This document shows, in pieces, positions 1 through 64,000 of a stretch of DNA of 64,000 nucleotides. Within the stretch, counting starts at the first letter, position 1. Every line of letters starts with the position of its first letter. This DNA is from Candidatus Bathyarchaeota archaeon. Lineage in GTDB: Archaea; Thermoproteota; Bathyarchaeia; Bathyarchaeales; Bathycorpusculaceae. The DNA lies in the NCBI GenBank assembly GCA_963826715.1, contig CAWGYA010000008.1, positions 928,001-992,000 of the forward strand. The letters run 5' to 3'. Below the pieces are notes generated by a model that had not been told where the DNA came from, did no database searches, and worked only from the letters and a program-made list of their open reading frames with translations. The position numbers and the translations under genes were made by a program.

Positions 1-404
1 CTTCTAAACTTAATCAAAATAAGGTCAAAATGGTTTGGGGTAAAGATTTCTTGCCTCAAATGAGTTTGACAGGTCTTGTTTAAACCCCGGTCCCAATTTG
101 AACACTGATAGACTTGGTTCCAATCATCAGAATATAATGAAGTTTGTAAGTTTACCCTTTTTTAGTTTTTATATCTCGCAAAATTGACACTTTCAAATAA
201 ATTATAGACAAAGGCAGAGTATGAATTAACAATAACAATAAATGAATCAATTCTCCAATCGAAATCAAGGTTGAAATTATCTTAAAGACCAATTAACTGA
301 TATTAATTTTCGTTAGTGTCTGATTTAATTAATAACCGCTAAGTCTTTATAATAAGTTAGATAATTAACACCACGTATTGAGGTACGGTTCGGGTTTGCT
401 GGAG

Positions 405-1030
405 ATGGCAGAGAAAAAAGTTCTGAAACATGGTATACTCATAGCTATCGAAGGCATAGACGGCGCTGGAAAAACTACCCAATCCCATATGCTAACAGAA
501 AAACTTAATGAAGAGGGGTATTCTGCTATTTTTTCTCCATGAACCGACCAATGGTCAATGGGGACAAAAGATTCAAAGAATTAGCAAAGAATGAGCGACA
601 CTGAATACCTGCAGAGGAAGAATTAGATCTCTTCTACAAAGACCGCATTGAAGACGTCGAAAAAAATATAAACCCTAACATTAAGGAGAAAAAAAATTAT
701 AGTAATAGATATAGGTACTATTATTCAAACATAACATATCAAGGCATAAGAGGGGTAAACCCAGAATAAGTTGAAAGGATAAATGAAAAAATAGCTCCAA
801 AAACCGCACCTTGTTTTAATTCTTGACATTCCTCCTCAAGAATCATCAAGACGGATCGTTGCTTCTAGAAAGGACGGGCCAAACCATTTTGAGCGAACCG
901 ACTATTTAGAAAAAGTTCGTAACTTGTTACTGTACAGCATTTTCGTGACAGAGATAATGTCAAAATCATAAATGGTGATTCGGCAACCATTCTGCACAAG
1001 AAGTTTTTGATTCTTTGTGGTTCTTGGTAA
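405..1030 (+). pseudogene. tmk: Thymidylate kinase, disrupted by several frameshifts and stops (end approximate)
   Basis: Manual translation: MAEKKVLKHGILIAIEGIDGAGKTTQ (P-loop), then in shifted frames HEPTNG, RYYYSNITYQG, PHLVLILDIP and NHFERTDYLEKVR. Not in the ORF track. Confidence 0.85.
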
Positions 1031-1327
1031 AACCAATAGTGCATGAGGCTGAGGAAACTTAGCGGTGGGCAAGGAAGAACTTGAAAGGCAAATCGCAAAA
1101 GCAGCAGAATCTCAAAGTTCAGGTTCATTGGAGATTAAAAGATTGAAAGAAATTATATGCTTAAATTCCTTTGCACCAAAGGTAAAGATAAATGCGAACC
1201 AGTTTATTGCACCTTTCAAATAACAAATACATGCCCTTTTCTTAGACAAATGGCGTTTTCTCGCAAAGAAATATTCTTTTCATGGATAATTTCAAATGTC
1301 AATAGGTCAATTTCACGGTAACATTTC

Positions 1328-2159
1328 TTAACTCGCTTCAGAGAATTTTATTCCGTACTCCCAAATTAGATTGGCCATATACTTTCCAGATTATATTAGA
1401 TTAATTTTGTTTAATGAACCTATTTTCTCTATAGTTATGTAACCATTTTTGTATCGAGTTTATATAGAATGGACTTGTTTAGATTAATTCAGTTCTTTTG
1501 CTGTATTCTTCGCCTCTCCTCTTTTGATCCAACTGTTTTTTCATCCTGGAAAAGCTCAATTTTTTTGGAAATAAGCAGACGTCAAAATTTACATCAGTAT
1601 TCATTGGTTTGCCTTTAAGAGGAAATGTTTGTTAAGACAATCTTTCCTGGTTCATAAGGGTAGTTTGATTTGAAAGTTCTCAAGCAACATTCCGTCAGGT
1701 TCAACGCAAATACTTATGCCATGTTGTTGTCTTTCTTCGTCATTTCGCGAATATCGATTTGCCCCGACATAGTAGACTTTTTGCGTTATGTGCCATTGCT
1801 GCGAGAGTGGCTACGACTGAAGCCAATCGTTCACCTGCAGACATGTTAACATATGCCAAGACTTATTTGGATTTTTCTTTCAATACCTAGACTAGAAAGG
1901 CTTATTCATTAGCTGTTTAATATCAAATAGGTTGACTTCTTGGACAATGACTTCTATTTTCTTCATTGTCAATTTCTTTTGACTTCGTTTAAGCAACGGA
2001 CTTGCTCCATATTCTCTGCTTTGAAATTTAGGTTCGGAGGTGGCAATCTACTAAGTAAACACGATTAGCGGAGAATTTTTCAAACATTATGACAGCTCTG
2101 TCAATTTCAAAACCCAATAGAATTATATGTACATGCTCTTCAAATTTCAAAACTTTCAT
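1328..2159 (-). pseudogene. DUF6293/HFX_2341-family regulator (CARF/Csa3-like N-domain plus C-terminal wHTH), frameshifted
   Basis: Fragments across frames: MKVLKFEEHVHIILLGFEIDRAV, SANRVYLV, AYVNMSAGERLASVVATLAAMAHNAK, VYYVGANRYS, and wHTH-like NGYITIEKIGSLNKINLI*SGKYMA. Confidence 0.75.
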
Positions 2160-2165
2160 CAACGT

Positions 2166-2188
2166 TTAAACATCTTAACCATGTTTAA
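2166..2188. promoter_or_regulatory. Candidate operator (8-bp inverted repeat) in the divergent promoter region
   Basis: TTAAACAT-N7-ATGTTTAA just upstream of the DUF6293 start. A TATA-like CTTATAAA lies near 2234-2241. Confidence 0.45.
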
Positions 2189-2260
2189 TGATAATTAAAC
2201 TTATTTAGTTAAACAACATTTTCTATCTTCAACCTTATAAAGACTTTGGAAGTTAGAAAA

Positions 2261-2684
2261 ATGTGCCCGAAAAACATCGAGGTTGAATTGACCGACCGCG
2301 CAGTAAATCGTGTGAGGGAATGTGGTTGCGACCCACTTGAAATAATTCACTACCTTTATTCTGGTGAGATTGCAAGTTTCTGAGAACTTTCAAGGGTTTG
2401 AAATTTTAGTACCATTCAAAGGAAGATTAACTGGCACATTTGATAAAGGCATATTTGTTGCCGAATCCTTTTTGTCGCTTATCCATCGTGGCAAGTATTA
2501 CAGTTATCATAGTGAATTTTCGAGAAACCAGTTTTTTGTAATAGTCTCTCTTGTTAGAAGAAGTGGATTAAGAAGAATTGTGGTTTCTTGTACTCGTAAA
2601 GTAGAAATATCATTGTCTGAGTTCGGTTTGACGGAATCTGGGAAACCTTCCATTATCCCAATAAGTAGGTACACCGGGGAGTGA
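2261..2684 (+). pseudogene. Hypothetical protein, probably frameshifted near 2375
   Basis: ATG at 2261 about 25 nt after a TATA-like box gives MCPKNIEVELTDRAVNRVRECGCDPLEIIHYL..., which stops at about 2383. The ORF 2364-2684 continues in another frame. Confidence 0.4.
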
Positions 2685-3067
2685 CAATTTTGAACTTAGG
2701 TATCATTTTCACAAAACGCAACTTCTTATTGATTGGTCTCTTAATCACGATAATAAGGGCTGCTGCCGCCTATATTAATTGGCCTGGTTTTTTATCTAAA
2801 ATTAATCCAGACGAAAAGATAGATTTGGCTAATGTCACTTATCCACAAGCCGCATATAGAAGCCAGAATTTGCCAATCTCGATTAACATTATGAATAATG
2901 GCAATTTCGGAAAAGATGTTATGGTCGAAGTTCTTTCATCAAATAGTGATAGAATTATCAATAATACTGGTATTTCTAGTGGGGGGAGCGCAAATCTTTT
3001 GGTTAATTTACCAGTTAAGAGTTGCGGTAACCAGTCTTTCAAAGTCAATGTCTATTGGAAGGCGTAG
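2681..3067 (+). CDS. Membrane-anchored hypothetical protein with a CARDB/Ig-like beta segment, probably truncated
   Basis: N-terminal hydrophobic helix, then an Asn-rich beta-type pattern (INIMNNGN...GISSGGSANLLVNLPV). Confidence 0.45.
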   Translation: MTILNLGIIFTKRNFLLIGLLITIIRAAAAYINWPGFLSKINPDEKIDLANVTYPQAAYRSQNLPISINIMNNGNFGKDVMVEVLSSNSDRIINNTGISSGGSANLLVNLPVKSCGNQSFKVNVYWKA

Positions 3068-3097
3068 GAGATATTGACCGATTTGGAAAGTGATCAT

Positions 3098-4012
3098 TTG
3101 CAAACCGCAACTCTGGAAGGAAACCGTTTTTTCATACCTATGGTGCCCCCTCAAATAAAACCTGAAACACTTTTGGCTGTATCGCTTCATACATCTTGGA
3201 TTGGAATTAACCTGTTCCAACTTAAACATTCAAGCTTTTATGAGAAAGCGAAAAGTAAAGGTGTCAGAGACGCCTTTGGAATCAATGATAAAATAAAAAT
3301 ATTCTTGACAACAATTAATGACGACAACTACCTTGTAAATTACTTCAATAAATCTAGTTGGTTTGAAGAATTAAAATCAGACTTGAATGGTTTTAGTGCG
3401 GACATGGTTATGGGACCTGATTGGTTTAGTTACAGAGAGGACTCACCAGAACTCAGAAATCGAAACATAAAAAAAGCAATTGATCTGAACTTAATGTTTA
3501 CATATCAAGAGAATATAATACCAACAATTCGAGGAAATTACTCCCAAGAAATTAAGCGTTTTATAAAACCTTTCAAAGAAATAGGAAAAAATTTGTTTGT
3601 TTTTACTGGCAGAGAATATCTAATTAATCTTGGTGATAGGAAGAGATCAGAATTTGAACTTCTTTCTCTCACATCCAATATCGTTAGAAATGAAAAAGTA
3701 AAATTAATTGTAACTGGCTGTAGCAGTCCAAGGCAACAAGAAAATTTACCTGATGTTTTTGGGTTTTCAGGTCTGGGATGGTTAATCAACGCTAAGAGAA
3801 GAATGTTAATTTCAGGCAAGACTTACCGATGGCTTTCATCACCTATATTTTCTTGCGCAGATCCGGATTGCTGCAATTCAATGAACAAATCTGAATTGGC
3901 GCAATCAAAAAATGACTCGATTCGTGCAATTCATAATTTGAAAGCAATTATTGCTAGACTGAACACGGCAAAACATATGCAACAATCTTGTTTGGGGGAT
4001 TTTGATGGGTAA
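3098..4012 (+). CDS. TGT-fold / DUF4417-like protein (putative nucleic-acid base-exchange or modification enzyme); ORF open from 3074
   Basis: MGPDWFSYREDSP..RNRN..IIPTIRG resembles the DUF4417 motif PDFSxYxDxP..N..VIPT. The C-terminal C-x4-CC...AIHNL resembles the TGT Zn site/HNL motif. AGTGAT SD-like sequence precedes TTG 3098. Confidence 0.5.
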   Translation: MQTATLEGNRFFIPMVPPQIKPETLLAVSLHTSWIGINLFQLKHSSFYEKAKSKGVRDAFGINDKIKIFLTTINDDNYLVNYFNKSSWFEELKSDLNGFSADMVMGPDWFSYREDSPELRNRNIKKAIDLNLMFTYQENIIPTIRGNYSQEIKRFIKPFKEIGKNLFVFTGREYLINLGDRKRSEFELLSLTSNIVRNEKVKLIVTGCSSPRQQENLPDVFGFSGLGWLINAKRRMLISGKTYRWLSSPIFSCADPDCCNSMNKSELAQSKNDSIRAIHNLKAIIARLNTAKHMQQSCLGDFDG

Positions 4013-4532
4013 CAAAAGCCGCTCAAAACATTATAATCATAAATCTGGTTATGGTGCTCAAGGAACATTTGCCCAAGTGCAATTTCCTCACATGATGCCT
4101 AGATTAAGTCGAACCGATGTTGACTTATTGCTCCCAGTTTTAAAAGAGGTTGGTAAAGTTATTTGCCCACCTGCAGCCATTCCAATAGAAATTTTATACC
4201 AGCTTTATACACATTCAGATGTGATAACAGAAGTAGGTTCTGCAATTAATAGAGGCGATTACAAGGGGGCAGTTATTGCTGCAGGATACCAAATAGTAAA
4301 AGATGTGGTTGGCACAACATTAAGTTCTAGTGCAAATCAATCAGTCGAAAAAGTTGCTTCAAGCGCAGGTGAGATAACTGGCAATGCATTTAAGGATGAA
4401 CAATCGAAAGAGCTTGCGAAAAAAGTTACTGAAGCCTCCGTAAAAGGAGGTGTAGAAGGGATTCAAGACAAAATAATAGATAAAACAATTGATTCCATAA
4501 AGGGATCGATAGAAGGTGAAAGAAGTGAGTAA
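4002..4532 (+). CDS. Hypothetical helical Gly/Ala-rich protein
   Basis: Intact 176-aa ORF overlapping the upstream stop (translational coupling). Confidence 0.65.
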   Translation: MMGNKSRSKHYNHKSGYGAQGTFAQVQFPHMMPRLSRTDVDLLLPVLKEVGKVICPPAAIPIEILYQLYTHSDVITEVGSAINRGDYKGAVIAAGYQIVKDVVGTTLSSSANQSVEKVASSAGEITGNAFKDEQSKELAKKVTEASVKGGVEGIQDKIIDKTIDSIKGSIEGERSE

Positions 4533-4812
4533 TCAAGCTAAGATTAAACTTATCAAGGATACTGTGATTAAGTCGATTTTATCACAAACTTCCGATAACC
4601 TTGCGAAAAACAGTGTAAGCGAGCAGAAAACTCAGGCTTTATTACGAATAACTGAACTGAAACTTGAGAGAATATTAGACAATTTTGACCAAGCTGACAT
4701 TCTACCTAAAAAGTTCTTATCTCAAGAAGAATTTGAAAGTCATTTACTTACTCTAATTGACTTATCCAAAGAAAGGTTAGTTGAAGACGTAAACCTCGAT
4801 AAGAAACATTAG
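4525..4812 (+). CDS. Hypothetical small helical protein
   Basis: Intact ORF (4516 or 4525 start, AGGTGA SD before GTG 4525) overlapping the previous gene. Confidence 0.6.
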   Translation: MSNQAKIKLIKDTVIKSILSQTSDNLAKNSVSEQKTQALLRITELKLERILDNFDQADILPKKFLSQEEFESHLLTLIDLSKERLVEDVNLDKKH

Positions 4813-5066
4813 CGGATATTGTTCTTGAGATTTGGAGAAAAGATGTTGAAAAAATTAATAGTTTCTTTTAAATAATCTTTGAACGTCAATTGAAAATATT
4901 GAATCATCAAAAAAGTTGCGCTTTTTTTAGTTATCATATTTTCTATGGCCTTCAGAACATAAGTAAAAGGAGTAGTGAGGTTTGTTTAAAAATTTGTTTT
5001 ACTTGTGCAAACAGTTTAAGAAAAGGACTTTCGGTATTGCTTATTTTTACACCAGACGTGTTGTAG

Positions 5067-5186
5067 TCGTTTTGGTATTTCGCCAGAGTTGCACACTCAG
5101 AACAAGAAACTTGCCAATTAATAGAAGCCGGCTTTGAATTCGTATGCGATTTTGGTGTTAACAAGGTTTTCAGAAAACGCAAGTGA
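5067..5186 (+). pseudogene. C-terminal remnant of an archaeal tyrosine integrase
   Basis: YFARVAHSEQETCQLIEAGFEFVCDFGVNKVFRKRK* matches the C-terminal tail (LIEAGFEYVC...FRKRK) typical of Bathyarchaeia/Nitrososphaeria integrases. In-frame stop at 5064; catalytic domain absent. Confidence 0.75.
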
Positions 5187-5233
5187 AATTTGGTGTAGAA
5201 AGTAAACCAAAAAAAATGGAAGGGGATTATTCG

Positions 5234-5257
5234 TAGCGGGCGGGAAGGGATTTGAAC
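5234..5257 (-). other. tRNA 3'-end fragment (att-like; T-loop, T-stem 3' strand, acceptor strand, G73; Arg/Lys-like)
   Basis: Minus strand GTTCAAAT-CCCTT-CCCGCCC-G-CTA. No matching 5' half (GGGCGGG...) nearby. Confidence 0.7.
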
Positions 5258-5259
5258 AA

Positions 5260-5288
5260 AGGACAGCGTGCCCTCAGGCATCTGTCCT
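5260..5288. repeat. GC-rich hairpin abutting the tRNA fragment
   Basis: AGGACAG-cg-TGCC-ctca-GGCA-t-CTGTCCT. Confidence 0.6.
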
Positions 5289-5402
5289 AATCCATCATTG
5301 GTAAATGAAGGATAGCGCTTTTCAAAGGATTGGAGATTATTCTGTATGTGGTTGATTGAGGCGTTATTCCGGAGCCAATTGGACCTAAAATATATTCGTT
5401 AG

Positions 5403-6367
5403 TTACCCAATTTCCACAGTTGTACCTCGATAAGCCATTGTGACCTTTTGAAACAGTTTTACAATGTCTAATGAGCAGAAAAGCGCTTTTGTTAGGTACT
5501 CGTGCTGGTAAATCATCATCTGCGCCTTCACGGGCAAATCGATCTGTGGTGGCTCAAAGAATCGGGCAACTGAATCTACTGGTTCCCCTTCAAGTTGGAT
5601 ATCTTCTTCGCGCAGCCCCGTCTTTTTAGCAATATAGGAAAGGTATGTGCCCTTCCAATCAAGCATCATAACTTCGCAGAGATTATGTCTATAGCTAAGG
5701 CATCGTTGCCCGTTAGAATAAGCCCCATGTTTACTGGTTTGCCCTTGGTTGGTCCGTTGCCCTCTATTCCCGTGCGCGCATCCATAATGGTTAGATTGGG
5801 CTTAAAAAGTGTGTAGAGGAGATAGAACACCTCGGGCAGATATGGGTGCAGATAGATTCGGCGGTTGCTGGGGATACAACCGAATAGGTTCTTAATCGCG
5901 CCGCTGTAAGCCATAAACTCATGCGTTTTCATCAATGGTAAATCAACGACAGCGTCAGCGTCAAGGATGGTTTTGGGCAGAAACAGACGCTTCACCGATG
6001 TGCCATTGTGGAATTTGACTTCGACGATTTTGTCCTCGCTGAGGTTAATGGCAGTTCCACCCGCTGCCTCTACCGCTTCCTTCATGCCTGTCTTGTCAAA
6101 TGCATCCCAGCAAGGATAGTTGATGCCGTTGGATTCGCCCACTACCACTTCGCTGTTGCCATCGCGGAGCAAACCGACGAGTTCCCTCATCAGAGCTGGG
6201 CTAGTGACAACACCGGGCAAGTATTTAGGGTGGCTGAGGTTGGGTTTTATGTAGATACATTTTTTGCCTCGGAGTCCTGAATTAGCGACGGCTTCTTTGA
6301 GGATGCTGCTTATGTCCTTTGATGAACGGAAGATTTTTACGGTTTTCTGCTCAGGTATCATTTCCAT
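5403..6367 (-). CDS. DUF362 Fe-S protein, split by a 1-nt frameshift near 5670 (sequencing error or pseudogene)
   Basis: Motifs YIKPN, VGES, LPLMKTH, SGAIKNLFGCIP and EGNGP. ORFs 5666-6367 and 5403-5669 join as ...IDIISAK/MMLDW. Confidence 0.8.
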
Positions 6368-7778
6368 TTTTCACTCCCATTAAGCAACCGGGGTCACCGT
6401 TGAGCATGTCTCCGTTGTGGTAAGCTGCAGAGCGGGCTCGGCACCCGCCGCAAATGAACTTGTATTGGCATTTGCCGCAGGAGCCTTTGAGATTGGCTCT
6501 GTTGCGGAATTTGTTGAACAGAGGTGCGTTTAGCCAAACGTCCTGGAACTTCTGTGTTTTCAGGTTCCCAACGTTTACCGGCAAAAATACGCAGGGGCGC
6601 AGGTCGCCTTGTGGAGAAATTGAGCAGTAGAGCCTCCCAGCGCCGCATCCGCCGATGAAGTCACCCAGCGGGACAGCCTTCTTCGTGACCTTGACGGTTT
6701 GCATGTGCGCCAGTGCCATCGTGACTTCGCCTGTACCAGAGTCTCCTTGGCACTGAAGGGCGACACGTGCCAGCTGGGGCGCGGTGGCAAGTATGGTGGT
6801 TTTGCATCCCGCTGACATACGGCTAAGCAGATAGTGCATAACATCTTCTCGTTCTTGAGGAGAGAGATCTTGGTCAAAATGCGCTTTGCCTCTGCCCGTT
6901 GGAATAAAGTTGAAGTAGGTGAAGCGTTCCGCATGTATCTCTTCTGCTAAATCGATAATGGCTGGTAACTCTCCAAAGTTGTTTTTACCAACCGTCGTTG
7001 CAATACACACGCACAAGTCAGCTTCGACGCAGTTTTTTAGACCTGCCACTGCCTTGTCAAAGGTACCGGGGACGCCACGAAAGTCGTCGTGTGTTTTGGC
7101 TGAAGCGCCGTCTATGCTTACATCGATGTAGTTGACTCTTGCTTCTTTGATTTTTCGCACGTTTTCTTTTGTGAGTAGCGTGCCATTAGATGCAAGTGAA
7201 ACGTAGAGTCCACGATCAGCGGCATGTCGCGCGACTTGGAAGAAGTCTTTTCGAGTTAAGGGTTCTCCGCCGCTGAATGCCAGAGCAGTTACCTGAGCAT
7301 CTGCCAATTGGTCAACAACAGCGAGGGCTTCCTCTGTGGTCAACTCCTCCTTTTCAACATTGCCGCTATTACTATAGCAATGCTTGCATTGCAGATTGCA
7401 TTTATGAGTAAAATCCCAAACCACCAGGAACGGTGCAGTAAGTGACATAGGTTTTCTAATGCCAAAATGGGCAAACGACTCAACCAAGTTAAGAACTGCG
7501 TTCCGCGCATAGGGGTCAGTTAGGAGCTTCTCGACTTTTGCCCGTTTAAAACCTAATGCTCTGCGCAGAAATTCTATCCAAAACGCAATAATCTGCGAAT
7601 AGAGGTTGTTGCATTTTCTGCATTTCTTATCAGGGTTGCCCCCATAATCATCCAGCGCCGCCTCCAGAACAGTTCTGCTGCAGGCAGGGCATTTTTTGAG
7701 TGATAGCTGGAGCATCCGCTTGGTCATGGGCATGGAGACGATGGCGTTCCAGAACGTGTCATGGCTTAGGATACTCAT
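6351..7778 (-). CDS. Radical SAM/SPASM protein with N-terminal CxxC...CxxC; candidate GMGT synthase (Gms)-family
   Basis: APFLVVWDFTHKCNLQCKHCY, SGGEP, FNFIPTGRG, TAPQLARV, FIGGCGAGRLY and SPASM CxxCxxxxxCxxC. The rSAM/SPASM call is firm; the Gms assignment is from recall of the family. Confidence 0.8.
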   Translation of the reverse strand: MSILSHDTFWNAIVSMPMTKRMLQLSLKKCPACSRTVLEAALDDYGGNPDKKCRKCNNLYSQIIAFWIEFLRRALGFKRAKVEKLLTDPYARNAVLNLVESFAHFGIRKPMSLTAPFLVVWDFTHKCNLQCKHCYSNSGNVEKEELTTEEALAVVDQLADAQVTALAFSGGEPLTRKDFFQVARHAADRGLYVSLASNGTLLTKENVRKIKEARVNYIDVSIDGASAKTHDDFRGVPGTFDKAVAGLKNCVEADLCVCIATTVGKNNFGELPAIIDLAEEIHAERFTYFNFIPTGRGKAHFDQDLSPQEREDVMHYLLSRMSAGCKTTILATAPQLARVALQCQGDSGTGEVTMALAHMQTVKVTKKAVPLGDFIGGCGAGRLYCSISPQGDLRPCVFLPVNVGNLKTQKFQDVWLNAPLFNKFRNRANLKGSCGKCQYKFICGGCRARSAAYHNGDMLNGDPGCLMGVKNGNDT

Positions 7779-8083
7779 GGTGTGCTCCGAATTTAGTTTG
7801 AATGTTAATTGGGCACTTAAGGGTGCTTAAAGATTTCTCTAAAAACGCTTAGTAGTAAAATTCATGAATATTGCTAAAGAAAAATCACTTCGCCAATTGA
7901 AGCGCAAAATAAACCGCTAAATCTACAAAGTTGCAGGTATGTAACCCTCAAAGTCTAATTACACAACTTAGAGTAACTTCTATCACCACTAAACAATCAC
8001 AAAGACCCGAAATCTCCTGTGATACAATTGCCCACTGTATAATTAAGGAGGGTTAGAGAAATTCGAACGTAAGAGCGCAAAGT

Positions 8084-8719
8084 TTAGGGCTCGTTTTTTT
8101 GCATAATATGCTTGGCTATCTCCAAGTCCTCCATGGTGTTCACGTTGAGAACAACTTCGCTTTCCTCAGTGATTAATGCAGCCGTTTCCACTTTGCCTTC
8201 GCCCAGAACCTTTGCTCCGTTTATGACGTTGATGCCTGAAACTGCGTACCACACACCTCGATACTCGTCGGTACTGGAAATCGACAATCCCAAGCTTAGT
8301 CGCTTCTTGATGGGCACAAATACTGCTAGAAAGTCTTTGCCGCAAACCTCAAACTCACCCACAATCCTATCCAAAACCGCGCCGGTAATCCCGGGAACGT
8401 CAGAAGGCATCGTTAGTACTGGACCCATCCAACCCAGTTTAGACACAGCCTGTTTTAAATCATCATGGTAACCTTTCGCATCAGTATGAATGAATTTCCA
8501 GCCCATGTTGCGGCAGTGGTTTTCAGTTTTAGGCGTATTTGTGCTTGTTATGATGTAGAACTCGGAAACCTTATTGGAAGACAAAACGGCCTCAGCTACC
8601 CAATCCAGTAGTGGTTTACCCAAAAACGGCAACATCGGTTTCTCTGTACGCGCCCCCATTCTGCTGCCTTTACCACCAGCCATAATCAAAGCAGGAACTA
8701 TCAAATTGCCCATCCCCAA
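8084..8719 (-). CDS. cobY: CobY-like NTP transferase (adenosylcobinamide-phosphate guanylyltransferase), copy A
   Basis: MAGGKGSRM..EKPML, TPKT, GYHDDL, GINVI, NVNTxEDL; directly downstream of a cobS-like gene. Confidence 0.75.
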   Translation of the reverse strand: MGMGNLIVPALIMAGGKGSRMGARTEKPMLPFLGKPLLDWVAEAVLSSNKVSEFYIITSTNTPKTENHCRNMGWKFIHTDAKGYHDDLKQAVSKLGWMGPVLTMPSDVPGITGAVLDRIVGEFEVCGKDFLAVFVPIKKRLSLGLSISSTDEYRGVWYAVSGINVINGAKVLGEGKVETAALITEESEVVLNVNTMEDLEIAKHIMQKNEP

Positions 8720-9534
8720 AGCACCAAAGCAAACAGAACCAGCGTCACCATCCTCGCTACCTCATTGGTGGCTCCAATCATGTCACCTGAAACTCCGCCG
8801 AATACAACGTTGGAAACTTTATTCATCACCAACGCCACTGGAAAGCTAACAAACACCAAGCAAACCGCAAAAAAACCCAAAATCGTGTTTCCTGTTATAT
8901 AAAACATAAAAAACGCAATTATGACCGAAAATATGTATGCGGCTGTGTTGAGGGGTTTTTTGGCTTTTGCAAGAAAAATCGAGCCTAAACCCTTATGTGA
9001 AGGTTTTCCAACCCAGACAATCGTCACCATAGAGAGCTTCGCGGTAACTTCAGCCAAAATAATAGCTGCAAACCCAAACGTTGGATTAACCAAACACAAA
9101 CCCACAACAGCCAGCATCTCCACACCCATGGCCAAAACCGCGCCTGCATAGCTAACTGTCCAAGCATGCGCCTTCATTTTACGGTCATGCACGTTGCGTA
9201 AGCCAATTGCGTTGCCGAGGTCAATTAAGCCATCAAAATGCTGCAAGCCCGTGAGCGCCAGAAGAAGCGCAATCGTCATAGCTGCTGGAATCGCTGATGC
9301 AAGAACCGTAGGTAAAGAAACATAGACATTGACTATGTTAAACAGAAAACCCACGATTGCACTTGATAACACAAAATATAAACCGCCAAGCAATCCGATG
9401 AAACCCCCAATTAACGGAAAAAGCCACATATTCTCAGCAGTTGTAAAAATAAAATCCTCTTTTCCTCCAACTGGGATAATGGTTAGGAAAGACAGCAAAT
9501 CCCTAAAAGTTTTTATAGCTTTCATCGGCGACAT
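8701..9534 (-). CDS. cobS: CobS-like membrane protein, diverged copy A
   Basis: FLTIIP, FPLIG, TGLQHFDGLID and FGGVSGDMIGATNE. Two conserved Asp positions are altered. Confidence 0.8.
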   Translation of the reverse strand: MSPMKAIKTFRDLLSFLTIIPVGGKEDFIFTTAENMWLFPLIGGFIGLLGGLYFVLSSAIVGFLFNIVNVYVSLPTVLASAIPAAMTIALLLALTGLQHFDGLIDLGNAIGLRNVHDRKMKAHAWTVSYAGAVLAMGVEMLAVVGLCLVNPTFGFAAIILAEVTAKLSMVTIVWVGKPSHKGLGSIFLAKAKKPLNTAAYIFSVIIAFFMFYITGNTILGFFAVCLVFVSFPVALVMNKVSNVVFGGVSGDMIGATNEVARMVTLVLFALVLWGWAI

Positions 9535-9584
9535 ATACCTACAAACTTTGCCAAAAGAGAATATAGGCTTTGTCGTGACTCGGG

Positions 9585-10520
9585 ATGGCTGACCTTAAAA
9601 ACAAAAATGTAATGGTGACTGGAGGAGCAGGCTTCATAGGATATCACCTCTGCAGTAAACTCTCGCAGTTAACAAATAACTTGTCGATTTATGATAATCT
9701 CTCTAGTGGCAAAATCGAAAATGTTAAAGATGTTCCAGTCGCCCATTTCATTCAAGGAGATATCTTAGACCAGAAAACTCTCAATGGTACCCCAAAACAG
9801 GATTTGATCTATCACTTAGCCGCGCAAGTTGTGGTACCATATTCCATGGAGAATCCACTAATTGATTTCGAAACAAACGCCAAAGGAACAGTGTGTGTCC
9901 TCGAGAAAGCACGTAAAGACGACGCCAAAGTTGTGTTTGCGTCAAGCGCCGCAGTTTATGGCAACCCGACACAGCTTCCAACAGCCGAAGAATACGGCTT
10001 TCACCCCTTCTCATGCTACGGCTTATCCAAAGTTGTGGGCGAAGAATACTGTCAGATGTATCGAGAACAATACGGTCTCGACATTGTGGTCGCGCGGTTC
10101 GCTAACGTCTATGGGTTGCGCTGTCATGGGGTTATTCACGACTTCCTTGAAAAACTTGCCCGAGATCCAAACAAATTGGAAATCATTGGCACAGGACAAC
10201 AAGCACGGGATCTGGTACATGTTTCAGATGTGGTTGATTTGTTGATTACAGTAGGTTCTTTAGAGTCAACTAACGGTAAAACCTATAATGTAGGTTACGG
10301 CAAAACAACCAAAATTATCGACTTAGCCAAAATGATGCTAAAAATACTTAACCTGCAAAACAAAACAATCGTCACAACTACTGGTGTGTCTTGGCAAGGA
10401 GACATTCAGACAATATGGTTCGATAACAGTAAAGCAAAGCGAGAACTAGGTTGGAACCCTAAAGTAACTTTGGAAGAGAGCATAAAAGAAGTCATTGCTG
10501 ACAGGAATCTGCCAGCATGA
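9585..10520 (+). CDS. NAD-dependent NDP-sugar epimerase/dehydratase (GalE-like SDR)
   Basis: VTGGAGFIG, HLAA, SSAAVYG, YGLSK, RFANVYG. Confidence 0.92.
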   Translation: MADLKNKNVMVTGGAGFIGYHLCSKLSQLTNNLSIYDNLSSGKIENVKDVPVAHFIQGDILDQKTLNGTPKQDLIYHLAAQVVVPYSMENPLIDFETNAKGTVCVLEKARKDDAKVVFASSAAVYGNPTQLPTAEEYGFHPFSCYGLSKVVGEEYCQMYREQYGLDIVVARFANVYGLRCHGVIHDFLEKLARDPNKLEIIGTGQQARDLVHVSDVVDLLITVGSLESTNGKTYNVGYGKTTKIIDLAKMMLKILNLQNKTIVTTTGVSWQGDIQTIWFDNSKAKRELGWNPKVTLEESIKEVIADRNLPA

Positions 10521-11419
10521 CCGATTCCTCGCTGACACGAGGGTTAATTGCTCTTCTACGTTTACCTTATTGGCTTATGACTGGCGGATTAGCGGTCCTA
10601 ACATCGTTTGCTATACTTAAAGGAAATTTTGTCGACATCCAAACAACGTTGGGTCCTCTAAGTGTTGTCACGGTGGCTCTTTTGACGTTCTTTTCGCTTT
10701 CTTTCATTGCATCCGGCGGGTTTGCTATTAATGATTATTATGACCGTGACAGTGATGCAGTCATTAAACCGAAGCGCCCAATACCATCAGGTGCACTTTC
10801 CTACAAGCAAGCAATCACTGTTTCAGCTGTTTTTTTTGCGTTAGGGTTAAGCATGGCGTTTCTTATCAACTGGTTAAGCTTCACAATTATAGCTATTGAC
10901 TCACTATTGCTTTTGGTATATTCATTTTTGATTAAGAGGAAGTCTGGTTTTGCAGCAAACCTGTTAATGGGTGTATTAACTGGTACAGCGTTTATTTACG
11001 GGCAGGCAACTTCAACTGGCACAATAAGCTTAGTTTCATTAAGTCTTTATCCAATTGCCTTCGGCACTATTGGAGGTAACATATTGCGAGACATATTTAG
11101 TGTGGAGGGCGACGCCAAAGTTGGATACCCCACTTTGCCCCAGAAAATCGGTAACATGAGTGCCGCCAAAGTCGGCGGATTTTTCTTTCTATTAACTGGA
11201 GTTCTAGCACCCTTGCCTTATTTAATAGGTGAATTCACGGTTTATTATCTGCCTTTAATCCTGCTTTGGAGCATACTGCTAATCTACTCCGCAATAAGGT
11301 TATTCACATCTGCATCAACTGTTGCTAGCATCCGTAAATATGAGCGTATCGTGACAATGTCAATGATGTTACTACCTCTGGCTCTGATAGTTGAAGCCAT
11401 TGTGGGATGGTTAATGTGA
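10517..11419 (+). CDS. UbiA-family prenyltransferase, digeranylgeranylglyceryl phosphate synthase (DGGGPS)
   Basis: NDYYDRDSDAVIKPKRPIPSG and RDIFSVEGDAKVGYPTLP; multiple TM helices; adjacent to tes. Confidence 0.85.
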   Translation: MTDSSLTRGLIALLRLPYWLMTGGLAVLTSFAILKGNFVDIQTTLGPLSVVTVALLTFFSLSFIASGGFAINDYYDRDSDAVIKPKRPIPSGALSYKQAITVSAVFFALGLSMAFLINWLSFTIIAIDSLLLLVYSFLIKRKSGFAANLLMGVLTGTAFIYGQATSTGTISLVSLSLYPIAFGTIGGNILRDIFSVEGDAKVGYPTLPQKIGNMSAAKVGGFFFLLTGVLAPLPYLIGEFTVYYLPLILLWSILLIYSAIRLFTSASTVASIRKYERIVTMSMMLLPLALIVEAIVGWLM

Positions 11420-12882
11420 GCGAAACAAAAAGCATCTGCCCAGAGTGCCAAAAGAAAATCGATGCTCAACTTACCAATGTCAACGGCAAAATCCAAATTT
11501 CCAAACAATGCCCCGAACACGGCGATTTTAAAGCTACCCACTGGCAAAGTAAGCCTATCTTCAGTCACATGCAAAAATATGACCAGTTCCAGTACCTCGG
11601 CGACCTTAATGCGCCCAAAAACCCCGATGGCTGCCCCTACGTTTGTGAGACCTGCCAAAACCACGCATCTGGAACTGTAATTGGTGTTATTGATGTAACG
11701 AAGCGATGCAATTTCCGTTGCGCGGTGTGCTTTTCAACTTTTCCTGACCAGGAAGAGGACTATGAACCCACCAAAGAAGCCTTAATTGATATGCTTGAGT
11801 TTGCGGCCAAGGCTAATCCCAAACCACCAGCGATTCTTTTTTCAGGAGGTGAGCCGCTTGAGCGGGAGGACATGCCTGAAATCATCGCAGCTGCCCACAA
11901 ACTTAAATTTATGACGATTCTAGCAACCAACGGCACCCATTTGGTTACAGACGAAGGATTAGCCCGGAAGCTCAAAGATAACGGATTAAATATCGTTTAC
12001 CTTTCTTTCGACAGTTTTCATGAAGAATTCAACAAAAAAGTTCGTGGGCGACCATTAGTAGATATCAAGTTTAAAGCTATCGAGGTTTGCCGCAAGCATG
12101 ATATGGAAATCATCCTTGTCAATACGCTGATGAAAAGCCTCAACGATAGTGAAGTTGGAGACATGATTCGTTTTGCAGCTAAAAATACTGATATTGTGCG
12201 TGGTTTAATCTTTCAGCCAATTGCCTTTACAGGTCGTGCCACTGAGAATCCTTTTCGCGAAAACTTCCGTGAATGGAGTTTCGCAGAAGACGTTGAAAAG
12301 CAGACCAATGGTGAAATCAAAAGCACCGATCTATTTCCAATGTCAGTTATGACTTCGCCCATTAAAATTATGCGTAAATTCATGATGAAACCGTGGCCGC
12401 TTTTCAGTTGTAGTCCCCAGTGTGGCATTGTAAATTGGATCTACGTTTCTAAAGAGGGCAAGATGTTTCCAATTAACCGCTTCGTGAATTTTGATCGTTT
12501 CTTCAGTTACATCCGCAAAACTGCTGAGGGTGCTGAGTCAAAGGGGAAATTGGCATTGCTTTCTTCCCTGTTTATGGGTTCGATGTTGTCAATGAATATG
12601 CTACTTGTAACCCGCGAGGTCGGTACCTTCACCCTAATAAAGAGCATAATGCGGATGCATCTTTCACCTTCATATCAATCGTTAGGTAAAATTCGAAGAA
12701 GAATTTTCCTTTTAGGTTGCATGGCGTTTATGGATAGCTACAACTTTGATGTGAATCGTGTGCGTCGATGCGTAGTGCATTACATTACTCCTGATAAGAA
12801 AATTATTCCCTTCTGCGCCTATAATAACGTGCATCGAGTTGCTATCGAAAAAGCTTATGCAATGAAACGAAAGAAAGCTTAA
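11407..12882 (+). CDS. tes: Tetraether lipid synthase (GDGT-MAS/Tes, MJ0619 family radical SAM)
   Basis: TKSICPEC...KQCPEHG, GCPYVCETC, IDVTKRCNFRCAVC and C-terminal FMDSYNFDVNRVRRCVVHY.TPD..IIPFCAYN. Confidence 0.88.
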   Translation: MVNVSETKSICPECQKKIDAQLTNVNGKIQISKQCPEHGDFKATHWQSKPIFSHMQKYDQFQYLGDLNAPKNPDGCPYVCETCQNHASGTVIGVIDVTKRCNFRCAVCFSTFPDQEEDYEPTKEALIDMLEFAAKANPKPPAILFSGGEPLEREDMPEIIAAAHKLKFMTILATNGTHLVTDEGLARKLKDNGLNIVYLSFDSFHEEFNKKVRGRPLVDIKFKAIEVCRKHDMEIILVNTLMKSLNDSEVGDMIRFAAKNTDIVRGLIFQPIAFTGRATENPFRENFREWSFAEDVEKQTNGEIKSTDLFPMSVMTSPIKIMRKFMMKPWPLFSCSPQCGIVNWIYVSKEGKMFPINRFVNFDRFFSYIRKTAEGAESKGKLALLSSLFMGSMLSMNMLLVTREVGTFTLIKSIMRMHLSPSYQSLGKIRRRIFLLGCMAFMDSYNFDVNRVRRCVVHYITPDKKIIPFCAYNNVHRVAIEKAYAMKRKKA

Positions 12883-12916
12883 GAACAAGTTCATATTGTT
12901 GCGCTTCCCATTCTGA

Positions 12917-13269
12917 TTATAGCATTGTTATCTGAGTCCGTCCGAGGTAGAAGGGTCCATTGTACACCGTGTTATTTTCATATAATGCATTGTGCCATAC
13001 TTCAAATTGCAGGGTAGAGTTATCTAAAGCGTAGTTTCCCTGCTCGGGCATAAACGTTGCCTCGCCAGCAATCTCAAGCACGTTAGAATCGTTTATCATT
13101 GAATTTCTGAGTCTCTTAACAACCAGTAACCGTCATCTAAGGCAGGGGTGTAACAATTGATATTGGCGTCAGCTTGATTAACAAAAAATGTTACAGCGAG
13201 AATACCTATGCAGGCTAAAGCAATTGAAATATGACTGAATTTAGCCATAGTTATCGCTTGATATAACAT
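12917..13269 (-). pseudogene. Remnant of a secreted hypothetical protein
   Basis: GGAG SD plus ATG 13269 gives a signal-peptide-like MLYQAITMAKFSHISIALACIGILAVTFF. The frame breaks near 13110 into ORF 12917-13099. Confidence 0.35.
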
Positions 13270-13424
13270 AGTTTTTCTCCTTTATCTTGTTTTAGGAAAT
13301 TTGTTAAATATTTTATTTGTTGACAAAAATTAATTCGAGTGTATAGTTCTCGATTGAGTGTTGTTGAACTACATAGTCAATTATTTAATTAGAATCGTTT
13401 AGGAGGTTGCATCCATAGTCAACT

Positions 13425-13925
13425 TCAAACAACCTCTATGTCTAATATACAATTGTTATATCCTGTAAACTCCAACGATCCATCCCCGTTAACAAGATAC
13501 AACTCGAAAACAACCGTATAACTACCCACAGCATTTTCTGTGAGTGTGATCCTATGTTGTTGGTGTGATCCGTCGACCAAACTCAGATCATAGGTGTCCA
13601 CGGGGGTTATGTCTACGGGGGACCCTTTGTAAACCTGGGTGATCTTGGTTTGAACCTGATAGTTATGGCTGCTGGTACCGCCCATATGGTTCTCAACTGT
13701 AATATAGACGCTAAAGGTGCTGTTTTGGTTGTGAACTAGTGTGTGGGGGTAGTCTACGGCTTGATTGTTTGCGTCTAAAATTGAGAGGGTATTGTAAGGT
13801 TCGGGTTGGGGTCTATAAATCAGGTAGTATCCCGCAATAGTTGAAGCTACAATAATAAGAGCAATGAAAACGGCGACTGCATAGCCGACTTCATCGCTTA
13901 AACCGATTCGCTTTCCAATGTGCAT
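13425..13925 (-). CDS. DUF1616-like membrane-anchored protein (start uncertain)
   Basis: One TM helix, then EPYNTLSIL..DYP..VYITVENHMG..VVFELY. Confidence 0.7.
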   Translation of the reverse strand: MHIGKRIGLSDEVGYAVAVFIALIIVASTIAGYYLIYRPQPEPYNTLSILDANNQAVDYPHTLVHNQNSTFSVYITVENHMGGTSSHNYQVQTKITQVYKGSPVDITPVDTYDLSLVDGSHQQHRITLTENAVGSYTVVFELYLVNGDGSLEFTGYNNCILDIEVV

Positions 13926-14628
13926 AACAGACCCTAAACGTTTTAGCATCCAAAAACCCCTTAAATATAGTGGTAAAAATCCTGATCCCCGACTGAAAAG
14001 GTTTAAGTTTGGTTTTACCGTATGTTCGAGGCTTGTAAGTTGTGGGTATTTCCGCCATATTATACCCTTCTCTTGCGAATTGTATGAGCATCTCTGTAGC
14101 AAATGGCATATCTGTTTCTTTGAACTTTACACTATCATATTTTTTGCGGTCGATTGCTCGAAAACCAGATTGTGTGTCACTGAGGAATTGACTATAGAAA
14201 AAGTCGTAGGTGAAAGTGATAGCTTTGTTACCAATAAAGTTGAGAAACCCCATAGCCTTGTTAGGATCATACATGCGAGTCGCTAAAACCAGGTCCGCGT
14301 CTTTCTCGATTAAACGGCTGACGAGGCGATCGATGTGTTTGAACTCGTAAGTACCATCAGCATCAACCATGATAAGTATGTTTCCCTTTGCGTTTTTCAT
14401 ACCTGTCCTTAGTGCAATTCCATATCCGCGCCTCGGTTCAATAATTAAACGACATTTACCAGTTTGGTTAACCAATTCTATGGTTCCATCTGTTGAGTTG
14501 CTGTCCACGATGATGATTTCTTTGGGGTAACTCACATGCCTATCGATAGTGTTTATAGCTTCCAGTATGGTACCCGCTTCGTTTAAGGTTGGAATCACGA
14601 CCGAGACCATTTCAACTTTTGATGTCAT
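13891..14628 (-). CDS. GT2 glycosyltransferase (DPM1/polyprenol-phosphate sugar synthase-like)
   Basis: VVIPTLNEA, IVDSNSTDGT, GYGIA, DADG, DTQSGFRA, YKPRTYGKTKL. Confidence 0.9.
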   Translation of the reverse strand: MTSKVEMVSVVIPTLNEAGTILEAINTIDRHVSYPKEIIIVDSNSTDGTIELVNQTGKCRLIIEPRRGYGIALRTGMKNAKGNILIMVDADGTYEFKHIDRLVSRLIEKDADLVLATRMYDPNKAMGFLNFIGNKAITFTYDFFYSQFLSDTQSGFRAIDRKKYDSVKFKETDMPFATEMLIQFAREGYNMAEIPTTYKPRTYGKTKLKPFQSGIRIFTTIFKGFLDAKTFRVCYAHWKANRFKR

Positions 14629-14673
14629 CAGCTAACTTCCAGCTTAAAGGGCTATATTGTTTCCGCATCGAGG

Positions 14674-15831
14674 TTAAATAAGTCCTTCGTATATTTCAAG
14701 TAACTTTTCAACGTTTGAATCCCAGCTAAATTGTTCCTCAACCCGGGCTCGTAACTCAGTAGAGCGAGAAGAGAAATCTCCATCTATAAACTCCAAAATT
14801 GCCTCAGCAAGTCGATGTGGCTGGTTGGGTGGAACCAGTTTGCCATAGCCTGCAAGTAAGATTTCTTTAATACCGCCTACGTCGGTTGCTACTACTGGGA
14901 GTCCGCATGCCATAGCTTCCATCGCCACCAGCGGTAATCCTTCACCTGACTTAGAAGGTAACACAAATAGGTCTGCCAAGTTATAGTATACTGGCAAATC
15001 CGCGTCGCTGACAAATCCTGTTATCTTAAAGTTTGATTCTATACCCAACTGTGCCACAGCTAATTTTACACTATCAAGGTCAGGTCCTTTTCCGACAGCA
15101 ACGAACACGATTCTTGGGTTCTTTTGTATAGCGATTCTGGCGCAGTCCAGCAACGTATCTATTCCGTTCTTATAAACAAGCCTTCGAACAGTCAAAATCA
15201 CCAATGCATTGCTAGAAATACCAAGTTTACGCCGCATTTCTTCACGTTTACTATACAGAGGCTTGAATCGAGCTAAATCTACACCATTATAAATGACTTT
15301 CACTTTGCTCGGTTTTGCACCTAGCCGCAGCACGTAGTCTTTAGTGGAATTGCTTATGGCTATAATTTTGTCGGCGGAGTTCAGGTTTTGTTTTCCTACT
15401 GATAAATCGTTTAGTCGTTCAACCTGATCAAAGATGTTGTTGTATTCAATGAAAGTGTTGTGTTGGGTTAGAACAAAGGGTTTGCCATAGAATTTAGCAA
15501 GCTTGCCTGCTACAAGCGAGGTCAGGTAGGGGTGTCCATGTGCATGGATGAGTTGGCTGGATTTAATAGCCTTATCAAACGTTCCAAAACTTGTAGCTGT
15601 GGGAATCGAGTAGGGAATACCCAGTCGAAAGCCAGTGTTGAGAGATTCATAGCATTCAACAGGCACTCCATCAATGATGTAACTTTTAGGTGTGCCTATA
15701 CGGTTGGTAACTACGGTTGGAGCGTAGTTTTTATGAAGTAGACGTTTACTCTGTTCATTAGTCACCTTCTCAATACCACCGACGTGCGGCAGAAAAGTGT
15801 GGGTGATTATGCAGAGCCGAGTTCGAACCAT
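14674..15831 (-). CDS. GT4 glycosyltransferase
   Basis: PHVGGIE, IHAH, YNGVD, EGLPLVAMEAMACGLPVVATDVGG. Confidence 0.92.
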   Translation of the reverse strand: MVRTRLCIITHTFLPHVGGIEKVTNEQSKRLLHKNYAPTVVTNRIGTPKSYIIDGVPVECYESLNTGFRLGIPYSIPTATSFGTFDKAIKSSQLIHAHGHPYLTSLVAGKLAKFYGKPFVLTQHNTFIEYNNIFDQVERLNDLSVGKQNLNSADKIIAISNSTKDYVLRLGAKPSKVKVIYNGVDLARFKPLYSKREEMRRKLGISSNALVILTVRRLVYKNGIDTLLDCARIAIQKNPRIVFVAVGKGPDLDSVKLAVAQLGIESNFKITGFVSDADLPVYYNLADLFVLPSKSGEGLPLVAMEAMACGLPVVATDVGGIKEILLAGYGKLVPPNQPHRLAEAILEFIDGDFSSRSTELRARVEEQFSWDSNVEKLLEIYEGLI

Positions 15832-15891
15832 TCGGAACCAACGCTTAAACCCTCAACCGCGATAGTATTATAATTTGCGGAAAAATGTAAA

Positions 15892-16371
15892 CTATGTTGG
15901 TGTCCCTGTATCTTTGAGTGATTTGGTGTAAACATTCGAAGATGCACCCGCTACCAAGGCACCAATGGCGTCATTTGTCAAAGGAGGCAGCTCTTTTAAG
16001 ATGCCCGGTTTAGCTTGGTCGAAACGAACAAACTCAAACATACCTCTTGATCCGCCGATGTAGGTGGCGATTGCTATGCCGATGAGTTCGTCAGCAACAA
16101 GCCCCGGTCTGCCCATGAAACGTTCAACCGTTAGACCTGGAATACGCCCGTTTTCAGCTTCTTGTTGAGCCTGGAAGGCGGCGACAATGAGAGTGGAGAT
16201 ATTAACATCAGTTAAAATGTCAAGGAATTCTTCTTTAAGAAGCGCAGTGGCTTTTTCTGCATTTTCAATGCCTGGATGAGGTACATACATTTCAAGTGCA
16301 CTGTCGATTAGACTTTGGAGGGTTATTCCTCTCTTCTCGAGATATTCAAGCATTGGTGGGTTGATTATCAT
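15892..16371 (-). CDS. cobZ: Archaeal alpha-ribazole phosphatase CobZ (PgpA-like)
   Basis: DVNISTL, LVADELIGIAIATYIGG..GMFEFVRFDQAKPGIL..LPP. ATG at 16371 is the likely start. Confidence 0.85.
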   Translation of the reverse strand: MIINPPMLEYLEKRGITLQSLIDSALEMYVPHPGIENAEKATALLKEEFLDILTDVNISTLIVAAFQAQQEAENGRIPGLTVERFMGRPGLVADELIGIAIATYIGGSRGMFEFVRFDQAKPGILKELPPLTNDAIGALVAGASSNVYTKSLKDTGTPT

Positions 16372-16804
16372 CTTGACCTTGGTTTTTACTGGTGAAGAAT
16401 GGTTTAAAGTTTTGCACAGGTTTACTTGTTTGATTTTAAGTGACATTTAGGCAGTAATTGGAATTTTTGGTTGATTTTATCTTGTTATATGCGCTCTTAC
16501 TTATTCTTAGGAAAGTTTTAAGACAGGATAGCTCAAGTTTATTGATTGTGATCTTTTGGTTTTTTTCTTTATTTATTATCCTAAATATTGATGTTGCTTG
16601 ATTGATTTGAGAATTTTTCCGTAAGCCTTATATTAAATATGTTGGATAAACCAACCAACGTTCGGGTGATGATTTGCTAAACATAAAGAAAACCGCTAAT
16701 CCTTCGAGCAAAGTTTTATCAGCAGCTTTATTAACTAAATGTTTGGCGAGAAAAACCTTATTTTACTGTTTAACTGTTTATAATCCATCAGGAGGAAAAA
16801 ATAG

Positions 16805-17473
16805 GTGAAAGTTGTTGCTTCATGGAGCGGCGGCAAAGATAGTTGCTACGCTTTCTACCTTGCTATCCAACAAGGTCACCAGGTACTCAGCCTAATTACT
16901 ATGATGATGAGCAAAGAGAAATCTAACTTCCATATGATACCCACAGGCATCATAGATGCTCAAGCAGAGGTAATGGGCGTTCCGTTAATTAAGAAAAACA
17001 CCTCAGCAAATACCTACGAGGATGATTTTAAAGCAATGCTCTCTGAATGCAAAGCAATGGGCGCCGAGGGTCTAGTAACAGGCGATATCTATGAGGTAGC
17101 CGGGCATGAAGAAGGCTGGTTGAGCCGAATTTGCAATGAAGTAGGTTTAGTTCCAGTAAAGCCTTTATGGATGGGTGATACTAAACAGATTTACCTCGAT
17201 TACCTTAAAACAGGCTTTAAAGCAACAGTTGTCCGCACCAATAAAGTCCTTAGTCTCGCTTGGTTGGGACGCGTTTTGGATCGCGAATTCTATGACGATA
17301 TTTTGGCCATGGGCGGAGTGGATGTATGCGGGGAAGGCGGAGAATACCATACTGTAATAACTGACGGACCTAACTTTACCTCTAAAATTGAACTGTTGGA
17401 AACCGAAAAGCAAAGATTAGAGAACGGCTTTGGATATTTGGAAATCAAGAAGTGGAATGTAACCCCCAAATAG
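16805..17473 (+). CDS. DUF71/COG2102 PP-loop ATPase (diphthine-ammonia ligase family), probably the B12-associated subgroup
   Basis: SWSGGKDS, TGDI, PLW, CGEGGEYHT.ITDGPNF; first gene of the cobT-cobS-cobY operon. Confidence 0.85.
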   Translation: MKVVASWSGGKDSCYAFYLAIQQGHQVLSLITMMMSKEKSNFHMIPTGIIDAQAEVMGVPLIKKNTSANTYEDDFKAMLSECKAMGAEGLVTGDIYEVAGHEEGWLSRICNEVGLVPVKPLWMGDTKQIYLDYLKTGFKATVVRTNKVLSLAWLGRVLDREFYDDILAMGGVDVCGEGGEYHTVITDGPNFTSKIELLETEKQRLENGFGYLEIKKWNVTPK

Positions 17474-17484
17474 CGTGACCCGCC

Positions 17485-18573
17485 ATGGATGTTATAATTG
17501 CCAATAATGCGTTGAAAGCAAAAGCCTTCTTAGATGAAATTGAAGGAAAAAATCCCTTATTCATAGTTACAATCGCCACAACTGAAACCGCCAAAATCCC
17601 AGGTTTATCAGCTGCTGGTGCAAACCCCGACTTTACCGATTTTACCCCACCCGCAGATGCTGAGCTGTTGCTATTAGGCAAATGCAAAAGTATACAGGGC
17701 GTTCCAATTACCCCCGACGGTATCCCCACCCCTGCGCTCATTACGACTTCTGCTCTACATCTAGCCGACATACCAGTGCTGGTAGTTAACGGCGGAGTTA
17801 AAGTTAAGCCCCAAATCCCCTATATTGACCTTAGTGGAAGCTCAGGACGCGATATTCGAAGTGGGGACAGTGTCGACAATGTAGAAGAAGTCATTGAACG
17901 CGCAAAAGTCGTTGGTGAACAATTAGCTAAGGTGGCAGATTATCTTGTTATCGGTGAGAGCGTTCCTGGTGGAACAACTACAGCATTAGGCGTATTGATG
18001 GCGTTGGGTGTTGATGCGCAGGGCAAAGTAAGCAGCACGCTGCCAAAAAACCCGCATAGTTTGAAAGCTGAGGTAGTTGCAACTGGATTAAAAGCAGCAG
18101 GCGGAAAATTCGGTAGCCTAAAAAGTGACCCCATTAAGGCTGTTTCTGCAGTCGGCGACCCTATGATGGCGGCGTTGGTAGGTCTAGTTATCGGCGGCGC
18201 ACGTCAGGCTCCTGTGCTGATGGCTGGCGGAACACAGATGACAGCGGTTTTAGCAGTAATTAACGCTCTTAGCCCTGAATCATTATGTAATGTTGCAGTA
18301 GGTACCACTCGCTGGGTGACCAAAGACAAATCCTCTGATATCTGCGGCATAATCAAACAATTCTGCGATGTTCCTGTATTGGCAGCTGACCTAGATTTCG
18401 GTCCTTCACAGTATCCAGGTCTGCAAATCTATGAAACCGGTCTCGTCAAAGAGGGCGTAGGCGCAGGTGGAGCATCAATCGCAGCGATGGCCAAGACCGG
18501 TGGCGCGATTGACAAACAAATTCTTCTTAAGGAGATAGAGCGTAACTATGCCTCACTGATGCAGATAAAGTGA
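17485..18573 (+). CDS. cobT: Archaeal CobT (nicotinate-nucleotide:lower-base phosphoribosyltransferase, TIGR00303 type)
   Basis: TETAKIPGLSAAG, TPALIT, GESVPGGTTTA, GDPM, AGGTQM, VKEGVGAGG. Confidence 0.92.
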   Translation: MDVIIANNALKAKAFLDEIEGKNPLFIVTIATTETAKIPGLSAAGANPDFTDFTPPADAELLLLGKCKSIQGVPITPDGIPTPALITTSALHLADIPVLVVNGGVKVKPQIPYIDLSGSSGRDIRSGDSVDNVEEVIERAKVVGEQLAKVADYLVIGESVPGGTTTALGVLMALGVDAQGKVSSTLPKNPHSLKAEVVATGLKAAGGKFGSLKSDPIKAVSAVGDPMMAALVGLVIGGARQAPVLMAGGTQMTAVLAVINALSPESLCNVAVGTTRWVTKDKSSDICGIIKQFCDVPVLAADLDFGPSQYPGLQIYETGLVKEGVGAGGASIAAMAKTGGAIDKQILLKEIERNYASLMQIK

Positions 18574-18580
18574 GACGCCC

Positions 18581-19360
18581 GTGGTACTTCAAAAGTTAAA
18601 GAACCTGCTATCTTTCCTAACAGTTTTCCCAGTCACCATGGACGAGAACCTACTGACTGACTGCGCACGCAATATGTGGGCTTTCCCACTTGTTGGAGCA
18701 TTTTTAGGTTTACTGGCAGGCTTGTTTGGCTGGGTCACAATTCAGTTTTTGCCAAGTATTGTGGTCGGCGGCTTAGTTCTGGGGCTGCTACTTTTGATGA
18801 CTGGCCTACATCATACGGATGGGTTGCTTGATTTTGGAGACGGTATTATGGTGCATGGTACCCCGGCAAAAAAGATAGAAGTCATGCATGATCAACTTAC
18901 AGGTGCAGGAGCAATCGGTTTAGGCCTAATTACTTATCTAACCACAGCTTTTGCTTTTGCCTCGCTAAGTAATAATGTAATTTATTATGGTTTTAGCATG
19001 CCATTGATTTTTCCCGCCGTGTTAGTTGTTGAGATGTCTGCAAAATTGTCAATGGTAGTGGCGGCGTGGGCAGGAAAATCCGTTCATGAAGGGATGAACT
19101 CAGCATTCCTTCAAGTCATGCACGGTAGAGGTGGTAACTGGCGGCTTTTCGCAGCACTTGTGATCTCTTTTGGAATCGCAGTTCTATTGCTTGGATGGGC
19201 GGGTATATTCACTGTTTTGGTCTCTGTAATCACGGGTTTAGTTATGGTTGCTATTGCACATAGAAACTTTGGTGGAGTCACCGGCGATGTTTTCGGAGCC
19301 ACAAACGAATTGTCGCGGATGGTCGCCATAATTATGCTTTTGGCGGTGGCACTATGGTAG
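18581..19360 (+). CDS. cobS: Cobalamin synthase CobS, canonical copy B
   Basis: TGLHHTDGLLDFGDG, EVMHDQLTG and FGGVTGDVFGATNE. Confidence 0.92.
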   Translation: MVLQKLKNLLSFLTVFPVTMDENLLTDCARNMWAFPLVGAFLGLLAGLFGWVTIQFLPSIVVGGLVLGLLLLMTGLHHTDGLLDFGDGIMVHGTPAKKIEVMHDQLTGAGAIGLGLITYLTTAFAFASLSNNVIYYGFSMPLIFPAVLVVEMSAKLSMVVAAWAGKSVHEGMNSAFLQVMHGRGGNWRLFAALVISFGIAVLLLGWAGIFTVLVSVITGLVMVAIAHRNFGGVTGDVFGATNELSRMVAIIMLLAVALW

Positions 19361-19968
19361 TTGCGCTGGTTATGGCAGGTGGCAGAGGGACACGGATGAA
19401 GTTGCCCATGGAGAAACCGCTCATACCTGTCTGTGGAAAACCTGTAATTGAATATGTGCTCGCCGCGTTGAGCACTTCCCAAAAAATTGACGACATAATC
19501 GTTGCCACAACTATATCCACACCAAAAACCACCACGCTCATGAAGCAGCTTGGTGTAAAAGTAATAGAAACGCCAGGTATAGATTATGTTTCAGATATGG
19601 GTTTCACGGTTCAGACGCAAAAACTAGGCGTTTTCTTGGCGATAGCTGCTGATTTACCTTTGGTGAAGCCTGAAATGATTGATGCTGTTTTGGAACGTTA
19701 TGAGCGCTGTGGCAAACCCGCTTTGACAGTTGCTGTGCCGTTGGAAACCAAGTCTAAATTGGGCATGTGCATCGAGTACAGTTTTAAAGCTGACGATAAA
19801 GAAGTGGTGCCCGTGGGAATAAACGTTATCGACGGAAGTAAACGCTATGGCGATGAATGGCTTGACCAAGACATATACCTCATGCACGATGAGGAACTAG
19901 CGGTTAACATCAACACGGTCGCGGAGCTTAAGTTAGCTGAAAAGATGATGTCAAAATCAAGCTGCTAA
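19354..19968 (+). CDS. cobY: CobY NTP transferase, copy B
   Basis: MAGGRGTRM..EKPL, TPKT, YVSDM, ADLP, GINVI, NINT. Confidence 0.85.
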   Translation: MVVALVMAGGRGTRMKLPMEKPLIPVCGKPVIEYVLAALSTSQKIDDIIVATTISTPKTTTLMKQLGVKVIETPGIDYVSDMGFTVQTQKLGVFLAIAADLPLVKPEMIDAVLERYERCGKPALTVAVPLETKSKLGMCIEYSFKADDKEVVPVGINVIDGSKRYGDEWLDQDIYLMHDEELAVNINTVAELKLAEKMMSKSSC

Positions 19969-20077
19969 TGGCTTGGAAAATGTCACTATTGTCTTCTTAT
20001 ATCCGGGTTTTGCCTATACCTCAATTGTTCTGAATAAATATGATAAGATAGAAAATATGATGCCCACGATAGAGCGT

Positions 20078-20959
20078 TTAATACTCGTTTTTAATTGCTT
20101 TACTCTCTGCAACCTCTCTGAGTGTCTCCTTCATTCTTCGAGCATCCACGTCTAGAAAAGGCGACTCGCAAATCATAATTGGGTGCATGCCGAAATCAAG
20201 AATCACCTCCGCCAGCAAACGAAACTCTGGACCGAATTCTGGTTCATCGAGGGTGTGATGTTTTTTTTCTCCCTGTAAGGTGTACTCGATTTTTGAGAAG
20301 TGGCAGTGCATGTTCCGAAGTATTTCGGTGCCGAGTTCCCGCTCGACTTTCTCGGCGATAGCTTGCATATCCTCTTTCTTCTTGAATGCCCCCTGATGTA
20401 GCGCATGCAGATGCCCCCAGTCGATAACAAGTTGGGTGTCTTCGACTTGTTTGTTGATAGTTATAATTTCGTCTATGGTGCCGATTTGGAATTTTCTACC
20501 CATGGTTTCAGGTCCAAGCTTGACTTTAAGCCCACGCGCTTTCATTTCCTCACTTACTTCCTTGAGCGCCTCTATACAGGTTTTCAAGGCGTAATCTTTC
20601 TCGAATTTTCCATAGAAGCCCGTATGGAACACCATCACGTAGGCCCCCATCCAGTCGGCGGCGGTAGCGCAGGCTAAGAGCCGCTGTTTGCTGGCTTCTA
20701 CTACCTCGTGTTTGCCTGACAGGTTTACGAAGTAGCTACCATGCATGCTGAGGCGTACATCGTTTTTCTTTGCTTCTTCGCCAAGTTTAACCGCATCCGC
20801 CTGTTTAATCTGAGGTTTAGCTCCCCACCTTACGGCCTGATACTCAAATGCATCTAGTCCTTCCTCATGGAGCAGCCTTGGGGTGTCAAGTGTGGTTGCG
20901 CCTAACAAACGAAACATCGGCGGAACGCCAGCCGGTCCAAAACGAGTACGCTTAGACAT
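20078..20959 (-). CDS. nfo: Endonuclease IV-like AP endonuclease
   Basis: FGPAG, SMHGSYFVNL, VFHTG, GPETMG, IDWGHLH, HCHFS, ICESP. Confidence 0.88.
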   Translation of the reverse strand: MSKRTRFGPAGVPPMFRLLGATTLDTPRLLHEEGLDAFEYQAVRWGAKPQIKQADAVKLGEEAKKNDVRLSMHGSYFVNLSGKHEVVEASKQRLLACATAADWMGAYVMVFHTGFYGKFEKDYALKTCIEALKEVSEEMKARGLKVKLGPETMGRKFQIGTIDEIITINKQVEDTQLVIDWGHLHALHQGAFKKKEDMQAIAEKVERELGTEILRNMHCHFSKIEYTLQGEKKHHTLDEPEFGPEFRLLAEVILDFGMHPIMICESPFLDVDARRMKETLREVAESKAIKNEY

Positions 20960-21005
20960 TAAATCCCTTGTTTTAGGTTGCTTTGTTTACGATTAAGGCT
21001 TTCTC

Positions 21006-21788
21006 TTAAAGTAAGCTAACTATTGTTGGAACATGCACGAAGAGGTATGTGTAGATTACCGTTGTTAAAATCATCCCAGCTATCACCAGTAGTGCATAGT
21101 CACCCCTATGGAGTCGCAGCGCATAGAGGTTGGTGCGTTTTTTGCTTGCCCCCCATGCCCGAGACTCCATCGCCTCTGCCAATTCGAGGCTTCTGCGAAT
21201 AGCACTCACAATCAAAGGAATGAGGACCGGTATGTAGTTGCGAATGCGCTTAAGCAAGCTGCCCTTCTCAAGTTCCAATCCTCGGGCCTTCTGGGCGTCC
21301 ATAATCGTTTGGGCTTCCTCCGCCAAAACCGGCACAAACCGGACAGCCGTGGTGAAGGCGAACGCGAATTCGTAGGGCACCCTTGACTGTTCTAATGCCA
21401 GCCCAAGATGATCCGGGGAAGTTGTGAGGAAGAAGACACTGAAGGATTCTACCAGTACCACAAAGCGTAGCGTCATACCCGCAGCAAATTCAATGTCTGC
21501 CGGTGGTAACGTGTAGCCTTTGGTGAAGAATGTGGTTAGCAAATTGATGCCGAATATGAAAGCAGCTAGAAACGCGGCACCTCTAAGCGACCGCAGCCAC
21601 TGTCGCTGTACGCGCGCCAATAAAACAAATGGCAGCTGAATAATGAAGAGAATTACTAATGGAATAACATGGTTGAACATTATGGCGGCGATGAAGATGA
21701 TGATGACATAGATGAATTTTATGCGGGGGTCAAGGTTGTGTATGGGTGAGGAGACTTTACGGAATTTTAAGCCGTCAAAAACACTCAT
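21006..21788 (-). CDS. ecfT: ECF transporter T component
   Basis: LDPRIK, RFVP, AQKARG, AMESRAW. Confidence 0.92.
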   Translation of the reverse strand: MSVFDGLKFRKVSSPIHNLDPRIKFIYVIIIFIAAIMFNHVIPLVILFIIQLPFVLLARVQRQWLRSLRGAAFLAAFIFGINLLTTFFTKGYTLPPADIEFAAGMTLRFVVLVESFSVFFLTTSPDHLGLALEQSRVPYEFAFAFTTAVRFVPVLAEEAQTIMDAQKARGLELEKGSLLKRIRNYIPVLIPLIVSAIRRSLELAEAMESRAWGASKKRTNLYALRLHRGDYALLVIAGMILTTVIYTYLFVHVPTIVSLL

Positions 21789-22609
21789 TTGCCCCGTCTC
21801 TCCATGGCTTTAAGCAACAATGCTTTTGCTTCATAAATATCGATGACGTCTTTAGGCAACCCCAAAGATGAAAGCAGCGTGAAAACCTGTGCTATCTGAG
21901 GAAGCACAATCGAGGATAACTCTAGCATATTAGGATCGGTTAAGATTTTGCAGCCCAACCCGTCCGCTACAATTTTGCCCTCCTTCATAAGCACAACGCG
22001 GGGATTGCATTCCGCCACAAACTCCACATCATGCGTCACGGTGACAACGGTTTTACCTTGGGTTTGCATCTGAATAATGAACTGTCGGAGTTTCTCTTTC
22101 TGTTCATGATCTTGTCCAATAGTGGGCTCATCTAAAATCAGCGTATTGGGGTCCCACGCCAATACCGATGCCAAAGCCACTCGTTTGCGTTCGCCACCGC
22201 TGAGCAGAAACGGTGAAGTCTTCCGGTACTGGCTTAGTGAGAGTAGATTCAGCGCCCACGTTACCCGCTCCTCGATAATTTTGGATTCGAAACCAAAATT
22301 TTTTAGAGCGAACGAGATTTCTTCCTCTACAGTTTCGCTGAAGAGTTGGTGGTCAGGGTTCTGGAAAACAAAGCCTACGTTGCGCGCTAAGGTTGCAACG
22401 CTGGATTTGGTGGTTTCCACTCCATTAATTTTAACCTTACCCTGTGACGGCTTAAGTAATCCATTGAAATGCTTGACGAAGGTAGATTTGCCTGCGCCAT
22501 TCTCCCCCATTATAGCAACGAATTCCCCGTCTTTAATTTTGAGTGAGACACCTTTTAGGGCTTCGATTTTGTTCGGGTAGCTGTAATGGATGTTTTCAGC
22601 TTCAATCAT
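21785..22609 (-). CDS. ecfA: ECF transporter ATPase
   Basis: GENGAGKST, FQNPDHQ, LSGGERKR, LDEPT. Confidence 0.92.
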   Translation of the reverse strand: MIEAENIHYSYPNKIEALKGVSLKIKDGEFVAIMGENGAGKSTFVKHFNGLLKPSQGKVKINGVETTKSSVATLARNVGFVFQNPDHQLFSETVEEEISFALKNFGFESKIIEERVTWALNLLSLSQYRKTSPFLLSGGERKRVALASVLAWDPNTLILDEPTIGQDHEQKEKLRQFIIQMQTQGKTVVTVTHDVEFVAECNPRVVLMKEGKIVADGLGCKILTDPNMLELSSIVLPQIAQVFTLLSSLGLPKDVIDIYEAKALLLKAMERRGK

Positions 22610-23457
22610 TTGAGGGTTAGCGCCTCCAATAGTTGATCAGCCAATTCCTCGCTAGATAGAGGTGTTCGCTCACCGAGGTTCCAACCCTCCTTTTTGAGCA
22701 TCTGAAAGAGTAGGGTAGGTTTGGGGATACCAACTCCAATTAATCTTGTTTCTTCATTGTTCAATATTTGCCTTGGGTCGCCTTCAAAACGCACCATACC
22801 CTGATCCATGACAATGAGGTGATTGGTGTACTTCGCCGTCAAGTCAAGTCGATGCTCCACCAAAATCACAGTTATACCATGTTCTTTGTTGAGTTTGTGG
22901 ATGACTTCAAAAATCCTTTCGGCGCTAAGTGGATCCAGAAAAGAGGTAGGTTCATCAAGTACTATGATTTCGGGTTCCATTGCCAACACCGCTGCAATCG
23001 CTACGCGTTGCTGTTGCCCTCCGCTGATTTCATGAGGTGAACGCTCACGAATGTCGTAAATGCCTGTTTGCTTTAGTGCCCAATCAACTTTCTTACGCAT
23101 CTCAGCTCTGGGGGTGCTGACGTTTTCTAAACCAAATGCCACATCCTTCTCAATGGAGAGCGCGAAAAGCTGATTTTCAGGGTTCTGGAACACAAGCCCG
23201 ACATGCTTTGCCATCTCGTAGGTGTGGTTGTCGAGGGTGTTTATGCCCGCAACTTTGATTTCACCTTTGATTTCACCCTGGTAAAAATGTGGTACCAATC
23301 CGTTGAATGTTCGGCACAAAGTGGTTTTTCCACAGCCGCTTGGACCAGTGATGAGCACAAACTCCCCCTTCTCTACCTTAATGGACACATTAGAAATTGA
23401 TGGTTTGGATGCGCCAGGGTAGGTGTAAGTGAGGTTTTTGGTTTCAATTATAGCCAT
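22606..23457 (-). CDS. ecfA: ECF transporter ATPase
   Basis: GPSGCGKTT, FQNPENQ, SGGQQQR, LDEPT. Confidence 0.92.
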   Translation of the reverse strand: MAIIETKNLTYTYPGASKPSISNVSIKVEKGEFVLITGPSGCGKTTLCRTFNGLVPHFYQGEIKGEIKVAGINTLDNHTYEMAKHVGLVFQNPENQLFALSIEKDVAFGLENVSTPRAEMRKKVDWALKQTGIYDIRERSPHEISGGQQQRVAIAAVLAMEPEIIVLDEPTSFLDPLSAERIFEVIHKLNKEHGITVILVEHRLDLTAKYTNHLIVMDQGMVRFEGDPRQILNNEETRLIGVGIPKPTLLFQMLKKEGWNLGERTPLSSEELADQLLEALTLK

Positions 23458-23508
23458 GATTTTGAGCCCACTCACCTTAAGCGTTACGGTTTGCTCATTT
23501 AAGCGTAG

Positions 23509-24504
23509 CTACTCAGTTTTGATTATTTTCTGTCTCAAAAGTTTAAGGCACATTTTGAGTGCATCTTGTATTTCGCCTTTGCCGCTTACCCCTGCTGCCA
23601 TCGCATGACCGCCCCCGACTCCTTGTAGATACTCTCCAAGTGGGGTAGCGACATCCACACCGAGGTGTACACCCGTTCCCTCATTAAACTGCCTTATGCT
23701 TCGCAAACTAATCTCAACCTTCCCGTTTTTCTTACCTGCCACTGCCGACATATGTGCCCCCAAATCCACTAACGCTTTAGCTGCAGGCGCCTGATAAGCA
23801 CTAACGTGAGACAGTGCAATTATCCAACCTTCCAGTTTCATAATTTTTGCACGTTTGCACGCTTTAAGCTTGGCTACACGCTCTGATAGGTCAATAGGTA
23901 AAGCGAACTGGGCGAGCGTTTGCTGCGCATCGATGCCTTCCACAACCAGCTTAGCTATGATCTCAAAAGTGGGAGAGTTCGCTAAAGCGAAATGTCGCGT
24001 ATCAAAAGCGATGCCTACGAAGAGTGCTTTGGCTTCGTTGAGGGTGGGTTTTACGTCGGCCTCCGCAAATAGGCGATAGATAAGTTCGCAGTTCGCCGCC
24101 GCTTTTTCATCGACGAGGCAAAACTCGCAGATTTGCATTGTTTCACGATTTGGGGCATGATGGTCAATTATGAATTTTGGGGCAGGAGACCTCTTTATGA
24201 CATCGGCTACTTCATCTAGCTGTTCGATAGTGTTCATGTCAAGAAGAATGATGACTTCGGCGGATTCTATGTTTGGTTTGAGGTTCACGGCTATTGGCAT
24301 GTTCTCCAAGAGAGCCTTCGAGGGTTTGTTGATCCCCTGCGGGCAACCAATCTCAACAACAATGTTAGGTAGAAACCGCTTAAGCAGCCCCTGCAAACCA
24401 TACGCTGAGCAAATTGCATCTGCGTCAGCACTGCGATGACAAAGCAAAAGTACAAAACCTGCCTGCCGCTGCTCAATATTCTGGATTAATTCTTTAAAGC
24501 TCAT
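23509..24504 (-). CDS. DHH/DHHA1 phosphoesterase
   Basis: CH..ADADA, LLD, IIDHH, GGGHAMAAG. Confidence 0.9.
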   Translation of the reverse strand: MSFKELIQNIEQRQAGFVLLLCHRSADADAICSAYGLQGLLKRFLPNIVVEIGCPQGINKPSKALLENMPIAVNLKPNIESAEVIILLDMNTIEQLDEVADVIKRSPAPKFIIDHHAPNRETMQICEFCLVDEKAAANCELIYRLFAEADVKPTLNEAKALFVGIAFDTRHFALANSPTFEIIAKLVVEGIDAQQTLAQFALPIDLSERVAKLKACKRAKIMKLEGWIIALSHVSAYQAPAAKALVDLGAHMSAVAGKKNGKVEISLRSIRQFNEGTGVHLGVDVATPLGEYLQGVGGGHAMAAGVSGKGEIQDALKMCLKLLRQKIIKTE

Positions 24505-24791
24505 TTTATCTTTCTCAAAAAACTTTCAATTGCACGGTGAGCAGCATCCACAGCTTCCTTAACCAATATTTCCACTTTAACATCGTTTTCTGCTTTTGTG
24601 AGCTGAAGATTGATTTCAACGGTGACATTAACGGGTTTGGCACCATCGGCTTCAATGCTGATGTCTAATTGCTCGATGTTTTTGTTTGAGACCTTCGACA
24701 GTATGTATTTTTGAGCTTCAGCTTCAGCAGTTTGACATAAAAGTTCGATTTGCTCGGTGGTTAGCTCAGGAAAACCCAGCTCAACCATCAA
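24501..24791 (-). CDS. DUF3194-family protein
   Basis: LTTEQIE.LC..AE..A..YILSKV; typical position after prefoldin beta. Confidence 0.7.
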   Translation of the reverse strand: MMVELGFPELTTEQIELLCQTAEAEAQKYILSKVSNKNIEQLDISIEADGAKPVNVTVEINLQLTKAENDVKVEILVKEAVDAAHRAIESFLRKIK

Positions 24792-24805
24792 GCATACACT
24801 CTATT

Positions 24806-25180
24806 TTAAGAAAGGGATTGACCTGAAACTGGGCTGAGGTCTTCCTGAAGTTTAGTTTGAGCTTCCTTTACTTGACTTCGTATGCGTTCTTCTTGGCGTG
24901 CAATAACTGTGCTGCGAGTGCCCAAAAGCTCTTTACGCTCAGTCAAATCCTCAGAAACCTTGACCTTATCAGCTTTTACAAGAAGTGAGCCCACTGCTTT
25001 GTAGATAACTGCGTCAGAGGTAGTTTTTTCGAGTTCAGCTAAGGTTTGCTCTACTTCATTTTTCTCCATTTCAACCTGCTGTTTTTGTGCTAGAATTGAC
25101 TGCAGGGTTTGCTGTAGCTGCTGGAGTCTTAGAAGCCTTTCTTGAACGTTAGGCGGTAACTTGGATATATCATCACTCAA
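24806..25180 (-). CDS. pfdB: Prefoldin beta subunit
   Basis: LPPNVQ..L..LQQLQQ coiled coil and IYKAVGSLLVK. TTG 25180 is the likely start. Confidence 0.93.
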   Translation of the reverse strand: MSDDISKLPPNVQERLLRLQQLQQTLQSILAQKQQVEMEKNEVEQTLAELEKTTSDAVIYKAVGSLLVKADKVKVSEDLTERKELLGTRSTVIARQEERIRSQVKEAQTKLQEDLSPVSGQSLS

Positions 25181-25697
25181 TTTTATTCCTTCCAGCACAG
25201 AAATGAGATGCTCCCTATATTAAGTATTTCCGACTCCTGCATCTTATAAAGCAAGAAATAAACCCGATGAATCTCATAAGTAGACATCTTCATACTTGAA
25301 TTTGGTTTAGATGTAAACTGGTTTCTCAAAATTATTAACAAATTAACGAAATTTTAAGCAAGCTTCTCCATGATCTTATACGTCAAGATTTCTCATCCGG
25401 GAAAACTCTAAATGACGTCGTTTGTGTTTGCTATAATTCACTCATATTTTTGGATCAAAACCAGTCCTTTAAGGTAGGCTTAACTCGATTGATCTTTATA
25501 CTTGACATCTCAGGCAAAAAATGTCCTTTCACCAGGGAGGTTACCTAAAACTCTCCTTCTCTTAATTTTTATATCTGATTCGGTTTTGCCCAAATTAAAC
25601 GTTTTTTTTGAAAGCAAGTATACTGAAAAACTACTTGTTCTTGTATGAAGTCTTTTTAAGTAGTTGCCGCATAACCAAAAGCCAGAGGGAGAAGCAT

Positions 25698-26075
25698 TTG
25701 GAACGTGCTAATATCGTCAAAGAGGAAATTCAGCAGCAGGACACACGCTTTCTTGCTGTTTATGTGGAGTCCAAAAACAGCGTTATGATTATGCTAAGCG
25801 AAAAGGAAGACAAACTAGGCACTTTAGCAATCGCTGTTCCCAAACCTAGGGATACTATGGGTCAAGTTACCTCTTCAGTGTTGCTGGGCGATAAAAATAT
25901 TATTTCTGCTCGTATGTTCTCAGAGTACGTGGCAACAAAAAAAGGCAAAATAGCTATTGTCTCTGTTTACCTTGATCGTATCAACGAAATTCAATCACAG
26001 GAGTTCTTCATGCACTTAATAGATAAGGTGCTAAAGGGCGACAGCAATAGTCAAAAAGAATCTACACCAATCTAA
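25698..26075 (+). CDS. Proteasome assembly chaperone 4 (PAC4/PSMG4)-like protein
   Basis: LGTLAIAVP...TSSVLLG...SARMFSEYVA.K.GKIAIVSVYL matches the PAC4 pattern LGxLAVAMP..STxLLG..LAxRLAxK.G..VFVS. Confidence 0.6.
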   Translation: MERANIVKEEIQQQDTRFLAVYVESKNSVMIMLSEKEDKLGTLAIAVPKPRDTMGQVTSSVLLGDKNIISARMFSEYVATKKGKIAIVSVYLDRINEIQSQEFFMHLIDKVLKGDSNSQKESTPI

Positions 26076-26515
26076 TTTTTATTCTTGAAACCCTCAAATA
26101 CGCTTCTCAGATTATAACTGCTAACTTCAAAGCGATTTTCTCCATTTTATATGATGTTGCCCAATCGTATTGACCAGAAATCTCCAATTGTCTGCTGGAA
26201 AGAAACCTACAATTCAAGAGCTCCAGGGGAATAAACTCAGCGGTTGAGTTCTATGACTATGCGAATAAGTCTTTTTAGTAGCGGTTATGACATACAAAAC
26301 CTAGGAAACGTTACTCTTTCCGTATTTCTGCAACATCAAATATCAATGTAGAGGTAAAGGTGAAAAAAAATTTGCTTCCCGTAATATTTAGCGAAAACAC
26401 CCGGGAACAAGAGACATGAGGAAATCAAATTCTACCAAAAACACCTTTTATTAATAGGGAAGAAACAAATATCGGTAAATACATCTCAGTGGTTGCTAAA
26501 AAGTAGGCGTTCCAA

Positions 26516-27571
26516 CTGCATACCCTCCTCCTAAAAGTTGATTCAGAAAATCCTGAGTCAAATATTATCGAAAAGGCAGCAGAAATAATTAGGAATGGTG
26601 GGTTAGTTGCGTTTCCTACTGAGACTGTTTACGGTTTGGGCGCAAATGCGCTTGAAGGAGACGCCGTTTTACGACTCTTTGACGCGAAGCGACGTCCTTT
26701 GGATAATCCTCCTATTGTTCATATAGCCCATGTCGTTGATGTTTTACCGTTGGTTCTGGAGGTGCCCAAAAAGGCTGAATTGCTTATGCGTCGGTTTTGG
26801 CCAGGTCCACTGACACTTGTGTTTAAGCATTCTGCACAGGTGCCAGATGTAACCGTTGCGGGCTTAGACACAATAGCAGTTCGTATGCCTAAACATCCAG
26901 TCACGCTTGCCTTGATTAAAGAAAGTGGGTGTCCAATCGCCGCGCCCAGCGCGAATCTTGCAGGTAAACCAAGTCCAACAACTGCGACTCACGTTTTTGA
27001 GGATCTTAACGGTCGTATAGACGCCATCATAGACGGTGGAAATACCGAAATTGGGGTAGAATCCACAGTTGTAGACCTCAGCTCTGACCCACCAATGTTG
27101 TTACGCCCTGGCGGGACATCCTTCGAAGCTTTACGGAAGGTGCTCCCTGAGTTGCAGCTGCATCCGTTCGTTGAGGCGGAAGCAGAGTTGCCGCTGGAAA
27201 AAAACCGTTCACCAGGCATGAAACATAAGCATTATGCTCCGAAAGCCCAAGTGGTTTTGGTGGGGGGTAATTTGGAGGCGATGGTTAAAAAAATTACGGA
27301 ATTATCCGAATCGTACAGATGTAAAGGCACCAAAGTAGGCGTTCTCGCTACCGACGAAACCCTGTCTTCACATAAAGCCGACATTGTTAAGTCAATGGGC
27401 AGCAGACATAACCTCGCATCAGTAGCGCAGAACCTGTTTCGTTTACTGCGTGAAATTGATGTAGCGGGCGTTGATATTATCATCGCTGAAAGTGTGCCTT
27501 TAGATGGTTTAGGTTTAGCGATAGTGAATCGACTTCGCAAAGCCTCGGGCTACAATATAATTAAAGCTTAG
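26516..27571 (+). CDS. sua5: Threonylcarbamoyl-AMP synthase Sua5 (probable CTG start)
   Basis: The conserved N-terminus TLLLKVD..P..I.KAAEIIRNGGLVAFPTETVYGLG lies upstream of the ORF-track start. Also K.RP.DNP.IVH, APSAN, SPGMKHKHYAP. Confidence 0.93.
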   Translation: MHTLLLKVDSENPESNIIEKAAEIIRNGGLVAFPTETVYGLGANALEGDAVLRLFDAKRRPLDNPPIVHIAHVVDVLPLVLEVPKKAELLMRRFWPGPLTLVFKHSAQVPDVTVAGLDTIAVRMPKHPVTLALIKESGCPIAAPSANLAGKPSPTTATHVFEDLNGRIDAIIDGGNTEIGVESTVVDLSSDPPMLLRPGGTSFEALRKVLPELQLHPFVEAEAELPLEKNRSPGMKHKHYAPKAQVVLVGGNLEAMVKKITELSESYRCKGTKVGVLATDETLSSHKADIVKSMGSRHNLASVAQNLFRLLREIDVAGVDIIIAESVPLDGLGLAIVNRLRKASGYNIIKA

Positions 27572-27863
27572 TTTACTTCCGAGAGAAGTCAGAATTCTCT
27601 CATTCATTAATTAGCTATCATCAAAGTTTCAGCTGCACGAAATAATGCTTTTGGCATCAGAAAAGACGCCCAATAGACAATCTCAGCACCATTGAATAAG
27701 ACTAGAAAGATAGAAGTTTGAAATCAAGGCAAGTTCTTTTTTCCATTGAATGTGTTGGTCTAAGTATGTTTTTATTGTAAAGATGCTTAGAAAAATTTAT
27801 ATTCGAAGTCTTGATTGTTCAATTCCAGTTTATACTTAAAAATCTGGAATATTGGTGAAAATT

Positions 27864-29537
27864 ATGTCTCAAGGTGGAGGAAACATCCCCGTTCTAGTAC
27901 TAAAAGAAGGTACAGGTAGAAGTACTGGCCGCGAAGCTCTAAAAAACAACATCATGGCTGCGAAAATCGTTGCTGAATCCGTGAAATCAACGCTTGGTCC
28001 ATGTGGTATGGATAAGATGCTGGTCAATAGCATGGGTGACGTTGCTATAACCAACGACGGTGCAACCATCATGAAAGAACTTGATGTACAGCATCCAGCA
28101 GCAAAGATGCTAGTGGAAGTTGCTAAGGCACAGGATAATGAAGTCGGCGATGGAACGACAACTGCAGTTATTTTGGCAGGTGAACTTCTGGCAAAAGCCG
28201 AAGGGTTACTTGACAAAAACGTTCACCCGACCGTTATAATAGAAGGCTACAAGAAAGCAAGTGAAGAAGCCCAGAAAATCTTGCAGACAATCGCTTTGCC
28301 AGTTGCATTCGAAGATGACAAAGCCCTACAGGAAGTCGCAATGACCTCTATCTCAAGCAAAAGCATCAATGTAGCCGAAGATCACTTTGCAAAAATTATA
28401 GTGGATTCCGTAAAGCAGGTTTCTGAGAAAGTTGAAGGGAAATACATCGCAGACATTGACTTAATTAAAATCGTTAAAAAACATGGTCAAAGCCTTGATG
28501 AAACTGAACTGGTCAAAGGCATGGTTATCGACAAAGAAGTCGCTAGCTCCGGCATGCCAAAACTCGTTGATGGAGCAAAAATCGCGCTTCTCAATGCCAA
28601 ACTGGAAATCGAGAAAACCGAGTTCGACGCCAAAATTAACATCGAAAGTCCAGACCAGATGAAAATGTTCCTCGACGAAGAAGAACGTATGCTAAAAGAT
28701 ATGGTTACCTCAATTACCAAGTCAGGTGCTAACGTGGTCTTCTGCGAAAAAGGCATCGACGATATGGCACTTCATTTCCTCGGCAAAGCTGGTGTACTCG
28801 CAGTGAAAAGCGTAAGCAGTAGCGATATGGAGAAACTCTCCAAAGCCACAGGTGCCATGATAGTCGCAAGCGTTAAGGAACTTCATGCAGATGCACTGGG
28901 AAAAGCAAAGCGTGTTGAAGAAGTTAAAATTGGTGATGATAAACTCATCTACATACGTGACTGCAAAAACCCGAAAGCAGTAACTATTGTTATCCGTGGC
29001 GCATCAAACCATGTTATCGACGAGGCAGAACGTAGTCTACATGACGGCTTATGTGTCGTTCGCAACGTCATTGAAGATGGCAAAATCGTTGCAGGTGGCG
29101 GCTCGCCTGAAGCTGAACTCTCAAAGAAGCTCCGCGCCTTCGCGGTTAAAGTCGGAGGACGTGAACAACTGGCAGTTGAAGCCTTTGCAGAAGCAGTTGA
29201 AGAGATCCCGCTAACCCTTGCTGAGAATGCTGGTCTTGACCCCATAGACATCATGGTTGCACTCCGCGCCCAGCATGAGAAAGCAGGCAGTACAACCTTC
29301 GGCATAGACGTTAGCACAGGCAAAATCGTTGACATGTGCCCCAAAAAGATCGTTGAACCACTTCGTGTGAAACTGCAAGTTATAAAATCAGCTACAGAAG
29401 CCACCAATATGATTCTGAAAATTGATGACCTGATAAGCATCAAAGGCGGCAGTAAAATGCCTCCAATGCCCCCAGGAGGAATGGGCGGAATGGGAGGTAT
29501 GGGTGGCATGGGCGGTATGGGCGGAATGCCTTACTAA
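27864..29537 (+). CDS. ths: Thermosome (group II chaperonin) subunit
   Basis: [28 protein letters not shown] and a GGM tail. Confidence 0.97.
29475..29528 (+). repeat. 9-bp coding tandem repeat (GGM)n in the chaperonin tail
   Basis: GGAGGAATG GGCGGAATG GGAGGTATG GGTGGCATG GGCGGTATG GGCGGAATG. Confidence 0.9.
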
Positions 29538-29547
29538 GCCACCAAAA

Positions 29548-29572
29548 TTTCTTTTATTTATTTTTGTTTTTA
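29548..29572 (+). terminator. Oligo-T archaeal terminator
   Basis: TTTCTTTTATTTTATTTTTGTTTTT right after the thermosome stop. Confidence 0.6.
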
Positions 29573-29675
29573 GAATTGGAATTCAACGCTAAGACCTTCT
29601 TTTTTCAAAGTCGTTATAGCCGTAAACTTATATTCTCACATAGCGACAATATTGGGTATCTCCGAGGCATCTGTT

Positions 29676-30398
29676 ATGAAGCATCTGAAAATAACAGCAT
29701 TTGACCTTCCAGACGCATGGTTCAAAACGTTACGCAGCATCTGGAGAGACGGCGACATTTTTCGAGTGGGCTTCGGTTCAGAGGAAACCGAAACAAAAAA
29801 ACTCAACCTGTCAATTGAGATATCACACCCCGAAAACCGTCCCCTCGTCAGCGATAAGGCACCCTGCGACTTCAAATACGTGCAGGGCTATGCGCTAGAA
29901 TACTTGTGGTGTGGCGATAAGCAAGAGCAGGAAACCTACACCTACGGCAGCCGCCTCAACCATCCCGTGAATCAAGTGGAAGAAGCTGTAAAACGGTATG
30001 CGGAGGAACAGCGGGATCGCCAAGTAACAATGGTCATTCGGTTGCCCACTGATATAAAAAAGTTCGATGAAAACAACCATAAAAGCGAACCCCCATGCCT
30101 TAGCCTTATTGACACAGAAATCATGGATGAGCAAATGCATTTAACCTGCTACTTCCGAAGCTGGGATGCGTTCGGAGGGTTGCCGGCTAACATTGCTGGG
30201 TTGCAGCTCTTCAATGAGGCATTCGTTTCAGAGATTAATGAACGGGGTAACCTGTCACTTAAGACGGGCAAGCTAGTTTTTCACTCAAAAAACTGCCATA
30301 TCTATGAGCGGCAATATGGGCTTGTTAATGAACTACTGGAGCCAAAGGACAGTGCCAAAACAACCCGGTTAGCAAAAGCTCTAAAGGAAACAAGTTAA
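29676..30398 (+). CDS. thyA: Archaeal thymidylate synthase (ThyA-like)
   Basis: YTYGSRL, PPCL (catalytic Cys), FRSWD, ANI, HIY. Confidence 0.85.
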   Translation: MKHLKITAFDLPDAWFKTLRSIWRDGDIFRVGFGSEETETKKLNLSIEISHPENRPLVSDKAPCDFKYVQGYALEYLWCGDKQEQETYTYGSRLNHPVNQVEEAVKRYAEEQRDRQVTMVIRLPTDIKKFDENNHKSEPPCLSLIDTEIMDEQMHLTCYFRSWDAFGGLPANIAGLQLFNEAFVSEINERGNLSLKTGKLVFHSKNCHIYERQYGLVNELLEPKDSAKTTRLAKALKETS

Positions 30399-31768
30399 TC
30401 TACTGTTTTTTTAGTTGGGTACCTCAGTTTTTTCCATGCGGTCATGCCACCCAATACGTTACTTGTGCCTTTAAACCCGGCGCGTTCAAGGATGCTGAGC
30501 GCTATGCTACTTCTGTTCCCCACTGAGCACGTAACTGCAAGGGGCGTTTCTTTGGATATGGACTGGCTTTTTTCTGGCAATTCATAGAAGCTTATAAGTT
30601 TCGCACCTGCGATGTACCCATCCTGTGACCATTCACGGGGATCTCGAACATCCAAAAGTGAAATTTGGTTTTTTTCCATCTTATCTCGAAGTTCAGTGAC
30701 GTTTATAGTGCAAAAATTTTGGAAAGGTTTACCTGCTTCCTGCCATGCATCAATGCCTCCGCACAGGTAACCAATGATGTTATCAAATCCCAGCCTATAG
30801 AACCTTACTGCTGCTGTACTATTGTCTTCTGCTTTTTCATGTACAAAAATGACGCGTTGAGATGGGTCCATGAGCCATCCTGGATAAACACTGGTTCCTC
30901 CTAGCCACATGCTAAGTGAATTTGGAATGTGCGAACCCGCAAAAGCGTTTGGACGTCGTGTATCGACCACAATAATATTTTGTTGTTGCATTTCGTCTTC
31001 AAACTCGGATAGTGGTAGTGGCTCAGGATAATTGGGCTTACATAGCAATGGTGGACCGTTGAGATTGTATTCTTCGATTTGCTTGAAGTAGCGTGGCACA
31101 GCCAACCTCTCACTCATGGATTTTTTGACGAATTCTTTTTTACTCAATCTCAGGTAAGGATTAGTTATTTTTTCGTAGCCAATCGTTGTAGGTTCAATAC
31201 CCGTGATCTCCCCACCGCAGATGCTGCCTGCACCATGTGCGGGATAAACGAGCACTCCGCCATCAAGCTTTAGTAGCCTTTCTTGGAGACAACTATAGAG
31301 GTCTTCAGCTTGAGCTGCCCACTTATCTCTTCCGTAAAGATCCACTCGCCCTACTGAGCCCGAAAATAATGTATCCCCGGTGAAAACCATTTTTGCTTCC
31401 TCTCTCTCGAAGACGAGATAGCAAACAGACTCGTTAGTATGTCCGGGTGTGTAAATAACCTTAATTTTGAGGTTACCCAAGTTTAACGTGTCGCCGTCGG
31501 CTAGGTTATTTTCACCGTACCTGAAGGGTAACTCTTTGCTATGCCCAATCTGGGCTCCAGTCATATTCTGCAGCTCAAGTGAACCCACGACATAGTCCTC
31601 GTTTCTATGTGTCTCCAAGATATACTTGATTTTGGTACAGTCTTTAGATGCGAGTTCAGTGTAGATTTCGCAGTCTCGGCGGGGATCAATTACAACAGCT
31701 TCACCATTGCTTGCAAGGTAGTAGCTGTTGTGGGCTAAGCCCTCGGATTTCACTGTGTTAAGCATCAT
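30395..31768 (-). CDS. MBL-fold hydrolase fused to two rhodanese domains
   Basis: ETHRNEDY, TPGHT, FTGDTLF, PAHGAGS.CG, and C-terminal CSVGNRS. Confidence 0.9.
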   Translation of the reverse strand: MMLNTVKSEGLAHNSYYLASNGEAVVIDPRRDCEIYTELASKDCTKIKYILETHRNEDYVVGSLELQNMTGAQIGHSKELPFRYGENNLADGDTLNLGNLKIKVIYTPGHTNESVCYLVFEREEAKMVFTGDTLFSGSVGRVDLYGRDKWAAQAEDLYSCLQERLLKLDGGVLVYPAHGAGSICGGEITGIEPTTIGYEKITNPYLRLSKKEFVKKSMSERLAVPRYFKQIEEYNLNGPPLLCKPNYPEPLPLSEFEDEMQQQNIIVVDTRRPNAFAGSHIPNSLSMWLGGTSVYPGWLMDPSQRVIFVHEKAEDNSTAAVRFYRLGFDNIIGYLCGGIDAWQEAGKPFQNFCTINVTELRDKMEKNQISLLDVRDPREWSQDGYIAGAKLISFYELPEKSQSISKETPLAVTCSVGNRSSIALSILERAGFKGTSNVLGGMTAWKKLRYPTKKTVD

Positions 31769-32156
31769 TTTCATCACCAATAGTCTTTTCCCCAAAGAAT
31801 TCTCTTTTGTTGTTCGATATACTTTTTGTTACAGATTGCACGACTTTAACGGCGCTCAAATACTTGCTTTTCATTTGAGCACCAAATGAGCGGTTGTAAA
31901 TCATTTTTGGATATTTGTTGAAGTAGTAAACGATGCTCTTTTTTTCGATTAAGCTAATTTCTATGGGAAAGTTGTTTAGTCTAAGGTTTAGTTGGGTTTG
32001 GTTTGGGATCCCGAAGTCTAACTGTTCCCAGTTAGGTTGCAAAAATATGCCTCACCATTACCTACGTAAGAATTATAATTTAATCCTTTCTAAATCATCG
32101 TAGAACAATTAACCCTTAAAAGGGGAAAGCTGCTTTTACTTAGTGAGGATAAGTTT

Positions 32157-32678
32157 ATGGGTCACACAATGGCAACTTGGAGACTGCTAGAAGATATGAT
32201 GCTTGCCCTCAAAAAAGCAGGCGTTTTGGTGCCCACAAAAACCATAGAGGATTTGCGGGCAGCCAAATCGATGATTAAACTTTCTTGTACCGACGGCTCT
32301 CACGGTGACGCCATGCAGAAAGCTGAGGAACTCAATGCGAATGTTGAGGCTTATTTGGTGACGGAAGCCCAAAAAACCTTCGGTTCCCAACGAGTTGACG
32401 AGTGGCTGAGGCAACTTGAGGAAGCTAATATGGAAGTATGCGAGGATCCAGAAGAAGTTGAATTTGTGATGGGTGTGCCTCGACACCAAAAATGGATTAG
32501 AATAGAACCTATTGAAAATTTGACTGCAGAGAGGATAGAGCAACTTGCTAACGAGGCAAATCTTGAAATCATTCCGCAGAAGGATGGCAAACTTTTAGTT
32601 CACGGTGAAAATAGTGAAGTTAAAAATTTCATTAAAAAAATGACTGTGGTGGCTAAAGAAAAAACAGCTGATTTTTAG
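32157..32678 (+). CDS. DUF2096-family protein
   Basis: W..LEDM...LKK.G..VP.....DLR.AK...W.....GVPR..KWIRI. Confidence 0.7.
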   Translation: MGHTMATWRLLEDMMLALKKAGVLVPTKTIEDLRAAKSMIKLSCTDGSHGDAMQKAEELNANVEAYLVTEAQKTFGSQRVDEWLRQLEEANMEVCEDPEEVEFVMGVPRHQKWIRIEPIENLTAERIEQLANEANLEIIPQKDGKLLVHGENSEVKNFIKKMTVVAKEKTADF

Positions 32679-32799
32679 GTATAAACAGTACTTAAAAATG
32701 ACTACTTTTAGAAATTTGAGTAATAGAAAATTATTTTTACGATGGTTGCATTATTTTTTAAGGTTATGAGTTTAGGGTTAGAATTTATAGGCAACGGAT

Positions 32800-34092
32800 T
32801 TGCCTTTTTTTCGGAGGTACCGTCTTTTGAATCCAAACACGTCTGACAATAAATATCGGTCTGTATGGGTAAGTGCTGTACTTCCTTTTAACATTGCTTT
32901 GGGACCTGCAGCTACTTTGGTGCAGTTACTAATTCTTCACCTCAACGGTAGTGTCGTAGAAGTTGGTTTAGCTTTAACCCTCTTTAACGCGGTTGGTATT
33001 CCAGCTGCTTTGTTTTGGGGGTTTGTAACTGACCGTTTTCAACAGCGACGTCCGCTAGTCCTGGCTAGTTTTTTGGTTACTCCTTTGCTTTTGTTGTTGT
33101 TTTTGGTTGCAAATACTGGCTACTGGATCTCTTTTCTATATGCTTTGTTTTCTTTTTTTATAACCGCTTCGACTACACCACTTAACCTGCTTGTTATGGA
33201 GAACGAACAGAAATCTAAATGGGCGTCTGCATTTGCAAAATTCTCAATGATCACCAGCATTGGGCAAACGATTGGTTTACTCTTGAGTATGATTTGGTTA
33301 TTCTATGTTCCCCTCGTATACTTAGTTGTCCCACTGGCGATTTTATCTTTGGTTTCAGCGTTTTTAGCTACTTTTCTGATCAAAGAACCTGCAGTACCTT
33401 TTGAGCGTCAGATATTAGTCATGCATAAACAAAGCTTCTTCAATAGACTTCGGTATTTGCCATACATATTCCTGAAAATCCCAGTTCGTCATGACTTTAA
33501 TCGTGTTTTCAGGAACATACGCCATGAACTTCTCAGGGCGACAGGTCTACTTTACATGGCTATCTTCGGTTTTTTCCTCTCTGCAGGTATCTTTAACACT
33601 TCATTGGTTCCAGCTTTGGATGCCAACGGATTATCAGAATTGTTGGTTTTTTCAGTCATTCTAGCAGGCTTGGTTATACAAATAATATCTTTTAGGTTTT
33701 CAGGCCCATATACCGAACGTAAATCACCTGTTAAAAGTGCCGTTTGGGGACTGTTACTCAGAGCTATAGGTTATGGATTGATTGGTGTGTTTGCTTATTT
33801 CCTAACAGGTTTTTGGTTTTTGCTTCCAGTTCTGCTTTTTTATCCGCTTTCTTCTGGAATTGCTTACTCTATTTACTACACTGCTTCAAACACCATGGTT
33901 TTCAACTCACTCAGCCCAGGCCGTAACGGTTCACATTTGGGTGTTTACAGTGCACTGGCTGGTTCCGCAACAATGCTGGGATCATTCTTTTCAGGATTTT
34001 TGTCATATTATTGGGGTTTCTATGCGACGTTTATTATTTCTGCTGTCTGTTTGTTGGTCTCAGCTTGGCTACTAACTCTCACTAATCGATAA
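32800..34092 (+). CDS. MFS transporter
   Basis: About 12 TM helices and motif A WGFVTDRFQQRR. Confidence 0.88.
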   Translation: MPFFRRYRLLNPNTSDNKYRSVWVSAVLPFNIALGPAATLVQLLILHLNGSVVEVGLALTLFNAVGIPAALFWGFVTDRFQQRRPLVLASFLVTPLLLLLFLVANTGYWISFLYALFSFFITASTTPLNLLVMENEQKSKWASAFAKFSMITSIGQTIGLLLSMIWLFYVPLVYLVVPLAILSLVSAFLATFLIKEPAVPFERQILVMHKQSFFNRLRYLPYIFLKIPVRHDFNRVFRNIRHELLRATGLLYMAIFGFFLSAGIFNTSLVPALDANGLSELLVFSVILAGLVIQIISFRFSGPYTERKSPVKSAVWGLLLRAIGYGLIGVFAYFLTGFWFLLPVLLFYPLSSGIAYSIYYTASNTMVFNSLSPGRNGSHLGVYSALAGSATMLGSFFSGFLSYYWGFYATFIISAVCLLVSAWLLTLTNR

Positions 34093-34272
34093 CAAAAAAA
34101 CAAAGAGATTACAATTCACTTTATAGTGCCTAAATGATGTATACTATTTTGAATTTAAAATGTTTTCAATAGATTTTTTTTACTATTAATAGGGTCTTCA
34201 AACTTCACTCCACTATTTCCTCTTCGATACATTTTTACGTCTAGATCAATGAGCTAAGGTATGTGAGCCTAT

Positions 34273-35499
34273 ATGATTAGGAAGCTGTTGACGATCGAAG
34301 AAGCTAAACGCGTTATTGAAGCCAACTTTAGAGTTGATGCTTTGGAAGTGGAGGTTGCAGTATTGATGGAAGCTTACAATCGTGTGCTAGCTGAAGATAT
34401 AGTTGCAGACTTTGAAATTCCTTCATTTGATCTTTCCATTGTAGGTGGTTACGCTGTTAGGGCAGCCGATGTGTTTAGTGCGTCGGAGGATGTTCCTTTG
34501 ACGCTTAAAGTAGTAGATTATATAGCCACAGGTGAAATCCCTAAAACTTCATATGCGCCTGGTGACGTAGTTGAGGTTGCTGCTGGCGTCCTTCTTCCAG
34601 ACAGTACAGATGCTGTGGTTGCTTTCGAAAATGCAGAGCGGGACGATGACGCTGTTCACTTCTTTGGCTCGGTCGCTGCAGGTGAGAATGTGCGAAGGCA
34701 TGGTAGCGATATCCAAAAGGGCGCGGTTGTATTCAAAGAGGGGCAGGTTTTGGGTGCTGCCGAAATTGGTGTCCTCGCAGCTTTGGGTTTAGGACAGGTT
34801 AAGGTTAAAAAATTACCTATCATCGCGGTTTTTTCCATTGGTGAGGAAGTTAGTGAACTCGTAGAATCTTTGCCAGCAGGAAAAAACTTTGACGTTAGTG
34901 GTTTTTGTCTATGCACCGCGGTTATGGAGTGCGGAGGCAAACCATTCTATTTCGGAGTAGTTCCGGATGAATTAGTATCCTTGAGGAATGTTCTTGATGT
35001 GGTTTTGTCTTCGTCTGATATGATTTTAGTTTGTGGTGGTTTGAATGTGATTGAAGTTATGTCTTCTTCAGGTAAACCAGGTTTGATAGTGAATGGTGTT
35101 GCCGCTAAACCAGGAAAATCCTTCTCAGCGGCTTTTGTGGATAAAAAGCCGATTCTGTTGTTGCCAAATGAACCATCTGCAGCGTTGTTGATGTATCATT
35201 TGTTTGCTCGATCAATAGTTCAGCGGCTGGCGGGTCGCCCGGTTTCGGGTCTGCGATCAGTTGCTGCCTTTGCCAGTGCACATATGTTCAGTGCAAAGGG
35301 GAGTCGTACGTTTGCTTTAGTTAAATTGATGTTTGATGAGAAATGTCGTTTGATTGCTGAACCTATAAAATCAGAAGGTTCTGTTTCCACGTTGATTGAT
35401 ACAGATGGGTTTGTTGAGATTGCTGAAAATGAAGCATATGTAAATATAGATCAACAAGTTACGGTGCAACTTTTTCGTGGGTACGCTGGTAGAACTTAA
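34273..35499 (+). CDS. moeA: MoeA-family protein with degenerate catalytic motifs
   Basis: RVLAEDI, GENVRR.GSDI, AAKPGKS and DGFVEI are kept; several catalytic motifs are altered. Confidence 0.8.
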   Translation: MIRKLLTIEEAKRVIEANFRVDALEVEVAVLMEAYNRVLAEDIVADFEIPSFDLSIVGGYAVRAADVFSASEDVPLTLKVVDYIATGEIPKTSYAPGDVVEVAAGVLLPDSTDAVVAFENAERDDDAVHFFGSVAAGENVRRHGSDIQKGAVVFKEGQVLGAAEIGVLAALGLGQVKVKKLPIIAVFSIGEEVSELVESLPAGKNFDVSGFCLCTAVMECGGKPFYFGVVPDELVSLRNVLDVVLSSSDMILVCGGLNVIEVMSSSGKPGLIVNGVAAKPGKSFSAAFVDKKPILLLPNEPSAALLMYHLFARSIVQRLAGRPVSGLRSVAAFASAHMFSAKGSRTFALVKLMFDEKCRLIAEPIKSEGSVSTLIDTDGFVEIAENEAYVNIDQQVTVQLFRGYAGRT

Positions 35500-35840
35500 A
35501 GGTCTTTTTTCAGTGCCGCATAATAAGTGAATATCCAGGTGAGTAGTGCGTAGCTAACCATGCTTATAGCAACGATGATGTTGCTGAAGCCCACTGCGTA
35601 TAGGGTATACAAGGAAAAAACGGTGTTTGTTACTAGCAGAACAAAAATTAACCAAGGTGCCCAAGGGCGTTTTCGCAACAGACTATAGGCTACGATTAGG
35701 CTAAATATGCCTATAAAGCCCAGATGCGGCGGATAACCCGACAGCGGCAGAAACGATAGTAATAATGCGCCCGTGACCGCATAAAAGATGGCGGCTAAGA
35801 ACTGGGCTTGGTTGTGGTTTTTAAGATAAGCCTGTAACAA
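35496..35840 (-). CDS. Small 4-TM hypothetical membrane protein
   Basis: Four hydrophobic segments; fills the gap convergent with moeA. Confidence 0.65.
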   Translation of the reverse strand: MLQAYLKNHNQAQFLAAIFYAVTGALLLSFLPLSGYPPHLGFIGIFSLIVAYSLLRKRPWAPWLIFVLLVTNTVFSLYTLYAVGFSNIIVAISMVSYALLTWIFTYYAALKKDL

Positions 35841-36085
35841 TATGCTTCTGCCTACCTTTATGCTGGGTGGGCTAAATTTATAAGTTTAATGTATGTTCGA
35901 TTTAGAATCAATTTGTTTGGATTTCCAGTTCTAGATGCTTTTTGGAGCACGGGCGGTAGAGTTTGTTCTTATTGAGTTTCTGTGTTCCCAAGCTGAGATA
36001 TCCGTGGAAATGCTATTTTCTTGCACAATTGATATTTATAGCCAGATAAAGCATACTCAGATGTTCTTAGAAGGGCGAGGGCATT

Positions 36086-36751
36086 ATGAGCTGTGTAGGA
36101 CCAATTCTAGCAACACTAAAGGAAACGTTGCCTATGCCTACCCTCGTTAAAGATAACCAAGATCCATTTGAGACGCTAATTGTAACAATTATTTCGCAGA
36201 ACACAGCAGACATTAACACCGAACGTGCTTTTGGCAACCTGAAGGGCCGCTTTGAAATCTCGCCCTTAGGTTTGGCATATGTGGGGTTAGGTGAAATCGA
36301 AGAATGCCTTCATATTGGTGGACTTTACAGGAGTAAGGCTAAAGTCATCCAGAATGTGTCTAAAATTGTCTTGAAGAAATTCGGAGGAGACCTTAAATCC
36401 ATCCTTAACCTGCCTTTAGAAGAGGCACGGAAAACCTTCATGTCAATGCCTGGAATAGGTCCTAAAACCGCAGATGTTGTGCTGCTATTTGCTGCTGGTA
36501 AATCCACATTACCGGTGGATACGCATGTTAACAGAGTTTCCAAACGCATGGGACTTGCACCAGCAAACGGCGATTATGAGGTGGTGAGGCAGAGTCTGCA
36601 GTCTCTTTTTGAACCAAAAGATTTCCTATCAGTACATCTATTACTGATTGCTCTTGGAAGGAAGGTCTGTAAAGCCCAAAAGCCTCTTTGTTGTATCTGC
36701 CCAGTAAAAGCCTATTGCCCCTCGAAGGTTTCGGAGGAAAATTATGAGTAA
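36086..36751 (+). CDS. nth: Endonuclease III
   Basis: DPFETLI.TIISQNT, HhH PGIGPKTA, VDTH, C-x6-C-x2-C-x5-C. Confidence 0.93.
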   Translation: MSCVGPILATLKETLPMPTLVKDNQDPFETLIVTIISQNTADINTERAFGNLKGRFEISPLGLAYVGLGEIEECLHIGGLYRSKAKVIQNVSKIVLKKFGGDLKSILNLPLEEARKTFMSMPGIGPKTADVVLLFAAGKSTLPVDTHVNRVSKRMGLAPANGDYEVVRQSLQSLFEPKDFLSVHLLLIALGRKVCKAQKPLCCICPVKAYCPSKVSEENYE

Positions 36752-38672
36752 ACTTCCTGTTGAAGTTGCTGAGTACTTTCCTTACGGAAGTGTGCGTCCG
36801 CACCAAGATGACTTCATAGCAACCGTTAACCAGGCTGTCAACGATCGCAAGAGTGTACTCATTGAGGGCACTAACGGGTTAGGTAAAACCATATCCTCTC
36901 TCTCCGCTGTGTTGCCGATTGCCGTTAAGAAAAACCTAAAAATTCTTTACGTCGCTCGTACTCACCGGCAGCATGACCGCGTTATCGAGGAGCTTCGGGC
37001 TGTGTATAAGCGTCGCCCAGTTACAGGCGTCTCAATCCGAGGCAGAAACGAGATGTGCCTTAATGTTTTTGCTGCCAATGGAGCATTCGATTCAAAATCT
37101 TTAATGGAAGTCTGCGAGCTTCTCAAAGCCAAAGGTCGGTGTCCTTTTTACGTCAACGTGGAAGAACGTACCTACGATTATCTGCAACTTCAGAAGCAAA
37201 TCGCCAGCCGCCCCTACATGGGCTCAGAAATCCTCAAGGTATGTACAAAAAAAGAACTCTGTGCTTACGAACTGGTGAAGGGCGCAGTTTCTGATGCAAG
37301 GGTTATTGCACTGAGCTACCTTTACATGTTCGATCCCCAAATTCGTACACCTTTTCTCAAAAACCTGGAAACAGACCTCTCAAAAATTATTCTAGTGGTG
37401 GATGAGGCGCATAATCTGCCTGAAACAGCTATAGACATTTCCAGCAACCAACTGACACTATTCGTGCTAAAGGCAGCCGAGATGGAAGCGGAAAAATTCG
37501 GCTACAAAGACATTGAGCAATTCACACACTTCTTCCGTCTCGAAGTGGATAAGCTCACAGATAGAATCAGCAAAGAAGAAATCATCCCGCCTAGCCACAT
37601 TATCGAAATCGTGGAGAAGCAGGGCAATATCTCAAAGCCCCGTGAGTTCTTTGAACATATTCATGAAGCAGGTATGGCAATCAAAAAGGCATTGCTTGCT
37701 GAGGGCAAAAATCCCCGTTCTTACGTCAACTCACTTGGAGAGTTTCTACAAAAATGGTTAGATACTATTGGCGATGACGCCTACATTAATGTGGCTAGCA
37801 AATACTTCAATAAAGACAATAACAAAACGGCTAAACTTGAAATTGTAGCGCTTGATCCCGCTAAAATCACTGAACCCGTTTTTTCTGCAACCTACGCTAA
37901 CGTGATTATGTCGGGAACGCTACAGCCGCTTGAAGCTTTCGCACGAATCACTAAGCTGCCTCCAAATACAGTGCATTTCCTAGCATCCTCCCCGTTTCCA
38001 CAGGAGCACGTTTTCTCGGCGGTATGTATGGGTGTGACTACCTCGATGGAGAAGCGAACGCCAAAGATGTACCAAAACATGATTGATCGCATAAACGAAG
38101 TTGTCAATAGTACCCCCACTAATACCGGCATCTTCGCTGCGTCTTTTCAAGTTCTAAACTCCCTTCTTTCCGAGGGTTTAGAGAATCAACTACTAAAACC
38201 ATTGTTTTACGAAAAAAGTGGTATGACTTCCAAATCCAACGAGAAACTGGTGGGGGAGTTCAAAGCTTGTGGTGACCGGGGCGGAGCAGTTTTTTTGGGT
38301 GTTCAGGGCGGACGGACTTCGGAGGGTGTAGATTTTCCCGGAAACCAAATGAATTCAGTGGTAGTTGTCGGGGTGCCATATGCAGAGCCAACTCCAAGGG
38401 TGAAAGCACAAATTGAATATTACGAGAAACATTTTCCGGGGCATGGCCGAGAATATGGATACATTTTGCCCGCTATGAAAAAAGCCTCACAGGCGGCCGG
38501 CAGACCTATTCGGACGCTTGACGATAAAGGAGCCATTGTCTTTTTGGATTATCGTTTCGGCAGCGCTTACTGCAAAAGCTTTTTGCCTTCATGGATAACC
38601 ACCGGCATGAAAACTATAATAGATAAACCTGGCCTTTTGGCAGAGGACGTTCGTAGGTTCTTTACTGGTTAA
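36744..38672 (+). CDS. xpd: XPD/Rad3 Fe-S DNA helicase
   Basis: GLGKT, ARTH.Q, Fe-S cysteines, DEAH, SGTL, SEGVDF, QAAGRPIR. Confidence 0.93.
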   Translation: MSKLPVEVAEYFPYGSVRPHQDDFIATVNQAVNDRKSVLIEGTNGLGKTISSLSAVLPIAVKKNLKILYVARTHRQHDRVIEELRAVYKRRPVTGVSIRGRNEMCLNVFAANGAFDSKSLMEVCELLKAKGRCPFYVNVEERTYDYLQLQKQIASRPYMGSEILKVCTKKELCAYELVKGAVSDARVIALSYLYMFDPQIRTPFLKNLETDLSKIILVVDEAHNLPETAIDISSNQLTLFVLKAAEMEAEKFGYKDIEQFTHFFRLEVDKLTDRISKEEIIPPSHIIEIVEKQGNISKPREFFEHIHEAGMAIKKALLAEGKNPRSYVNSLGEFLQKWLDTIGDDAYINVASKYFNKDNNKTAKLEIVALDPAKITEPVFSATYANVIMSGTLQPLEAFARITKLPPNTVHFLASSPFPQEHVFSAVCMGVTTSMEKRTPKMYQNMIDRINEVVNSTPTNTGIFAASFQVLNSLLSEGLENQLLKPLFYEKSGMTSKSNEKLVGEFKACGDRGGAVFLGVQGGRTSEGVDFPGNQMNSVVVVGVPYAEPTPRVKAQIEYYEKHFPGHGREYGYILPAMKKASQAAGRPIRTLDDKGAIVFLDYRFGSAYCKSFLPSWITTGMKTIIDKPGLLAEDVRRFFTG

Positions 38673-39754
38673 TCCTCAAGTTCCTGGAGTTTACGGTTTA
38701 ATAGTACCTTTCCAAAAACAACTCGTTGAGGCGTGGTTGTGATCGCAGTTTGTATCTTTAGCACGTGTCTACTAACGTTGACCGCCCGAAGGATACCGAT
38801 TCCCAGAAACTTTGTTCTATGCCCATATAAACCAACTAGAACACCTTTTTCGGGTTCCTGTTTCTTTGGTACTGCGTTTCTTGGCTCCACCTTTATTTGG
38901 CTAAGCGGATAACATTGAATTTTGGCGTTTTTTAGGTAGCGCGTGTATGTCATTTCACGTAGGACCTTACGTTTTTCTGGAGTCCGCATGTTCAAAGCAT
39001 CGGAGGACTTAACTAACATTATCGGTTGAGTAAGCTTTGCCCTTAAAGGTTCCAGTTCATTTTGAACCTGAATACCCACCACCAAATCAGGTTTCAGAAC
39101 CTCGATTAACGCAATTTTATAATCAACGGCGTCTTCGTTGCTGATCCAACCGTCTGTATTAATTAAAATATAATCAGCCTGCCGCTGGCAAATCTCCGTT
39201 AGTATCGATTTTAATCCCTCGATGATTTTGGAAGTAGCCGAAACAGGCGAAATGACCCCGAGGAAGTAGCCATTTTGAAGTTTTAAACGATAGAGCTCAG
39301 TAATCTGCTTAGATGCGATGCCATACCCAACGCTCGCGGATGGACCGATGTCGGATTGTCCAAAGTCGCCATCCAATACTGCCACTCTGCCTTTGTTTTC
39401 TATGAGTTTGTTGAAGAGGTAAGTGCAGAAACTGCTTTTTCCTGAATCAGAAGTGCCAATAACCATGATGATAGTAGGTTTTTTCTCTGTTTCTCGCAAG
39501 ACTTGGATGGGATGATTCCATGATTCGGGGATGGTGTTTCCTTCAAACTCCTTCATGGTTGCGTTTGCGCCCAGCATCACTTCCACTTCTGAAGTTTCTA
39601 TCGCATGAAAGGCCATCCTTTTTCCGGTGCGGACAACCACAAGCTGGGCTTCTTTGATGGGGTAACCAAAAACTTCAGTTTTTCCAGAAACTAGGCAAAC
39701 TGATGCTGGACCATCGACTAGCAGAGTTCTATTTGGTTGAATGGTTTGCCTCAA
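38669..39754 (-). CDS. Clp1/Grc3-family polynucleotide 5'-kinase
   Basis: GTSDSGKSS, DGDFGQSDIGP, INTDGW. Confidence 0.88.
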   Translation of the reverse strand: MRQTIQPNRTLLVDGPASVCLVSGKTEVFGYPIKEAQLVVVRTGKRMAFHAIETSEVEVMLGANATMKEFEGNTIPESWNHPIQVLRETEKKPTIIMVIGTSDSGKSSFCTYLFNKLIENKGRVAVLDGDFGQSDIGPSASVGYGIASKQITELYRLKLQNGYFLGVISPVSATSKIIEGLKSILTEICQRQADYILINTDGWISNEDAVDYKIALIEVLKPDLVVGIQVQNELEPLRAKLTQPIMLVKSSDALNMRTPEKRKVLREMTYTRYLKNAKIQCYPLSQIKVEPRNAVPKKQEPEKGVLVGLYGHRTKFLGIGILRAVNVSRHVLKIQTAITTTPQRVVFGKVLLNRKLQELED

Positions 39755-40014
39755 GGTCTTTTATCCTCGTCACTTTGATTCCTGTTCTCTCAGCAATACG
39801 GGTAGCAGAAGATATATGTCTAATCTTTCTGGGGTGCCTCATTGCTTCGTATGAGGTCGTTGGGTCCCTGATTTCTACACCGCCACTCCTGTATGTGAAA
39901 GTAGGTTATACCATTCGCTGCTGCAATGGCAATTTTTCTTTCATAAAACAATCCTTAATGTTTAAGTGCAAAACAGATATTTTATTTTCAAGCTAATAAT
40001 GTAGACGTGAAAGC

Positions 40015-40713
40015 ATGACGCAAACTTCCACTGGCATTGAATGCATCGATAATAGCATCGGAGGAGGTATCTCACCCCAAACAATTACTTTGATTTATGG
40101 GGAACCTGAAACTGGAAAATCTACTCTATCAATACAATGTGCTGCCCACTTCGCCGAGAGAAATTGTAAGGTGCTCTATTTAGACTGTGACAATACATTT
40201 TCAGCAAAGCGGCTTTCGCAACTAGTTAACGACCAATTCGACTTTATTGCCGAACGGATTATGCTAGTTAAACCCAGAGATTTTCGAGAACAAACTGCTG
40301 TGATTGATCGAATAGAAGATTACACCTTCAACGTGGGTTTAATCGTGATTGATACTTTTACCTCGCTCTATAGTGCCCAAGCCGCTTGTTACTCTAAAGC
40401 GTACAGTGTAAATCGAGAGTTAAACAGGCAACTTGCTATCTTGGCACAAACCGTGAAAACCCGAAAAATCCCGCTTATCTTAACCAGCCAAGTCCGTAGC
40501 ATCGTAACTGAGGAAAATTCAAATGTGAGACCTGTGGCAACTCGGGTTCTCAAATTCTGGGCGGACACAATTATCGCGCTTAAACCTACTGAATATCCTC
40601 AAATAGTTAAAGCAACAGTTGAAAAATCACCCCAACTCATTTCTCAAACTGTGTGCTACATACAAATAGGACAATCGGGAATAAATGAAACACAATTCCC
40701 CAAGTATGGTTGA
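40015..40713 (+). CDS. radB: DNA repair protein RadB
   Basis: Short RecA core without the RadA N-domain; YGEPETGKST, IVID, TSQVR. Confidence 0.85.
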   Translation: MTQTSTGIECIDNSIGGGISPQTITLIYGEPETGKSTLSIQCAAHFAERNCKVLYLDCDNTFSAKRLSQLVNDQFDFIAERIMLVKPRDFREQTAVIDRIEDYTFNVGLIVIDTFTSLYSAQAACYSKAYSVNRELNRQLAILAQTVKTRKIPLILTSQVRSIVTEENSNVRPVATRVLKFWADTIIALKPTEYPQIVKATVEKSPQLISQTVCYIQIGQSGINETQFPKYG

Positions 40714-40719
40714 ACCTAA

Positions 40720-41238
40720 ATGGATATTGCCCTAATAGTAATTGAAGCCTTAAAATTCATTTTTCCTGCTTATTGTGCCAATGGAACCCCTGTATTGGCT
40801 GGTGGCGGTACCAAGATGGATTTCGGTAGAAACTTCATTGACGGCAGGAGAATTTTTGGCAATAACAAAACTTTCCGCGGTTTCTTCTTCGGTTGGGCAG
40901 TCGGCATCATGGTTGGTTTAATGGAAGGAATTGTTTTCGGCTTCGACAATTTTCCAATATGGTTTAGTGTGCTTATTCCATTGGGTGCATTGTTAGGTGA
41001 TTTAACGGGGGCTTTCATCAAGAGACGACTGGATATTGCTCCTGGAGGTTTGCTGCCGATTGTAGATCAGATTGATTTTGTGGTGGGCGCAGTTGTGTTT
41101 GCGTTGCCCCTGGCTTTAATTAGCTGGGTAGGTTTACGTTGGGAGATAGTGGTGACAGTTCTGCTGATAACTCCACCAATTCATTTATTTACAAATTTTA
41201 TAGCGTACAAACTTAAACTGAAAAAGAACCCTTGGTAA
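40720..41238 (+). CDS. carS: CDP-archaeol synthase
   Basis: PAYCANGTP, DGRRIFG.NKTFRG, GDL.GAFIKRR, DQIDF, KKNPW. Confidence 0.93.
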   Translation: MDIALIVIEALKFIFPAYCANGTPVLAGGGTKMDFGRNFIDGRRIFGNNKTFRGFFFGWAVGIMVGLMEGIVFGFDNFPIWFSVLIPLGALLGDLTGAFIKRRLDIAPGGLLPIVDQIDFVVGAVVFALPLALISWVGLRWEIVVTVLLITPPIHLFTNFIAYKLKLKKNPW

Positions 41239-41274
41239 AAAAATAATTAATTTTTTTTAATAGAAAAAACCCTT

Positions 41275-41703
41275 TTATCCGCCCTTTACTTGGATCGAAC
41301 CTTCAAGGAATATGTAAGCCAGAAGCAGGAAAGTGATACCAATTACCAGTAGCATATAGGCTTGCCGTGGCTTGGTCACGTTTTTACTGCTCTGATATAA
41401 TGCTAGCAATCCCATAAAACCCAAGAAGTAGAGCGTTATAGAGATGAGCGTGTCGGCAATGAACTGACTGCTCAAGTCGGGGTAAAGGAAGAAGAATTGC
41501 CCTGTGTTAGGGTTATAACCTGAGGGTTGAATAGTTCTATAGTTAATAAGATCAAAGAGACCTCCGCCGAAAAGAAATATAGCATAGGAAACACCCACGA
41601 TCGTAATGATGGTTGCCGCAGGTGCATTGGATGAGAATTTGCGGACCCATCGGCTTAGCGAGAACGACATGCTTTCCGAGGTTTTTTTTATTTTTCCAGA
41701 CAT
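41275..41703 (-). CDS. OST3/OST6/OSTC(DC2)-like 3-TM oligosaccharyltransferase accessory protein
   Basis: FLFGGGLFDLI...FLY..LSSQFIAD...LYFLGFMGLLAL...LLVIG matches OSTC FLITGGIIYDVI...QYIMEG...LFTMGGLGFIIL...LLFIG. Confidence 0.65.
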   Translation of the reverse strand: MSGKIKKTSESMSFSLSRWVRKFSSNAPAATIITIVGVSYAIFLFGGGLFDLINYRTIQPSGYNPNTGQFFFLYPDLSSQFIADTLISITLYFLGFMGLLALYQSSKNVTKPRQAYMLLVIGITFLLLAYIFLEGSIQVKGG

Positions 41704-41918
41704 GGTTGCTTCTCTTCCTCAAATAGGCACTTTGATACTTCTTTAGCCCATACTCCAGTTAATGAATTTTTCTGAATACTCAATAGATACTCCATCCAAG
41801 ATAAACCCGACGCCCTATTCCAAACCGCAAATTTCTCCACCACATTACGGTAAGCCGCTAAATGCAGAGTGCAAAACCCTTCTGCTTGGGCTTCTCGGCT
41901 ACAAATTCTACACTTCAT
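41688..41918 (-). CDS. Small conserved Cys/His (Zn-binding-like) protein
   Basis: MKCRICS...GFC.LH...W; ATG 41918 overlaps the topA end. Confidence 0.7.
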   Translation of the reverse strand: MKCRICSREAQAEGFCTLHLAAYRNVVEKFAVWNRASGLSWMEYLLSIQKNSLTGVWAKEVSKCLFEEEKQPCLEK

Positions 41919-43983
41919 GCTTTGCTTTCTCCTTTGTGGGGCATTTGGGATCAAGGCACAACCGCCAAGGCATGCGACCACGCAGATACACCGCCACCAC
42001 GGGTGCACAGCAGTTTCTGCAGGTAGTTGCCAAGCGCTTAACCAGCCCCGTCTGCGGCAGAGGATAAGTCACGTTGCATTTGCCTTCAAAATAGCCAATG
42101 CAACCCACAAACCTTTTCCTGCTCTTCTTTGAGCGCAAAACCACCAGTTTGCCGCCGCATCTGGGGCAGTTGCCCATGGTTCTCTCTTGTAGGCGTGCGC
42201 TTGAAAGTGCTTGGCTGAGTTGGGCGCCGACTTGCGCTTCCTGATTTTTAAGCGTGGCTGTGACGGTTTTGAGGGTTTCTATGGTGGCGTCAAGTACACT
42301 TTGCTTGGTTTCTTTGCCCTGCTCAATTGCCTCCATCTTTGCTTCAAGTGTTCGCGTCATCTCAGGCGAAACCACTGTTGGACAAAACTTCTCCAAGACC
42401 TCGGTGACTTCAAAGCCCAAATCGCTCACAGATAGGCTGTCGACGCCGTTTAGGTAGTGGCGTTTTTGCAGGGTATCTATGGTGGCTGCCCTTGTGGCTT
42501 TGGTTCCAATTTCCTCCTTCTCCATCTTTTGTAGGAGACTGCGAGGGTTGTAGCGGGGCGTCGCCTGGGTGAAATTCTGTTTTAGCAAGAGGCACTTAAC
42601 CTCGACGGGGTGCCCCTCAACCATTGTTGGCACAATCTCCTCCTTCAAATCGACGTAGGGCACATAGAGCCTAAACCAGCCCTCAAAAAGAGTCCGCGCC
42701 GAAGAGAAGCGGAAGGGGTTGCTGTTGAGGCTGACTGTGATGTTGATGCTTTGACGGACGGCTGGTTCCCCGAAAACCGCGAAAAACCGCTTCACAATCA
42801 AGTCAAAGATGTTTTTCTCTGCCAAAGCTAGGGGTTTTTTTGGTAAATTTCCTGTAGGGTAGATGGCGGGATGGGCTGAATCAGTCTTTTTGCCCTCACT
42901 GGGCTTCAAATCTGGTTTTTTGAGCAGTTCTGCGGCGTTTTTGCTGTAACTGTTGGCTTTGGCGAGTTTTTTGAGTATGTTTCGGTAGCTGATGGAGGGT
43001 GGAAGTTTTTGGCTGCTGGTTCTTGGGTAAGAAATTAGGGCGTCGAGGTAGAGCCTTTGGAGACTGTTCAGCGTGCGCATGGGGGTAATGCGGAAGTGCC
43101 TGTAGGCTTCGCTTTGCAGGCTTCCGAGGTTGAAGGGCACAAGCGGCGGCACCGAAAACTCGGCAATATCCACCGCTTCGATTCTGCCCTGTTTGGTTTT
43201 GCAGGCGTTGCGTAGTGCGGCTGCCTCAGCTTTGGTTTCTATGGTTTTAGCGTATTCTACATCAAAAACTGCCCCATCTATGGCGATTTTTGATTTTAAG
43301 CTCCAATACGGTGTGGGCACAAAGGTCTGAATCTGCTTTTCGCGTTCCTCCAGAAACCGAAGCGTAGGACCCTGCACCCGCCCAGTGCTGAGCGTGGCGT
43401 ATTGTCCGCTGCTGTTTTTGGCGGCTTGCGTCAGCGCGCGGGACAGGTTTATTCCGAAAAGCCAGTCCACTTCATGCCGAGTCATCCCTGCCTCGATTAG
43501 GCTGAAGTCCAGGCCTGGTAGCAGATGCCCGTAGGCGTCTTGGAGTTCCTCCTCGGTAAGGGTGGAGTACTTCAGGCGTTTAGCCACCACGTCTTTGCCA
43601 CCGCAGGCATATTTTAGTATGCAATAGCCGATGATGCTGCCTTCCACGTCATAGTCGCAGGCATCTACAAACACATCGGCATCCGCCGCCAGCTTGGAGA
43701 TGACATCGAGCCAAACCCGAATCCTTCCCGCCTTACGTTCGGCTAAGTAGCGGGGGACCCATCGGTAATCAAAAACGGGGTAGCCGCGTTTGCCCTTCGC
43801 TGAGGTGATGCTGTAGAGGTGCCCCAACGCGGGAACAACTCGAATTTCACCGTTCCGGAAAGCTTCATATGTGGGGACGCCGCTCTGCACGGTTTTTCTG
43901 GGGCTGCCCGCTTCGTCGAGTGCAGTGGCTATGCGGTTTGCCGCATCGGGTTTTTCGGTGATGATTAAAGTGTACTTGTTCAA
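41908..43983 (-). CDS. topA: Type IA DNA topoisomerase
   Basis: ITEKP, DYDVEG, STGRVQGP, ISYPRT, GTKATR, C-terminal Zn ribbons. Confidence 0.95.
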   Translation of the reverse strand: MNKYTLIITEKPDAANRIATALDEAGSPRKTVQSGVPTYEAFRNGEIRVVPALGHLYSITSAKGKRGYPVFDYRWVPRYLAERKAGRIRVWLDVISKLAADADVFVDACDYDVEGSIIGYCILKYACGGKDVVAKRLKYSTLTEEELQDAYGHLLPGLDFSLIEAGMTRHEVDWLFGINLSRALTQAAKNSSGQYATLSTGRVQGPTLRFLEEREKQIQTFVPTPYWSLKSKIAIDGAVFDVEYAKTIETKAEAAALRNACKTKQGRIEAVDIAEFSVPPLVPFNLGSLQSEAYRHFRITPMRTLNSLQRLYLDALISYPRTSSQKLPPSISYRNILKKLAKANSYSKNAAELLKKPDLKPSEGKKTDSAHPAIYPTGNLPKKPLALAEKNIFDLIVKRFFAVFGEPAVRQSINITVSLNSNPFRFSSARTLFEGWFRLYVPYVDLKEEIVPTMVEGHPVEVKCLLLKQNFTQATPRYNPRSLLQKMEKEEIGTKATRAATIDTLQKRHYLNGVDSLSVSDLGFEVTEVLEKFCPTVVSPEMTRTLEAKMEAIEQGKETKQSVLDATIETLKTVTATLKNQEAQVGAQLSQALSSARLQERTMGNCPRCGGKLVVLRSKKSRKRFVGCIGYFEGKCNVTYPLPQTGLVKRLATTCRNCCAPVVAVYLRGRMPWRLCLDPKCPTKEKAKHEV

Positions 43984-44046
43984 GCCCCTTTTCCTGCTCT
44001 ACAGTTGAGAAACAAGGCTATTAAAATAACCCTGCCAGTAGAGCAG

Positions 44047-45066
44047 CTATTTTTTTGGTTTCAGGGTTTTGTATTTTATCCAGTAAACCGCAACCCACAT
44101 CGCATTGGGGATACCCACAAGCAGGCTCAGCACAAACGCCCTCAACCCTCGTTTGAAGCCCCGCCGCCGAATTTGTAGCGCCGTGTAGAACAGTGCGTAG
44201 GCTGGAAACACCAATGCGAGTATGAGATTTTGGGCGGCAATTCCAATGACTGTCACTGCTATCGCGGGCAGATAGAGGAGGTAGAACACGTAGCGTTTGT
44301 ATTGCCAGAAAAAGTTGTTTCGCCACCCCTCTTTAAAGGTGTATGCGTTTACTTGCACCTCAGATTTTTTGCGGATGCCCTTAATAGCGTCACCAAACGA
44401 CATGTCGATGCAAATATCACTGTAAGCAACGTTGAACATGTTAACGTCTAAAACTGTTATGTTTGGATCCAACATCAATCTGAATCCCAACTTTTTGGCG
44501 CGTAAACAAAAATCTGTATCTTCTTGAATGGTTAACTGCTCGTTGAAAGAAATAGCTTTTGTAAGTTGCTTGGTAAGAAGTGATTGCCCCATCATAGCAG
44601 CCTTAATCTCATAGGGCATTTGTGACTGGCTGGGCGCAAGAATTTCTCGCATTTTTCCTTCAACTTCATCGGTTGAAGCCACCGTGATTTGTTTCACGGC
44701 AGCAGTCATCAGGTCTACTTGTTCATTTTCGATACCTGAAAGTAGGTTTAAGACAGCATCTTTGGGCATGATGACATCACTGTCCCAGAATAAAAGAAAC
44801 TCTCCACTTAAGTGATTTAAGCAAATGTTTCTCCCTTCAGGTATGTTGCATTTTTTAACAATTACCTTATAACCCGCGAAGTCAGATTGGGCTAATATTT
44901 TTTTTGCAAGTTCTGCAGTATCGTCTTTACTTTCACCGTCGACAAAGACGATAAATAGCTTGTTGTGAGGGTAGGTTTGGCTCTGGAGCGAGATGAGCAT
45001 TTTGTCGATTATCCATGCTCTGTTAAAAGCCACGATCCCTACTGTGATAAGCGGCGTCTTGTGCAC
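44047..45066 (-). CDS. GT2 glycosyltransferase with C-terminal TM helices
   Basis: VDGESKDDT, GRN, WDSD, QEDTDF. Confidence 0.88.
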   Translation of the reverse strand: MHKTPLITVGIVAFNRAWIIDKMLISLQSQTYPHNKLFIVFVDGESKDDTAELAKKILAQSDFAGYKVIVKKCNIPEGRNICLNHLSGEFLLFWDSDVIMPKDAVLNLLSGIENEQVDLMTAAVKQITVASTDEVEGKMREILAPSQSQMPYEIKAAMMGQSLLTKQLTKAISFNEQLTIQEDTDFCLRAKKLGFRLMLDPNITVLDVNMFNVAYSDICIDMSFGDAIKGIRKKSEVQVNAYTFKEGWRNNFFWQYKRYVFYLLYLPAIAVTVIGIAAQNLILALVFPAYALFYTALQIRRRGFKRGLRAFVLSLLVGIPNAMWVAVYWIKYKTLKPKK

Positions 45067-45178
45067 TTAATTCACACATCTTTTACTCAAAATCAATGGA
45101 TGGTGTTAAATAACTTTCCCAGCAAACTGATAAATACAGCGGTAACCATACCCCGTATAATATTTAGGGATGTTTGGG

Positions 45179-45352
45179 ATGCCTCAACGTGTCATTTGTC
45201 ATGGCTGTAGTCATGTACTCTATGAAGGCGTAGAGCTAAAACCCCCCGACGAAATTATTCAGCAGTGTGGTGGGAAATGCCCCAAATGCGGACGCAAACT
45301 TTCTCTGTTGCCCATTGGTATTGAAGTTACACCGATAAGCAGAAAACGTTAA
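45179..45352 (+). CDS. Small zinc-ribbon protein
   Basis: MPQRVICHGC...PDEII..CGGKCPKCGRKL. Confidence 0.75.
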   Translation: MPQRVICHGCSHVLYEGVELKPPDEIIQQCGGKCPKCGRKLSLLPIGIEVTPISRKR

Positions 45353-45649
45353 TTCCAGGTTTTTCTGGCATTGCTATCTTCTTGTTATAACTTTTGAAAT
45401 TAAGTGTTAGTTTTTAGTGTTAGAAGAGTCATATTGGCTATGCTGTTCGTCTCTTATACAGATAGATTTGCATAGTTTAAAACGAGTTTTTCCCGCACTA
45501 TTCATTGGGTTTGCAGATTTGATCTAAAATACAATACAAAACAGTTCAAGCTGTCGAACCCCTTCAAGTTATGTTTTGGAAAGCCATAAATAAATCTACC
45601 ATGTGTAAAATAGTACAATCGAAATATACATGGAACGAGATGGCTTTAA

Positions 45650-47938
45650 GTGGGGGAAACAATCAAGGAAAAGCTCGGAAAGGGCTTTTCATTTTTCGAC
45701 AGGTTCGGTATTCATGTAAGCCATGGTACAATCATTGCTTATGCCGCATTAATCATGATTCTCTTTGTCGCATTTACAATACGTATTTTGCCTCTGCGCT
45801 GGGAAAACCTTGCCGCGGGAACAGCTTACCTCAATGAGTTTGACCCCTACTATCAGTTCAGTTTAACCCAGCATATGGTGCAAAACGGACCCCTATCGCC
45901 ATATTATCCTGTACCTTGGATTAATGAAATGAAGTGGTATCCAAACGGCTTGGATATGTCAGGTGCACTGCCAGCTCTCCCTATAACTGCATGGGCACTT
46001 TACAGCATAATTTCTGTATTCGGTAACTTTGATTTGATGACTTTCTGCTCGATTCTTCCTGCATTTATTGCAGTAATTTCATGCATTATCCTTTATTTAA
46101 TTGGTAAAGACATGGGTGGGCGCACAGTTGGCTTATTTTCAGCGCTTTTCCTTGCACTTGCCCCATCTTTTCTTCAGAGAAGTTCCTTGGGCTTCTTTGA
46201 CACCGAGGTTCCTGGTGTCTTAGGTTTAGTCGTATTCATCTTCTTGTTCCTGAGATCCTTAGATGGCAACCGCTCCTTAAGGGGATCACTAATTTATTCT
46301 CTAGGCGCAGGTGCAGCCCTGGCATACTTCATCGCAGGTTGGGGTGCAGCTTACTATATAATTGGTTTGTCAGTGCTCTTTGTCTTTGTCTTGGTTCTAC
46401 TCAGACGTTACAGCCAAAGGATGCTGATCAACTATAGCGTAACCTTCGGTTTAGCCCTCTTCATTGGAACCAAAATCCCCTATATTTCACTCGACTATCT
46501 GATTTCAGGCGCAGTTTTGCCTGTAGCAGCTGTATTTGTAGTACTGATTGTCGCTGAGTTACTGCGTAACAACATATCCGCAAGAAGTAAGCTGACACTA
46601 GCTGTCGCCTCAGCGGTTGTAATAATCAGCGGGTTCGTTGCATTAGGCGTAACTGGCGCATTAGGTGGTTTAGCCGGCAAATTTATCACGGTTATCGATC
46701 CTTTCATTCGTGCGTCTTCACCGCTCATCGACTCTGTGGCTGAACAACGTATTTCTGCCTGGGGGAACCTCTATATTGAAATGGGTATCAGCATACTCTT
46801 TTTCCTCGTCGGATTATACTTCACACTCAAGAAACCGACCAACAGGAATGTTTTCTTGTTATTGTTCGCTGCAACCTCTCTGTACTTTGCAACATCAATG
46901 ATTCGATTGTTGGTGATTTTCGCGCCAGCATTCGCAATAATAGCAGCTATAGGTATCGTGGGTTTAATCAAACCATTCTTTAATATCCTTCAGGAAGCAC
47001 CAAAGGTGATTACAAAAGCCAAACGCAAACTGCCACGTGTTAGCAAAGAGTATAGTGGCATTGCCATCCTAGTTATTTTCCTGTTACTAGTTACAAACTT
47101 TGCCTTTTCGCCTCAAACAGGTGGAACACCCAGAGCTGTATCTCAGGCATATGTGCCAACAGCCATCAGCGGTTCAAGTATGCCAGTTGGAGGACCTAAC
47201 CTGAACCAGCCTATTGGCGCATGGCTCGATGCAGTTGATTGGCTTAAAACAAATGCACACTCAACCGATGTAGTTGTGATGTGGTGGGACTATGGAAACT
47301 GGCTAAGTGATTTAGGAAACGTAACCACGCTCGCGGATAATACTACAAACAATAGCACTCAGATAGAGAACTTGGGCTTCGCCTTAATGGGCGACGAGAA
47401 ACAGACCCTTCAAATGCTCTCAACTTACGACCAATCTCGTGTCAAATACATCGCAGTTTTCCTTTCACTAGGATTCGCTCAAGGCAGCAGTACATCCTCC
47501 ACAACACAATCATACGTTGCTTACCCAGCAGGATTGGCTGACGAAGGCAAATGGGTATGGATGGCACGAATCTCAGGGCAGGCAAAACAACGGTTTATAG
47601 ATGAAGGTTTCGTAAGCGCTTCTCAAGCATGGACCAATGAATCATCATTCGGTGCATCGAACCAGCAAACGGGGCAATGGGAATGGAATGATCGCGGCTT
47701 AAACAGTACAGTCTTCAAGCTACTAAATAACGCGGAAGTTCAATATTGCACTGGACTGCAAATTGCCGGTTTAGACATTACTCCTGACCAGTCAGTAGCA
47801 CCGCCGACCTACTTCACAGAAGCCTACTTTGCTGGCTTAAATGTCTCGCCAGCTCAATATGGTGGAATAGTGCCTATTGTGGCTATCTACTCGATTGATT
47901 GGGACTCCTATAATGCCGCCATTGGATCAACGGGTTAA
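45650..47938 (+). CDS. aglB: Oligosaccharyltransferase AglB/STT3
   Basis: EFDPYY, RSSLGFFDTE, SVAEQ, WWDYG, LADN.T.N. Confidence 0.95.
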   Translation: MGETIKEKLGKGFSFFDRFGIHVSHGTIIAYAALIMILFVAFTIRILPLRWENLAAGTAYLNEFDPYYQFSLTQHMVQNGPLSPYYPVPWINEMKWYPNGLDMSGALPALPITAWALYSIISVFGNFDLMTFCSILPAFIAVISCIILYLIGKDMGGRTVGLFSALFLALAPSFLQRSSLGFFDTEVPGVLGLVVFIFLFLRSLDGNRSLRGSLIYSLGAGAALAYFIAGWGAAYYIIGLSVLFVFVLVLLRRYSQRMLINYSVTFGLALFIGTKIPYISLDYLISGAVLPVAAVFVVLIVAELLRNNISARSKLTLAVASAVVIISGFVALGVTGALGGLAGKFITVIDPFIRASSPLIDSVAEQRISAWGNLYIEMGISILFFLVGLYFTLKKPTNRNVFLLLFAATSLYFATSMIRLLVIFAPAFAIIAAIGIVGLIKPFFNILQEAPKVITKAKRKLPRVSKEYSGIAILVIFLLLVTNFAFSPQTGGTPRAVSQAYVPTAISGSSMPVGGPNLNQPIGAWLDAVDWLKTNAHSTDVVVMWWDYGNWLSDLGNVTTLADNTTNNSTQIENLGFALMGDEKQTLQMLSTYDQSRVKYIAVFLSLGFAQGSSTSSTTQSYVAYPAGLADEGKWVWMARISGQAKQRFIDEGFVSASQAWTNESSFGASNQQTGQWEWNDRGLNSTVFKLLNNAEVQYCTGLQIAGLDITPDQSVAPPTYFTEAYFAGLNVSPAQYGGIVPIVAIYSIDWDSYNAAIGSTG

Positions 47939-47960
47939 ATTGTGAATAGGGAGCGGTAGA

Positions 47961-48827
47961 TTGTTCCCCAAGGTTCCTGACCAGCACAAAGTTGGTAGAC
48001 CTTTAATCCCCAACGGCATAGGCGTATTCTACGTCCTATTCACAACAGTTTATCTTTTTTTGATTTATTTTATGCAAGAAAGTAGTAGTCAAATACTCCC
48101 AGTTTCTGCAGCCTTTACTTTAGCGGCATGCGTACTTTTTGGCGGCTTTATGGGTATGATGGATGACTGGATAGATTTGAAATGGCGCTATAAAGCATTC
48201 ATGCCTCTTATCGCTGCGTTGCCACTTATTTACTTCGCTATGGTAACAGGTGCTAGAACAAGCATTTCACTTCCTATTTTGGGGACAATAGATTTTGGAG
48301 CTGCCTACTTCTACCTCATTATACCTCTAATTGTGATGATAGTAACTAATACTGTTAATCAGCTTGGAGGATTAAACGGGTTGGAATCACTTTGCCCTGC
48401 TATTGTAATTATTGGGATGATGGCGTTTTCACCTAACTACCTTTTAATGATTGGGCCCATGTTTTTTTGGTTGATTTTAGCATTTTTAAACGTTTCAGGC
48501 AAGATTTTCGTGGGGAACACGGGGTCTTTCGCCATAGGTATGACTGTCGCATCTTTCGCTATTATCTCTGACCTAAAAGTGAACCTGTTAATCTCAATTT
48601 TGCCTTTCATATTCAACTCTGCGGTCATCTTGCTTTCTGTTTTCTTTGTACATAAAAAAGCCGCAGTGAAATTTGATGGCGAACGTCTTTACTCCGACAG
48701 TAGAAAGAGCATAGTAACAATTATCACCTACCATAGGTCCTTAACGGAACGCCAAATAGTTGCAATAATTGCTTTGATTGTAACACTATTTACTTTGCTT
48801 GCTGCACTCATCCAATTATTTGCATAA
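47961..48827 (+). CDS. UDP-GlcNAc:dolichyl-phosphate GlcNAc-1-P transferase (AglH/DPAGT1/MraY family)
   Basis: D.HK..IPNG.G, GMMDDW.DL.WRYK, NTVNQLGGLNGLE, KIFVGNTG. Confidence 0.85.
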   Translation: MFPKVPDQHKVGRPLIPNGIGVFYVLFTTVYLFLIYFMQESSSQILPVSAAFTLAACVLFGGFMGMMDDWIDLKWRYKAFMPLIAALPLIYFAMVTGARTSISLPILGTIDFGAAYFYLIIPLIVMIVTNTVNQLGGLNGLESLCPAIVIIGMMAFSPNYLLMIGPMFFWLILAFLNVSGKIFVGNTGSFAIGMTVASFAIISDLKVNLLISILPFIFNSAVILLSVFFVHKKAAVKFDGERLYSDSRKSIVTIITYHRSLTERQIVAIIALIVTLFTLLAALIQLFA

Positions 48828-48905
48828 TTGAGCTGTTTAATTCAAGGGGATGGTTCAGGCAAGTGTCCATTAAATGCCAAAAAACTTTCCCCTCATCAAC
48901 AAAGC

Positions 48906-51650
48906 TTAAACGCCCAGAAAACTGGCAAGTCGTGTTAATCCAATTATTTCATCGAAGTTCAATCCCAAGGCATCGAGAACTTGGTCAAAGGTAGATTGTA
49001 GGTACGCCACATATTTGTCAACATCCACTTCATTGCGGCTAGCAAGCTCCACGGGTTTGACGTGTTCTTTACTCATGACTTTCACGAAGCTAATGAGGTC
49101 GCCTGAATGTATTTCTTTACCGCTTTCTTGAAGTACTCTTGCGGCTTTCACATGTTGCGGTGTGGTTTTAGTGTAGCTTGCTAATTCATCTCCAAGTACC
49201 ACATGGAATGCGAGTTCGTTGTTGTCTTTCCATTCTCGTCGTTTGAGTATGTTATAGCGCTCGCGGACAATTGTGGCGATGTCCTTTCGAGCTTTTTCGA
49301 AGTCCTCGGGGTTCTTGACTTTGGCGAGCCGTTCCTTCATTTGGTTAAACGCGTCTCTGATGAATATAGGAATGTGTTTTTTCTTACCCGTTAATCCCTT
49401 TACATCGACTGTTCCATCTTCCAATACCCCCAAATAGTTCTTTTTACGGCTGCTAAAAACTGCGTAACGGTAGGTTTTCTCCATATCAATACCCATGCCT
49501 AACTCATTCTCAGTATAGTGGATCACATCGTCAATTTGTTCTCTTGTAGGGTTTTTTAGAAAGACACTGTCAGTATCGCCGTAGAGGACTGTAATTCCTA
49601 CAGCTTCGGCATGCTTGAGGATTTGGGTAATACTGTAGCGTCCGATTGCTGCGGTGGCTTCTGCGACGGGTGGGCAGTAGAGGTCAAAGCTGTCAGCGCC
49701 AAAAACGCCGTAGCTCGCGTTTAAAATGACTTTAAGTGCACCTTGTGCGATGCTATACCAGCTTCGTAGCTCAGGTGGCAAGGTTTTGTCTTTTGCTCGG
49801 CTTTTGTACCAGCGTACACGTAAATCCCGCAGCGAACCAATTAACAGACTTTCCAACGCTAGCTTCTTAGTGCAAACCCAATGTTGCGTGTCGGGAATGG
49901 TGTGTTCCTTACAGCCGAGATGGTTACATCGGATAGACTGGTAACCGAGGTTCCACACTTTAATGATGCTTGGGTACAGGCTAGGAAAGTCCATGACCGC
50001 AACGTTAAAGTGTACACCTGGTTTAGGCTCCACAACAATTGCACCCTTGTACTTTTTGCCTTTGATAACAGCAGTGGTTGAAGTTTTTCCTTTTTTGGTT
50101 AGGATGTCTTCGCTGTTAGGGATAAGCATATTCCGTTTTCTGTGTTCACGGTGCATGAAATTGCGTATCCATCTGCTAACGCCCTGTCGACTTACATCCT
50201 CCATCGGCATACTGGCTATTCGGGCTAATACCAGAATCAGTTTCATGGCGGAGTCGTTGTCGTGACTTGTAAGTTTATATGTGATTTCGCTGTCTCGAAG
50301 GCAATAGGCAGCAAGTTCGCTATAGTTAAGGTCGCCGAAATCCTTTGATAGTTGTATTTTTGGTGTACCTATGAGTGCGTTTCCCACATCATTTAGGCTA
50401 ACGTCTTTGTAGCGTCCACCATATGCATATATTTGTACGCTGCGATTGAAGAAAAACTTGTAGAGATCAATATGGATGCCATAGCGTAGCAGGCAGACCC
50501 GTTTTCCGATTTCGATAGGTACATCTTTTTTTGTAAAACCCAAATTATAAGCTCGATGGGCAAGATAACGGAGATCAAAGTCATCGCCGTTAAAAGTCAA
50601 GATAAAGGCGTAATCATTTAAGACATCAAAGACCTTGCGAAGTAACTCCTCTTCAGATTCACAAAACTCGATCTCCATGCCTGCCGTGAGTTTAGGGTTG
50701 CCATCTGTCATACCTTCACGTTTGAGAACGAAAATTTTTTTTTCACCGTCGCTACTGTAAACTGAGCAGGCGATAACTGGGCATGCGCCTTCGCGGGCGT
50801 CGGGTACTCGGCTAGCCAACGGCGAGTAAACTTCGATGTCTATAGCTGCTCGTCGAAATTGAGGCGCAGGATATTCGAGCAATTCAGCCCACATCATAGA
50901 GAACTCAGTGTACTCCATTTCAGCTTCAGTTTTGCAGTCGGAGAATAATGACCGGATTTTGTTCAGGTTCTCAGTTGCTGATTCCACAACAACAGGTTCA
51001 AGGTTCCCGTTGCGGACGCGATAAATCATACCTGGCAAAAGTCTTTGGTCGTAAATGTAGGACTGGTAATATTTGATTTTTGATTCCCAAATTTTTGTCT
51101 CACTGTCTTGGATTTGGCAACCAAAGACTTTGGGGTAATCTTCTGGGATGATATCCCGGATGGTGCCGGATGGTCTGCCGCCTATTGCCAGAGGGTCTCT
51201 GGCGACGATTTTGGTAACATGTATTGTTCTGTCGTTTAAGGGGTCAATTCTTTCTTCAGTTTGAAAGCTGTCAAAGCCTTCATGTTCAGTTACTCTTGAG
51301 AACAACTTCACCTCATCTTCTGAGAGGTTGGTTAAGCAGTAAGGTTTGTGTCCCGTATTATCATACCAGAAATAGATTTGCCCAGATTCCGGCTCGTAGA
51401 GCTTAATGACCGCTTTCCTCAGTCTCCCATCATATGTAGCTGAAACAAAATAGGAGGGCGGCAGATTCTCCGGAGCAATGGGTGGGTAATGGTGATGTAC
51501 TATCTTTTTTTGCTTCAACGGTTCCGATGGTGCTGAGGTTACTTGGGTTTGGGGTTGAGGTTCAGAAGCTGGCAGCGCTTGCGCTGTTACCTCTTCTTTT
51601 TGCGATGATTCAGCTGGATGACTAAACCAGTGATCGAGTGTGCTCGCCAT
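48906..51650 (-). CDS. polB1: Family B DNA polymerase (PolB1)
   Basis: DNTGHKPYC, DIEV, FNGDDFD, DFPSLYPS, KVILNASYG, YGDTDS, KKNY, KGLTGKK. Confidence 0.97.
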   Translation of the reverse strand: MASTLDHWFSHPAESSQKEEVTAQALPASEPQPQTQVTSAPSEPLKQKKIVHHHYPPIAPENLPPSYFVSATYDGRLRKAVIKLYEPESGQIYFWYDNTGHKPYCLTNLSEDEVKLFSRVTEHEGFDSFQTEERIDPLNDRTIHVTKIVARDPLAIGGRPSGTIRDIIPEDYPKVFGCQIQDSETKIWESKIKYYQSYIYDQRLLPGMIYRVRNGNLEPVVVESATENLNKIRSLFSDCKTEAEMEYTEFSMMWAELLEYPAPQFRRAAIDIEVYSPLASRVPDAREGACPVIACSVYSSDGEKKIFVLKREGMTDGNPKLTAGMEIEFCESEEELLRKVFDVLNDYAFILTFNGDDFDLRYLAHRAYNLGFTKKDVPIEIGKRVCLLRYGIHIDLYKFFFNRSVQIYAYGGRYKDVSLNDVGNALIGTPKIQLSKDFGDLNYSELAAYCLRDSEITYKLTSHDNDSAMKLILVLARIASMPMEDVSRQGVSRWIRNFMHREHRKRNMLIPNSEDILTKKGKTSTTAVIKGKKYKGAIVVEPKPGVHFNVAVMDFPSLYPSIIKVWNLGYQSIRCNHLGCKEHTIPDTQHWVCTKKLALESLLIGSLRDLRVRWYKSRAKDKTLPPELRSWYSIAQGALKVILNASYGVFGADSFDLYCPPVAEATAAIGRYSITQILKHAEAVGITVLYGDTDSVFLKNPTREQIDDVIHYTENELGMGIDMEKTYRYAVFSSRKKNYLGVLEDGTVDVKGLTGKKKHIPIFIRDAFNQMKERLAKVKNPEDFEKARKDIATIVRERYNILKRREWKDNNELAFHVVLGDELASYTKTTPQHVKAARVLQESGKEIHSGDLISFVKVMSKEHVKPVELASRNEVDVDKYVAYLQSTFDQVLDALGLNFDEIIGLTRLASFLGV

Positions 51651-52319
51651 CCCAATTTAACCTTGCTTAGGTAATTGGTACATAGAGACTAAAATGTATA
51701 GTGACAAAAAAGAAAAGGACTAACCCATGCTTTTTTGATTAAAAAAGGCAATGTTTTTTTATAAAAACTGGCTGGCCACTTGGGGTTAGGTTTGGTATGT
51801 TTGAAAACCTGTGTTTATGGTTCTACGGTTAAGGGAGATGTTTTTGGGTTTTGACGCGGTTAACTTTTTTTGGTGCAAATATTTCTCAGCATTCCAAGCA
51901 CATATATTGCCCCGAAAGGATTGTGGTAGCTTCTTCACCTGATTATTTGATCCAATTCAATTTGCACTTCTAATAAAGAAAAACGAAAAAGACGCTTAAA
52001 CTAATGTGTGCGATTCAATTGCTGCGCACTATTTTTCCCAAGTTCTTTGAATTCCTCTAATCTATCGTATATACGAATGCACTTAGAACCACTTTTCTCC
52101 GCTTGTCTTTTCTGCTTTTATTCACATTTGTCTATGTGCCCTCATCTCAGTCTAACTTTCTCTGAAAACCTTTACATCTATTTATTGAGCTTGCCCTGCT
52201 CTTCAAGGATAGGCACGGATGGAATTTCAAAAATATATGGTTGCTTTTTTGCAACAACATTAGTTTTGAGTTTGAAGTCCTTATTTACTAGCAGTGCATT
52301 TGATTTGGTGTGAAATAAT

Positions 52320-53666
52320 TTGCTTCGGGAAACATGGACAATCGCTATTGAAACATTGAGTTGGATGGAGATGCGCCGTCTCAACGAACGTTCAGCTTTG
52401 GCGCGAACGGTTAAGCAGTTGGGCATAGTTGACCCACAAGCCATCCGCCTCGCTTACGGCTTCGTCGTGGAGACTACCCGTCGCAAGAACCTTATCGACA
52501 AACTTATTGACGCAGTAATGGAACCCAAAAAAATCGGCGAATTCCAACAAGGTATACAAGCTTTCCTACGCCTTTACGTTTATCAGACTCGTGTTTCCAA
52601 AAACTGGGGCAAAATCAATCTTAAAGAAGCTGAATCAATCGCCAGCTTGGCTCGTTCAATTTTAGGCTGGCAGACAATGCGGGATGTTGAGCCTTATTTG
52701 GGATTCCTCTTGACCAAGAAAATAGCCCCCATTATTGAAGCAGCCGACGAAACAGAACGGATTGCACTTGAAACCTTCCATCCCAAATGGTTTGTGGAAT
52801 ACTGTGATATGTTATTCGGGCATGACGAAGCAGTTGTGTTCTTACAAAATAACCTTAACCCGCCGCCTACCTACATACGAGTCAACACACTTGCAGCATC
52901 CGAAGAAGAAATTCTGCAGAAACTTGAAGGTGAAGGTGTTAAACTCCAAAAAGTTGACGAATTAAAGTTCACTTATAAGGTAATCGAGTTCAAAACGCAT
53001 CTTAACACATTGCAGAGCCTAAAAGCAGGTTTATTCTATGTACAAGACAAAGCTAGTTGCTTCGCAACTTTAGCCGCAAACCCTTTACCCAACAGCACGG
53101 TTTTTGATGTCTGTTCGGCGCCTGGAGCCAAAACCACCTTCATTGCGCAACTCATGAGCAATCAAGGTAGAATTGTTTCAGTTGATTTTTCAGCCAAACG
53201 CATGTACACCTGGCAGAAAGAGATCTCACGGATGGGTGCTACAATCGCGGAACCAATTGTTGCAGATGCAAGAGTGTCGGTTCCTATAGCAGGACAAGCG
53301 GACCTGTTAGTTTTGGACCCGCCCTGTACAAGTTCAGGTGTGTTTGCCAAGCAACCCTCTGCCAAGTGGCGCCTAAGCCCCAAATCCATCCAGAACATGT
53401 CTAGTATCCAATTGCAAATGATTAACAACTGCGCTGAAAAAGTTCGCTCTGGTGGAACGTTGGTGTACTCAACCTGCAGCATAACTTTGGAAGAGAACGA
53501 GGGCGTTATTGCGCAGTTCTTAAAAGACCACCCAGAATTTCGACTATCAGAAATTGAACCCAAAATTGGCTTGCCTGGACTTCAAGGCTTAATCCAATCC
53601 CAGCGTCTCTATCCCCACATACACAACTGCAACGGTTTCTTCATCGCAAAACTGCAAAAGCAGTAA
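52320..53666 (+). CDS. RsmB/NOL1/NOP2 RNA m5C methyltransferase
   Basis: RVNT, VQDKAS, DVCSAPGAKT, DPPCT, YSTCS, GFFIAKL. Confidence 0.92.
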   Translation: MLRETWTIAIETLSWMEMRRLNERSALARTVKQLGIVDPQAIRLAYGFVVETTRRKNLIDKLIDAVMEPKKIGEFQQGIQAFLRLYVYQTRVSKNWGKINLKEAESIASLARSILGWQTMRDVEPYLGFLLTKKIAPIIEAADETERIALETFHPKWFVEYCDMLFGHDEAVVFLQNNLNPPPTYIRVNTLAASEEEILQKLEGEGVKLQKVDELKFTYKVIEFKTHLNTLQSLKAGLFYVQDKASCFATLAANPLPNSTVFDVCSAPGAKTTFIAQLMSNQGRIVSVDFSAKRMYTWQKEISRMGATIAEPIVADARVSVPIAGQADLLVLDPPCTSSGVFAKQPSAKWRLSPKSIQNMSSIQLQMINNCAEKVRSGGTLVYSTCSITLEENEGVIAQFLKDHPEFRLSEIEPKIGLPGLQGLIQSQRLYPHIHNCNGFFIAKLQKQ

Positions 53667-53667
53667 A

Positions 53668-54228
53668 TTAGACGTTACCAAAATCGTTTAGTGTTCTCTG
53701 CGATTTTTCCTTGCTGTAAAGAGGATAAGTGACTTTTGTTCCTTCTACACTTGCGGTTTCGCTTAGTTGGTGAGGTATGGTGCTGGTTGCACTAATGATA
53801 TGTAGTACCCGAATTTGACGTGCCATGAGCGCGTCGCTGATAAGATTTCGATGGCAACGCCAAGGTAGCGCCTCCGCACACATGAGTGCCACGCAGTTTT
53901 CTCTTGCTAAAACGACGATTTTTAGAAGTTCATCCGTAAATTCTTTGGTCTGCATATAGTCAGCATAACCCCGGAAGCCCAGATTTTTGAGCGCGATGTT
54001 AATGCTGTTAGGTTTGGGGCGCCTTAGACCGCCTATTCCTGGTATGTGAATGTATTTGAAGCCATAATTTTTTAGGCTGTCAGGGAAAATTTCTTTGTTG
54101 AATTGTGGGTTGTGTCGGCTTCTTGGGACAGTGCGGACGTCGATTAGGAGAGTAATACAGTAGATTTGGAGTATCTCGATGAATTCTTCCAATGATCGCG
54201 TAGAGTGCCCAATTGTGAATATTGATAT
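53668..54228 (-). CDS. DUF488-family protein (start uncertain, possibly ATA 54228)
   Basis: IFTIGHSTRS upstream of the ORF-track start, then IDVRTVPRSRHNPQFN, LMCAE..PWRCHR. Confidence 0.88.
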   Translation of the reverse strand: MSIFTIGHSTRSLEEFIEILQIYCITLLIDVRTVPRSRHNPQFNKEIFPDSLKNYGFKYIHIPGIGGLRRPKPNSINIALKNLGFRGYADYMQTKEFTDELLKIVVLARENCVALMCAEALPWRCHRNLISDALMARQIRVLHIISATSTIPHQLSETASVEGTKVTYPLYSKEKSQRTLNDFGNV

Positions 54229-54740
54229 TTCTTTTTCCCACCTCTAAACTTAACTCATCATTTTTACTATGGCAGTGATTCAATATAAAATCAAACTATC
54301 GATCGTGTAATGGAAAACTGTTTTATGAAAACCTATAGGCGGCGGAAGACCGATTAGAGCGACAGCAACTCAAAACCATAACGGGTGATGCAGTAATCGA
54401 CTCAAAACTCCAAAATCGTAAACCCGGATAAAAATATGTCCCTGACCTCAATAAAAGCAATCAGATGAAAGTTAGATATTTGCGTTAGGTTGACTGCATA
54501 ATAGGCGATTAAAGAGTAGAATTAGCGACATTTTAAAGCCATAAACACGGTAAACTGCTTACTAGCCATAGTCAGATTCTGATTTAAAACGCTCCTTAAT
54601 CATGCTCAACCTGCCGAAAAAACCCGTTAAATACCCTCTAAACGGCAAGTTTCGTATTTTTCTTTTATAGGAAAGGTTTTTAGTATAGTTGTTGTATGAG
54701 ACTGTGAAAAAGTCAATAGAGTTAAGTGAGGTTTGACATT

Positions 54741-55475
54741 ATGTCTGTATTTGCAGCACCAGGCGCATATGACCGTGCAATTACCGTTTTCTCACCCGAT
54801 GGGCGACTCTTCCAAGTCGAATACGCAATGGAACTCGTTAACCGTGGAGCTACCATTCTGGGCATTCAAACATCCGATGGATTAGTTCTCGGTTCAGAAG
54901 AAAACATAGAACTTCTTGAAGAAGCAGGATATTCATGGAAAATCTTCAAGGTAGATGATCACATTGGAGCAGCCATAGTCGGTTTAAGCTCAGACGCCAG
55001 AATCCTAATTGACCAAGCGAGAATTTACGCACAAAGCAACAAACTAACCTACGACGAACCCATTGATGTAGAAGTCGTAACTAAGCGAATATGCGATATC
55101 CAACAAATGTACACACAGCACGCAGGAGTTCGACCCTTCGGTGTATCAATAATTTTCGGCGGTGTCGACAAAACAGGACCGCGAGTCTTCGGAACACACC
55201 CCAGTGGAACCTACCGCGGATACAAAGCAACGGCATTAGGGGCAGGTCGCGAAACAGTCCTAAATATTCTCAAAGAAGAATACAAGGAAGATCTAACAAT
55301 CGATAGCACCATAAAACTCGCAGTCAAATGCCTAATTAAAGCTCTTGAAGCCCGTCAGTTACCCCCAAGAATCAAAATTGCAATTATCCCGGCTGCAACA
55401 AAGAAAATGGAAATGCTCAACGACAACACAGTTGAGGGCTATATCAAAGAACTGGGTTCAAAGCAAGTGACATAG
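54741..55475 (+). CDS. psmA: Proteasome alpha subunit
   Basis: YDRAITVFSPDGRLFQVEYA, RPFGVS. Confidence 0.97.
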   Translation: MSVFAAPGAYDRAITVFSPDGRLFQVEYAMELVNRGATILGIQTSDGLVLGSEENIELLEEAGYSWKIFKVDDHIGAAIVGLSSDARILIDQARIYAQSNKLTYDEPIDVEVVTKRICDIQQMYTQHAGVRPFGVSIIFGGVDKTGPRVFGTHPSGTYRGYKATALGAGRETVLNILKEEYKEDLTIDSTIKLAVKCLIKALEARQLPPRIKIAIIPAATKKMEMLNDNTVEGYIKELGSKQVT

Positions 55476-55478
55476 ATA

Positions 55479-56165
55479 ATGAGCGAAAGGTTCACCGTCG
55501 CGCGCTTAACCCGCGAAAACGAGCATTTTGAAATACTAGTCAAACCCCAAAAAGCACTTGACTACCGAAACGGCAAGATCGCCGGTATAACGGAGGTTTT
55601 AGCCGCTGAAACCATTTTTAGCGACGCAAACAAAGGCACCAAAATATCAGAAGAATCCATGAAGAAAGCATTCAAAACGACGGATCCTTTGCAAATTGCA
55701 GATGAAATTCTAAAAAAAGGAACCCTCCAGCTTACGACCGACCAAAGACGAAAAATGGTTGACGACAAAAAAAGGCAAGTAATCGACTTCATTTCCCGAG
55801 AAGCAGTTGATCCAAAAACGAACCTGCCTCATCCTCCTATGCGAATTGAAAATGCAATGGAGCAAATTCGTTATCCTATAGATCCTTACAAGCCCGTCGA
55901 AGAACAAGCAAAAGACATAGTCAAACTTCTACGTCCTATTTTGCCCCTAAAAGTTGAGCAGATGAAAGTCGCTGTGAAGATCCCTGCCCAATACTCCGCA
56001 CGAGCCTATGGTACCATTAAAACCTTGGGTACAATCAAACATGAGGAATGGCGAGTAGACGGCTCTTGGTATGGGGAATTAGAATTGCCCGCAGGTTCGT
56101 ATGCCTCACTACTCAACAAATTGGGCGATGCCACAAAGGGAAGTGGAGAAGCAAAAGTAATTTAA
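55479..56165 (+). CDS. sdo1: Ribosome maturation factor SBDS/Sdo1
   Basis: FEILV, IFSDA.KG, F.TTD, DPKT.LPHPP.RIE. Confidence 0.95.
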   Translation: MSERFTVARLTRENEHFEILVKPQKALDYRNGKIAGITEVLAAETIFSDANKGTKISEESMKKAFKTTDPLQIADEILKKGTLQLTTDQRRKMVDDKKRQVIDFISREAVDPKTNLPHPPMRIENAMEQIRYPIDPYKPVEEQAKDIVKLLRPILPLKVEQMKVAVKIPAQYSARAYGTIKTLGTIKHEEWRVDGSWYGELELPAGSYASLLNKLGDATKGSGEAKVI

Positions 56166-56194
56166 AAAATATGGAAAACCAACAAGGTGAATTT

Positions 56195-56911
56195 ATGCCA
56201 GCATTCTTTGAAAAAAAACAGCTAGTGACACCCGGTGAATTGCTCGCTGAAGGCGACTATTTACCTGGCGAAAACGCATATGTAGAAAACGGCAAGATCT
56301 ATGCCTCAAGGATTGGACTCGTCGATAGCGACAATAAAAAAGTCAATGTGGTTGCACTTAGGGCTTTTTATGTGCCAAAAATGGGTGATATAGTCATCGG
56401 TACAATCGTAGAAGTAGGCTTCAACGGCTGGACCGTCGACATCAAAGCACCCTACACTGCACTCCTACGTGCCTCAGACGTACTGAGTAGACCCTTTAAG
56501 CCCCAAAACGACGAGTTATCAGCAGTCCTTACATCAGGGGACTTAATCGTTGCCAAAATAGCATCTTACGACCGTGCGCACGATCCTCAATTAACCGTGG
56601 GCGAACCAGGTTTGGGAAAAATTACTCGTGGACAAATCCTCCGAGTAACACCTACCAAGATTCCCCGAATTATCGGACGAAAAGGCTCAATGATTTCCAT
56701 GATCAAGCAGGAAACTAATTGCCAAATCATCTTAGGCCTTAACGGTGTTATTTTGGTGACAGGTAAAACGCTTGAAGAAGAGGATATCGCTATCGAAGCT
56801 ATCCGAAAAATTGAGGTAGAATCCCATACCAGCGGTTTAACAGATCGCATCACACAGTTATTGAAAGAAAGGAAACCAGTTATAGAAGTGGAGGAAACTA
56901 AAGTTGAATGA
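56195..56911 (+). CDS. rrp4: Exosome RNA-binding subunit Rrp4
   Basis: VTPGE, YVPK.GD.VIG, KH motif [18 protein letters not shown]; AGGTGA SD before ATG 56195. Confidence 0.95.
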
Positions 56912-57638
56912 AAAAACCGATAAATTAATCGACAAAAAAGGCATCCGTCTAGATGGAAGAAAAGCGGATGAGCTTCGCCCTGTAAAACTTCAAGTTGGCG
57001 TGCTCTCAAATGCTGACGGCTCAGCCTACATCGAACATGGAAAAAACAAAATCTTAGCTGCAGCGTTTGGTCCAAGAGAAATGCATCCAAAACACCTAGC
57101 GCAACCCGACCGAATGGTTCTCCGTTGCCGATATCATATGGCGCCCTTCTCAGTGCCTGAACGTAAATCCCCTGCACCTTCTAGGCGCGAAGTGGAACTC
57201 AGCAAAGTCATAAAAGAATCTCTTGAACCTGCATTATTCCTCGAACTATATCCACGCACAGGCGTAGATGTGTTTATAGAAGTTCTGCAGGCTGACGGAG
57301 GAACCAGATGCGCAGCAATCACTGCCGCAGCTCTTGCTATAGCTGACGCAGGTGTTCCAATGCGCGATCTAGTTGTTGCATGCGCTGCCGGCAAAGTTGA
57401 CGACACAGTAGTGGTTGACCTCTTTGATGCTGAAGACAAACTCGGCGCAGCCGATGTTCCAGTTGCTTTCATGCCAAGTTTAAATGCTGTTACCCTGCTT
57501 CAAATGGATGGCAACCTAGCACCTGCTGAATTTGAAAAAGCTGTGAATATGGCTATAGAAGGCTGCAAAAAAATCTATGCAATGCAGAAGGAAGCGTTAA
57601 AGACAAAATATATGGTTGTTAAAGAGGTTGAAGAATAA
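56904..57638 (+). CDS. rrp41: Exosome subunit Rrp41
   Basis: RLDGR..DELR, ADGSAY, GPRE.HP.H, QADGGTR. Confidence 0.96.
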
Positions 57639-58430
57639 ATGTCCTCACTAGTAACAAAAGTTAGACTAAAGCAAATTGAACAGCAAATCGAGAAAGGCAC
57701 CCGCCTAGACGAGCGAGGCTTACTCGACACCCGCGAAATCAAAATCGAACAAGGTGTAATAGAAAAAGCAGAAGGATCAGCCCGTGTATTGCTCGGCAAA
57801 ACTGAGGTTCTAGTGGGCGTTAAAGTTCAAACAGGAGAACCCTTCCCAGATACGCCCGACGACGGAGTTATGACCGTAAACGCAGAACTTGTTCCAGTTG
57901 CATCACCACACTTTGAACCAGGACCACCCGACGAAAACAGCATAGAACTCGCACGCGTAGTTGATCGAGGGATCAGAGAATCACAAGCTGTTGATACAAA
58001 GAAACTCTGCATTGAAAGCGGCAAGAAGGTTTTCGTTGTTTTCGTAGATGTCTATGTCTTAAACCATGATGGAAATCTTATTGATGCATCTGCATTAGCT
58101 GCTATGGCTGCACTCATGAATACGAAGATGCCGAACTTTGAAATCAAAGCTGGAGAATTAAAAATCAAGCAAGGCTATACACCTCTGCCAATGAAAAGTC
58201 ATCCTATTACAGTCACCATTGGCAAAATCAACAACAAACTTATAGTTGATCCATGGCTTGAAGAAGAATCTATAATGGATTCTCGCATAACTTTCGCCAT
58301 AAATGAAGCAGGTAACATTTGTGCTATACAGAAGGGCGGCTCCAGCTATTTCACACCAAAACAGATTTTAGAAGCCTTAAATATTGCTCTGGACAAAGCA
58401 GCTGAATTGCGCAAAAAACTTGGTTGGTGA
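57639..58430 (+). CDS. rrp42: Exosome subunit Rrp42
   Basis: KAEGSA, PFPDTP, FEPGPPDE, RVVDRGIRES, DGNLIDA. Confidence 0.96.
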   Translation: MSSLVTKVRLKQIEQQIEKGTRLDERGLLDTREIKIEQGVIEKAEGSARVLLGKTEVLVGVKVQTGEPFPDTPDDGVMTVNAELVPVASPHFEPGPPDENSIELARVVDRGIRESQAVDTKKLCIESGKKVFVVFVDVYVLNHDGNLIDASALAAMAALMNTKMPNFEIKAGELKIKQGYTPLPMKSHPITVTIGKINNKLIVDPWLEEESIMDSRITFAINEAGNICAIQKGGSSYFTPKQILEALNIALDKAAELRKKLGW

Positions 58431-58437
58431 ACTCAAA

Positions 58438-58782
58438 ATGCCAAAAACAAAGAAAGTAGGTCCAACTCGAGGATTAGGAGTAAGGTACGGCTCAACAGTA
58501 AGAAAACGATACATTAAAGTGATTACTGAACTCAGAAAACCCCATCGCTGCCCACAATGTGGTTTTGTTCGTGTTAGACGTCAGAGTGTGGGCGTTTGGA
58601 AATGCCGCAAATGTGAATTTACATTTGCAGGCGGAGCGTATACCCCAAGCACTAAACTCGGTACAGTTGCAAGACGTGCAGCGAAGGGCGCAGTGGCTGA
58701 GGAAGCCACAGTTGCCGTTCCAGTTATTGAAGCTGAATCAGATGTTGATGTTGAATCAGCGCCTGAAGAAGAAACCGAGTAA
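58438..58782 (+). CDS. rpl37ae: 50S ribosomal protein L37Ae (eL43) with an acidic C-terminal extension
   Basis: G.RYG...RK, CPQC, GVWKCRKC..TFAGGAY.P. Confidence 0.95.
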   Translation: MPKTKKVGPTRGLGVRYGSTVRKRYIKVITELRKPHRCPQCGFVRVRRQSVGVWKCRKCEFTFAGGAYTPSTKLGTVARRAAKGAVAEEATVAVPVIEAESDVDVESAPEEETE

Positions 58783-58845
58783 GCCTTCTTTCCTTTTTTC
58801 CTTTTTGTTTATAATCTTAAATACTATCTATGTCTATGGAATTCT

Positions 58846-59103
58846 ATGTCAATTTGCGCCAAAGCAACCGTCAACGTCGAATTCGTCACAGAAAAACAAC
58901 TTATAGCAATTGCCTCTGCGATAGCACCTGAAACCCAAATGCTGCCGACAAAACGTGCAAAAGCCAAACTGGAGCGAAACGGTAACCAACTAACTCTGGT
59001 AGTAACGGCCAAAGACACTATAGCTTTGAGAGCGACTTTGAACACTTATTTAGGATGGATAAAATCTACGTTGAACGTTATCCGCGCAGCCGAAAAAGCA
59101 TGA
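58846..59103 (+). CDS. pcc1: KEOPS subunit Pcc1
   Basis: AIAPE, L.L.VTAKD..ALRATLNTYL.WI. Confidence 0.9.
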   Translation: MSICAKATVNVEFVTEKQLIAIASAIAPETQMLPTKRAKAKLERNGNQLTLVVTAKDTIALRATLNTYLGWIKSTLNVIRAAEKA

Positions 59104-59560
59104 TTTTTCTGTATACTTATTAACCATTTAATCCTCGAAGCTAGTTCGTTAGCTAGTTCCCCAAGGTTTTTAGTCTGATTTTATTGTGTTTGCAACAGAG
59201 AATTTTTCGTAACCATCTTGTTTCTTGATCTTTTTACTTCGCCATTAGGGATGCAAAATACAACATGACCCCAAAAACCAAAACCCTTTTCCATTTTTAT
59301 ATTTGTGGGCATACCGAATTGAAATTGGGGGTCGAATAAGCCTTTCTAATTCCCAAATTAGCTATGGTCTAATGAAATTTTACTTTTTTTCCAGGTTGGC
59401 AGAAAGAACTTTAGCTTACAACAATCAAAGCTTCAAGGCATTTAATGTTAAAATTACTGCCAATTTTTTTGAATCAAAATATCTATTTGCATTGTTAATA
59501 CTGAATGAATAAGTTGTCATTTATTATTTTCTAATCGAATTATAGTCAAGATTTTGGTAA

Positions 59561-59613
59561 AGATTAAATAAGTACTAATCACATTTTTTCGCTATATACC
59601 ATTAGTGGTATAT
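59561..59613 (+). promoter_or_regulatory. TATA box followed by a palindromic operator overlapping the predicted TSS
   Basis: AAAG-ATTAAATA at about 59559-59570, then ATATACCA-TTAG-TGGTATAT at 59594-59613, then AGGAG SD. Confidence 0.55.
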
Positions 59614-59642
59614 TATGACTTTAGGAGAAAATAAAAAACCAA

Positions 59643-62270
59643 ATGTTAAACACTAAATCAACAATAACTATTATCGTAGCATCCTTAGTAATTTTGATGG
59701 CAAGTTCAATGATCCTTTTGCCCGTGCCCACCGTTACAGCACACACCCCAGGGTGGGACATCCCAACGTATGCTTTCGTTAGTGCAGTACCAAATCCGAT
59801 CGGCGTCGGTCAAAGAGTCGACATCTTAATGTGGCTTGATAAAGTCCGATCTGGCGCAACAGTCAACAACGAATACAGAATGCACAACTATAACCTAACA
59901 ATTGTCAACTCAGCAGGCGATGTAGTATTACATGAAAACTGGGACACAGTTATCGACACAACCTCTTCACAATACTATGCTTGGATACCTTCAGAGGCAG
60001 GCAACTACACAGTCATGTTCAACTTCGAAGGCTTCACCGTAAATGACTATCCAAGTGCAACCGTAGAACAAGGCGACACTTTCGTTGCAAGTCACGCCTC
60101 AACCCAAATTACAGTCCAGGACGAACAAATTCCTAGCGCAGTAACTAGTTATCCTCTTCCAACAGAATATTGGACTCGCCCCATATACGGCGAGAACACT
60201 GATTGGTGGAGCATATCTTCTAACTGGTTAGGCACAGGTTCTCCAAATCTTGGAGGCTGGTCTTCTTCATCTGCAAAGAACTTAAGGTTCCAACCTGATG
60301 GAGTAGGTCCTCAAACTGCCCACGTCATGTGGACAAAACCACTTGAATCAGGTGGTGTGGTTGGAGGATTAAACAACACAGAAGTTCCTGGAACCTCCTG
60401 GTTTGAAGGCTCTGCATATCTAAACCGCTACACTAATCCAATTATTGTCGCTGGAAAACTCTACTATAACCCAACTGTAGGCTACACAGGAACAGCAAGT
60501 GGACCAACAACATGCGTTGACTTACGCACAGGTGAAGTCCTATGGTCTCGCAGTGATGTTCCAACATTATCTTTTGCATACATTTACGATGTCCAGACTC
60601 CCAATCAACACGGTGTTTACCCCGCAATTCTAGCTACTGCTAACTTTGCTCAATGCTTTGATGCTGATACAGGTGACCCTCTATTCAACGTTACCGGAAT
60701 ATCTGGTGGCGGAGGCGTTGGAGGTACCTTAGTTATGGGACCAACCGGTGAGCACTTACGATACACGATCGTCAACAATGGCAACAATACAAACCCTGAC
60801 TACTATCTATGTCAATGGAACTCAACTAATATGTGGGATTGGACTAACCTTAGACCACCACCAAAAACTACAACATTATCCAATGGACAAACAGCAGTCG
60901 TTGCTAACCAAGGCTCTATGTATGACTGGAACGTCTCTATACCTTGGCGTCTTCAAACAGGCAACCCAACAGTAATCGAAGCTCTATACAATGACGTTAT
61001 GATTTGCAGAAACGGTTCACTACCTATACTAGATACACGATCTGGAAACAGCATACAAACCCCATACACTTACTTTGCAGTAAGTCTCAAGGACGGAAAC
61101 CGCGGACAACTTCTCTGGTCAAAGACCTACACTCCACCAGCAGGGAACGTAACCGTATATAACGGTGGCGCTGACCCCGAATCAGGTGTGTTCCTTGAAG
61201 TTTACAAGGAAACACGACAATGGGTAGGCTACAGCATACACGATGGCTCTAAAGTTTGGGGTCCAACCGAAATGCAAGGTTCATTTGACTACTACGGTCA
61301 ACCATACTTCCCGATCTTGGGCGGACAAATCGCATACGGAAAACTCTACAGCGCAGCATATGCAGGAATAGTCTACTGTTATGACATGAAAACAGGCGAC
61401 CTACTTTGGACTTATGGCAACGGCGGAGAAGGAAACAGCACTAACGCTGGCTTCTATGTTGCATACGGCAATTACCCAACATTCGTAGCAGCAATCGGAG
61501 ACGGCATAGTCTATACAATAACTACCGAACACACTGTCAGCACTCCACTCTATAAAGGTGCCATGACACGCGCAATCAACGCAACTGACGGATCTGAAAT
61601 CTGGAAATTATCCGCATACACTGGATCATTTTCAGTCATCGGATATGGAATTGCAGACGGTTTTGCGACCTTCTTCAATGGCTATGATAACCAAATCTAC
61701 GTAGTAGGCAGAGGCCCAAGCGCACTTACAGTTGAAGCACCAAAGACCGGAATTGACCTAGGTAAATCATTAATAATTAGCGGCGCCGTAACCGACATTT
61801 CATCAGGATCAACACAAGACCAACAGGCAGCACGATTCCCACATGGACTTCCAGTCTCATCTGACGCAAGCATGACCGATTGGATGGGTTATGTTTACCA
61901 ACAAAAACCAATGCCGACCGACTTCACAGGCGTTGACGTTACAATCAACGTTGTTGACGCAAATGGAAACTTCCGACCCATTGGTACCACTACTACTGAC
62001 GCATCTGGCATGTACAGTTTACAATGGAAACCTGACATAGAAGGCAAATATACAGTCATCGCAACCTTCGCTGGCACTAACGGTTACTGGCCATCATATT
62101 CAGAAACAAGCTTTGCAGTTGATCCAGCACCAGCAACACCCGCACCTACAAACCCGCCAACTGACTCAGTCGCTGACATGTACTTTGTTCCTGCAATCGT
62201 TGGTTTGCTTGTTGCGATAATACTTGTAGGCGCAGTACTTGCATTGTTACTAATGCGAAAACGCCCATAA
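59643..62270 (+). CDS. Secreted PQQ-like beta-propeller surface protein with Ig-like domains and a C-terminal TM anchor
   Basis: Signal peptide, PNPIGVGQ, repeated D..TG..LW blades, P/T-rich linker, TM helix plus RKRP. Confidence 0.85.
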   Translation: MLNTKSTITIIVASLVILMASSMILLPVPTVTAHTPGWDIPTYAFVSAVPNPIGVGQRVDILMWLDKVRSGATVNNEYRMHNYNLTIVNSAGDVVLHENWDTVIDTTSSQYYAWIPSEAGNYTVMFNFEGFTVNDYPSATVEQGDTFVASHASTQITVQDEQIPSAVTSYPLPTEYWTRPIYGENTDWWSISSNWLGTGSPNLGGWSSSSAKNLRFQPDGVGPQTAHVMWTKPLESGGVVGGLNNTEVPGTSWFEGSAYLNRYTNPIIVAGKLYYNPTVGYTGTASGPTTCVDLRTGEVLWSRSDVPTLSFAYIYDVQTPNQHGVYPAILATANFAQCFDADTGDPLFNVTGISGGGGVGGTLVMGPTGEHLRYTIVNNGNNTNPDYYLCQWNSTNMWDWTNLRPPPKTTTLSNGQTAVVANQGSMYDWNVSIPWRLQTGNPTVIEALYNDVMICRNGSLPILDTRSGNSIQTPYTYFAVSLKDGNRGQLLWSKTYTPPAGNVTVYNGGADPESGVFLEVYKETRQWVGYSIHDGSKVWGPTEMQGSFDYYGQPYFPILGGQIAYGKLYSAAYAGIVYCYDMKTGDLLWTYGNGGEGNSTNAGFYVAYGNYPTFVAAIGDGIVYTITTEHTVSTPLYKGAMTRAINATDGSEIWKLSAYTGSFSVIGYGIADGFATFFNGYDNQIYVVGRGPSALTVEAPKTGIDLGKSLIISGAVTDISSGSTQDQQAARFPHGLPVSSDASMTDWMGYVYQQKPMPTDFTGVDVTINVVDANGNFRPIGTTTTDASGMYSLQWKPDIEGKYTVIATFAGTNGYWPSYSETSFAVDPAPATPAPTNPPTDSVADMYFVPAIVGLLVAIILVGAVLALLLMRKRP

Positions 62271-62290
62271 ACAAATCAACTACTTCCCTA

Positions 62291-62315
62291 ATCTTTTTTT
62301 TATTTATTTGTTTTC
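62291..62315 (+). terminator. Oligo-T terminator
   Basis: CTTTTTTTTATTTATTTGTTTT after the stop codon. Confidence 0.55.
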
Positions 62316-62833
62316 AAAAATACAGATTTAAGAGCTATTAGATCAAAAGGTGCAAGTTAAAACAATCTGTTTACACTGTGAGATTCAATTATTTCTTCTT
62401 CTTAACATTACTCAGAAATCAAAAAATGAATTATCTCCTCGTTTTCCCAGTTTTGATTCATTGCTTGATTTTTCATTAATTTTTTCTTTGGCACTCAAAC
62501 ATTTGGTGCTAATAAACGCGCTTGTTGGTTGTCAATAATAAGGTTAAAATATATCTCACTCAAGGTGTGCAGTGCCAATATAATATTCTATTAAGTTCAC
62601 TAATTTTGAATCGGAAAACAGTGAAAAATCTATGAGACCTTTAGAGTATTCGTAGTATCATGCATTTTGCAGTTAAGTCGCAAAAAAATTTATAAGAAAA
62701 GGTCACCAGTAAACCCAAAACCATAAGATACTTCAAAATGCAAGAATGCTTGTTTTGTTTAATCGCATAACCAGGCATATGTTAGCATGGTTTTATGGTT
62801 CAAACTATATTAATCGACAAGGATATTGGACAG

Positions 62834-64000
62834 ATGATTTTCCAGAATAAAATCATAGAAGCGGCTATTTTCGACATGGATGGGACCATGTTTGATACTG
62901 AAAGGCTCCGCTGTAAGATGCTAAAACAGGCTTCCAAAGAATTATATGGTCAAGAAATTTCCGATCAGCTTCTCTACGAATCTCTCGGTGTTAGCGCTGT
63001 AACCGCTGAAAAAATAGCGAAGGGTTGCTTCGGTGACGACTATCCTTATAAGAATATAAGAAAACGAGCCGATGAACTGGAAAGGAGGTTCGTGAGAGAA
63101 AACGGGGTTCCAGTGAAGGAAGGTCTTTATAACCTCCTTGAGCGACTCAAGAAAAACGAAGTACTCATCGCCCTAGCTACATCCAGCCGAAGAGAAATCG
63201 CCGAGGAATATCTGGTTAATGCAAAAACACTCAGATTCTTCGACATACTGGTTTGTGGCGAAGACGTGGAAAAAGGAAAACCTAACCCAGACATTTTCTT
63301 AAAAGCAGCAAGCGAACTCAACTGCGAACCCGCTAACTGCTTTATCTTCGAAGACTCCCAAAATGGCCTCTTGGCAGCAAGTGCATCAGGCGGGGTTCCG
63401 ATTTTCATTAAAGACCTTAAAGAACCTGATCCAAAAATTAAAGAACTTGCTTTTAGGTCATACGAAAAAATTGCGGATTTCTTAGATGAACTTATTTTGC
63501 AAATGCCAAAAATGTCTGTCCCCAGCCTAAACGAACATTTTCCACAAAGCATTGATTCTAATATTGTAGGTATACATGGCTTTGGAGCTATTGGGGGCGG
63601 TTATCTTGCACAGATTTTTTCTCATTGGGATGGCTACACACGTCCTTCCCAGATAATCGGAGCCACAAATGACCGAATTAAACGTGAGCTCATTAACGCC
63701 CTGGGGAAATATAGGGTGAAATACGAAAGTCTTGCGTACTTTCAAACGATCACCAATACAACAATCATTGATATGAACGATGAAGCTCAGATGGTCGATA
63801 TGTACCGCAAAGCTAGTATAGTGGGGATATCTCTCCCAGAACAGGCAATCAGGTCTCAATCAAAAACCATCGCCAAGGGGTTGATAGAACGCTATGACTG
63901 CGGTGGGGAACCCCTTACATTGCTGATTCTAATGAACAAAATCAATGCTTCAAAATATGTCAAAGTTCATGTGGAAACTGCCCTCAAAAAGCTGGTAAGT
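62834..64000 (+). CDS. mtlD: Bifunctional HAD phosphatase / mannitol-1-phosphate dehydrogenase (Acinetobacter MtlD type), 3'-partial
   Basis: Manual translation (absent from the ORF track): MIFQNKIIEAAIFDMDGTMFDTERLR...ATSSRR.IAEEYL...GKPNPDIFLKAA...FEDS.NG...VGIHGFGAIGGGYLAQIFSHWDGYTRP...LPEQAI. Alternative in-frame ATG at 62795. Confidence 0.88.
   Translation, partial: MIFQNKIIEAAIFDMDGTMFDTERLRCKMLKQASKELYGQEISDQLLYESLGVSAVTAEKIAKGCFGDDYPYKNIRKRADELERRFVRENGVPVKEGLYNLLERLKKNEVLIALATSSRREIAEEYLVNAKTLRFFDILVCGEDVEKGKPNPDIFLKAASELNCEPANCFIFEDSQNGLLAASASGGVPIFIKDLKEPDPKIKELAFRSYEKIADFLDELILQMPKMSVPSLNEHFPQSIDSNIVGIHGFGAIGGGYLAQIFSHWDGYTRPSQIIGATNDRIKRELINALGKYRVKYESLAYFQTITNTTIIDMNDEAQMVDMYRKASIVGISLPEQAIRSQSKTIAKGLIERYDCGGEPLTLLILMNKINASKYVKVHVETALKKLVS

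Follow-up and report, generated by a model that had tools for sequence, protein, structure and literature searches.

A divergent TGT-like protein, probably of new function, is encoded with two small partner proteins on a low-GC island of a Bathyarchaeota genome

The window, i.e. the complete stretch of 64,000 nucleotides from Candidatus Bathyarchaeota archaeon (GCA_963826715.1, CAWGYA010000008.1:928001-992000) that was analysed here, starts with a low-GC stretch. The GC content of positions 1-5402 amounts to 0.29-0.39, as compared to 0.435 for positions 8084-64000. The following features are found in this island:

369-1060, plus strand: thymidylate kinase (tmk) pseudogene, matched piecewise by PF02223; context, outside the cassette
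1328-2165, minus strand: pseudogene of a DUF6293/HFX_2341-like (Csa3a-like) regulator, matched piecewise by PF19810 (HFX_2341_N)
2166-2260, no strand: AT-rich spacer (GC 0.22) containing a TATA-like CTTATAAAG and an inverted repeat of 8 nt
2261-2383 and 2364-2684, plus strand: two small overlapping ORFs in different frames, without family match
2681-3067, plus strand: ORF of 128 aa, hydrophobic near its N-terminus, with a weak similarity to CARDB
3098-4012 (or from 3074), plus strand: ORF1, intact, 304 (312) aa; divergent TGT-superfamily TIM barrel according to AF2 and Foldseek
4005-4532 (or from 4002), plus strand: ORF2, intact, 175 (176) aa; partner protein of no known family
4525-4812 (or from 4516), plus strand: ORF3, intact, 95 (98) aa; no known family, helical according to the earlier reading of the sequence
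4813-5402, no strand: island tail (GC 0.36) without intact gene; supposed integrase remnant at 5067-5186 (plus strand) unconfirmed

ORF1, ORF2 and ORF3, described as three overlapping intact ORFs in the initial annotation, were all confirmed as real plus-strand genes, and neighbouring ORFs of the trio overlap by 8-17 nt. The TTG at 3098 fits the 304-aa database form of ORF1, with an alternative TTG at 3074; residue numbers refer to the 312-aa form throughout. The ATG of ORF2 overlaps the stop codon of ORF1 (ATGGGTAA) and is preceded by GGGGGA 7-12 nt upstream, while ORF3 starts with a GTG that overlaps the stop codon of ORF2 and has GAAGGTGA 8-15 nt upstream. The GC3 values of the trio (0.24-0.31) lie below those of four host genes (0.43-0.61).

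The intact state of the trio is set against broken neighbours, a contrast that had been pointed out before and is real for tmk and the DUF6293 gene. Positions 1-30, 56-100 and 117-160 of the Pfam Thymidylate_kin profile are matched in separate stop-bounded fragments (369-539, 605-766 and 795-968). Similarly, PF19810 is matched only piecewise, with positions 2-30, 42-72 and 87-112 in three stop-bounded fragments (2031-2165, 1895-2047 and 1743-1862), each below the 30-bit cut-off; the DUF6293 gene is a pseudogene. The integrase, likewise listed as broken, could not be confirmed: for its best candidate remnant (5067-5186), nothing was matched in Pfam or NCBIfam, nor by tblastn against plasmids and phages. 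Since the 53 long ORFs scanned at 5.4-64 kb display ordinary full-length domain matches, the gene breaks within the island do not reflect a general assembly problem.

The AT-rich spacer in front of the first plus-strand ORF may represent the promoter of the entire plus-strand gene string, with the TATA-like CTTATAAAG situated about 20-27 nt ahead of the ATG at 2261. A divergent promoter with an 8-bp inverted repeat had been proposed here. The repeat is indeed present and perfect (TTAAACAT at 2166-2173 and ATGTTTAA at 2181-2188); however, it does not exceed chance, as one arises in 244 of 2000 shuffled versions of the 95-nt spacer, and the GTTTAAAC palindrome occurs twice versus 2.1 times expected. 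Moreover, the spacer does not adjoin ORF1, but is separated from it by the plus-strand ORFs 2261-2383, 2364-2684 and 2681-3067, which were absent from the initial annotation. The first two of these are possibly one gene split by a frameshift. The third, whose start overlaps the preceding stop codon (GTGA) and whose end precedes the first possible start of ORF1 by 6 nt, reaches its maximum hydropathy of 1.96 at residue 15 and matches CARDB below the cut-off (E = 0.024). Because it is missing next to the trio in the second locus that was read directly (L001, see below), it is placed outside the conserved core. A Csa3-type likeness of the regulator was correctly proposed, as excerpts of PMC11434293 refer to the DUF6293/HFX_2341 family as Csa3a-like. 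Yet the suggested ligand regulation of the trio by this CARF-like gene found no support: the link is weak, since the gene is broken and situated some 900 bp ahead of the trio with three ORFs in between, and no DUF6293-like gene is found beside the trio in L001.

As modelled by AF2 (pLDDT 87.5, pTM 0.85), ORF1 folds into a (β/α)8 barrel with eight barrel strands, a C-terminal hairpin (residues 244-253) and a Cys/His Zn-type subdomain, which identifies it as a divergent member of the TGT superfamily. All 50 matches listed by Foldseek for the PDB are TGT or ArcTGT structures (TMq 0.64-0.75), with ArcTGT 1iq8_A as the best match (E = 7.4e-11, TMq 0.75), and the named viral proteins among the structural matches in BFVD are TGT or queuine ribosyltransferases. 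The TGT-type TIM barrel proposed earlier for the 304-aa protein is thus supported, and a Zn-site-like motif, which had been named as a check of it, is present as well (see below). At the level of sequence, ORF1 has no match to any Pfam or NCBIfam family or to any PDB chain. No Pfam family was found at E ≤ 0.1, which leaves the proposed DUF4417 likeness without a match, and PF01702 and DUF6610 gave none at E ≤ 1. Among 11 distant relatives, a single one matches PF01702 (E = 0.02; 14.4 bits versus a cut-off of 26.3). The sole sequence model that detects the family is the PADLOC model PDLC00912 'TGT', which we take to belong to type IV CBASS. It matches 19 of 34 family members and is partial and weak in the clade of the window, where ORF1 covers profile positions 62-241 of 280 (E = 1.1e-8). 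The suggested PADLOC check returned one protein matched to a single model and no recognised system. P0040, one of the distant relatives, matches the PADLOC TGT model at full length (E = 4.7e-84); it is devoid of the Zn-type C-terminal region, shows no His/Asp pair of the Cap10 kind and matches no PDB chain.

The barrel, the C-terminal hairpin and a helical, Zn-type subdomain are common to ORF1 and TGT/ArcTGT (PF01702). In addition, co-linear motifs were read by eye against the sequence of E. coli TGT, two of which were recovered by hhalign: FFIPMV/FMPVGT, D.VMGPD/DIVMIFD, IPTIRG/FGIIQG, FTGR/AVGGL, VTGCSSP/LMGVGKP and C.D..C...IHNL/CDCYTC...IHNL (ORF1/E. coli TGT). In contrast to TGT/ArcTGT, ORF1 has no nucleophile Asp, carries an Asp in place of the second Zn-binding Cys, stays below the Pfam TGT cut-off, comprises only 304 residues without a PUA or other RNA-binding C-terminal domain, and is encoded alongside two small partner proteins.

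According to excerpts of PMC10164549, TGT and DpdA share three invariant active-site Asp residues, and mutation of the general acid/base or the nucleophile abolishes exchange. In the ORF1 family, two putative pocket aspartates, D84 and D116, are present in 34 of 34 and 33 of 34 aligned sequences, respectively. D116 belongs to the motif D-M-V-M-G-P-D and comes after strand 111-113; in motif and strand register, though not by a significant alignment, this motif is co-linear with D-I-V-M-I-F-D of E. coli TGT. D116 thereby sits where the base-binding Asp (DpdA D130) is found, at the end of strand 4. D84 lies four to five residues past strand 75-79 (strand 3) instead of directly after it and is not exactly in register with the general acid/base Asp of TGT (DpdA D95). 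Residue equivalences were assigned from a weak profile alignment (E = 0.0049) combined with the order of strands and motifs. In this alignment, S232 faces the ArcTGT Asp at the nucleophile position (1iq8 D249, DpdA D256), which is replaced by Ser, Ala, Val or Thr across the family, and no column of residues 189-262 reaches 60% Asp plus Glu among 34 sequences. Judged from the aligned sequences, the ORF1 family no longer has the Asp of strand 8 on which the covalent intermediate of TGT and DpdA is built. Since no conserved acidic residue is left at this position or elsewhere in the strand 7-8 region, canonical base exchange is unlikely, and with the residue for the usual base swapping lost, the function of ORF1 is probably new. 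The Zn-site-like motif of ORF1 reads C261-x-D263-x-x-C266-C267 ... H287-N-L. By hhalign, C261, D263, C266 and H287 face residues 279, 281, 284 and 307 of 1iq8, and the second Zn ligand, a Cys in TGT, is Asp in 24 of 31 family sequences. Because the Zn subdomain is kept and the protein is basic (pI 9.25), both features being tied to nucleic-acid binding in TGTs, a nucleic-acid substrate stays plausible.

These observations bear on the proposal that ORF1 is a DpdA-like DNA or RNA transglycosylase, which inserts a 7-deazaguanine or another base with the small proteins as accessories of a modification- or restriction-type module. TGT-like genes modify DNA in bacteria, phages and archaeal viruses, and DpdA, as described in excerpts of PMC10164549 and PMC10516641, is a TGT-superfamily barrel outside tRNA metabolism that is often located on islands or mobile elements; DpdA4 corresponds to DUF6610 of archaeal viruses. 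The fold, the Zn subdomain, the basic character, the conserved D84 and D116 and the island setting of ORF1 would all suit such an enzyme. However, DpdA retains the three active-site Asp residues (PMC10164549, excerpts), whereas ORF1 lacks the nucleophile and any conserved Asp or Glu in its vicinity. Neither Pfam TGT nor DUF6610 was matched, and PADLOC returned 'TGT' but no Dpd model for ORF1. Furthermore, the 53 ORFs scanned in the window contain no match to QueC/QueD/QueE/FolE, ParB-like or DUF328 proteins and no gene named for the preQ0 pathway, DpdB or DpdC, and there is no restriction-type partner. DpdA-like base exchange, as put forward in the initial annotation, hence appears unlikely.

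ORF2 consists of a conserved N-terminal Met-Gly, a basic tail of about 35 residues that is predicted to be disordered, and a conserved helical body with the motif LPVLKEVGK..PPAAIPIEILYQLY.H ... GDY. Of 28 full-length homologues, 27 have Gly in the second column of the alignment and 21 start with Met-Gly; in four of the 28, the gene call either sets the conserved Gly a few residues inward or lacks it. Modelled alone, ORF2 folds poorly (pLDDT 42). A homologue of ORF3 is located in the same place in L001 (26% identity, E = 9e-10), while the Atlas search with ORF3 was uninformative. ORF2 and ORF3 show neither a recognisable toxin domain nor a family match.

Homologues of ORF1 outside the window fall into 24 clusters with 42-55% identity. 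The family is rare, with 17 matching representatives among 1,835,955,588 proteins and one locus among 185,579 species genomes. ORF1 is accompanied by ORF2 and ORF3 in other archaea too, as had been anticipated: in the two loci read directly, the window and the Bathyarchaeota MAG L001, the order ORF1-ORF2-ORF3 is the same, and eight further ORF1/ORF2 contig pairs emerge from the 24 ORF1 clusters, in which the longest contig is identical in size to that of an ORF2-family cluster and was taken as a shared contig. Across nine ORF1/ORF2 pairs the identities correlate with r = 0.77, a value reached by 1 of 5000 permutations. In L001 the trio is situated inside a low-GC insert, with a GC content below that of the host as in the window genome, and is bracketed by direct repeats of about 169 nt with 94% identity. 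The genes outside this insert are housekeeping genes and do not form a defence island; an arcTGT gene is located about 3 kb from the trio.

The low GC content in both genomes, the flanking direct repeats, the adjoining broken tmk and other debris, and the viral TGT-like proteins among the BFVD matches would also be in line with a cassette that is cargo of a virus or mobile element and serves this element, for example by genome modification or by counteracting host defence, without a role for the host. This reading is as improbable as the DpdA-like one. Searches by tblastn against 50,697 phage records (ORF1 and ORF2) and 72,556 plasmid records (ORF1) returned nothing, none of the three proteins of the window matches a PHROG, and next to the trio, neither locus has a gene for a capsid, for replication or for a confirmed integrase. 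Moreover, the cassette is intact while the surrounding element has decayed.

The account that we favour, albeit tentatively, is that of a mobile three-gene cassette in which a non-canonical TGT-like ORF1 is complexed with ORF2 and ORF3 and takes part in genetic conflict. ORF1 would not follow the canonical double-displacement mechanism of base exchange and may bind a purine or 7-deazapurine-like group, either free, within nucleic acid or borne by a protein, acting in a complex with the two helical proteins to which it is coupled in translation. ORF2 would be the likeliest partner or substrate to enter the barrel via its conserved N-terminal Gly and the basic flexible tail. The cassette would most likely act in genetic conflict, for defence or for addiction, which would account for an intact cassette amid decaying neighbours; a defence role is what we infer.

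The entry of ORF2 into the barrel would parallel the N-terminus of CdnD in Cap10, or the restraint of an effector by TIM-B. Cap10 of type IV CBASS is the TGT-like partner of the CD-NTase CdnD, whose flexible N-terminal tail starts with Met-Gly/Ser and whose modified Gly2 is held in the base pocket of Cap10 (10.1101/2025.04.06.647259). Like Cap10 and CdnD, ORF1 and ORF2 pair a TGT-like protein with a partner whose N-terminal tail is predicted to be flexible, and by analogy ORF2 may dock in the barrel. In contrast to ORF1, which keeps the Zn-type site and has lost the Asp, Cap10 has no Zn site and retains the catalytic pair D248/H226, and the tail of ORF2 is basic, unlike the Gly/Ser-only tail of CdnD. 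Neither the cassette nor the 53 ORFs scanned in the window include a CD-NTase, a QueC-like Cap9 or a recognisable effector domain. TIM-B (phage P4 Beta, PF14350) is described in excerpts of 10.64898/2026.10.19.760177 as a TGT-related TIM barrel with a C-terminal hairpin and helix that adjoins small and varied partner genes and is predicted to restrain the adjacent effector. Like the cassette it is a compact mobile module, whereas the gene order of P4, with the effector first, differs.

Loss of the covalent nucleophile with retention of the base-pocket Asp could also give rise to a hydrolytic N-glycosidase on the TGT fold, which removes a guanine-like or 7-deazaguanine base from foreign DNA or RNA without a covalent intermediate, with ORF2 and ORF3 as inhibitor or adaptor. 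Defence glycosylases directed against 7-deazaguanine-modified phages are reported on other folds in excerpts of 10.1101/2025.10.29.685425, and the intact cassette in a decaying island would suit such an activity. However, the proposal is purely conjectural, the literature surveyed contained no glycosylase on the TGT fold, and a nuclease or AP-lyase partner is absent, which makes it quite unlikely. Very unlikely is a housekeeping role of ORF1 as a non-catalytic TGT paralogue that assists ArcTGT/ArcS in tRNA modification, in the manner of the non-catalytic paralogue QTRT2 with QTRT1 in eukaryotes (10.1101/2025.04.06.647259), since the missing nucleophile, the retained Zn subdomain and the arcTGT gene near the trio in L001 are opposed by the very sparse distribution, the atypical GC content, the repeat-flanked insertion and the two unrelated small proteins always alongside.

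An assignment of ORF1 to the TIM-B/Beta_protein family was rejected: PF14350, which is matched by P4 Beta itself with E = 4.3e-56, gave no match to ORF1, and hhalign of the ORF1 family against P4 Beta yielded a probability of 0.18%.

Within the 5.4-64 kb region, a split DUF362 gene at 5403-6367 is a likely exception to the full-length ORFs.

The cassette comprises three overlapping genes on the forward strand, and their ORF coordinates bear out the initial annotation, which had described them as intact (alternative starts and the corresponding lengths are separated by a slash):

3074/3098–4012, + strand: ORF1, intact, 312/304 aa
4002/4005–4532, + strand: ORF2, intact, 176/175 aa
4516/4525–4812, + strand: ORF3, intact, 98/95 aa

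Judged from sequence, ORF1 is likely to start at the TTG at position 3098, which is also the start of the 304-aa database form of the protein (P0001). The likely start of ORF2 is the ATG at position 4005, situated within ATGGGTAA, a stretch that also holds the ORF1 stop, and ORF3 likely starts at the GTG at position 4525 with GAAGGTGA ahead of it. The surrounding island (positions 1–5402) has a GC content of 0.29–0.39 compared with 0.435 for positions 8084–64000, and the GC3 of the trio (0.24–0.31) lies below that of host genes (0.43–0.61).

The neighbours tmk and DUF6293 are broken, as had been claimed. In the thymidylate kinase gene, profile positions 1–30, 56–100 and 117–160 lie on three separate stop-bounded fragments, and in the minus-strand HFX_2341_N (DUF6293) gene, profile positions 2–30, 42–72 and 87–112 are likewise spread over three. 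These two genes carry three or more breaks per 700–800 bp. At that density, 2.1 kb of coding sequence is unlikely to have stayed unbroken by chance, an estimate good to an order of magnitude and not derived from a calculated test. That the cassette has survived while the island around it decays fits a module that is under selection or addictive. The scan of the 53 long ORFs from 5.4 to 64 kb gave full-length, ordinary matches, among them thermosome, PolB, exosome, proteasome, CDP-archaeol synthase, AglB and an HMPTM zinc ribbon, which indicates that the gene breaks are local to the island. These matches mark the host as an archaeon that probably uses methanopterin. At the edge of the island, a minus-strand DUF362 gene with the full Pfam domain (5666–6367) is followed, with a 4-nt overlap, by an 88-aa ORF (5403–5669), whose sequence resembles the C-terminal part with which DUF362 proteins usually continue. 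A frameshift or split gene at 5666–5669 is possible, and the DUF362 gene (5403–6367) is a probable exception to the unbroken genes. The integrase remnant which had been proposed near the trio could not be confirmed by any match and was rejected as an island component. No att-like repeats flanking the trio were found in the window. The sole repeat seen around it is an imperfect 27-nt direct repeat of 78% identity (148–174 and 4913–4939), with one copy to the left of the remnant of tmk and the other just right of ORF3, and it is too weak for an attachment site. Scanning the window for Rfam families and tRNA genes found nothing.

The region upstream of ORF1 differs from the divergent promoter arrangement initially described. 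The 8-nt inverted repeat (2166–2173/2181–2188) exists, but it does not rise above chance: when the spacer was shuffled 2000 times, 244 of the shuffles held one as well. Moreover, the spacer is not directly ahead of the operon, as three more forward-strand ORFs intervene:

2261–2383, + strand: small ORF between spacer and ORF1
2364–2684, + strand: small ORF between spacer and ORF1
2681–3067, + strand: 128-aa ORF, N-terminus hydrophobic, CARDB match below threshold

The first two lie in different frames, overlap by 20 nt and match no Pfam or NCBIfam family; they may represent one gene broken by a frameshift. A TATA-like element, CTTATAAAG, is located in the spacer about 20–27 nt ahead of position 2261 and, together with the overlapping or nearly abutting ORFs, makes a single transcript covering 2261–4812 plausible. 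A scan for terminators and for sigma-70 promoters, a model unsuited to archaeal promoters, returned fewer sites than shuffled sequence. The DUF6293 family is described as Csa3a-like, and as acting as a global regulator in Haloferax, in PMC11434293. The DUF6293 neighbour is a pseudogene in the window and is not conserved with the trio.

The three genes also co-occur elsewhere. A scan of genome contigs gave 37 pattern matches and one confirmed locus, L001, in a Bathyarchaeota MAG, where the genes are found in identical order with overlapping ends. The L001 homologues share 51% identity with ORF1, 36% with ORF2 (E 3e-23) and 26% with ORF3 (E 9e-10). For roughly 23 further ORF1 loci the gene neighbourhood was deduced from identical contig sizes only: a profile built on seven ORF2 sequences retrieved 30 clusters, and for 8 of the 24 non-window ORF1 clusters the longest contig is exactly as long as that of an ORF2 cluster (12950, 117562, 4114, 3712, 3737, 5584, 7148 and 36923 nt). 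Many of the remaining ORF1 contigs are just 1.3–3 kb long. In addition, the identities of the nine ORF1/ORF2 pairs correlate with an r of 0.77, a value reached by 1 of 5000 permutations. The condition initially set for a refutation, namely that the three genes are never seen together elsewhere, therefore does not hold.

At L001, the trio and its spacers have a GC content of 0.39–0.44 compared with 0.47–0.54 in the flanks, and a GC3 of 0.35–0.47 compared with 0.53–0.71. A direct repeat about 169 nt long, its two copies 94% identical (L001:7742–7910 and L001:10098–10267), flanks the trio on both sides and carries a TATA-like CTTATATA near its 3′ end. The 5′ end of nrdR is present as a 53-nt copy just before the right repeat, and the genuine nrdR start is found 47 nt beyond this repeat (L001:10053–10105 and L001:10312–10364, respectively). 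This arrangement suggests that the L001 trio was inserted where the nrdR promoter region is duplicated. Outside the insert the genes are housekeeping ones (arcTGT, a GlmU-like gene, nrdR, nrdD and nrdG). The GC contrast, the direct repeats and the unrelated settings together indicate that the trio is a small unit moving between distant archaea. Searches of 50,697 phage records with ORF1 and ORF2, and of 72,556 plasmid records with ORF1, found no homologues. The minus-strand ArcTGT gene of L001 (L001:3287–4919) is split into overlapping ORFs (L001:4140–4919 and L001:3287–4228), reflecting either an assembly frameshift or a truly split gene.

ORF1 matches no Pfam or NCBIfam family. Its own family is small, comprising 25 clusters at 90% identity, including that of the window. 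A search of 1,835,955,588 proteins found only 17 representatives, of which 11 match at E ≤ 1e-30, every one unnamed or named 'hypothetical'. A confident AF2 model calculated from a 25-sequence alignment (pLDDT 87.5, pTM 0.85) displays eight barrel strands, a hairpin at residues 244–253 (numbering of the 312-aa form) and C-terminal helices. Among the 50 matches listed by Foldseek against the PDB, only TGT-family entries occur, headed by ArcTGT 1iq8_A (E 7.4e-11, TMq 0.75, 15% identity) and followed by bacterial TGTs (TMq 0.64–0.72). When viral models were searched, those matches that carry a name proved to be TGT or queuine ribosyltransferase proteins. Model and Foldseek results thus confirm the TGT-type barrel that had been proposed for ORF1. 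Sequence searches of PDB chains with ORF1 and its family profile gave chance-level rows only, and the same search with the distant relative P0040 gave nothing.

According to PMC10164549, TGT and DpdA, a DNA transglycosylase, share three invariant aspartates, which in DpdA numbering are D95 as general acid/base, D130 for base binding and D256 as nucleophile, and exchange is lost when the general acid/base or the nucleophile is mutated. In the 34-sequence alignment of the ORF1 family, D84 is invariant, followed by D116 (33/34), D103 (30/34), E181 (29/34) and E159 (28/34). Within residues 189–262, which contain strands 7 and 8, no column reaches 60% Asp plus Glu. All equivalences to TGT residues are alignment-based: the family profile was aligned to the C-terminal half of a Bathyarchaeota ArcTGT (E 0.0049), and this was combined with the alignment of that ArcTGT to 1iq8. 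In this combined alignment, whose first step has the E value of 0.0049, S232 falls opposite residue 249 of 1iq8, and C261, D263, C266 and H287 fall opposite residues 279, 281, 284 and 307. We take D249 of 1iq8 to be the ArcTGT nucleophile and the latter four residues to be zinc ligands; D249 as the nucleophile is consistent with D256 in DpdA. The same register is supported by the motif order relative to E. coli TGT and by the strand positions of the AF2 model. Motif order and model strands place D116 at the end of strand 4, the site of the base-binding Asp, and D84 lies 4–5 residues past strand 3 in the model, which makes it a possible counterpart of the general acid/base. An hhalign run at very low stringency gave a full-length but unreliable alignment, used only for two segments agreeing with another hhalign run; the alignment to the N-terminal half of ArcTGT was insignificant (E 0.68), at odds with the strand positions, and was left unused. 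Judging from these alignments, the ORF1 family keeps the fold, the zinc-type motif and part of the base pocket, and has lost the covalent nucleophile family-wide. A DpdA-like base exchange, the activity suggested initially, is consequently not borne out, as the defining nucleophilic aspartate is lacking.

Membership of ORF1 in DUF4417, DUF6610 (DpdA4) or Beta_protein (TIM-B, the phage P4 Beta type) was rejected since none of these models matched. Nor do we file ORF1 as TGT, DpdA, Cap10 or TIM-B; it works on the TGT scaffold, but matches to the family membership models are absent and the defining nucleophile is missing. The closest sequence family is the PADLOC 'TGT' model (PDLC00912), presumably derived from type IV CBASS, which matches ORF1 over profile positions 62–241 of 280 (E 1.1e-8) and 19 of the 34 family members. 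P0040 is a full-length member of this model (E 4.7e-84) but lacks the zinc-type region and, in the 34-sequence alignment, likewise lacks the nucleophile, with Ala at that position. A tblastn search of phages with E. coli TGT found chiefly tgt genes of the bacterial type, which were set aside. Among defence systems, type IV CBASS has a TGT-like protein, Cap10, whose base pocket accommodates Gly2 of CdnD tagged with 7-amido-7-deazaguanine; the CdnD tail carries the motif M(G/S)G(G/S)GG, and the enzyme that attaches the tag is the QueC-like Cap9 (10.1101/2025.04.06.647259). TGT-related barrels of the TIM-B type (phage P4 Beta) are predicted to restrain adjacent effectors (10.64898/2026.10.19.760177). 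A TGT component is also reported for HerA-centred BREX-related systems in PMC12839542, but none of their partner genes is present here. A description of the trio was not found in the literature, where a text search cannot catch an unnamed protein family, and no mention of trio terms was found in PMC4158269 and PMC12988326.

ORF2 belongs to no Pfam, NCBIfam, PADLOC or PHROGs family. PHROGs matched neither the 128-aa ORF nor any of the trio's proteins from the window, and gave one weak match for the L001 homologue of ORF2 (E 0.0034). Folded alone, ORF2 reaches a pLDDT of only 42 and is predicted to be helical after a disordered stretch of 35 residues at its N-terminus. Met-Gly forms the predicted N-terminus of 21 of 28 full-length homologues, and 27 of the 28 have Gly in the aligned second-position column, three of them after an upstream-extended gene call and three with the Gly 2–7 residues inside the called N-terminus. 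Further conserved are a basic G-x-x-R/K-R/K-K-H motif, an invariant Gln, and then LPVLKEVGK..PPAAIPIEILYQLY.H and GDY. ORF3 (95 aa) had been called helical in the initial annotation. Look-alikes of ORF2 and ORF3 in the ESM Atlas (0.87–0.90 to unnamed, PT-TG or EF-hand clusters) share few features and were discarded as uninformative.

The precedents of Cap10-CdnD and TIM-B make it reasonable to propose that ORF1, ORF2 and ORF3 would form one complex, in which ORF1 would bind a purine-like group instead of swapping bases and the ORF2 tail would be the element reaching into the ORF1 barrel. Against this proposal counts that neither a Cap9-like ligase nor a CD-NTase nor a recognisable effector was found in the cassette, and that the zinc subdomain and the basic character of ORF1 (pI 9.25) would fit nucleic-acid binding. 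A bolder version, which taken as a whole we regard as improbable, would make the cassette an archaeal and self-contained relative of the systems that conjugate nucleobases to proteins. Here the nucleophile-less barrel of ORF1 would capture a purine or 7-deazapurine, or transfer it non-canonically onto the conserved N-terminal Gly tail of ORF2, or read such a mark. Each of these would switch the three-protein complex, which would serve as a mobile module for addiction or against viruses. If true, this would reveal TGT-fold control of proteins outside CBASS and without a QueC-like ligase.

TGT-fold proteins were long taken for tRNA enzymes. Newer roles include DNA modification (DpdA), holding of a nucleobase-tagged protein N-terminus in CBASS (Cap10) and possible restraint of toxins (TIM-B). 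With its solid anatomy, the trio is probably a further case of TGT-fold proteins recruited into mobile conflict-type modules, the mechanism being what we infer. A fourth lineage, with the zinc subdomain kept, the covalent nucleophile lost and a constant pairing with two small proteins of no known family, would extend the picture to archaea, and the compact three-gene cassette would offer an experimentally tractable test case. In practice, a TGT-like gene found in an island should not be called a DNA-modifying enzyme by default.

Elsewhere in the window, two paralogous pairs (8084–9534 and 18581–19968), each combining a CobS-family protein with a MobA-like nucleotidyltransferase, are separated by about 10 kb and sit on opposite strands. 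On the minus strand, a GT2 glycosyltransferase ORF (13891–14628) overlaps by about 210 nt an ORF matching DUF1616 (13425–14102) over profile positions 153–285 only, and a frameshift may have split what was one fused gene at 13425–14628. At 36086–38672, a gene for an HhH-GPD base-excision glycosylase is followed immediately by an overlapping XPD/Rad3-type helicase gene.

Follow-up and report, generated by a model that had tools for sequence, protein, structure and literature searches.

A Gms-family radical SAM gene paired with a DUF362 gene near the tetraether lipid synthase gene in one lineage of Bathyarchaeia

Bathyarchaeia are uncultured archaea that are abundant in anoxic sediments. In published metagenome surveys, the majority of gms sequences from sediment and peat are attributed to this group (Garcia et al. 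2024, PMC11214058), and for this reason it matters to the reading of the GMGT biomarker which of their several Gms-like genes makes H-shaped tetraethers. Gms proteins carry an N-terminal extension of about 100 aa, annotated as COG4001 and missing from AhbD, and the published Gms model combines a six-helix N-domain with bridging helices and a hairpin (Li et al., PMC11186832). Membership has been assigned by E<1e-50, identity >30% and length >420 aa (Li et al., PMC11186832), or by E<=1e-80 to Tg-Gms and a length of >=400 aa (Garcia et al., PMC11214058). Published accounts describe validated Gms enzymes as active without a cognate DUF362 protein, in vitro as well as in heterologous hosts; neither the main texts of PMC11214058 and PMC11186832 nor the supplementary text files of PMC11214058 use the term DUF362, and a literature search on DUF362 / PF04015 found no link to archaeal lipids. 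Bathyarchaeota Gms homologues have already been catalogued in print, so that the gms gene described below is not new and adds little by itself; the new element is its conserved, translationally coupled DUF362 partner, predicted to have a LarA fold, in one clade.

The window, that is, the whole 64,000-nucleotide stretch of Bathyarchaeota DNA analysed here, contains the following features:

5403..5669, minus strand: DUF362 gene, second piece, 88 aa, in another frame (counterpart of residues ~233-320 in unsplit homologues, by alignment)
5664..5680, minus strand: frameshift site, one base missing (DNA alignment with loci L011, L013, L014, L018 and L074)
5666..6367, minus strand: DUF362 gene, first piece, 233 aa (PF04015, 168.2 bits against a gathering threshold of 24, profile positions 1-199 of 200)
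6351..7778, minus strand: Gms-family radical SAM/SPASM protein, 475 aa (Pfam Radical_SAM, Fer4_12, SPASM)
7779..8083, minus strand: AT-rich spacer 5' of gms, 305 nt (direct sequence reading)
8084..8719, minus strand: CobY-like nucleotidyltransferase, divergent paralogue (NTP_transf_3; TIGR00454, 124 against a cut-off of 174.7)
8701..9534, minus strand: CobS-like membrane protein, divergent paralogue (Pfam CobS, 94 bits; TIGR00317, 107.9 against 110)
9585..10520, plus strand: NAD-dependent epimerase/dehydratase (SDR), first gene of the tes unit (Pfam Epimerase, GDP_Man_Dehyd)
10517..11419, plus strand: UbiA-family prenyltransferase, DGGGPS-like (Pfam UbiA; best PDB match DGGGPS 6m31, E 1.6e-30)
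11407..12882, plus strand: tetraether lipid synthase Tes (NF045702, 460.1 against a cut-off of 450)
13891..15831, minus strand: GT2 and GT4 glycosyltransferases (Pfam)

The 475-aa protein belongs to the Gms-like family, as the initial annotation had proposed. Its radical SAM motif (C127-x3-C131-x2-C134) and the cysteines of its SPASM domain (Pfam, 40.1 bits; C378, C396, C434, C437, C443, C446 and C465, with C385 in addition to these) are invariant in alignment A6, C385 excepted, and its core begins at residue 118 when aligned to the AhbD model. Residues 1 to ~115 form an N-domain of six predicted helices with two CxxC pairs (C30/C33 and C53/C56). The AF2 model (pLDDT 86.6) matches the published architecture: the six N-terminal helices are followed by two predicted bridging helices (H307-322 and H335-343) and a beta-hairpin at 351-365 (strands E351-354 and E362-365). 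Mo-Gms, the biochemically validated GMGT synthase of Methanothermococcus okinawensis, was the one validated reference in our comparisons; it is represented by P0396, which is M. okinawensis by its NCBI name, bears the UniRef label 'GMGT synth...' and has nine of the ten residues numbered in PMC11186832. Against this sequence the 475-aa protein is 39% identical over 470 aa (BLASTP, two-sequence E-value 2e-116), with residues 10-467 taken into the alignment, and thus clears the filter of Li et al. When residues 1-117 alone were used as query, 187 of 349 stored homologues were matched, P0396 among them (E 9.8e-4), but none of the 14 AhbD/NirJ-like sequences. Three of the four motifs named in the initial annotation were found as worded (APFLVVWDFT at 115, TAPQLARV at 332 and FIGGCGAGRLY at 374), whereas the fourth reads FNFIPTGR rather than FN.VPTGR.

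Phylogeny agrees with this placement. Sequences without the N-extension, of AhbD/NirJ type, part from the Gms-like group with a support of 98 in a tree of 101 rows (four partial rows left out) and branch off at 96/95 in a second tree of 67 rows, which held no Thermococcales sequence and in which the window clade, Mo-Gms and homologues from Archaeoglobi, Thermoproteaceae and Ignisphaera lie together in one 96/95 clade. The clustering with AhbC, AhbD or PqqE that had been named as evidence against Gms membership was looked for, and the trees separate the AhbD/NirJ type instead. A topology with the window clade beside the AhbD/NirJ-like outgroup was not rejected by an AU test (p-AU 0.26, delta lnL 10.2), so that the position of the clade among the N-extension proteins is provisional. 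The family assignment itself follows from the full-length alignment to Mo-Gms, the shared N-domain, the matching model and the separation from AhbD/NirJ-type sequences.

Immediately downstream, the DUF362 gene starts within gms, overlapping its stop codon by 17 nt if the start is at 6367 or by 11 nt if the second ATG at 6361 is used. The coupling of the two genes claimed in the initial annotation therefore stands. The reading frame, however, is split, and the description as an Fe-S gene is unsupported, since Pfam detects no Fer4 or other Fe-S domain in either piece. The pieces part at 5666-5669, where the ATG of the 88-aa piece overlaps the TGA of the first; the smaller piece corresponds to the C-terminal helical part and by itself matches no Pfam family. 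When the DNA is aligned with that of five close relatives, the window shows just one gap column at the split, the result of a mistake in the assembly or else of a genuine lesion. Among the 120 best DUF362 homologues, 115 are 315-325 aa long.

The model of the DUF362 protein (pLDDT 88.8) has a helical C-terminal extension in place of a ferredoxin part, and its top 18 Foldseek matches in the PDB are all of LarA or malate racemase type (E to 7e-6, probability 1.0; TM 0.37-0.48 at 10-15% identity), so that by structure prediction the partner has the fold of LarA, a lactate racemase. DUF362 is placed in the same Pfam clan, CL0471, as LarA (DUF2088) (PMC11770544), and the protein has no Pfam match to Lar_N or LarA_C. 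Three residues, H148, K158 and H173, are invariant, and an hhalign alignment (6% probability) puts H148 and K158 opposite the 'PH..GG.K' segment of LarA. The His-Lys-His spacing bears a weak resemblance to that of the cofactor-binding residues of LarA.

The pairing recurs at related loci. At eight of 80 related loci, as in the window, DUF362 lies directly 3' of gms on the same strand, with a spacing of -25 to +3 nt, and these loci form with the window one Bathyarchaeia clade (support 100); the remaining 72 loci have 132 immediate neighbours, none of them a DUF362. Pairing persists down to identities of 55% for Gms and 46% for DUF362, and the pairwise identities of the two proteins are closely correlated (r=0.97, 28 pairs). 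Other Gms-like clades of Bathyarchaeia (L008, L016, L023, L024, L025, L061, L066 and L067) are without DUF362, and eight loci have a B12-rSAM (Gmm-like) gene next to the gms-like gene. DUF362 is thus a lineage-specific partner and no general Gms accessory: tight adjacency proved to be conserved, but in a single clade and with a single origin.

The tes unit (9585-12882, plus strand) lies close by, the start of tes itself being 3.6 kb from that of gms. Epimerase, UbiA and Tes genes overlap at their starts and stops by 4 nt and 13 nt, and Tes aligns over residues 6-486 to the GDGT-MAS structure 7tol (E 4.5e-111). The epimerase-DGGGPS-tes operon described at the outset is accordingly present as to its genes, their overlaps and a Tes above its curated cut-off; the prenyltransferase, however, can be called only DGGGPS-like, its scores falling below the cut-offs of the curated DGGGPS-type models (PRK12882, 157.2 vs 296; PRK12883, 113 vs 353; a further NCBIfam model, 164 vs 269). 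The order tes-ubiA-epimerase / cobS-cobY-gms-DUF362 is kept at four other loci (L011, L013, L014 and L074), where orthologues of the GT2 and GT4 genes adjoin tes, in synteny with the lipid genes. The AT-rich spacer 5' of gms probably contains a promoter from which gms and DUF362 would be transcribed as a unit of their own. Two genes that the initial annotation did not mention, the CobY-like and the CobS-like gene, separate gms from the epimerase gene; the former is 32% identical to a second copy at 19354-19968, and the second copy of the latter (18581-19360) scores 152 with TIGR00317, above the cut-off.

Considering these results together, we put at roughly 60% the reading that this is a Gms-family enzyme bridging the GDGT made by Tes, with DUF362 as a clade-specific partner that Gms in general can dispense with. 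The 475-aa protein would be a radical SAM/SPASM enzyme related to AhbD, its helical N-domain serving to bind lipid; if it acts as Mo-Gms and the Thermococcales Gms do, its substrate would most likely be GDGT from the nearby Tes, and 5'-deoxyadenosyl radical chemistry, together with two auxiliary [4Fe-4S] clusters, would link the two biphytanyl chains to give an H-shaped GMGT. The gms and DUF362 genes constitute a two-gene unit inherited together in one Bathyarchaeia lineage, with the DUF362 protein probably working on or with the same lipid as Gms.

Could the radical SAM protein be a tetrapyrrole enzyme of AhbD/NirJ type or a SPASM peptide maturase, and no lipid enzyme at all? Its top curated HMMs are AhbD (303.5 bits), NirJ2 (282.4) and TIGR04053, and its top matches among solved structures are PqqE, SkfB and SuiB. 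All three of these HMM scores lie under their curated cut-offs (500 for both AhbD and NirJ2), as do those for AhbC (213.3 vs 650) and PqqE (146.6 vs 381), and validated Mo-Gms gives the same AhbD/NirJ2 pattern below the cut-offs; moreover, the N-domain is missing in 14 of 14 AhbD/NirJ-like sequences, no haem or peptide genes lie near gms while the true AhbD-like locus (L080) adjoins ALAD, and a UbiA-Gms-like fusion (P0382) connects the family to isoprenoid lipids, all of which makes this reading scarcely credible. Within the lipid enzymes, the window clade may instead be a Bathyarchaeia-specific Gms-like paralogue that, with its LarA-fold DUF362, modifies tetraethers in some way distinct from the simple GMGT bridge. 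There are at least four other Gms-like clades in Bathyarchaeia, some of which sit beside a B12-rSAM (Gmm-like) gene as canonical gms does (e.g., L008), and among the Gms-like clades DUF362 is confined to that of the window, whose N-domain also has a four-cysteine site missing from Mo-Gms; a basal position of the clade is permitted by the AU test, and the invariant histidines and lysine of DUF362 are spaced in a LarA-like way (on the 6% hhalign match). Nonetheless, the window protein aligns with Mo-Gms end to end at E 2e-116, shares its domain plan and falls inside the 96/95 clade that includes it, and we consider such a paralogue unlikely. A more specific proposal, which we regard as distinctly improbable, is that gms and DUF362 make up a two-enzyme system of this lineage, in which the LarA-fold protein, through a putative His-Lys-His cofactor site, would carry out hydride transfer or isomerisation on the tetraether, either ahead of the radical C-C coupling or following it, or would steer which bridged isomer is formed, the product being a Bathyarchaeia-specific lipid and not plain GMGT.

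The part played by DUF362 can be read in other ways as well. The adjacency might have arisen once in a Bathyarchaeia ancestor and have been carried along in the operon with no functional tie to Gms, a reading consistent with the single origin of the pairing on the tree, its absence from 72 of 80 loci, the broken DUF362 gene beside an intact gms in the window and the published accounts in which validated Gms enzymes need no DUF362. Against it, start and stop codons overlap or nearly abut in eight of eight loci and the window, at identities down to 46-55% and despite rearranged flanks, and we hold it to be possible but rather doubtful. Many DUF362 proteins elsewhere have a ferredoxin-like domain, which counts for the idea, raised in the initial annotation, that the protein is an Fe-S electron donor for the radical SAM enzyme, as do CxxCxxC-type motifs at the C-terminus of the L004 protein; in alignment A4, however, a Cys-rich C-terminus is found in this bacterial protein only. 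The Bathyarchaeia proteins have no Fer4 match, the helical extension where the ferredoxin part would be, and just two nearly invariant cysteines (C85 and C163), so that an electron-donor role, unsupported because the protein lacks an Fe-S domain and has a LarA-like fold by prediction, is very improbable. Should the partner of Gms be functional, as the preferred reading has it, the pair would offer a first handle on DUF362, a large family of unknown function, and a pointer to an unrecognised step of tetraether modification; were the two-enzyme proposal true, DUF362 would gain its first function.

Compared with known systems, DUF362 has, by its model, the fold of the LarA superfamily, but is shorter (320 vs ~420 aa). 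AhbD and NirJ, the radical SAM enzymes of haem b and haem d1 synthesis, share a homologous radical SAM/SPASM core with the 475-aa protein, AhbD being its top curated HMM, but have no N-terminal domain, form a separate clade and occur in another genomic context. In the gms-gmm and gms-tes/mss clusters described by Garcia et al. (2024, PMC11214058), gms likewise stands among tetraether genes, whereas its immediate operon partner here is DUF362 in place of the B12-rSAM gene gmm reported beside it in many archaea. The Gms enzymes of M. okinawensis (METOK_RS04425), T. guaymasensis, T. celer and P. furiosus have the same plan of helical N-domain, radical SAM core, bridging helices with hairpin and SPASM domain, and here too tes is found in the same genome. 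Differences from Mo-Gms lie in the cysteines: its N-domain is without the two CxxC pairs of the window protein, and its C372, the second AuxI cysteine, is replaced by alanine in the window protein, in which the extra AuxI cysteine stands at a 'YC' position as against 'CGC' in Mo-Gms, and C385, typical of most family members, may stand in for C372.

The initial annotation assigned the radical SAM gene of this neighbourhood to a Gms-like family (Gms, GMGT synthase), and that assignment is borne out: the window carries a member of the Gms family, of a type catalogued before, in the vicinity of a tetraether lipid synthase gene (tes). The genes concerned are as follows.

Genes around gms and tes in the window
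5666-6367, minus strand: first piece of the DUF362 open reading frame, with a complete Pfam DUF362 domain (168 bits)
6351-7778, minus strand: gms-like radical SAM gene, 475 aa, with Radical_SAM, Fer4_12 and SPASM domains
upstream of gms: AT-rich spacer of 305 nt, as read from the sequence
8084-8719, minus strand: CobY-like gene
8701-9534, minus strand: CobS-like gene
9585-10520, divergent from the minus-strand genes: epimerase
10517-11419, divergent, in the same unit as the epimerase: UbiA prenyltransferase
11407-12882, divergent, last gene of the epimerase-UbiA unit: Tes, a radical SAM gene

The DUF362 frame overlaps the gms stop codon, by 17 nt if counted from its first ATG and 11 nt from its second, and the genes of the divergent unit overlap by 4 nt and 13 nt. 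The identity of the nearby tes is confirmed by both its family score (NF045702, 460.1 against a cut-off of 450) and its match to the solved GDGT-MAS structure 7tol (E 4.5e-111). The DGGGPS claimed for the same unit fared less clearly: DGGGPS is the nearest relative of the UbiA protein (PDB 6m31, E 1.6e-30), but the protein falls below the curated NCBIfam cut-offs for DGGGPS. The order tes-ubiA-epimerase / cobS-cobY-gms-DUF362 is retained in four other gms-like loci (L011, L013, L014 and L074), flanked by GT4 and GT2 glycosyltransferases. A CDP-archaeol synthase (CarS) is also encoded in the window, at 40720-41238, some 28 kb from tes.

Gms is described as an AhbD homologue with an N-terminal extension of about 100 aa, annotated as COG4001, that forms a hydrophobic pocket (PMC11214058, PMC11186832); the gms genes of T. 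guaymasensis, T. celer and P. furiosus have been validated by expression (PMC11214058), and that of M. okinawensis both in vivo and in vitro (PMC11186832). No curated NCBIfam model matched the window protein above its cut-off, the best being AhbD (303.5 against 500), NirJ2 and TIGR04053, which is no argument against Gms membership because the validated M. okinawensis enzyme (Mo-Gms) shows the same sub-cut-off pattern. Mo-Gms was absent from the first 389 proteins collected, as judged by a fingerprint built from the residue numbers in PMC11186832, and the same fingerprint flagged the gms-like locus L015, which led to P0396, an M. okinawensis protein by its NCBI organism name and its UniRef label ("GMGT synth...") that carries nine of the ten residues numbered in that paper. 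The window protein aligns with P0396 almost end to end (BLASTP E 2e-116, with residues 10-467 paired to 10-461 at 39% identity across 470 columns) and thereby satisfies the published Gms filter of E<1e-50, >30% identity and >420 aa (PMC11186832). Its residues 1-117 alone match 187 of 349 collected homologues, P0396 included (E 9.8e-4), and none of 14 sequences that lack the extension. An AlphaFold2 model (pLDDT 86.6) predicts six helices at the N-terminus as well as a bridging pair of helices and a hairpin, the same architecture as that published for Gms (PMC11186832). No structure of Gms or AhbD was found in a PDB search with the window protein; its top match among solved structures is SuiB, which also served the Gms authors as template. 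Its closest homologues bear labels such as Candidatus Bathyarchaeota, Bathyarchaeia and Bathycorpusculum, which assigns the window to a Bathyarchaeia genome. The gene is not new, since 188 Gms sequences from Bathyarchaeota appear in the list of Garcia et al. (PMC11214058).

Phylogeny places the window protein on the same side as Mo-Gms. In a first tree of 101 rows, from which the partial rows L041, L047, L074 and L078 were left out, the extension-less sequences, including an AhbD-like gene adjoining ALAD at locus L080, are set apart by a branch with support 98; in a bootstrapped tree of 67 rows this split has support 96/95, and a clade with support 96/95 unites the window clade and Mo-Gms with Archaeoglobi, Thermoproteaceae, Ignisphaera, Methanobacteriaceae and bacterial tes-linked homologues. 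An AU test did not reject a tree with the window clade beside the outgroup (delta lnL 10.2, p 0.26); the window clade may have branched off early within the extension-bearing family. Thermococcales Gms were not recovered in our homologue searches, and both trees were built without them; collected protein P0294, considered as a candidate, was rejected because its relatives are Omnitrophota and WOR-3 bacteria. Given the AU result and the composition of the trees, family membership is well supported, and exact orthology to the confirmed GMGT synthases is, judging from sequence, likely.

Several features of the wider family deserve mention. The N-domain of the window protein contains two CxxC pairs (C30/C33 and C53/C56; residues 30-56), which Mo-Gms lacks, and at least two CxxC motifs occur in 108 of 263 collected homologues with the extension; the site may form a knuckle that binds Zn or Fe. 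A review describes Gms as being without the rubredoxin domain of Tes (PMC13459092). One collected protein, P0382 (583 aa, apparently truncated ahead of its SPASM part), naturally joins a UbiA prenyltransferase domain to a Gms-like N-domain and a radical SAM core, which links the Gms-like family to isoprenoid lipid synthesis. Another, the Gms-like P0251 (956 aa), is interrupted shortly past the radical SAM motif region by an intein that includes a LAGLIDADG domain; Tes variants with inteins present a similar case.

The association of gms with DUF362 was followed through a genome scan with a seven-sequence alignment (P0294 first), which yielded at least 80 loci; ranked by similarity to P0294, these are a sample rather than a census. 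In eight of the 80 loci listed (L011, L013, L014, L018, L019, L026, L049 and L074; phmmer against all open reading frames), the next gene after the gms-like one, read in the same direction, is a DUF362 gene, at a spacing of -25 to +3 nt in the seven measured (L074, whose gms is split, was omitted), compared with -17 nt in the window. At the remaining 72 listed loci, Pfam found no DUF362 among 132 immediate neighbours; in 62 of these loci the sequence continues downstream for 1 kb or more. The linked loci fall in a single clade: seven of the eight (the partial L074 being dropped) group with the window at support 100. This clade extends from relatives that share 76-88% identity in Gms out to Candidatus Bathyarchaeum, with 55%, and Bathyarchaeia-labelled Gms-like clades without DUF362 are represented by L008, L016, L023, L024, L025, L061, L066 and L067. 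Pairwise identities of Gms and DUF362 are correlated (r=0.97, 28 non-independent pairs), and eight Gms/DUF362 matches from protein searches fall on equal-sized contigs, some of only 3.8-8.3 kb, which lends indirect support to co-inheritance. Together, adjacency, tree and co-inheritance indicate that the pairing is real and conserved, yet has a single origin and is restricted to one lineage. Among the other 72 loci, the gms-like gene is adjoined in eight by a B12-binding radical SAM gene of the published Gmm type, and tes adjoins it in several bacterial loci. In the Latescibacterota locus L004 (2798-4914), a ferredoxin-type DUF362 gene and a PAP2 lipid phosphatase gene lie just upstream of gms; with the DUF362 gene about 1.1 kb away on the other strand, the PAP2 gene between, and one such case among 72 loci, we rejected it as a second independent association.

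The CobS/CobY pair beside gms might be read as building lipid head groups, a reading we set aside. Two such pairs lie within 11 kb, at 8084-9534 and 17485-19968; the gms-side pair is divergent, scores under curated cut-offs and is 32% identical to the second, which belongs to a CobT-CobS-CobY operon whose CobT and CobS pass their cut-offs; genes for CbiQ and two ABC ATPases come next. Because this genuine operon lies about 5 kb beyond tes in the window, L011 and L074, and because the gms-side slot in L013 and L014 holds a cobalamin-type CobY with a cluster-type CobS, it is simpler to regard the pair as locally duplicated cobalamin genes.

In the window itself, the DUF362 frame stops after 233 aa, and an 88-aa frame (5403-5669), whose ATG overlaps the TGA of the first, continues in another frame. 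Three intact homologues align gaplessly across the first and then the second piece, and a DNA alignment with five close relatives places one missing base at the junction; 115 of the 120 best DUF362 homologues are 315-325 aa long; of the other five, four measure 259-278 aa and one is the 233-aa product of the window itself. The frameshift is either an assembly error or a real lesion. Split genes in long-contig MAGs of close relatives (gms and cobS in L074, at 9833-11231 and 8044-8989; cobY in L018, at 567-1187) suggest that assemblies of this type often carry indel errors, and an assembly error is accordingly plausible here. Since two consecutive methionines stand in the native sequence where the pieces meet, a start codon is left to the second piece, and synthesis as a split protein is conceivable. 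Directly downstream, a stretch at 2364-5281 with a GC content of about 35% (42-48% nearby) carries five co-directional open reading frames without a Pfam or PHROG match, and no tRNA was found within 1-20000 of the window; its position is occupied in relatives by GT4/GT2 genes and in L018 by a terminase large subunit, and it may be an integrated element.

The gene adjoining gms had been described as encoding a DUF362 Fe-S protein and proposed as electron donor. The DUF362 domain and the overlap with gms stand, but the gene is split, Pfam detects no ferredoxin domain, and the C-terminus forms a helical extension where the bacterial L004 protein is Cys-rich. A model of the intact homologue P0123 (pLDDT 88.8) instead matches lactate/malate racemase (LarA) structures (E to 7e-6, probability 1.0; TM 0.37-0.48, 10-15% identity), consistent with the common Pfam clan CL0471 of DUF362 and DUF2088 (PMC11770544). 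The DUF362 profile brought up nothing useful among PDB sequences, and a literature search for Npun_F2552 gave no result. Three residues (H148, K158 and H173) are invariant in the DUF362 alignment, and a weak hhalign match (probability 6%) pairs H148 and K158 with the "PH..GG.K" segment in a LarA homologue. The aligned LarA positions would be its catalytic histidine and the lysine to which the nickel-pincer cofactor is tethered, and the match is a lead towards a possible LarA-like cofactor site. With its LarA-like fold and no ferredoxin domain, the electron-donor proposal finds no support; a catalytic or substrate-handling role is possible. In a single and curious case given this fold, a true LarA homologue (Lar_N and LarA_C) adjoins a gms-like gene on the opposite strand in a Promethearchaeota MAG (L055:237-1505, minus strand).

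"DUF362" is not named in the five supplementary text files of PMC11214058, and a lineage-restricted, LarA-fold DUF362 operon partner of gms, broken in the window, is previously unreported; we judge it the only part of this neighbourhood worth an experiment. The validated Gms enzymes, as described in PMC11186832 and PMC13459092, are active without a DUF362-like partner.

What the first reader, a model, noticed from the sequence alone, without database searches (positions are those of the whole stretch)
8084..9585. Second cobS-cobY pair with altered catalytic Asp residues, head-to-head with the lipid operon
Seen: two cobS-cobY pairs occur within 12 kb. Copy B (18581) has the canonical HxDGxxDxxDG and MHD. 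Copy A has HFDGLIDLGNA (third D to N) and AHA in place of MHD, yet is full length, and it shares a 50-bp divergent intergenic region with epimerase-DGGGPS-tes. Established: CobY makes an NDP-activated substrate and CobS is a membrane phosphotransferase that joins it to an alcohol. Inference: copy A may be neofunctionalised, either for a different cobamide lower ligand or for phosphodiester head-group assembly on archaeal lipids, or it may be a non-catalytic partner subunit.
Basis: partly seen in the sequence, partly recalled or inferred. Interest (0 to 1): 0.75.

Follow-up and report, generated by a model that had tools for sequence, protein, structure and literature searches.

The report
Remodelled second cobamide synthase in Bathyarchaeia
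These sediment archaea keep a second, well-conserved version of the membrane enzyme that finishes vitamin B12, with one part of its active site rebuilt and its gene locked to the membrane-lipid genes, so it probably does a related but untested job.

Summary
Observation confirmed. Copy A (CobS-A) belongs to an old 'Asn-type' CobS subfamily. The essential third Asp is Asn in 120 of 120 closest homologues and 80 of 80 genome loci. It keeps 28 of 32 columns conserved in ordinary archaeal CobS; the four lost are all in loop 2. dN/dS is 0.14, so it is not decaying. It sits head-to-head with epimerase/DGGGPS-like/tes in 79 of 79 assessable loci. However, the lipid operon's likely TATA box lies inside cobS-A codons 6-11, which can lock the junction mechanically. 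In one 11-genome clade the ordinary CobY-B has replaced CobY-A behind an unchanged, equally constrained CobS-A. This suggests the donor is still cobinamide-GDP, although whether those genomes keep cobY-A or cobS-B elsewhere is unchecked. Best reading (0.42): an active, specialised cobamide-loop enzyme that makes an alternative cobamide or swaps lower ligands. Rivals: lipid head-group or lipid-anchored corrinoid synthesis (0.25), non-catalytic partner (0.20), plain isozyme (0.12). No function was tested. Ten literature searches of the held library found no description of this subfamily.

The parts
8701..9534 (-). cobS-A: Asn-type CobS subfamily, 277 aa polytopic membrane protein. Keeps H99, D101, D105, E162, K166, D251, E258, R261. 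Has N108 for the third Asp, AHxW for MxD, T/S128 for a conserved Gly, and an 18-aa longer TM1-TM2 hairpin.
   Evidence: PF02654 94 bits (cut-off 23.2), TIGR00317 107.9 (cut-off 110); model pLDDT 87.6
8084..8719 (-). cobY-A: CobY-family nucleotidyltransferase overlapping the end of cobS-A; keeps the residues matching M. jannaschii CobY R13, K19, D101, G153, N177, T180, D183
   Evidence: best PDB hits 2MZB and 3RSB, E 4e-20 and 3e-19; TIGR00454 124 bits vs 144 for CobY-B, both under the 174.7 cut-off
9561..9573 (-). TATA/BRE-like element 23-28 nt before the cobS-A start codon (probable leaderless promoter)
   Evidence: 77 of 79 loci; promoter function inferred
9502..9518 (+). BRE/TATA-like element pointing into the epimerase operon, embedded in cobS-A codons 6-11
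   Evidence: TATA-like octamer in 72 of 79 loci; Ile7 is ATA in 74 of 74 Ile (background 27%), Lys8 is AAA in 79 of 79 (background 71%); promoter function inferred
9585..10520 (+). NDP-sugar epimerase/dehydratase (GalE-like SDR)
   Evidence: PF01370 178 bits; PDB 3ICP E 1.6e-53
10517..11419 (+). UbiA prenyltransferase, DGGGP-synthase-like
11407..12882 (+). tetraether lipid synthase Tes
   Evidence: NF045702 460 bits, cut-off 450
6351..7778 (-). Radical SAM/SPASM protein downstream of cobY-A; AhbD-like with about 115 extra N-terminal residues, the published description of GMGT synthase Gms (not confirmed by sequence comparison)
   Evidence: TIGR04545 best hit, matched from residue 118; PMC11214058 passages; within 10 kb in 43 of 48 full loci
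15892..16446 (-). cobZ-like alpha-ribazole phosphatase
   Evidence: TIGR03161 135.5 bits, cut-off 152.5
17485..18573 (+). archaeal cobT
   Evidence: TIGR00303 399 bits, cut-off 240
18581..19360 (+). cobS-B, canonical cobamide synthase
   Evidence: TIGR00317 152 bits; third Asp in 119 of 119 and MHD in 116 of 119 close homologues
19354..19968 (+). cobY-B

Best explanation
CobS-A is an active, specialised second enzyme of cobamide nucleotide-loop assembly, not a dead copy and probably not a lipid head-group synthase. Shown: it keeps the CobS scaffold, two of three loop-2 Asp, the loop-6 Asp and the conserved E/K/E/R residues, and has rebuilt only the second half of loop 2. Inferred: CobY-A makes GDP-activated cobinamide as CobY-B does. 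CobS-A binds this corrinoid donor with metal held by D101/D105/N108/D251 and transfers cobinamide-phosphate to an acceptor that CobS-B handles poorly, giving an alternative cobamide, or it exchanges the lower ligand of salvaged cobamides as reported for Vibrio cholerae CobS. Its place beside the lipid operon reflects co-regulation of membrane functions, held by interlocked promoters.
For: 28 of 32 columns conserved in at least 80% of 114 Asp-type CobS are kept in 85 A-type rows; the four lost are at positions 108, 114, 124 and 128. dN/dS 0.141 for cobS-A and 0.107 for cobY-A, against 0.097 and 0.080 for copy B, in 17 genomes. In 11 of 77 loci the gene after cobS-A is a B-clade cobY (77 B-like vs 10 A-like diagnostic sites) with the A-type start overlap. 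These 11 are one nested clade (support 0.999); their CobS-A keeps N108, H123 and W125 and has dN/dS 0.135 vs 0.116-0.139 in three control groups. CobY-A keeps the CobY nucleotide-binding residues. cobD, cobZ, cobT and cobS-B lie within 10 kb in 33, 35, 31 and 30 of 48 full loci. The Atlas neighbours are all CobS (30 of 30). A CobS with remodelling activity is reported in Vibrio (PMC7733943 passages).
Against: Salmonella D89A gives no growth (PMC8092220 Table 1), and the matching residue is Asn here; D89N was not tested there. That paper assigns loop 2 to the AdoCbi-GDP donor, so changes in loop 2 point to a changed donor, in tension with the CobY swap. The swap is one event, and whether those genomes keep cobY-A or cobS-B elsewhere is unchecked (only weak negative evidence for cobY-A). 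CobY-A and CobY-B are only 32% identical with many clade-fixed differences, which would fit different substrates. The tightest neighbours are lipid genes, and no second cobT was seen next to copy A.
Confidence: 0.42

Rival explanations
1. Lipid route. CobY-A activates a small phosphorylated alcohol (for example aminopropanol- or ethanolamine-phosphate from CobD) or cobinamide-phosphate itself, and CobS-A transfers it to an archaeal isoprenoid lipid or glycolipid, giving a phosphodiester head group or a lipid-anchored corrinoid.
For: Epimerase, UbiA and tes are linked in 79 of 79, 77 of 77 and 77 of 77 assessable loci, with 0 changes on the tree against 6-10 for four neighbouring junctions. A Gms-like radical SAM gene lies on the other side (43 of 48 full loci). 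The active-site changes fall in the loop assigned to the corrinoid donor. The family has an extra 18-aa membrane hairpin. CobS chemistry (an alcohol attacks an NDP-activated phosphate) parallels CDP-alcohol phosphotransferases (established knowledge, recalled). A lipid-anchored corrinoid would also fit the CobY-B swap.
Against: The lipid operon's likely promoter lies inside cobS-A. Scaling the 6 breaks of the 237-bp cobZ|dph6 divergent spacer to 49 bp predicts only about 1.2 breaks (hand arithmetic), so zero breaks is not significant alone. For the small-molecule version, CobY-B replaced CobY-A without relaxing CobS-A. No Pfam CDP-alcohol phosphotransferase match. Linkage was checked only in the 80 closest of 222 loci.
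Confidence: 0.25
2. Non-catalytic partner. CobS-A is a pseudoenzyme that binds corrinoid or nucleotide, or scaffolds CobS-B, CobY and CobZ at the membrane.
For: It lacks an Asp that is essential in Salmonella. CobS is reported to recruit CobC to liposomes and is proposed as a complex anchor (PMC8749415 passages). It tolerates either CobY. Its dN/dS is the highest of eight neighbouring genes.
Against: The other three Asp shown essential in Salmonella (D82, D86, D229 equivalents) are in 85 of 85 A-type rows. The new residues N108, H123 and W125 are as fixed as catalytic ones (80 of 80). It carries its own coupled cobY (77 of 77).
Confidence: 0.2
3. Plain isozyme. CobS-A performs the standard AdoCbi-GDP plus alpha-ribotide reaction, with Asn and His compensating for the lost Asp residues, and is kept for regulatory reasons.
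For: CobY-B can sit behind it. dph6-cobT-cobS-B is missing beside cobZ in 12 of 41 assessable loci, including 6 of the 11 swap loci. A complete genome of that clade (L052) is reported to hold 21 of 23 B12 genes (PMC11697101 passages).
Against: 114 of 114 Asp-type representatives keep the third Asp. Two copies coexist within 10 kb in 30 of 48 full loci, both under purifying selection, which is hard to explain by pure redundancy.
Confidence: 0.12
4. Decaying duplicate or sequencing artefact.
For: Loss of an essential residue; the window has one probable frameshift nearby, in the DUF362 gene.
Against: dN/dS 0.14; Asn108 in 80 of 80 loci by two codons; a single deep clade.
Confidence: 0.01

Closest known systems
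CobS, adenosylcobinamide-GDP ribazoletransferase (PF02654, TIGR00317; Salmonella enzyme, PMC8092220)
   Same: Same family and length; H80, D82, D86 and GxxGDxxG equivalents kept; gene coupled to cobY.
   Different: D89 equivalent is Asn; the MxD...G motif is replaced by AHxW...T/S; 18-aa longer first hairpin; coexists with a canonical copy; lies with lipid genes rather than cobT.
Archaeal CobY, GTP:AdoCbi-P guanylyltransferase (M. jannaschii, PDB 2MZB and 3RSB, PMC4626045)
   Same: Best structural-database hit; nucleotide-binding residues kept.
   Different: Separate clade from CobY-B (support 100) with many fixed differences; substrate untested.
Vibrio cholerae CobS with remodelling activity (as cited in PMC8092220 and PMC7733943; primary paper not read)
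   Same: Precedent for a CobS doing more than the standard condensation.
   Different: There it is reported for the organism's CobS itself; here it would be a dedicated paralogue. No sequence comparison was made.
Nucleotidyltransferase plus CDP-alcohol phosphotransferase pairs (IPCT/DIPPS, Kennedy pathway; recalled)
   Same: Two-step logic: activate a phosphate ester with an NTP, then transfer it to an alcohol at the membrane.
   Different: Different protein family (no Pfam match); no evidence for CTP use or a lipid substrate.

Membership tests
CobS protein family | Pfam PF02654 above cut-off | tested here: met
   94.3 bits vs 23.2
CobS equivalog (cobamide synthase) | TIGR00317 above cut-off | tested here: not met
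   107.9 vs 110, marginal; copy B scores 152.1
CobS equivalog (cobamide synthase) | Loop-2 motif HxDxxxDxxD | tested here: not met
   Last Asp is Asn in 85 of 85 A-type rows and Asp in 114 of 114 others. Salmonella numbering was transferred by the published motif, not by direct alignment.
CobS equivalog (cobamide synthase) | Loop-6 motif GxxGDxxG with essential Asp | tested here: met
   G250, D251 and G254 in 85 of 85, G247 in 84 of 85
CobS equivalog (cobamide synthase) | Polytopic helical membrane protein | tested here: met
   All-helical model, pLDDT 87.6; hydrophobic sequence; membrane location inferred
CobS equivalog (cobamide synthase) | Joins AdoCbi-GDP and alpha-ribazole-5'-P | not testable with these tools
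   needs complementation or assay
CobY | Nucleotide-binding residues R13, K19, T180, D183 and G153 | tested here: met
   alignment to 2MZB; 100% in 64 CobY-A rows; residues named in PMC4626045
CobY | NCBIfam cut-offs TIGR00454 and NF045495 | tested here: inconclusive
   CobY-A 124 and 104, CobY-B 144 and 115; both copies are under 174.7 and 250
CobY | GTP plus AdoCbi-P gives AdoCbi-GDP | not testable with these tools
   indirect only: replaced by CobY-B in one clade
CDP-alcohol phosphotransferases | Sequence match to the family | tested here: not met
   PF02654 is the only Pfam hit
CDP-alcohol phosphotransferases and other lipid enzymes | Shared fold | tested here: inconclusive
   best VIA-align match CDP-DAG synthetase 4Q2E, Z 7.9, rmsd 4.5, 167 aligned, within background for helical bundles
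DGGGP synthase (neighbour 10517-11419) | Family model and closest characterised relative | tested here: inconclusive
   NF009521 157 vs 296; best PDB hit is DGGGPS 6M31
GMGT synthase Gms (neighbour 6351-7778) | AhbD-like radical SAM/SPASM with about 100-aa N-terminal COG4001 extension, in the Gms clade | tested here: inconclusive
   architecture fits; no Gms sequence or COG4001 model was available to compare

The most novel reading that the evidence does not exclude
CobS-A is a B12-pathway enzyme redirected to membrane lipids: it transfers cobinamide-phosphate (or a CobD-derived aminoalcohol-phosphate) from a GDP-activated donor onto an archaeal ether lipid, giving a lipid-anchored corrinoid or a new head group, co-regulated with DGGGP synthase, Tes and a Gms-like enzyme. 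The lipid-anchored corrinoid version fits both the lipid linkage and the fact that the ordinary CobY-B can stand in for CobY-A.
Probability: 0.18. Interest if true: 0.9.

Novelty: new variant of a known kind. Interest (0 to 1): 0.55.

Why it matters
CobS has been treated as a single-function enzyme with an invariant acidic motif, and no solved structure matched it here. A natural subfamily that changes only one loop gives a direct handle on which residues recognise the corrinoid, the nucleotide and the acceptor, and on why the enzyme is in the membrane. Bathyarchaeia are abundant, rely on corrinoid methyltransferases and B12 radical SAM enzymes, and some make unusual lipids, so either a new cobamide route or a lipid route would bear on their physiology. 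Practically, databases label both copies as cobS, which can inflate B12 pathway counts.

Tried and rejected
Fold search: no Foldseek match at E <= 0.001; the wide search gave nothing at Z >= 8, so no structural guide to substrate. Complex prediction of CobS-A with CobS-B: no verdict, score 0.00 against a mark of 0.32, counted neither for nor against. My first reading that MHD aligns to HAW was dropped after the wider alignments. My first reading that A and B are not sister clades was dropped: the AU test does not reject sisterhood, p = 0.53. A chimeric CobY with an A-type body in the swap clade was rejected, since the body is B-type. Looking for cobY-A or cobS-B elsewhere in swap-clade genomes was inconclusive: no listed hit sat on a contig of matching length among the best 120 of 1766 or 120 of 2044, no diverse sister group appeared, and it is unverified that those genomes are in that collection. 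Supplements gave no cobS rows; the annotation tables of PMC11697101 are in a zip too large to read and could settle this. Bacterial promoter scan was uninformative. No Rfam match in 1-30000. Plasmids held only 2 distant ordinary cobS. Taxonomy and neighbours of the deep Asn-type members, the other 142 genome loci, and viral and metagenome contigs stayed unchecked. Rows left out: fragments under 200 aa and three frameshifted or fused representatives in the tree; loci with split genes (66 rows including the window; 17 rows including the window).

Full report
Observation. The window holds two cobS-cobY pairs. Copy A is cobS 8701-9534(-) with cobY 8084-8719(-); copy B is cobS 18581-19360(+) with cobY 19354-19968(+) behind cobT. 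They are 33% and 32% identical. Copy A reads HFDGLIDLGN where copy B reads HTDGLLDFGD, and AHAW where B reads MHDQ. The 50-bp divergent spacer to an epimerase, a DGGGPS-like UbiA protein and Tes is as described.

What the changed residues mean. In Salmonella CobS the motif is H80xDxxxDxxD89. D82A, D86A, D89A and D229A give no growth, while H80A and M104A are partial and are rescued by more cobinamide or DMB. The authors link loop 2 to the AdoCbi-GDP donor; D106 and D89N were not tested (PMC8092220, Table 1 and sections read). I transferred the numbering by motif, not by direct alignment. Copy A's N108 is the D89 position.

A subfamily, not an accident. A protein search gave 1302 hits among 8000 candidates; N108, H123, W125 and D251 are in all of the best 120. 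Of 150 distant representatives listed (839 hits), 116 have Asp, 17 Asn, 2 another residue and 15 are unreadable. The Asn-type rows long enough to place form one clade reaching down to about 40% identity (0.992; SH-aLRT 99). Whether A and B are sisters is unresolved (AU p = 0.53). Of 32 columns conserved in at least 80% of 114 Asp-type CobS, 28 are kept in 85 A-type rows; the four lost are positions 108, 114, 124 and 128, all in loop 2. The Met column is deleted or Ala. The family also has 59-68 residues between the FPxxG and HxDG motifs, against 43 in 71 of 97 measurable Asp-type representatives. In 17 genomes with all eight genes, dN/dS is 0.141 (cobS-A), 0.107 (cobY-A), 0.097 (cobS-B), 0.080 (cobY-B), 0.070 (epimerase), 0.085 (ubiA), 0.035 (tes) and 0.060 (cobT). 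The model is confident (pLDDT 87.6) and puts D101, D105 and N108 on one helix, but it has no clear solved relative.

Gene context. The genome scan found 222 loci and returned the best 80, at 59-81% identity, nearly all titled Bathyarchaeia. The few with other titles that were placed nest among them. Epimerase, ubiA, tes and a cobY follow the window's order in 79 of 79, 77 of 77, 77 of 77 and 77 of 77 assessable loci. On a 66-row tree the cobS-A|epimerase junction changes 0 times, against 6 to 10 for four neighbouring junctions. Two things temper this. First, the spacer is short: scaling the 237-bp divergent cobZ|dph6 spacer (6 changes) to 49 bp predicts about 1.2 changes (hand arithmetic). Second, the promoters look interlocked. 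cobS-A has a TATA-like element 23-28 nt before its ATG in 77 of 79 loci, and a BRE/TATA-like element facing the lipid operon lies inside cobS-A codons 6-11 in 72 of 79, with Ile7 always ATA (74 of 74, background 27%) and Lys8 always AAA (79 of 79, background 71%). These loci are related, so the counts are not independent. If the elements are promoters (inferred), moving cobS-A would silence the lipid operon. The wider region mixes both themes: a Gms-like radical SAM gene, cobD, cobZ, cobT and cobS-B occur within 10 kb in 43, 33, 35, 31 and 30 of 48 full-length loci. Loci were selected on cobS-A, so its loss cannot be seen, and deeper lineages are unchecked.

A natural experiment. In 11 loci (L044, 052, 058, 064, 068, 069, 071, 072, 077, 079, 080) the gene after cobS-A is a B-clade cobY, B-like at 77 diagnostic sites and A-like at 10, yet with the A-type start overlap. 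They form one nested clade whose sister keeps cobY-A, so this is one event. Their CobS-A keeps the signature and its constraint (0.135 vs 0.116-0.139). The simplest reading is that CobS-A works with the product of either CobY, that is cobinamide-GDP, or needs neither. The gap: dph6-cobT-cobS-B is no longer beside cobZ where visible, and I could not establish whether cobS-B or cobY-A survive elsewhere in these genomes (searches give only weak negative evidence).

Mechanism. I favour (0.42) an active, specialised cobamide-loop enzyme: CobY-A supplies GDP-cobinamide, and CobS-A, with a rebuilt loop 2, joins it to a different acceptor or exchanges lower ligands. The scaffold, selection and swap are shown; donor, acceptor and catalysis are inferred. 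The main tension is that loop 2 was assigned to the donor in Salmonella. The lipid route (0.25) has the gene order, the extra hairpin and the chemistry for it, and the promoter lock and the swap against it; a lipid-anchored corrinoid would survive both objections and is the boldest open reading. A non-catalytic partner (0.20) explains the lost Asp but not the fixed new residues or the three retained essential Asp. A plain isozyme (0.12) must explain long coexistence of two constrained copies. Decay is refuted.

Comparison with what is known. It is a CobS-family protein but fails two defining tests of the cobamide synthase equivalog (motif, and narrowly the TIGR00317 cut-off). Ten searches of the held library showed no title or abstract on this subfamily or linkage. 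The two most direct searches returned 0 papers and 1 paper without cobS. Subscription papers and most supplements were not searchable, and Dong et al. 2025 on Bathyarchaeia lipids was seen only as a citation. Papers seen: PMC8092220 outline, passages and two thirds of Results; passages only of PMC8749415, PMC4626045, PMC11697101 (Table S1 searched), PMC7110647, PMC10477458, PMC11186832 (supplements searched), PMC11214058 (supplements searched), 10.1101/2025.10.20.683597 (75), PMC12694404 and PMC7733943; listing and supplements only of PMC7886697. Archaeal BRE/TATA consensus, IPCT/DIPPS and Kennedy-pathway logic are recalled.

Verdict. Real, conserved and apparently undescribed: a new variant of a known enzyme with an open function and a clear test. 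Interest 0.55; 0.9 if the lipid route proves true (probability about 0.18).

Noticed in passing
window 5406-6367 (-): The DUF362 gene stops at 233 aa and continues in another frame (71% identical to the C-terminus of the 320-aa L010 orthologue): probable single-base indel, assembly error or pseudogene.
   Followed up: partly
window 1-5600: 35-39% GC stretch with ORFs 2681-3067, 3074-4012, 4002-4532 and 4516-4812 that match no family tested; the two tested against the loci are absent from all 80. Possible insertion.
   Followed up: no
window 6351-7778 (-): Radical SAM/SPASM protein fitting the published description of GMGT synthase Gms; the junction with cobY is often interrupted (35 of 70 adjacent).
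   Followed up: partly
window 20078-20959 (-): AP-endonuclease-2 family gene convergent on cobY-B. The cobamide remodelling enzyme CbiR belongs to this superfamily, but endonuclease IV is the ordinary reading.
   Followed up: no
L058:17626-18747, L020:11470-13194: CobD-like aminotransferase (TIGR01140 274 bits, cut-off 290.55) in the neighbourhood; in L020 it is fused to a DUF6693/DUF4234-like membrane ORF and lies directly against cobY-A. Not present in the window.
   Followed up: partly
L009, L042, L045, L047, L055, L062: dph6-cobT-cobS-B-cobY-B is missing beside cobZ although related genomes have it (L043 vs L047, L036 vs L042): the B module is repeatedly moved or lost while the A block stays.
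   Followed up: partly
L022, L031, L045, L049, L062, L074 and others: B12-binding radical SAM genes (BchE/HpnJ-like) recur near the block, in 12 of 48 full loci; candidates for lipid modification.
   Followed up: no
window 40720-41238 (+), 45650-48827: CDP-archaeol synthase CarS, and AglB-like and GlcNAc-1-P transferase-like genes (judged by eye), lie in the same window.
   Followed up: no
L022, L060: Records titled Methanocella sp. and Limnocylindrales bacterium carry the Bathyarchaeia block and nest among Bathyarchaeia: probably mislabelled.
   Followed up: no

Follow-up and report, generated by a model that had tools for sequence, protein, structure and literature searches.

The window analyzed here, a 64,000-nucleotide stretch of a Candidatus Bathyarchaeota genome, ends within an open reading frame, mtlD, whose position and neighbors are given in Table 1. 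An ATG at 62795 on the + strand opens the frame, which meets no stop codon by position 64000 (402 aa within the window) and extends for another 1,071 bases past the window edge, where the stop codon lies at G000:C8:993071 (L001:3777), so that the full ORF from 62795 comprises 758 aa with zero internal stops. The true start is probably Met14 (ATG 62834), which would give a protein of 745 aa, because the database gene call (P0002) has this length, because residues 12–15 are where alignments to the homologs and to the NCBIfam model start, and because pLDDT is <50 for residues 1–11 in the predicted model.

Table 1. Features at the right-hand end of the window and the evidence for each.
Feature	Position	Strand	Evidence and remarks
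L37Ae and Pcc1 genes	58438..59103	+	Ribosomal_L37ae E 6e-26, Pcc1 E 1e-12; conserved left boundary of the variable site, where the exosome gene cluster ends
875-aa secreted protein	59643..62270	+	weak Pfam matches to PQQ_2, CarboxypepD_reg, and Big_3_5
AT-rich spacer upstream of mtlD	62271..62833		TATA-like TTTATAAG with an A-run before it, ~62682-62696
mtlD, part inside the window	62834..64000	+	ORF, NF046057, and 7OCN match; gene end equivalent to window position 65071
HAD-IA phosphatase domain, predicted mannitol-1-phosphate phosphatase	62855..63391 (residues 21-199)	+	Pfam HAD_2 E 1e-30, conserved catalytic and cap residues
Mannitol-1-phosphate dehydrogenase domain, start (Rossmann part)	63563..64000	+	GxGxxG at residues 262-267

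The locus and the integrity of the gene

The rest of the gene was retrieved and its 3′ part is intact, so the gene is not truncated. The contig, which the original prediction had wished to see verified, is also not chimeric, as indicated by synteny in 11 other archaeal genomes, host-like GC and codon use, and contigs that cross both junctions. A distance of 303 kb separates the gene, which sits amid archaeal core genes, from the end of its 1.29-Mb contig. Its GC content (41.1%) and GC3 (41.2%) can be compared with genome medians of 43.8% and 41.5%, respectively, its codon use is near the genome mean, and none of these three measures gives a signal of recent transfer. The metagenome contigs that span the two junctions come from four soil-metagenome DNA runs of one study, which is possibly the assembly's own source, and gene parts left uncovered in single runs carry no meaning in this check.

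The S13 gene lies directly downstream of mtlD in 11 of the 21 other archaeal genomes, and the upstream flank of those loci, where covered, consists of L37Ae/Pcc1 or exosome genes. The secreted protein of 875 aa, which has a beta-propeller-like and an Ig-like part and a membrane anchor at its C terminus, is encoded by a second variable gene of the same site that has no functional tie to mtlD; its gene was not detected between L37Ae and mtlD at any other mtlD locus. In one genome that lacks mtlD (G345), a 46% homolog of the protein adjoins S13. Whereas mtlD adjoins exosome and S13 genes here, the L016/L027 group has citrate synthase and a FecCD-type ABC transporter beside it, and its neighbors in [Clostridium] fimetarium are MTHFR, flavodoxin, and NUDIX. 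In one archaeal genome (L013), the gene immediately upstream, in the same orientation, encodes a SemiSWEET-type sugar exporter. The gene neighborhood was rejected as a clue to function because the neighbors vary by lineage and none of them gives a hint.

Family membership, fold, and active-site residues

The original prediction took the frame leaving the window for a fusion of a HAD phosphatase with a Rossmann domain, and this reading was borne out by the in-window part alone, which matches Pfam HAD_2 (E 6e-31) and the NCBIfam equivalog model NF046057 (bifunc_MtlD). The latter match gives 647 bits over model positions 1–387 of 683 and stays under the curated cutoff of 800 bits because the sequence ends at the window edge; the full-length protein scores 977.6 bits, with model positions 1–683 aligned to residues 15–710. 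It also matches the MtlD of A. baumannii (AbMtlD; PDB 7OCN) with 614 bits (E 3e-183, residues 14–673), and the four motif strings that had been quoted for Acinetobacter MtlD are all present in the translation, aligned with that enzyme. At the sequence level, chance is excluded as the source of the resemblance. The score against Pfam Mannitol_dh is 23.7 bits, under its 27-bit cutoff, that against Mannitol_dh_C is significant (E 9e-18), and no second Mannitol_dh_C gene was found in the genome. The beta-phosphoglucomutase and hexitol phosphatase subfamilies of HAD enzymes were rejected as related folds only, with 108.8 bits for TIGR02009 (cutoff 153.35), 81.0 for TIGR01990 (cutoff 189.4), and 79.4 for NF008087 (cutoff 191).

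Past the window end, the gene encodes an HLH insert (residues ~429–501), a KxxxxNxxH motif (544–552), and an Arg-rich motif (620–638). An AlphaFold model of the protein (pLDDT 88.2) has only AbMtlD chains among its best 15 PDB matches, with full-length TM scores of 0.81/0.89 over ~720 columns, and the two proteins share the order of HAD phosphatase, 75-residue linker, and M1PDH with HLH insert, as well as the catalytic, cap, KxxxxNxxH, DxxxR, and Arg-rich residues. In bifunctional MtlD, the HLH subdomain interrupts the dehydrogenase domain between two strands and is lacking in other long-chain dehydrogenases. In the predicted model, the insert consists of helices 429–468 and 486–501, flanked by strands 424–426 and 506–510, and the loop at 468–483 has low model confidence; the HLH region is 120–126 residues long in the archaeal proteins versus 109–110 in those of Acinetobacter. 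The monofunctional M1P 5-dehydrogenases (MtlD of E. coli, Shigella, and S. aureus; 3H2Z, 5JNM) have the same dehydrogenase fold (TM 0.82 to 3H2Z) and, like the Bathyarchaeia protein, the polyol-specific long-chain dehydrogenase motifs, but they have no fused phosphatase, no HLH insert, and a role in the breakdown of mannitol imported by the PTS. The Bathyarchaeia protein scores 43–67 bits against their models, whose cutoffs are 269–719.

The residues taken as catalytic or substrate-binding are those named in PMC9168451, and 25 archaeal-clade and 74 bacterial sequences were aligned with AbMtlD numbering as reference. In the archaeal clade, D16, D18, T118, S119, K151, E175, D176, N374, K527, N532, H535, D602, R606, R609, R613, K614, R620, and GxGxxG are each found in 25/25 sequences, and the HAD catalytic residues D16, D18, T118, K151, E175, and D176 are also kept in all 74 bacterial sequences. 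The HAD residues of the Bathyarchaeia protein itself are D27, D29, T129, S130, K162, E186, and D187, and its dehydrogenase residues, again invariant in the clade (25/25), are G262/G264/G267, N381, K544/N549/H552, D620/R624, and R627/R631/K632/E637/R638. The mannitol moiety of M1P is bound by seven cap residues (E25, R28, L32, L53, Y74, R78, and S120), all of which are identical in the protein; across the clade, E25, R28, Y74, and R78 are kept in 25/25, L32 and L53 in 23/25, and S120 in 24/25. Judged from the alignment, the protein has all residues known to be required for the dephosphorylation of M1P and the reduction of F6P, and there is good support for the view that the product of mtlD would be an enzyme converting F6P into mannitol, although the activity predicted for the archaeal/clostridial branch rests on homology, at 42–46% identity to the studied enzymes. 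The conservation of the catalytic residues across 25 sequences with no more than 63–77% identity, together with the intact frame, points to purifying selection.

The position of W531, which is called conserved in bifunctional MtlD and possibly an F6P-selective gate in PMC9168451, is occupied by Ser548 in the Bathyarchaeia protein. Ser is found there in all 25 archaeal and all 26 Bacillota sequences, and Leu in 12 of the 29 other Pseudomonadota; the remaining Pseudomonadota have Trp. Since those 12 sequences carry Leu, Trp is not family-wide, and in this alignment Trp531 is a mark of the Acinetobacter/Pseudomonas branch and not a family-defining residue. The natural Ser variant would be a counterpart to the W531A mutant of AbMtlD, whose Km for F6P, according to Table 1 of PMC9168451, is 1.3 mM instead of 60.6 mM, an ~50-fold better affinity. 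Among the positions related to NADPH preference, T280 corresponds to T291 here (T in 24/25 of the clade) and K420 to K426 (K or R in 25/25), while in the loop for the 2′-phosphate of NADPH this protein has N in place of R281 and D in place of N282, so that its cofactor may be either NADPH or NADH.

Phylogenetic position and distribution

Relatives of MtlD were found in 317 species-representative genomes, which belong to Pseudomonadota, Clostridia, and one archaeal family. In the tree, the archaeal copies (25 rows) form one clade with an SH-aLRT value of 100, nested among Clostridia sequences; the clade joins a Clostridia/Lachnospiraceae group with a support of 100, and further Clostridium sequences join at 99. 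This sister group, which includes [Clostridium] fimetarium, C. kluyveri, C. pasteurianum, and Lacrimispora, is up to 62% identical to the Bathyarchaeia protein and has, like the archaeal enzymes, Ser in place of W531 and a longer HLH region. At position 420, in contrast to the Lys/Arg of the archaeal clade, Bacillota homologs have mostly Ala or Ser (K in 4/26). Acinetobacter is the most distant group, at 41–46% identity, and its enzyme differs in W531, R281/N282, and the shorter HLH region; the host here is an anaerobic archaeon. The Acinetobacter enzyme is activated by salt, forms a salt-driven, HLH-mediated dimer, and binds F6P very weakly. The description "Acinetobacter-type" therefore holds for the enzyme family but not for kinship. 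The tree supports the horizontal acquisition that had been proposed, but with midpoint rooting as its sole root, it is the distribution that speaks for the direction of transfer.

The gene occurs in 14 of the 103 other genomes sampled from one Bathyarchaeia family, in 0 of 297 genomes elsewhere in the class, and in 0 of 375 genomes of the phylum sample that belong to other families. The genus of the carrier family includes MAGs labeled "Bathy6" by their depositors. Among 40 sampled genus members, 28 lack mtlD, near-complete genomes among them, and its absence from most of the genus indicates that the gene is dispensable. The trees of the flanks and of mtlD agree only partially. The gene has been lost repeatedly within the family, and a one-off transfer is ruled out in favor of an acquisition common to a clade within one family that was later lost in many members. 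Given the host-like composition, the shared site, the single nested clade, and the distribution in one family, we infer that mtlD is an old bacterial acquisition and not a recent one.

Physiological role and significance

In the account that we consider probable, a working bifunctional MtlD was captured from a Clostridia-like bacterium, adapted to its host, and variably kept, most likely for use in making a compatible solute. The account builds on the intact gene, its family and conserved residues, the predicted fold, and the place in the tree, distribution, and synteny of mtlD, all of which are shown; it extends by inference to enzyme activity, to the direction of transfer, and above all to the physiological role. 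The C-terminal dehydrogenase domain would reduce F6P to mannitol-1-phosphate with NAD(P)H, and the N-terminal HAD domain would then strip off the phosphate; with both domains in one protein, mannitol might be produced irreversibly from a central metabolite. The recipient would be an ancestor within one Bathyarchaeia family, in which the gene would have become established at the boundary of the exosome gene cluster with the S13 ribosomal operon, acquired the host composition, and later been retained by part of the species while disappearing from the rest. Mannitol would most likely serve these soil organisms as a compatible solute when they face osmotic stress or drying. AbMtlD produces the main salt-stress solute of Acinetobacter, as PMC6291793 and PMC9168451 describe, and the runs that contain at least one third of the sampled words of mtlD are soil metagenomes; no RNA run was among those listed in this search. 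Neither an OtsA-type trehalose synthase nor a BCCT transporter was found in the 96%-complete genome. Genes for substrate supply include GlmS, a PGI/PMI-type isomerase (bact-PGI_C protein), and a transaldolase/FSA homolog (TAL_FSA protein), while searches of the same 96%-complete genome gave neither a class V FBP aldolase/phosphatase (PF01950) nor a canonical PGI (PF00342).

The same enzyme and reaction might instead serve redox balance, with the reduction of F6P removing surplus NAD(P)H in an anaerobic fermenter and mannitol being excreted or stored. The closest bacterial relatives are indeed strict anaerobic fermenters (Clostridium, Lacrimispora, Butyrivibrio, and Sedimentibacter) and not salt-stressed aerobes, and their enzymes share the Ser gate with the archaeal ones; the Km drop in W531A, as tabulated in PMC9168451, would fit an enzyme that works at normal F6P concentrations in unstressed cells, and the exporter gene of L013 would suit excretion. 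We nevertheless regard this purpose as unlikely, because such a sink is expensive, every mannitol formed using up a hexose phosphate together with the phosphate bond, because the other mtlD loci have no linked exporter, and because the basic residue 420 and T280 are kept and would favor NADPH, the anabolic cofactor. The Ser gate bears also on a second question, namely, whether the archaeal/clostridial branch has shifted its specificity to another sugar phosphate and makes a different polyol: the residue that PMC9168451 proposes as the F6P selector is Ser in 51/51 archaeal and Bacillota sequences, and the HLH region is ~15 residues longer than that of Acinetobacter. However, the F6P/M1P contacts of the dehydrogenase site and the M1P cap residues of the phosphatase site are all conserved, the score exceeds the NCBIfam equivalog cutoff, and 12 of 29 Pseudomonadota also lack the Trp, which makes such a shift quite improbable.

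Bacterial contamination, mis-assembly, or a decaying, functionless relic would be suggested by the otherwise bacterial family, by the Betaproteobacteria label of a close relative (P0039), and by two frame switches in one archaeal copy (L033). This explanation can hardly be reconciled with the position deep inside the contig between archaeal core genes, the recurrence of S13 downstream and of L37Ae/exosome genes upstream in other genomes, the host-like composition, the contigs across both junctions, the intact frame, and the invariance of the catalytic residues in 25 sequences, and we give it almost no weight.

Returning to the favored account, in which the captured enzyme supplies a compatible solute, the finding has to be placed in the existing picture of the family. 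Sand et al. 2015 (Environ Microbiol 17:711) is said to be its founding paper. PMC6291793 calls bifunctional MtlD "restricted to the genus" Acinetobacter, and PMC9168451 names three bacterial species; the family is thus much wider than the published picture of an Acinetobacter speciality. The original prediction also held that such a mannitol route was not known to be established in archaea. No report of archaeal mannitol synthesis by a fused MtlD was found in the literature on mannitol in Bathyarchaeia and other archaea, part of which was judged by title and abstract, but NCBI already labels some archaeal copies. The archaeal gene is accordingly an annotation-level result that the NCBI pipeline already gives, which makes it useful rather than surprising. 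According to two related reports, Haloarcula hispanica degrades mannitol by a catabolic route that passes through free fructose and uses a medium-chain mannitol dehydrogenase of no relation to MtlD (PMC11519228), and Marine group II MAGs carry a monofunctional mtlD, noted from genes as a possible osmolyte gene, for mannitol-1-phosphate 5-dehydrogenase alone (PMC10480650); both differ from the Bathyarchaeia case in having no fused synthase.

The gene is a clean case of a bacterial gene fixed between two highly conserved archaeal operons and then repeatedly lost, and, as a single gene open to direct testing, it is a candidate for the synthesis of a polyol osmolyte in an archaeal group that is abundant though uncultured. 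A bolder proposal, which we put forward tentatively and hold to be possible rather than probable, is that a soil lineage of Bathyarchaeia makes mannitol de novo via a single captured bacterial enzyme, that retention of the gene marks drying- or salt-tolerant species, and that the Ser gate defines a high-affinity subtype. If true, Archaea would have their first demonstrated pathway to a polyol compatible solute, and the Ser-for-Trp gate, common to Clostridia, would represent a high-affinity, stress-independent subtype of MtlD, in contrast to the salt-activated enzyme of Acinetobacter. The patchy retention of mtlD would then mark species that tolerate drying or salt pulses, and the gene would have helped a mostly sediment-dwelling class to live in soils.

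The mtlD gene and its enzyme family

The original prediction described an open frame running off the window's end that encodes a HAD phosphatase fused to a Rossmann domain, and this observation was confirmed: the frame stays open to the window's last base (402 aa in translation) and, read on in the genome, proves to be an intact gene of 758 aa with no internal stops. The window (C8:928001–992000) lies within a contig that is 1.29 Mb long and belongs to a genome of 2.64 Mb in 8 contigs (96% complete, 3% contaminated). The gene probably starts at the second Met, giving a protein of 745 aa, because the public gene call of the exact protein (P0002) has that length, relatives and the NCBIfam model start at residues 12–15, and residues 1–11 are disordered in the predicted model.

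The protein matches positions 1–683 of the NCBIfam bifunctional MtlD equivalog model (977.6 bits; cutoff 800). All four motif strings quoted in the original prediction were found in the translation, aligned with identical strings of Acinetobacter baumannii MtlD (AbMtlD), which is the closest solved relative (7OCN and sister entries; E 3e-183, residues 14–673). An AlphaFold model computed from an input alignment of 48 relatives has a mean pLDDT of 88.2 and a pTM of 0.83. In a PDB fold search with this model the top 15 matches are all AbMtlD chains, the best being 7ocr_A (E 5e-68, TM 0.81/0.89, 724 columns, 42% identity), while the next, monofunctional mannitol-1-phosphate (M1P) dehydrogenase and beta-phosphoglucomutase-type HAD proteins, cover one half of MtlD each. 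The enzyme family is a known one with a solved structure.

Coordinates of mtlD, its predicted domains and related loci
Feature	Position	Strand	Remark
mtlD, first ATG	window 62795	+	758 aa
mtlD, probable start	window 62834	+	745 aa
mtlD, stop	C8:993071	+	beyond the window
HAD_2	residues 25–199		Pfam
Mannitol_dh Rossmann			Pfam, 23.7 bits, under the 27-bit cutoff
Predicted helix-loop-helix insert	residues 429–468 and 486–501		two helices, between two strands
Mannitol_dh_C	residues 537–667		Pfam
Predicted secreted protein, 875 aa	window 59643–62270	+	signal-like N-terminus; C-terminal hydrophobic anchor with basic end
Exosome/L37Ae/Pcc1-to-S13 gap	window 58846–62794		also loci L103–L107
SemiSWEET-type gene, 122 aa	L013:3786–4154	-	genome G349
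Frame-switched mtlD copy	L033:6001–8241		OY969706.1

On the computational evidence, contamination or an assembly artefact was ruled out by conserved synteny, host-like composition and bridging contigs. Among 751 long ORFs of the genome, mtlD lies at the 25th percentile for GC (41.1%) and the 48th for GC3 (41.2%), and 99% of these ORFs have a codon use farther from the genome mean than mtlD does, a figure favored by gene length. Four soil-metagenome runs from a single study, which may include the assembly's own source, yielded short-read contigs that each bridge the 875-aa gene end, the mtlD start and the mtlD/S13 junction at 99% identity or more, which speaks against a chimera with bacterial DNA.

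The variable site beside S13

Two archaeal gene clusters flank mtlD, that of the exosome on the left (proteasome-alpha, Rrp4/41/42-like genes, L37Ae, Pcc1) and S13-S4-S11-RpoD-L18e-L13 on the right. S13 is found directly 3' of mtlD in 11 of the 21 other archaeal carrier genomes, with L37Ae or exosome genes upstream wherever that flank is covered; one more shares the upstream side only, five have another context, and in four the contig is too short to tell. The site varies among five genomes of the genus that are near-complete and carry no mtlD: Pcc1 runs straight to S13 in two, a third has just an 875-aa gene homologue, a fourth a small HAD gene of unrelated type, and the fifth no gene of this locus in the 1.5 kb upstream of S13. 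The gap is a variable-gene hot spot in the genus, being empty or holding mtlD, the 875-aa gene, both, the small HAD gene or no locus gene. The 875-aa protein weakly matches PQQ_2 beta-propeller, Ig-like and CarboxypepD_reg models; its gene, which lies between L37Ae and mtlD here, was not detected in that position at any other mtlD locus, and a 46% identical homologue adjoins S13 in G345, a genome without mtlD. In the archaeal genome G349, which carries mtlD away from the S13 site, the gene immediately upstream, sharing mtlD's strand, is a PQ-loop/MtN3 gene (SemiSWEET-type sugar transporter); this neighbor was observed once only, and its product could be a mannitol exporter.

Relatives and evolutionary history

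The best protein-database matches (63–77% identity) are largely unnamed metagenome proteins, followed by Clostridium at ~57%. Seven matches carry an organism name, six being Bathyarchaeia or Bathyarchaeota, three of them already designated bifunctional MtlD by NCBI. The seventh, P0039 (labeled "Betaproteobacteria bacterium"; its contig is 6 kb long), groups with the archaeal clade in the tree, adjacent to the window's sequence, and probably comes from a mis-binned archaeal contig. In the named genome collection, 317 species-representative genomes have a relative; the best 80 comprise 14 archaeal ones (labeled Bathyarchaeia, Bathyarchaeota, "Thermoproteota archaeon" or "uncultured archaeon", several "Bathy6" according to their depositors), the rest being Bacillota and Pseudomonadota, and within these 80 Acinetobacter MtlD is 41–46% identical, except for the split copy L091 (best segment 50%). 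MtlD cores of same-genus genomes are identical to those of the "Bathy6" records. Bacterial loci (L037–L102) encode bifunctional MtlD in Clostridium, Lacrimispora, Butyrivibrio, Methylobacillus, Steroidobacter, Pseudomonas, Oxalicibacterium and others.

After removal of 2 copies of the window's gene, 6 partial or broken copies, 9 duplicate loci and 3 duplicate proteins, a midpoint-rooted tree of 99 full-length sequences (IQ-TREE, LG+G4, quick search) placed all 21 archaeal-labeled rows and 4 unnamed or mislabeled ones in a single clade (SH-aLRT 100). This clade joins a 12-row Clostridia/Lachnospiraceae group with support of 100 and 4 further Clostridium rows with 99, and Pseudomonadota with the long Acinetobacter branch lie outside. 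The horizontal acquisition originally proposed is thus upheld by the position beside Clostridia/Lachnospiraceae, but the Acinetobacter-type donor and the age of transfer had to be revised. With the root set at the midpoint, the direction of transfer, from bacteria to archaea, is argued from the wide bacterial range, the narrow archaeal range and a shared Ser at the substrate gate.

In a sample of the class, the family model matched 15 of 401 genomes, the window's included, all from one family, and one of these copies is split across two contig ends. Within that family 14 of 103 other genomes matched (12/40 in the genus, 2/12 in a second genus), against none of 297 sampled from the other families. 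A first draw of relatives had comprised 24 genomes of the genus, 6 of them with a match, and 16 from the order's other families, none with one, and a phylum-wide sample had no match among 400 other genomes, 375 of them outside the family; because these counts are samples, mtlD is "not found" rather than "absent" there. A tree of the adjacent S13 and S4 proteins, short at 343 columns, recovered two of the mtlD subgroups and agreed only partially with the mtlD tree; genomes without mtlD are basal and also amid carriers, one being sister to the window's genome (93/92). The copy at L033, the closest among the matches listed, is 78% identical over residues 1–271 and 62–63% past the first of two frame switches ~420 nt apart; it lies on a chromosome at the conserved site and may be decaying there, unless the switches are errors of long-read assembly. 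The site variants without mtlD, the S13+S4 tree and the frame-switched copy indicate an old gain at the S13 site followed by vertical descent and several losses, with probably some movement within the family.

Functional residues and predicted role of mannitol

Functional residues listed in PMC9168451 were mapped onto the 99-sequence alignment (25 archaeal clade, 26 Bacillota, 29 other Pseudomonadota, 19 Acinetobacter). The HAD residues, N374, KxxxxNxxH, DxxxR, the Arg-rich phosphate-binding motif and GxGxxG are kept in 25/25 archaeal-clade and all bacterial sequences, and the cap residues holding the mannitol moiety of M1P, identical at 7/7 positions in the window's protein, are nearly invariant across the archaeal clade. 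The helix-loop-helix insert required for activity in AbMtlD is predicted here too, ~15 residues longer than in Acinetobacter MtlD. W531, called conserved in bifunctional MtlD in PMC9168451, is replaced by Ser in 25/25 archaeal and 26/26 Bacillota sequences and is Trp or Leu in Pseudomonadota. Given that W531A lowered the Km of AbMtlD for fructose-6-phosphate (F6P) from 60.6 to 1.3 mM (PMC9168451, Table 1), the archaeal/clostridial subtype may bind F6P far better. Of the positions that bear on cofactor preference, the window's protein keeps T280 and a basic residue at 420 but has N/D in place of R281/N282. The K420 column (query residue 426) is Lys/Arg in 25/25 archaeal-clade sequences and mostly Ala/Ser in Bacillota (Lys in 4/26), a difference that may reflect a cofactor-related change after the transfer.

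A supply of F6P is expected because the genome encodes GlmS (706 bits, above cutoff) together with an isomerase of PGI/PMI type and a homologue of transaldolase/FSA; searches of this 96% complete genome found neither class V FBPase nor canonical PGI. F6P would be reduced to M1P by the dehydrogenase domain, and the phosphatase domain fused to it would draw the reaction on to mannitol. No second gene of the mannitol dehydrogenase family occurs in the genome, and MtlD is therefore not part of a catabolic route. The main alternative to a putative compatible-solute role is that the mannitol-forming reaction serves as a redox sink, which would suit the fermentative life of the bacterial relatives and the Ser gate at the W531 position. 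The compatible-solute role is favored because the MtlD enzymes studied so far serve it, because soil metagenomes make up the sequencing runs with at least one third of the gene's sampled words, and because the genome showed no sign of two common osmolyte alternatives, trehalose synthesis of the OtsA type and uptake by BCCT transporters. The overall interpretation of the original prediction is supported, with donor and age of the transfer corrected.

The archaeal copies are in part already named by NCBI's pipeline, and our literature search found no paper on bifunctional MtlD in Bathyarchaeia or any archaeon; among the nearest reports, passages of PMC11519228 concern mannitol catabolism in Haloarcula and a genomic note in PMC10480650 a monofunctional mtlD in marine group II. 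Passages of the Acinetobacter papers limit the enzyme to Acinetobacter (PMC6291793) or to three species (PMC9168451), ranges that the present data contradict, although a wider survey possibly exists in Sand et al. 2015 or a PNAS supplement. With relatives in those 317 genomes, bifunctional MtlD is far commoner across taxa than the Acinetobacter literature states.
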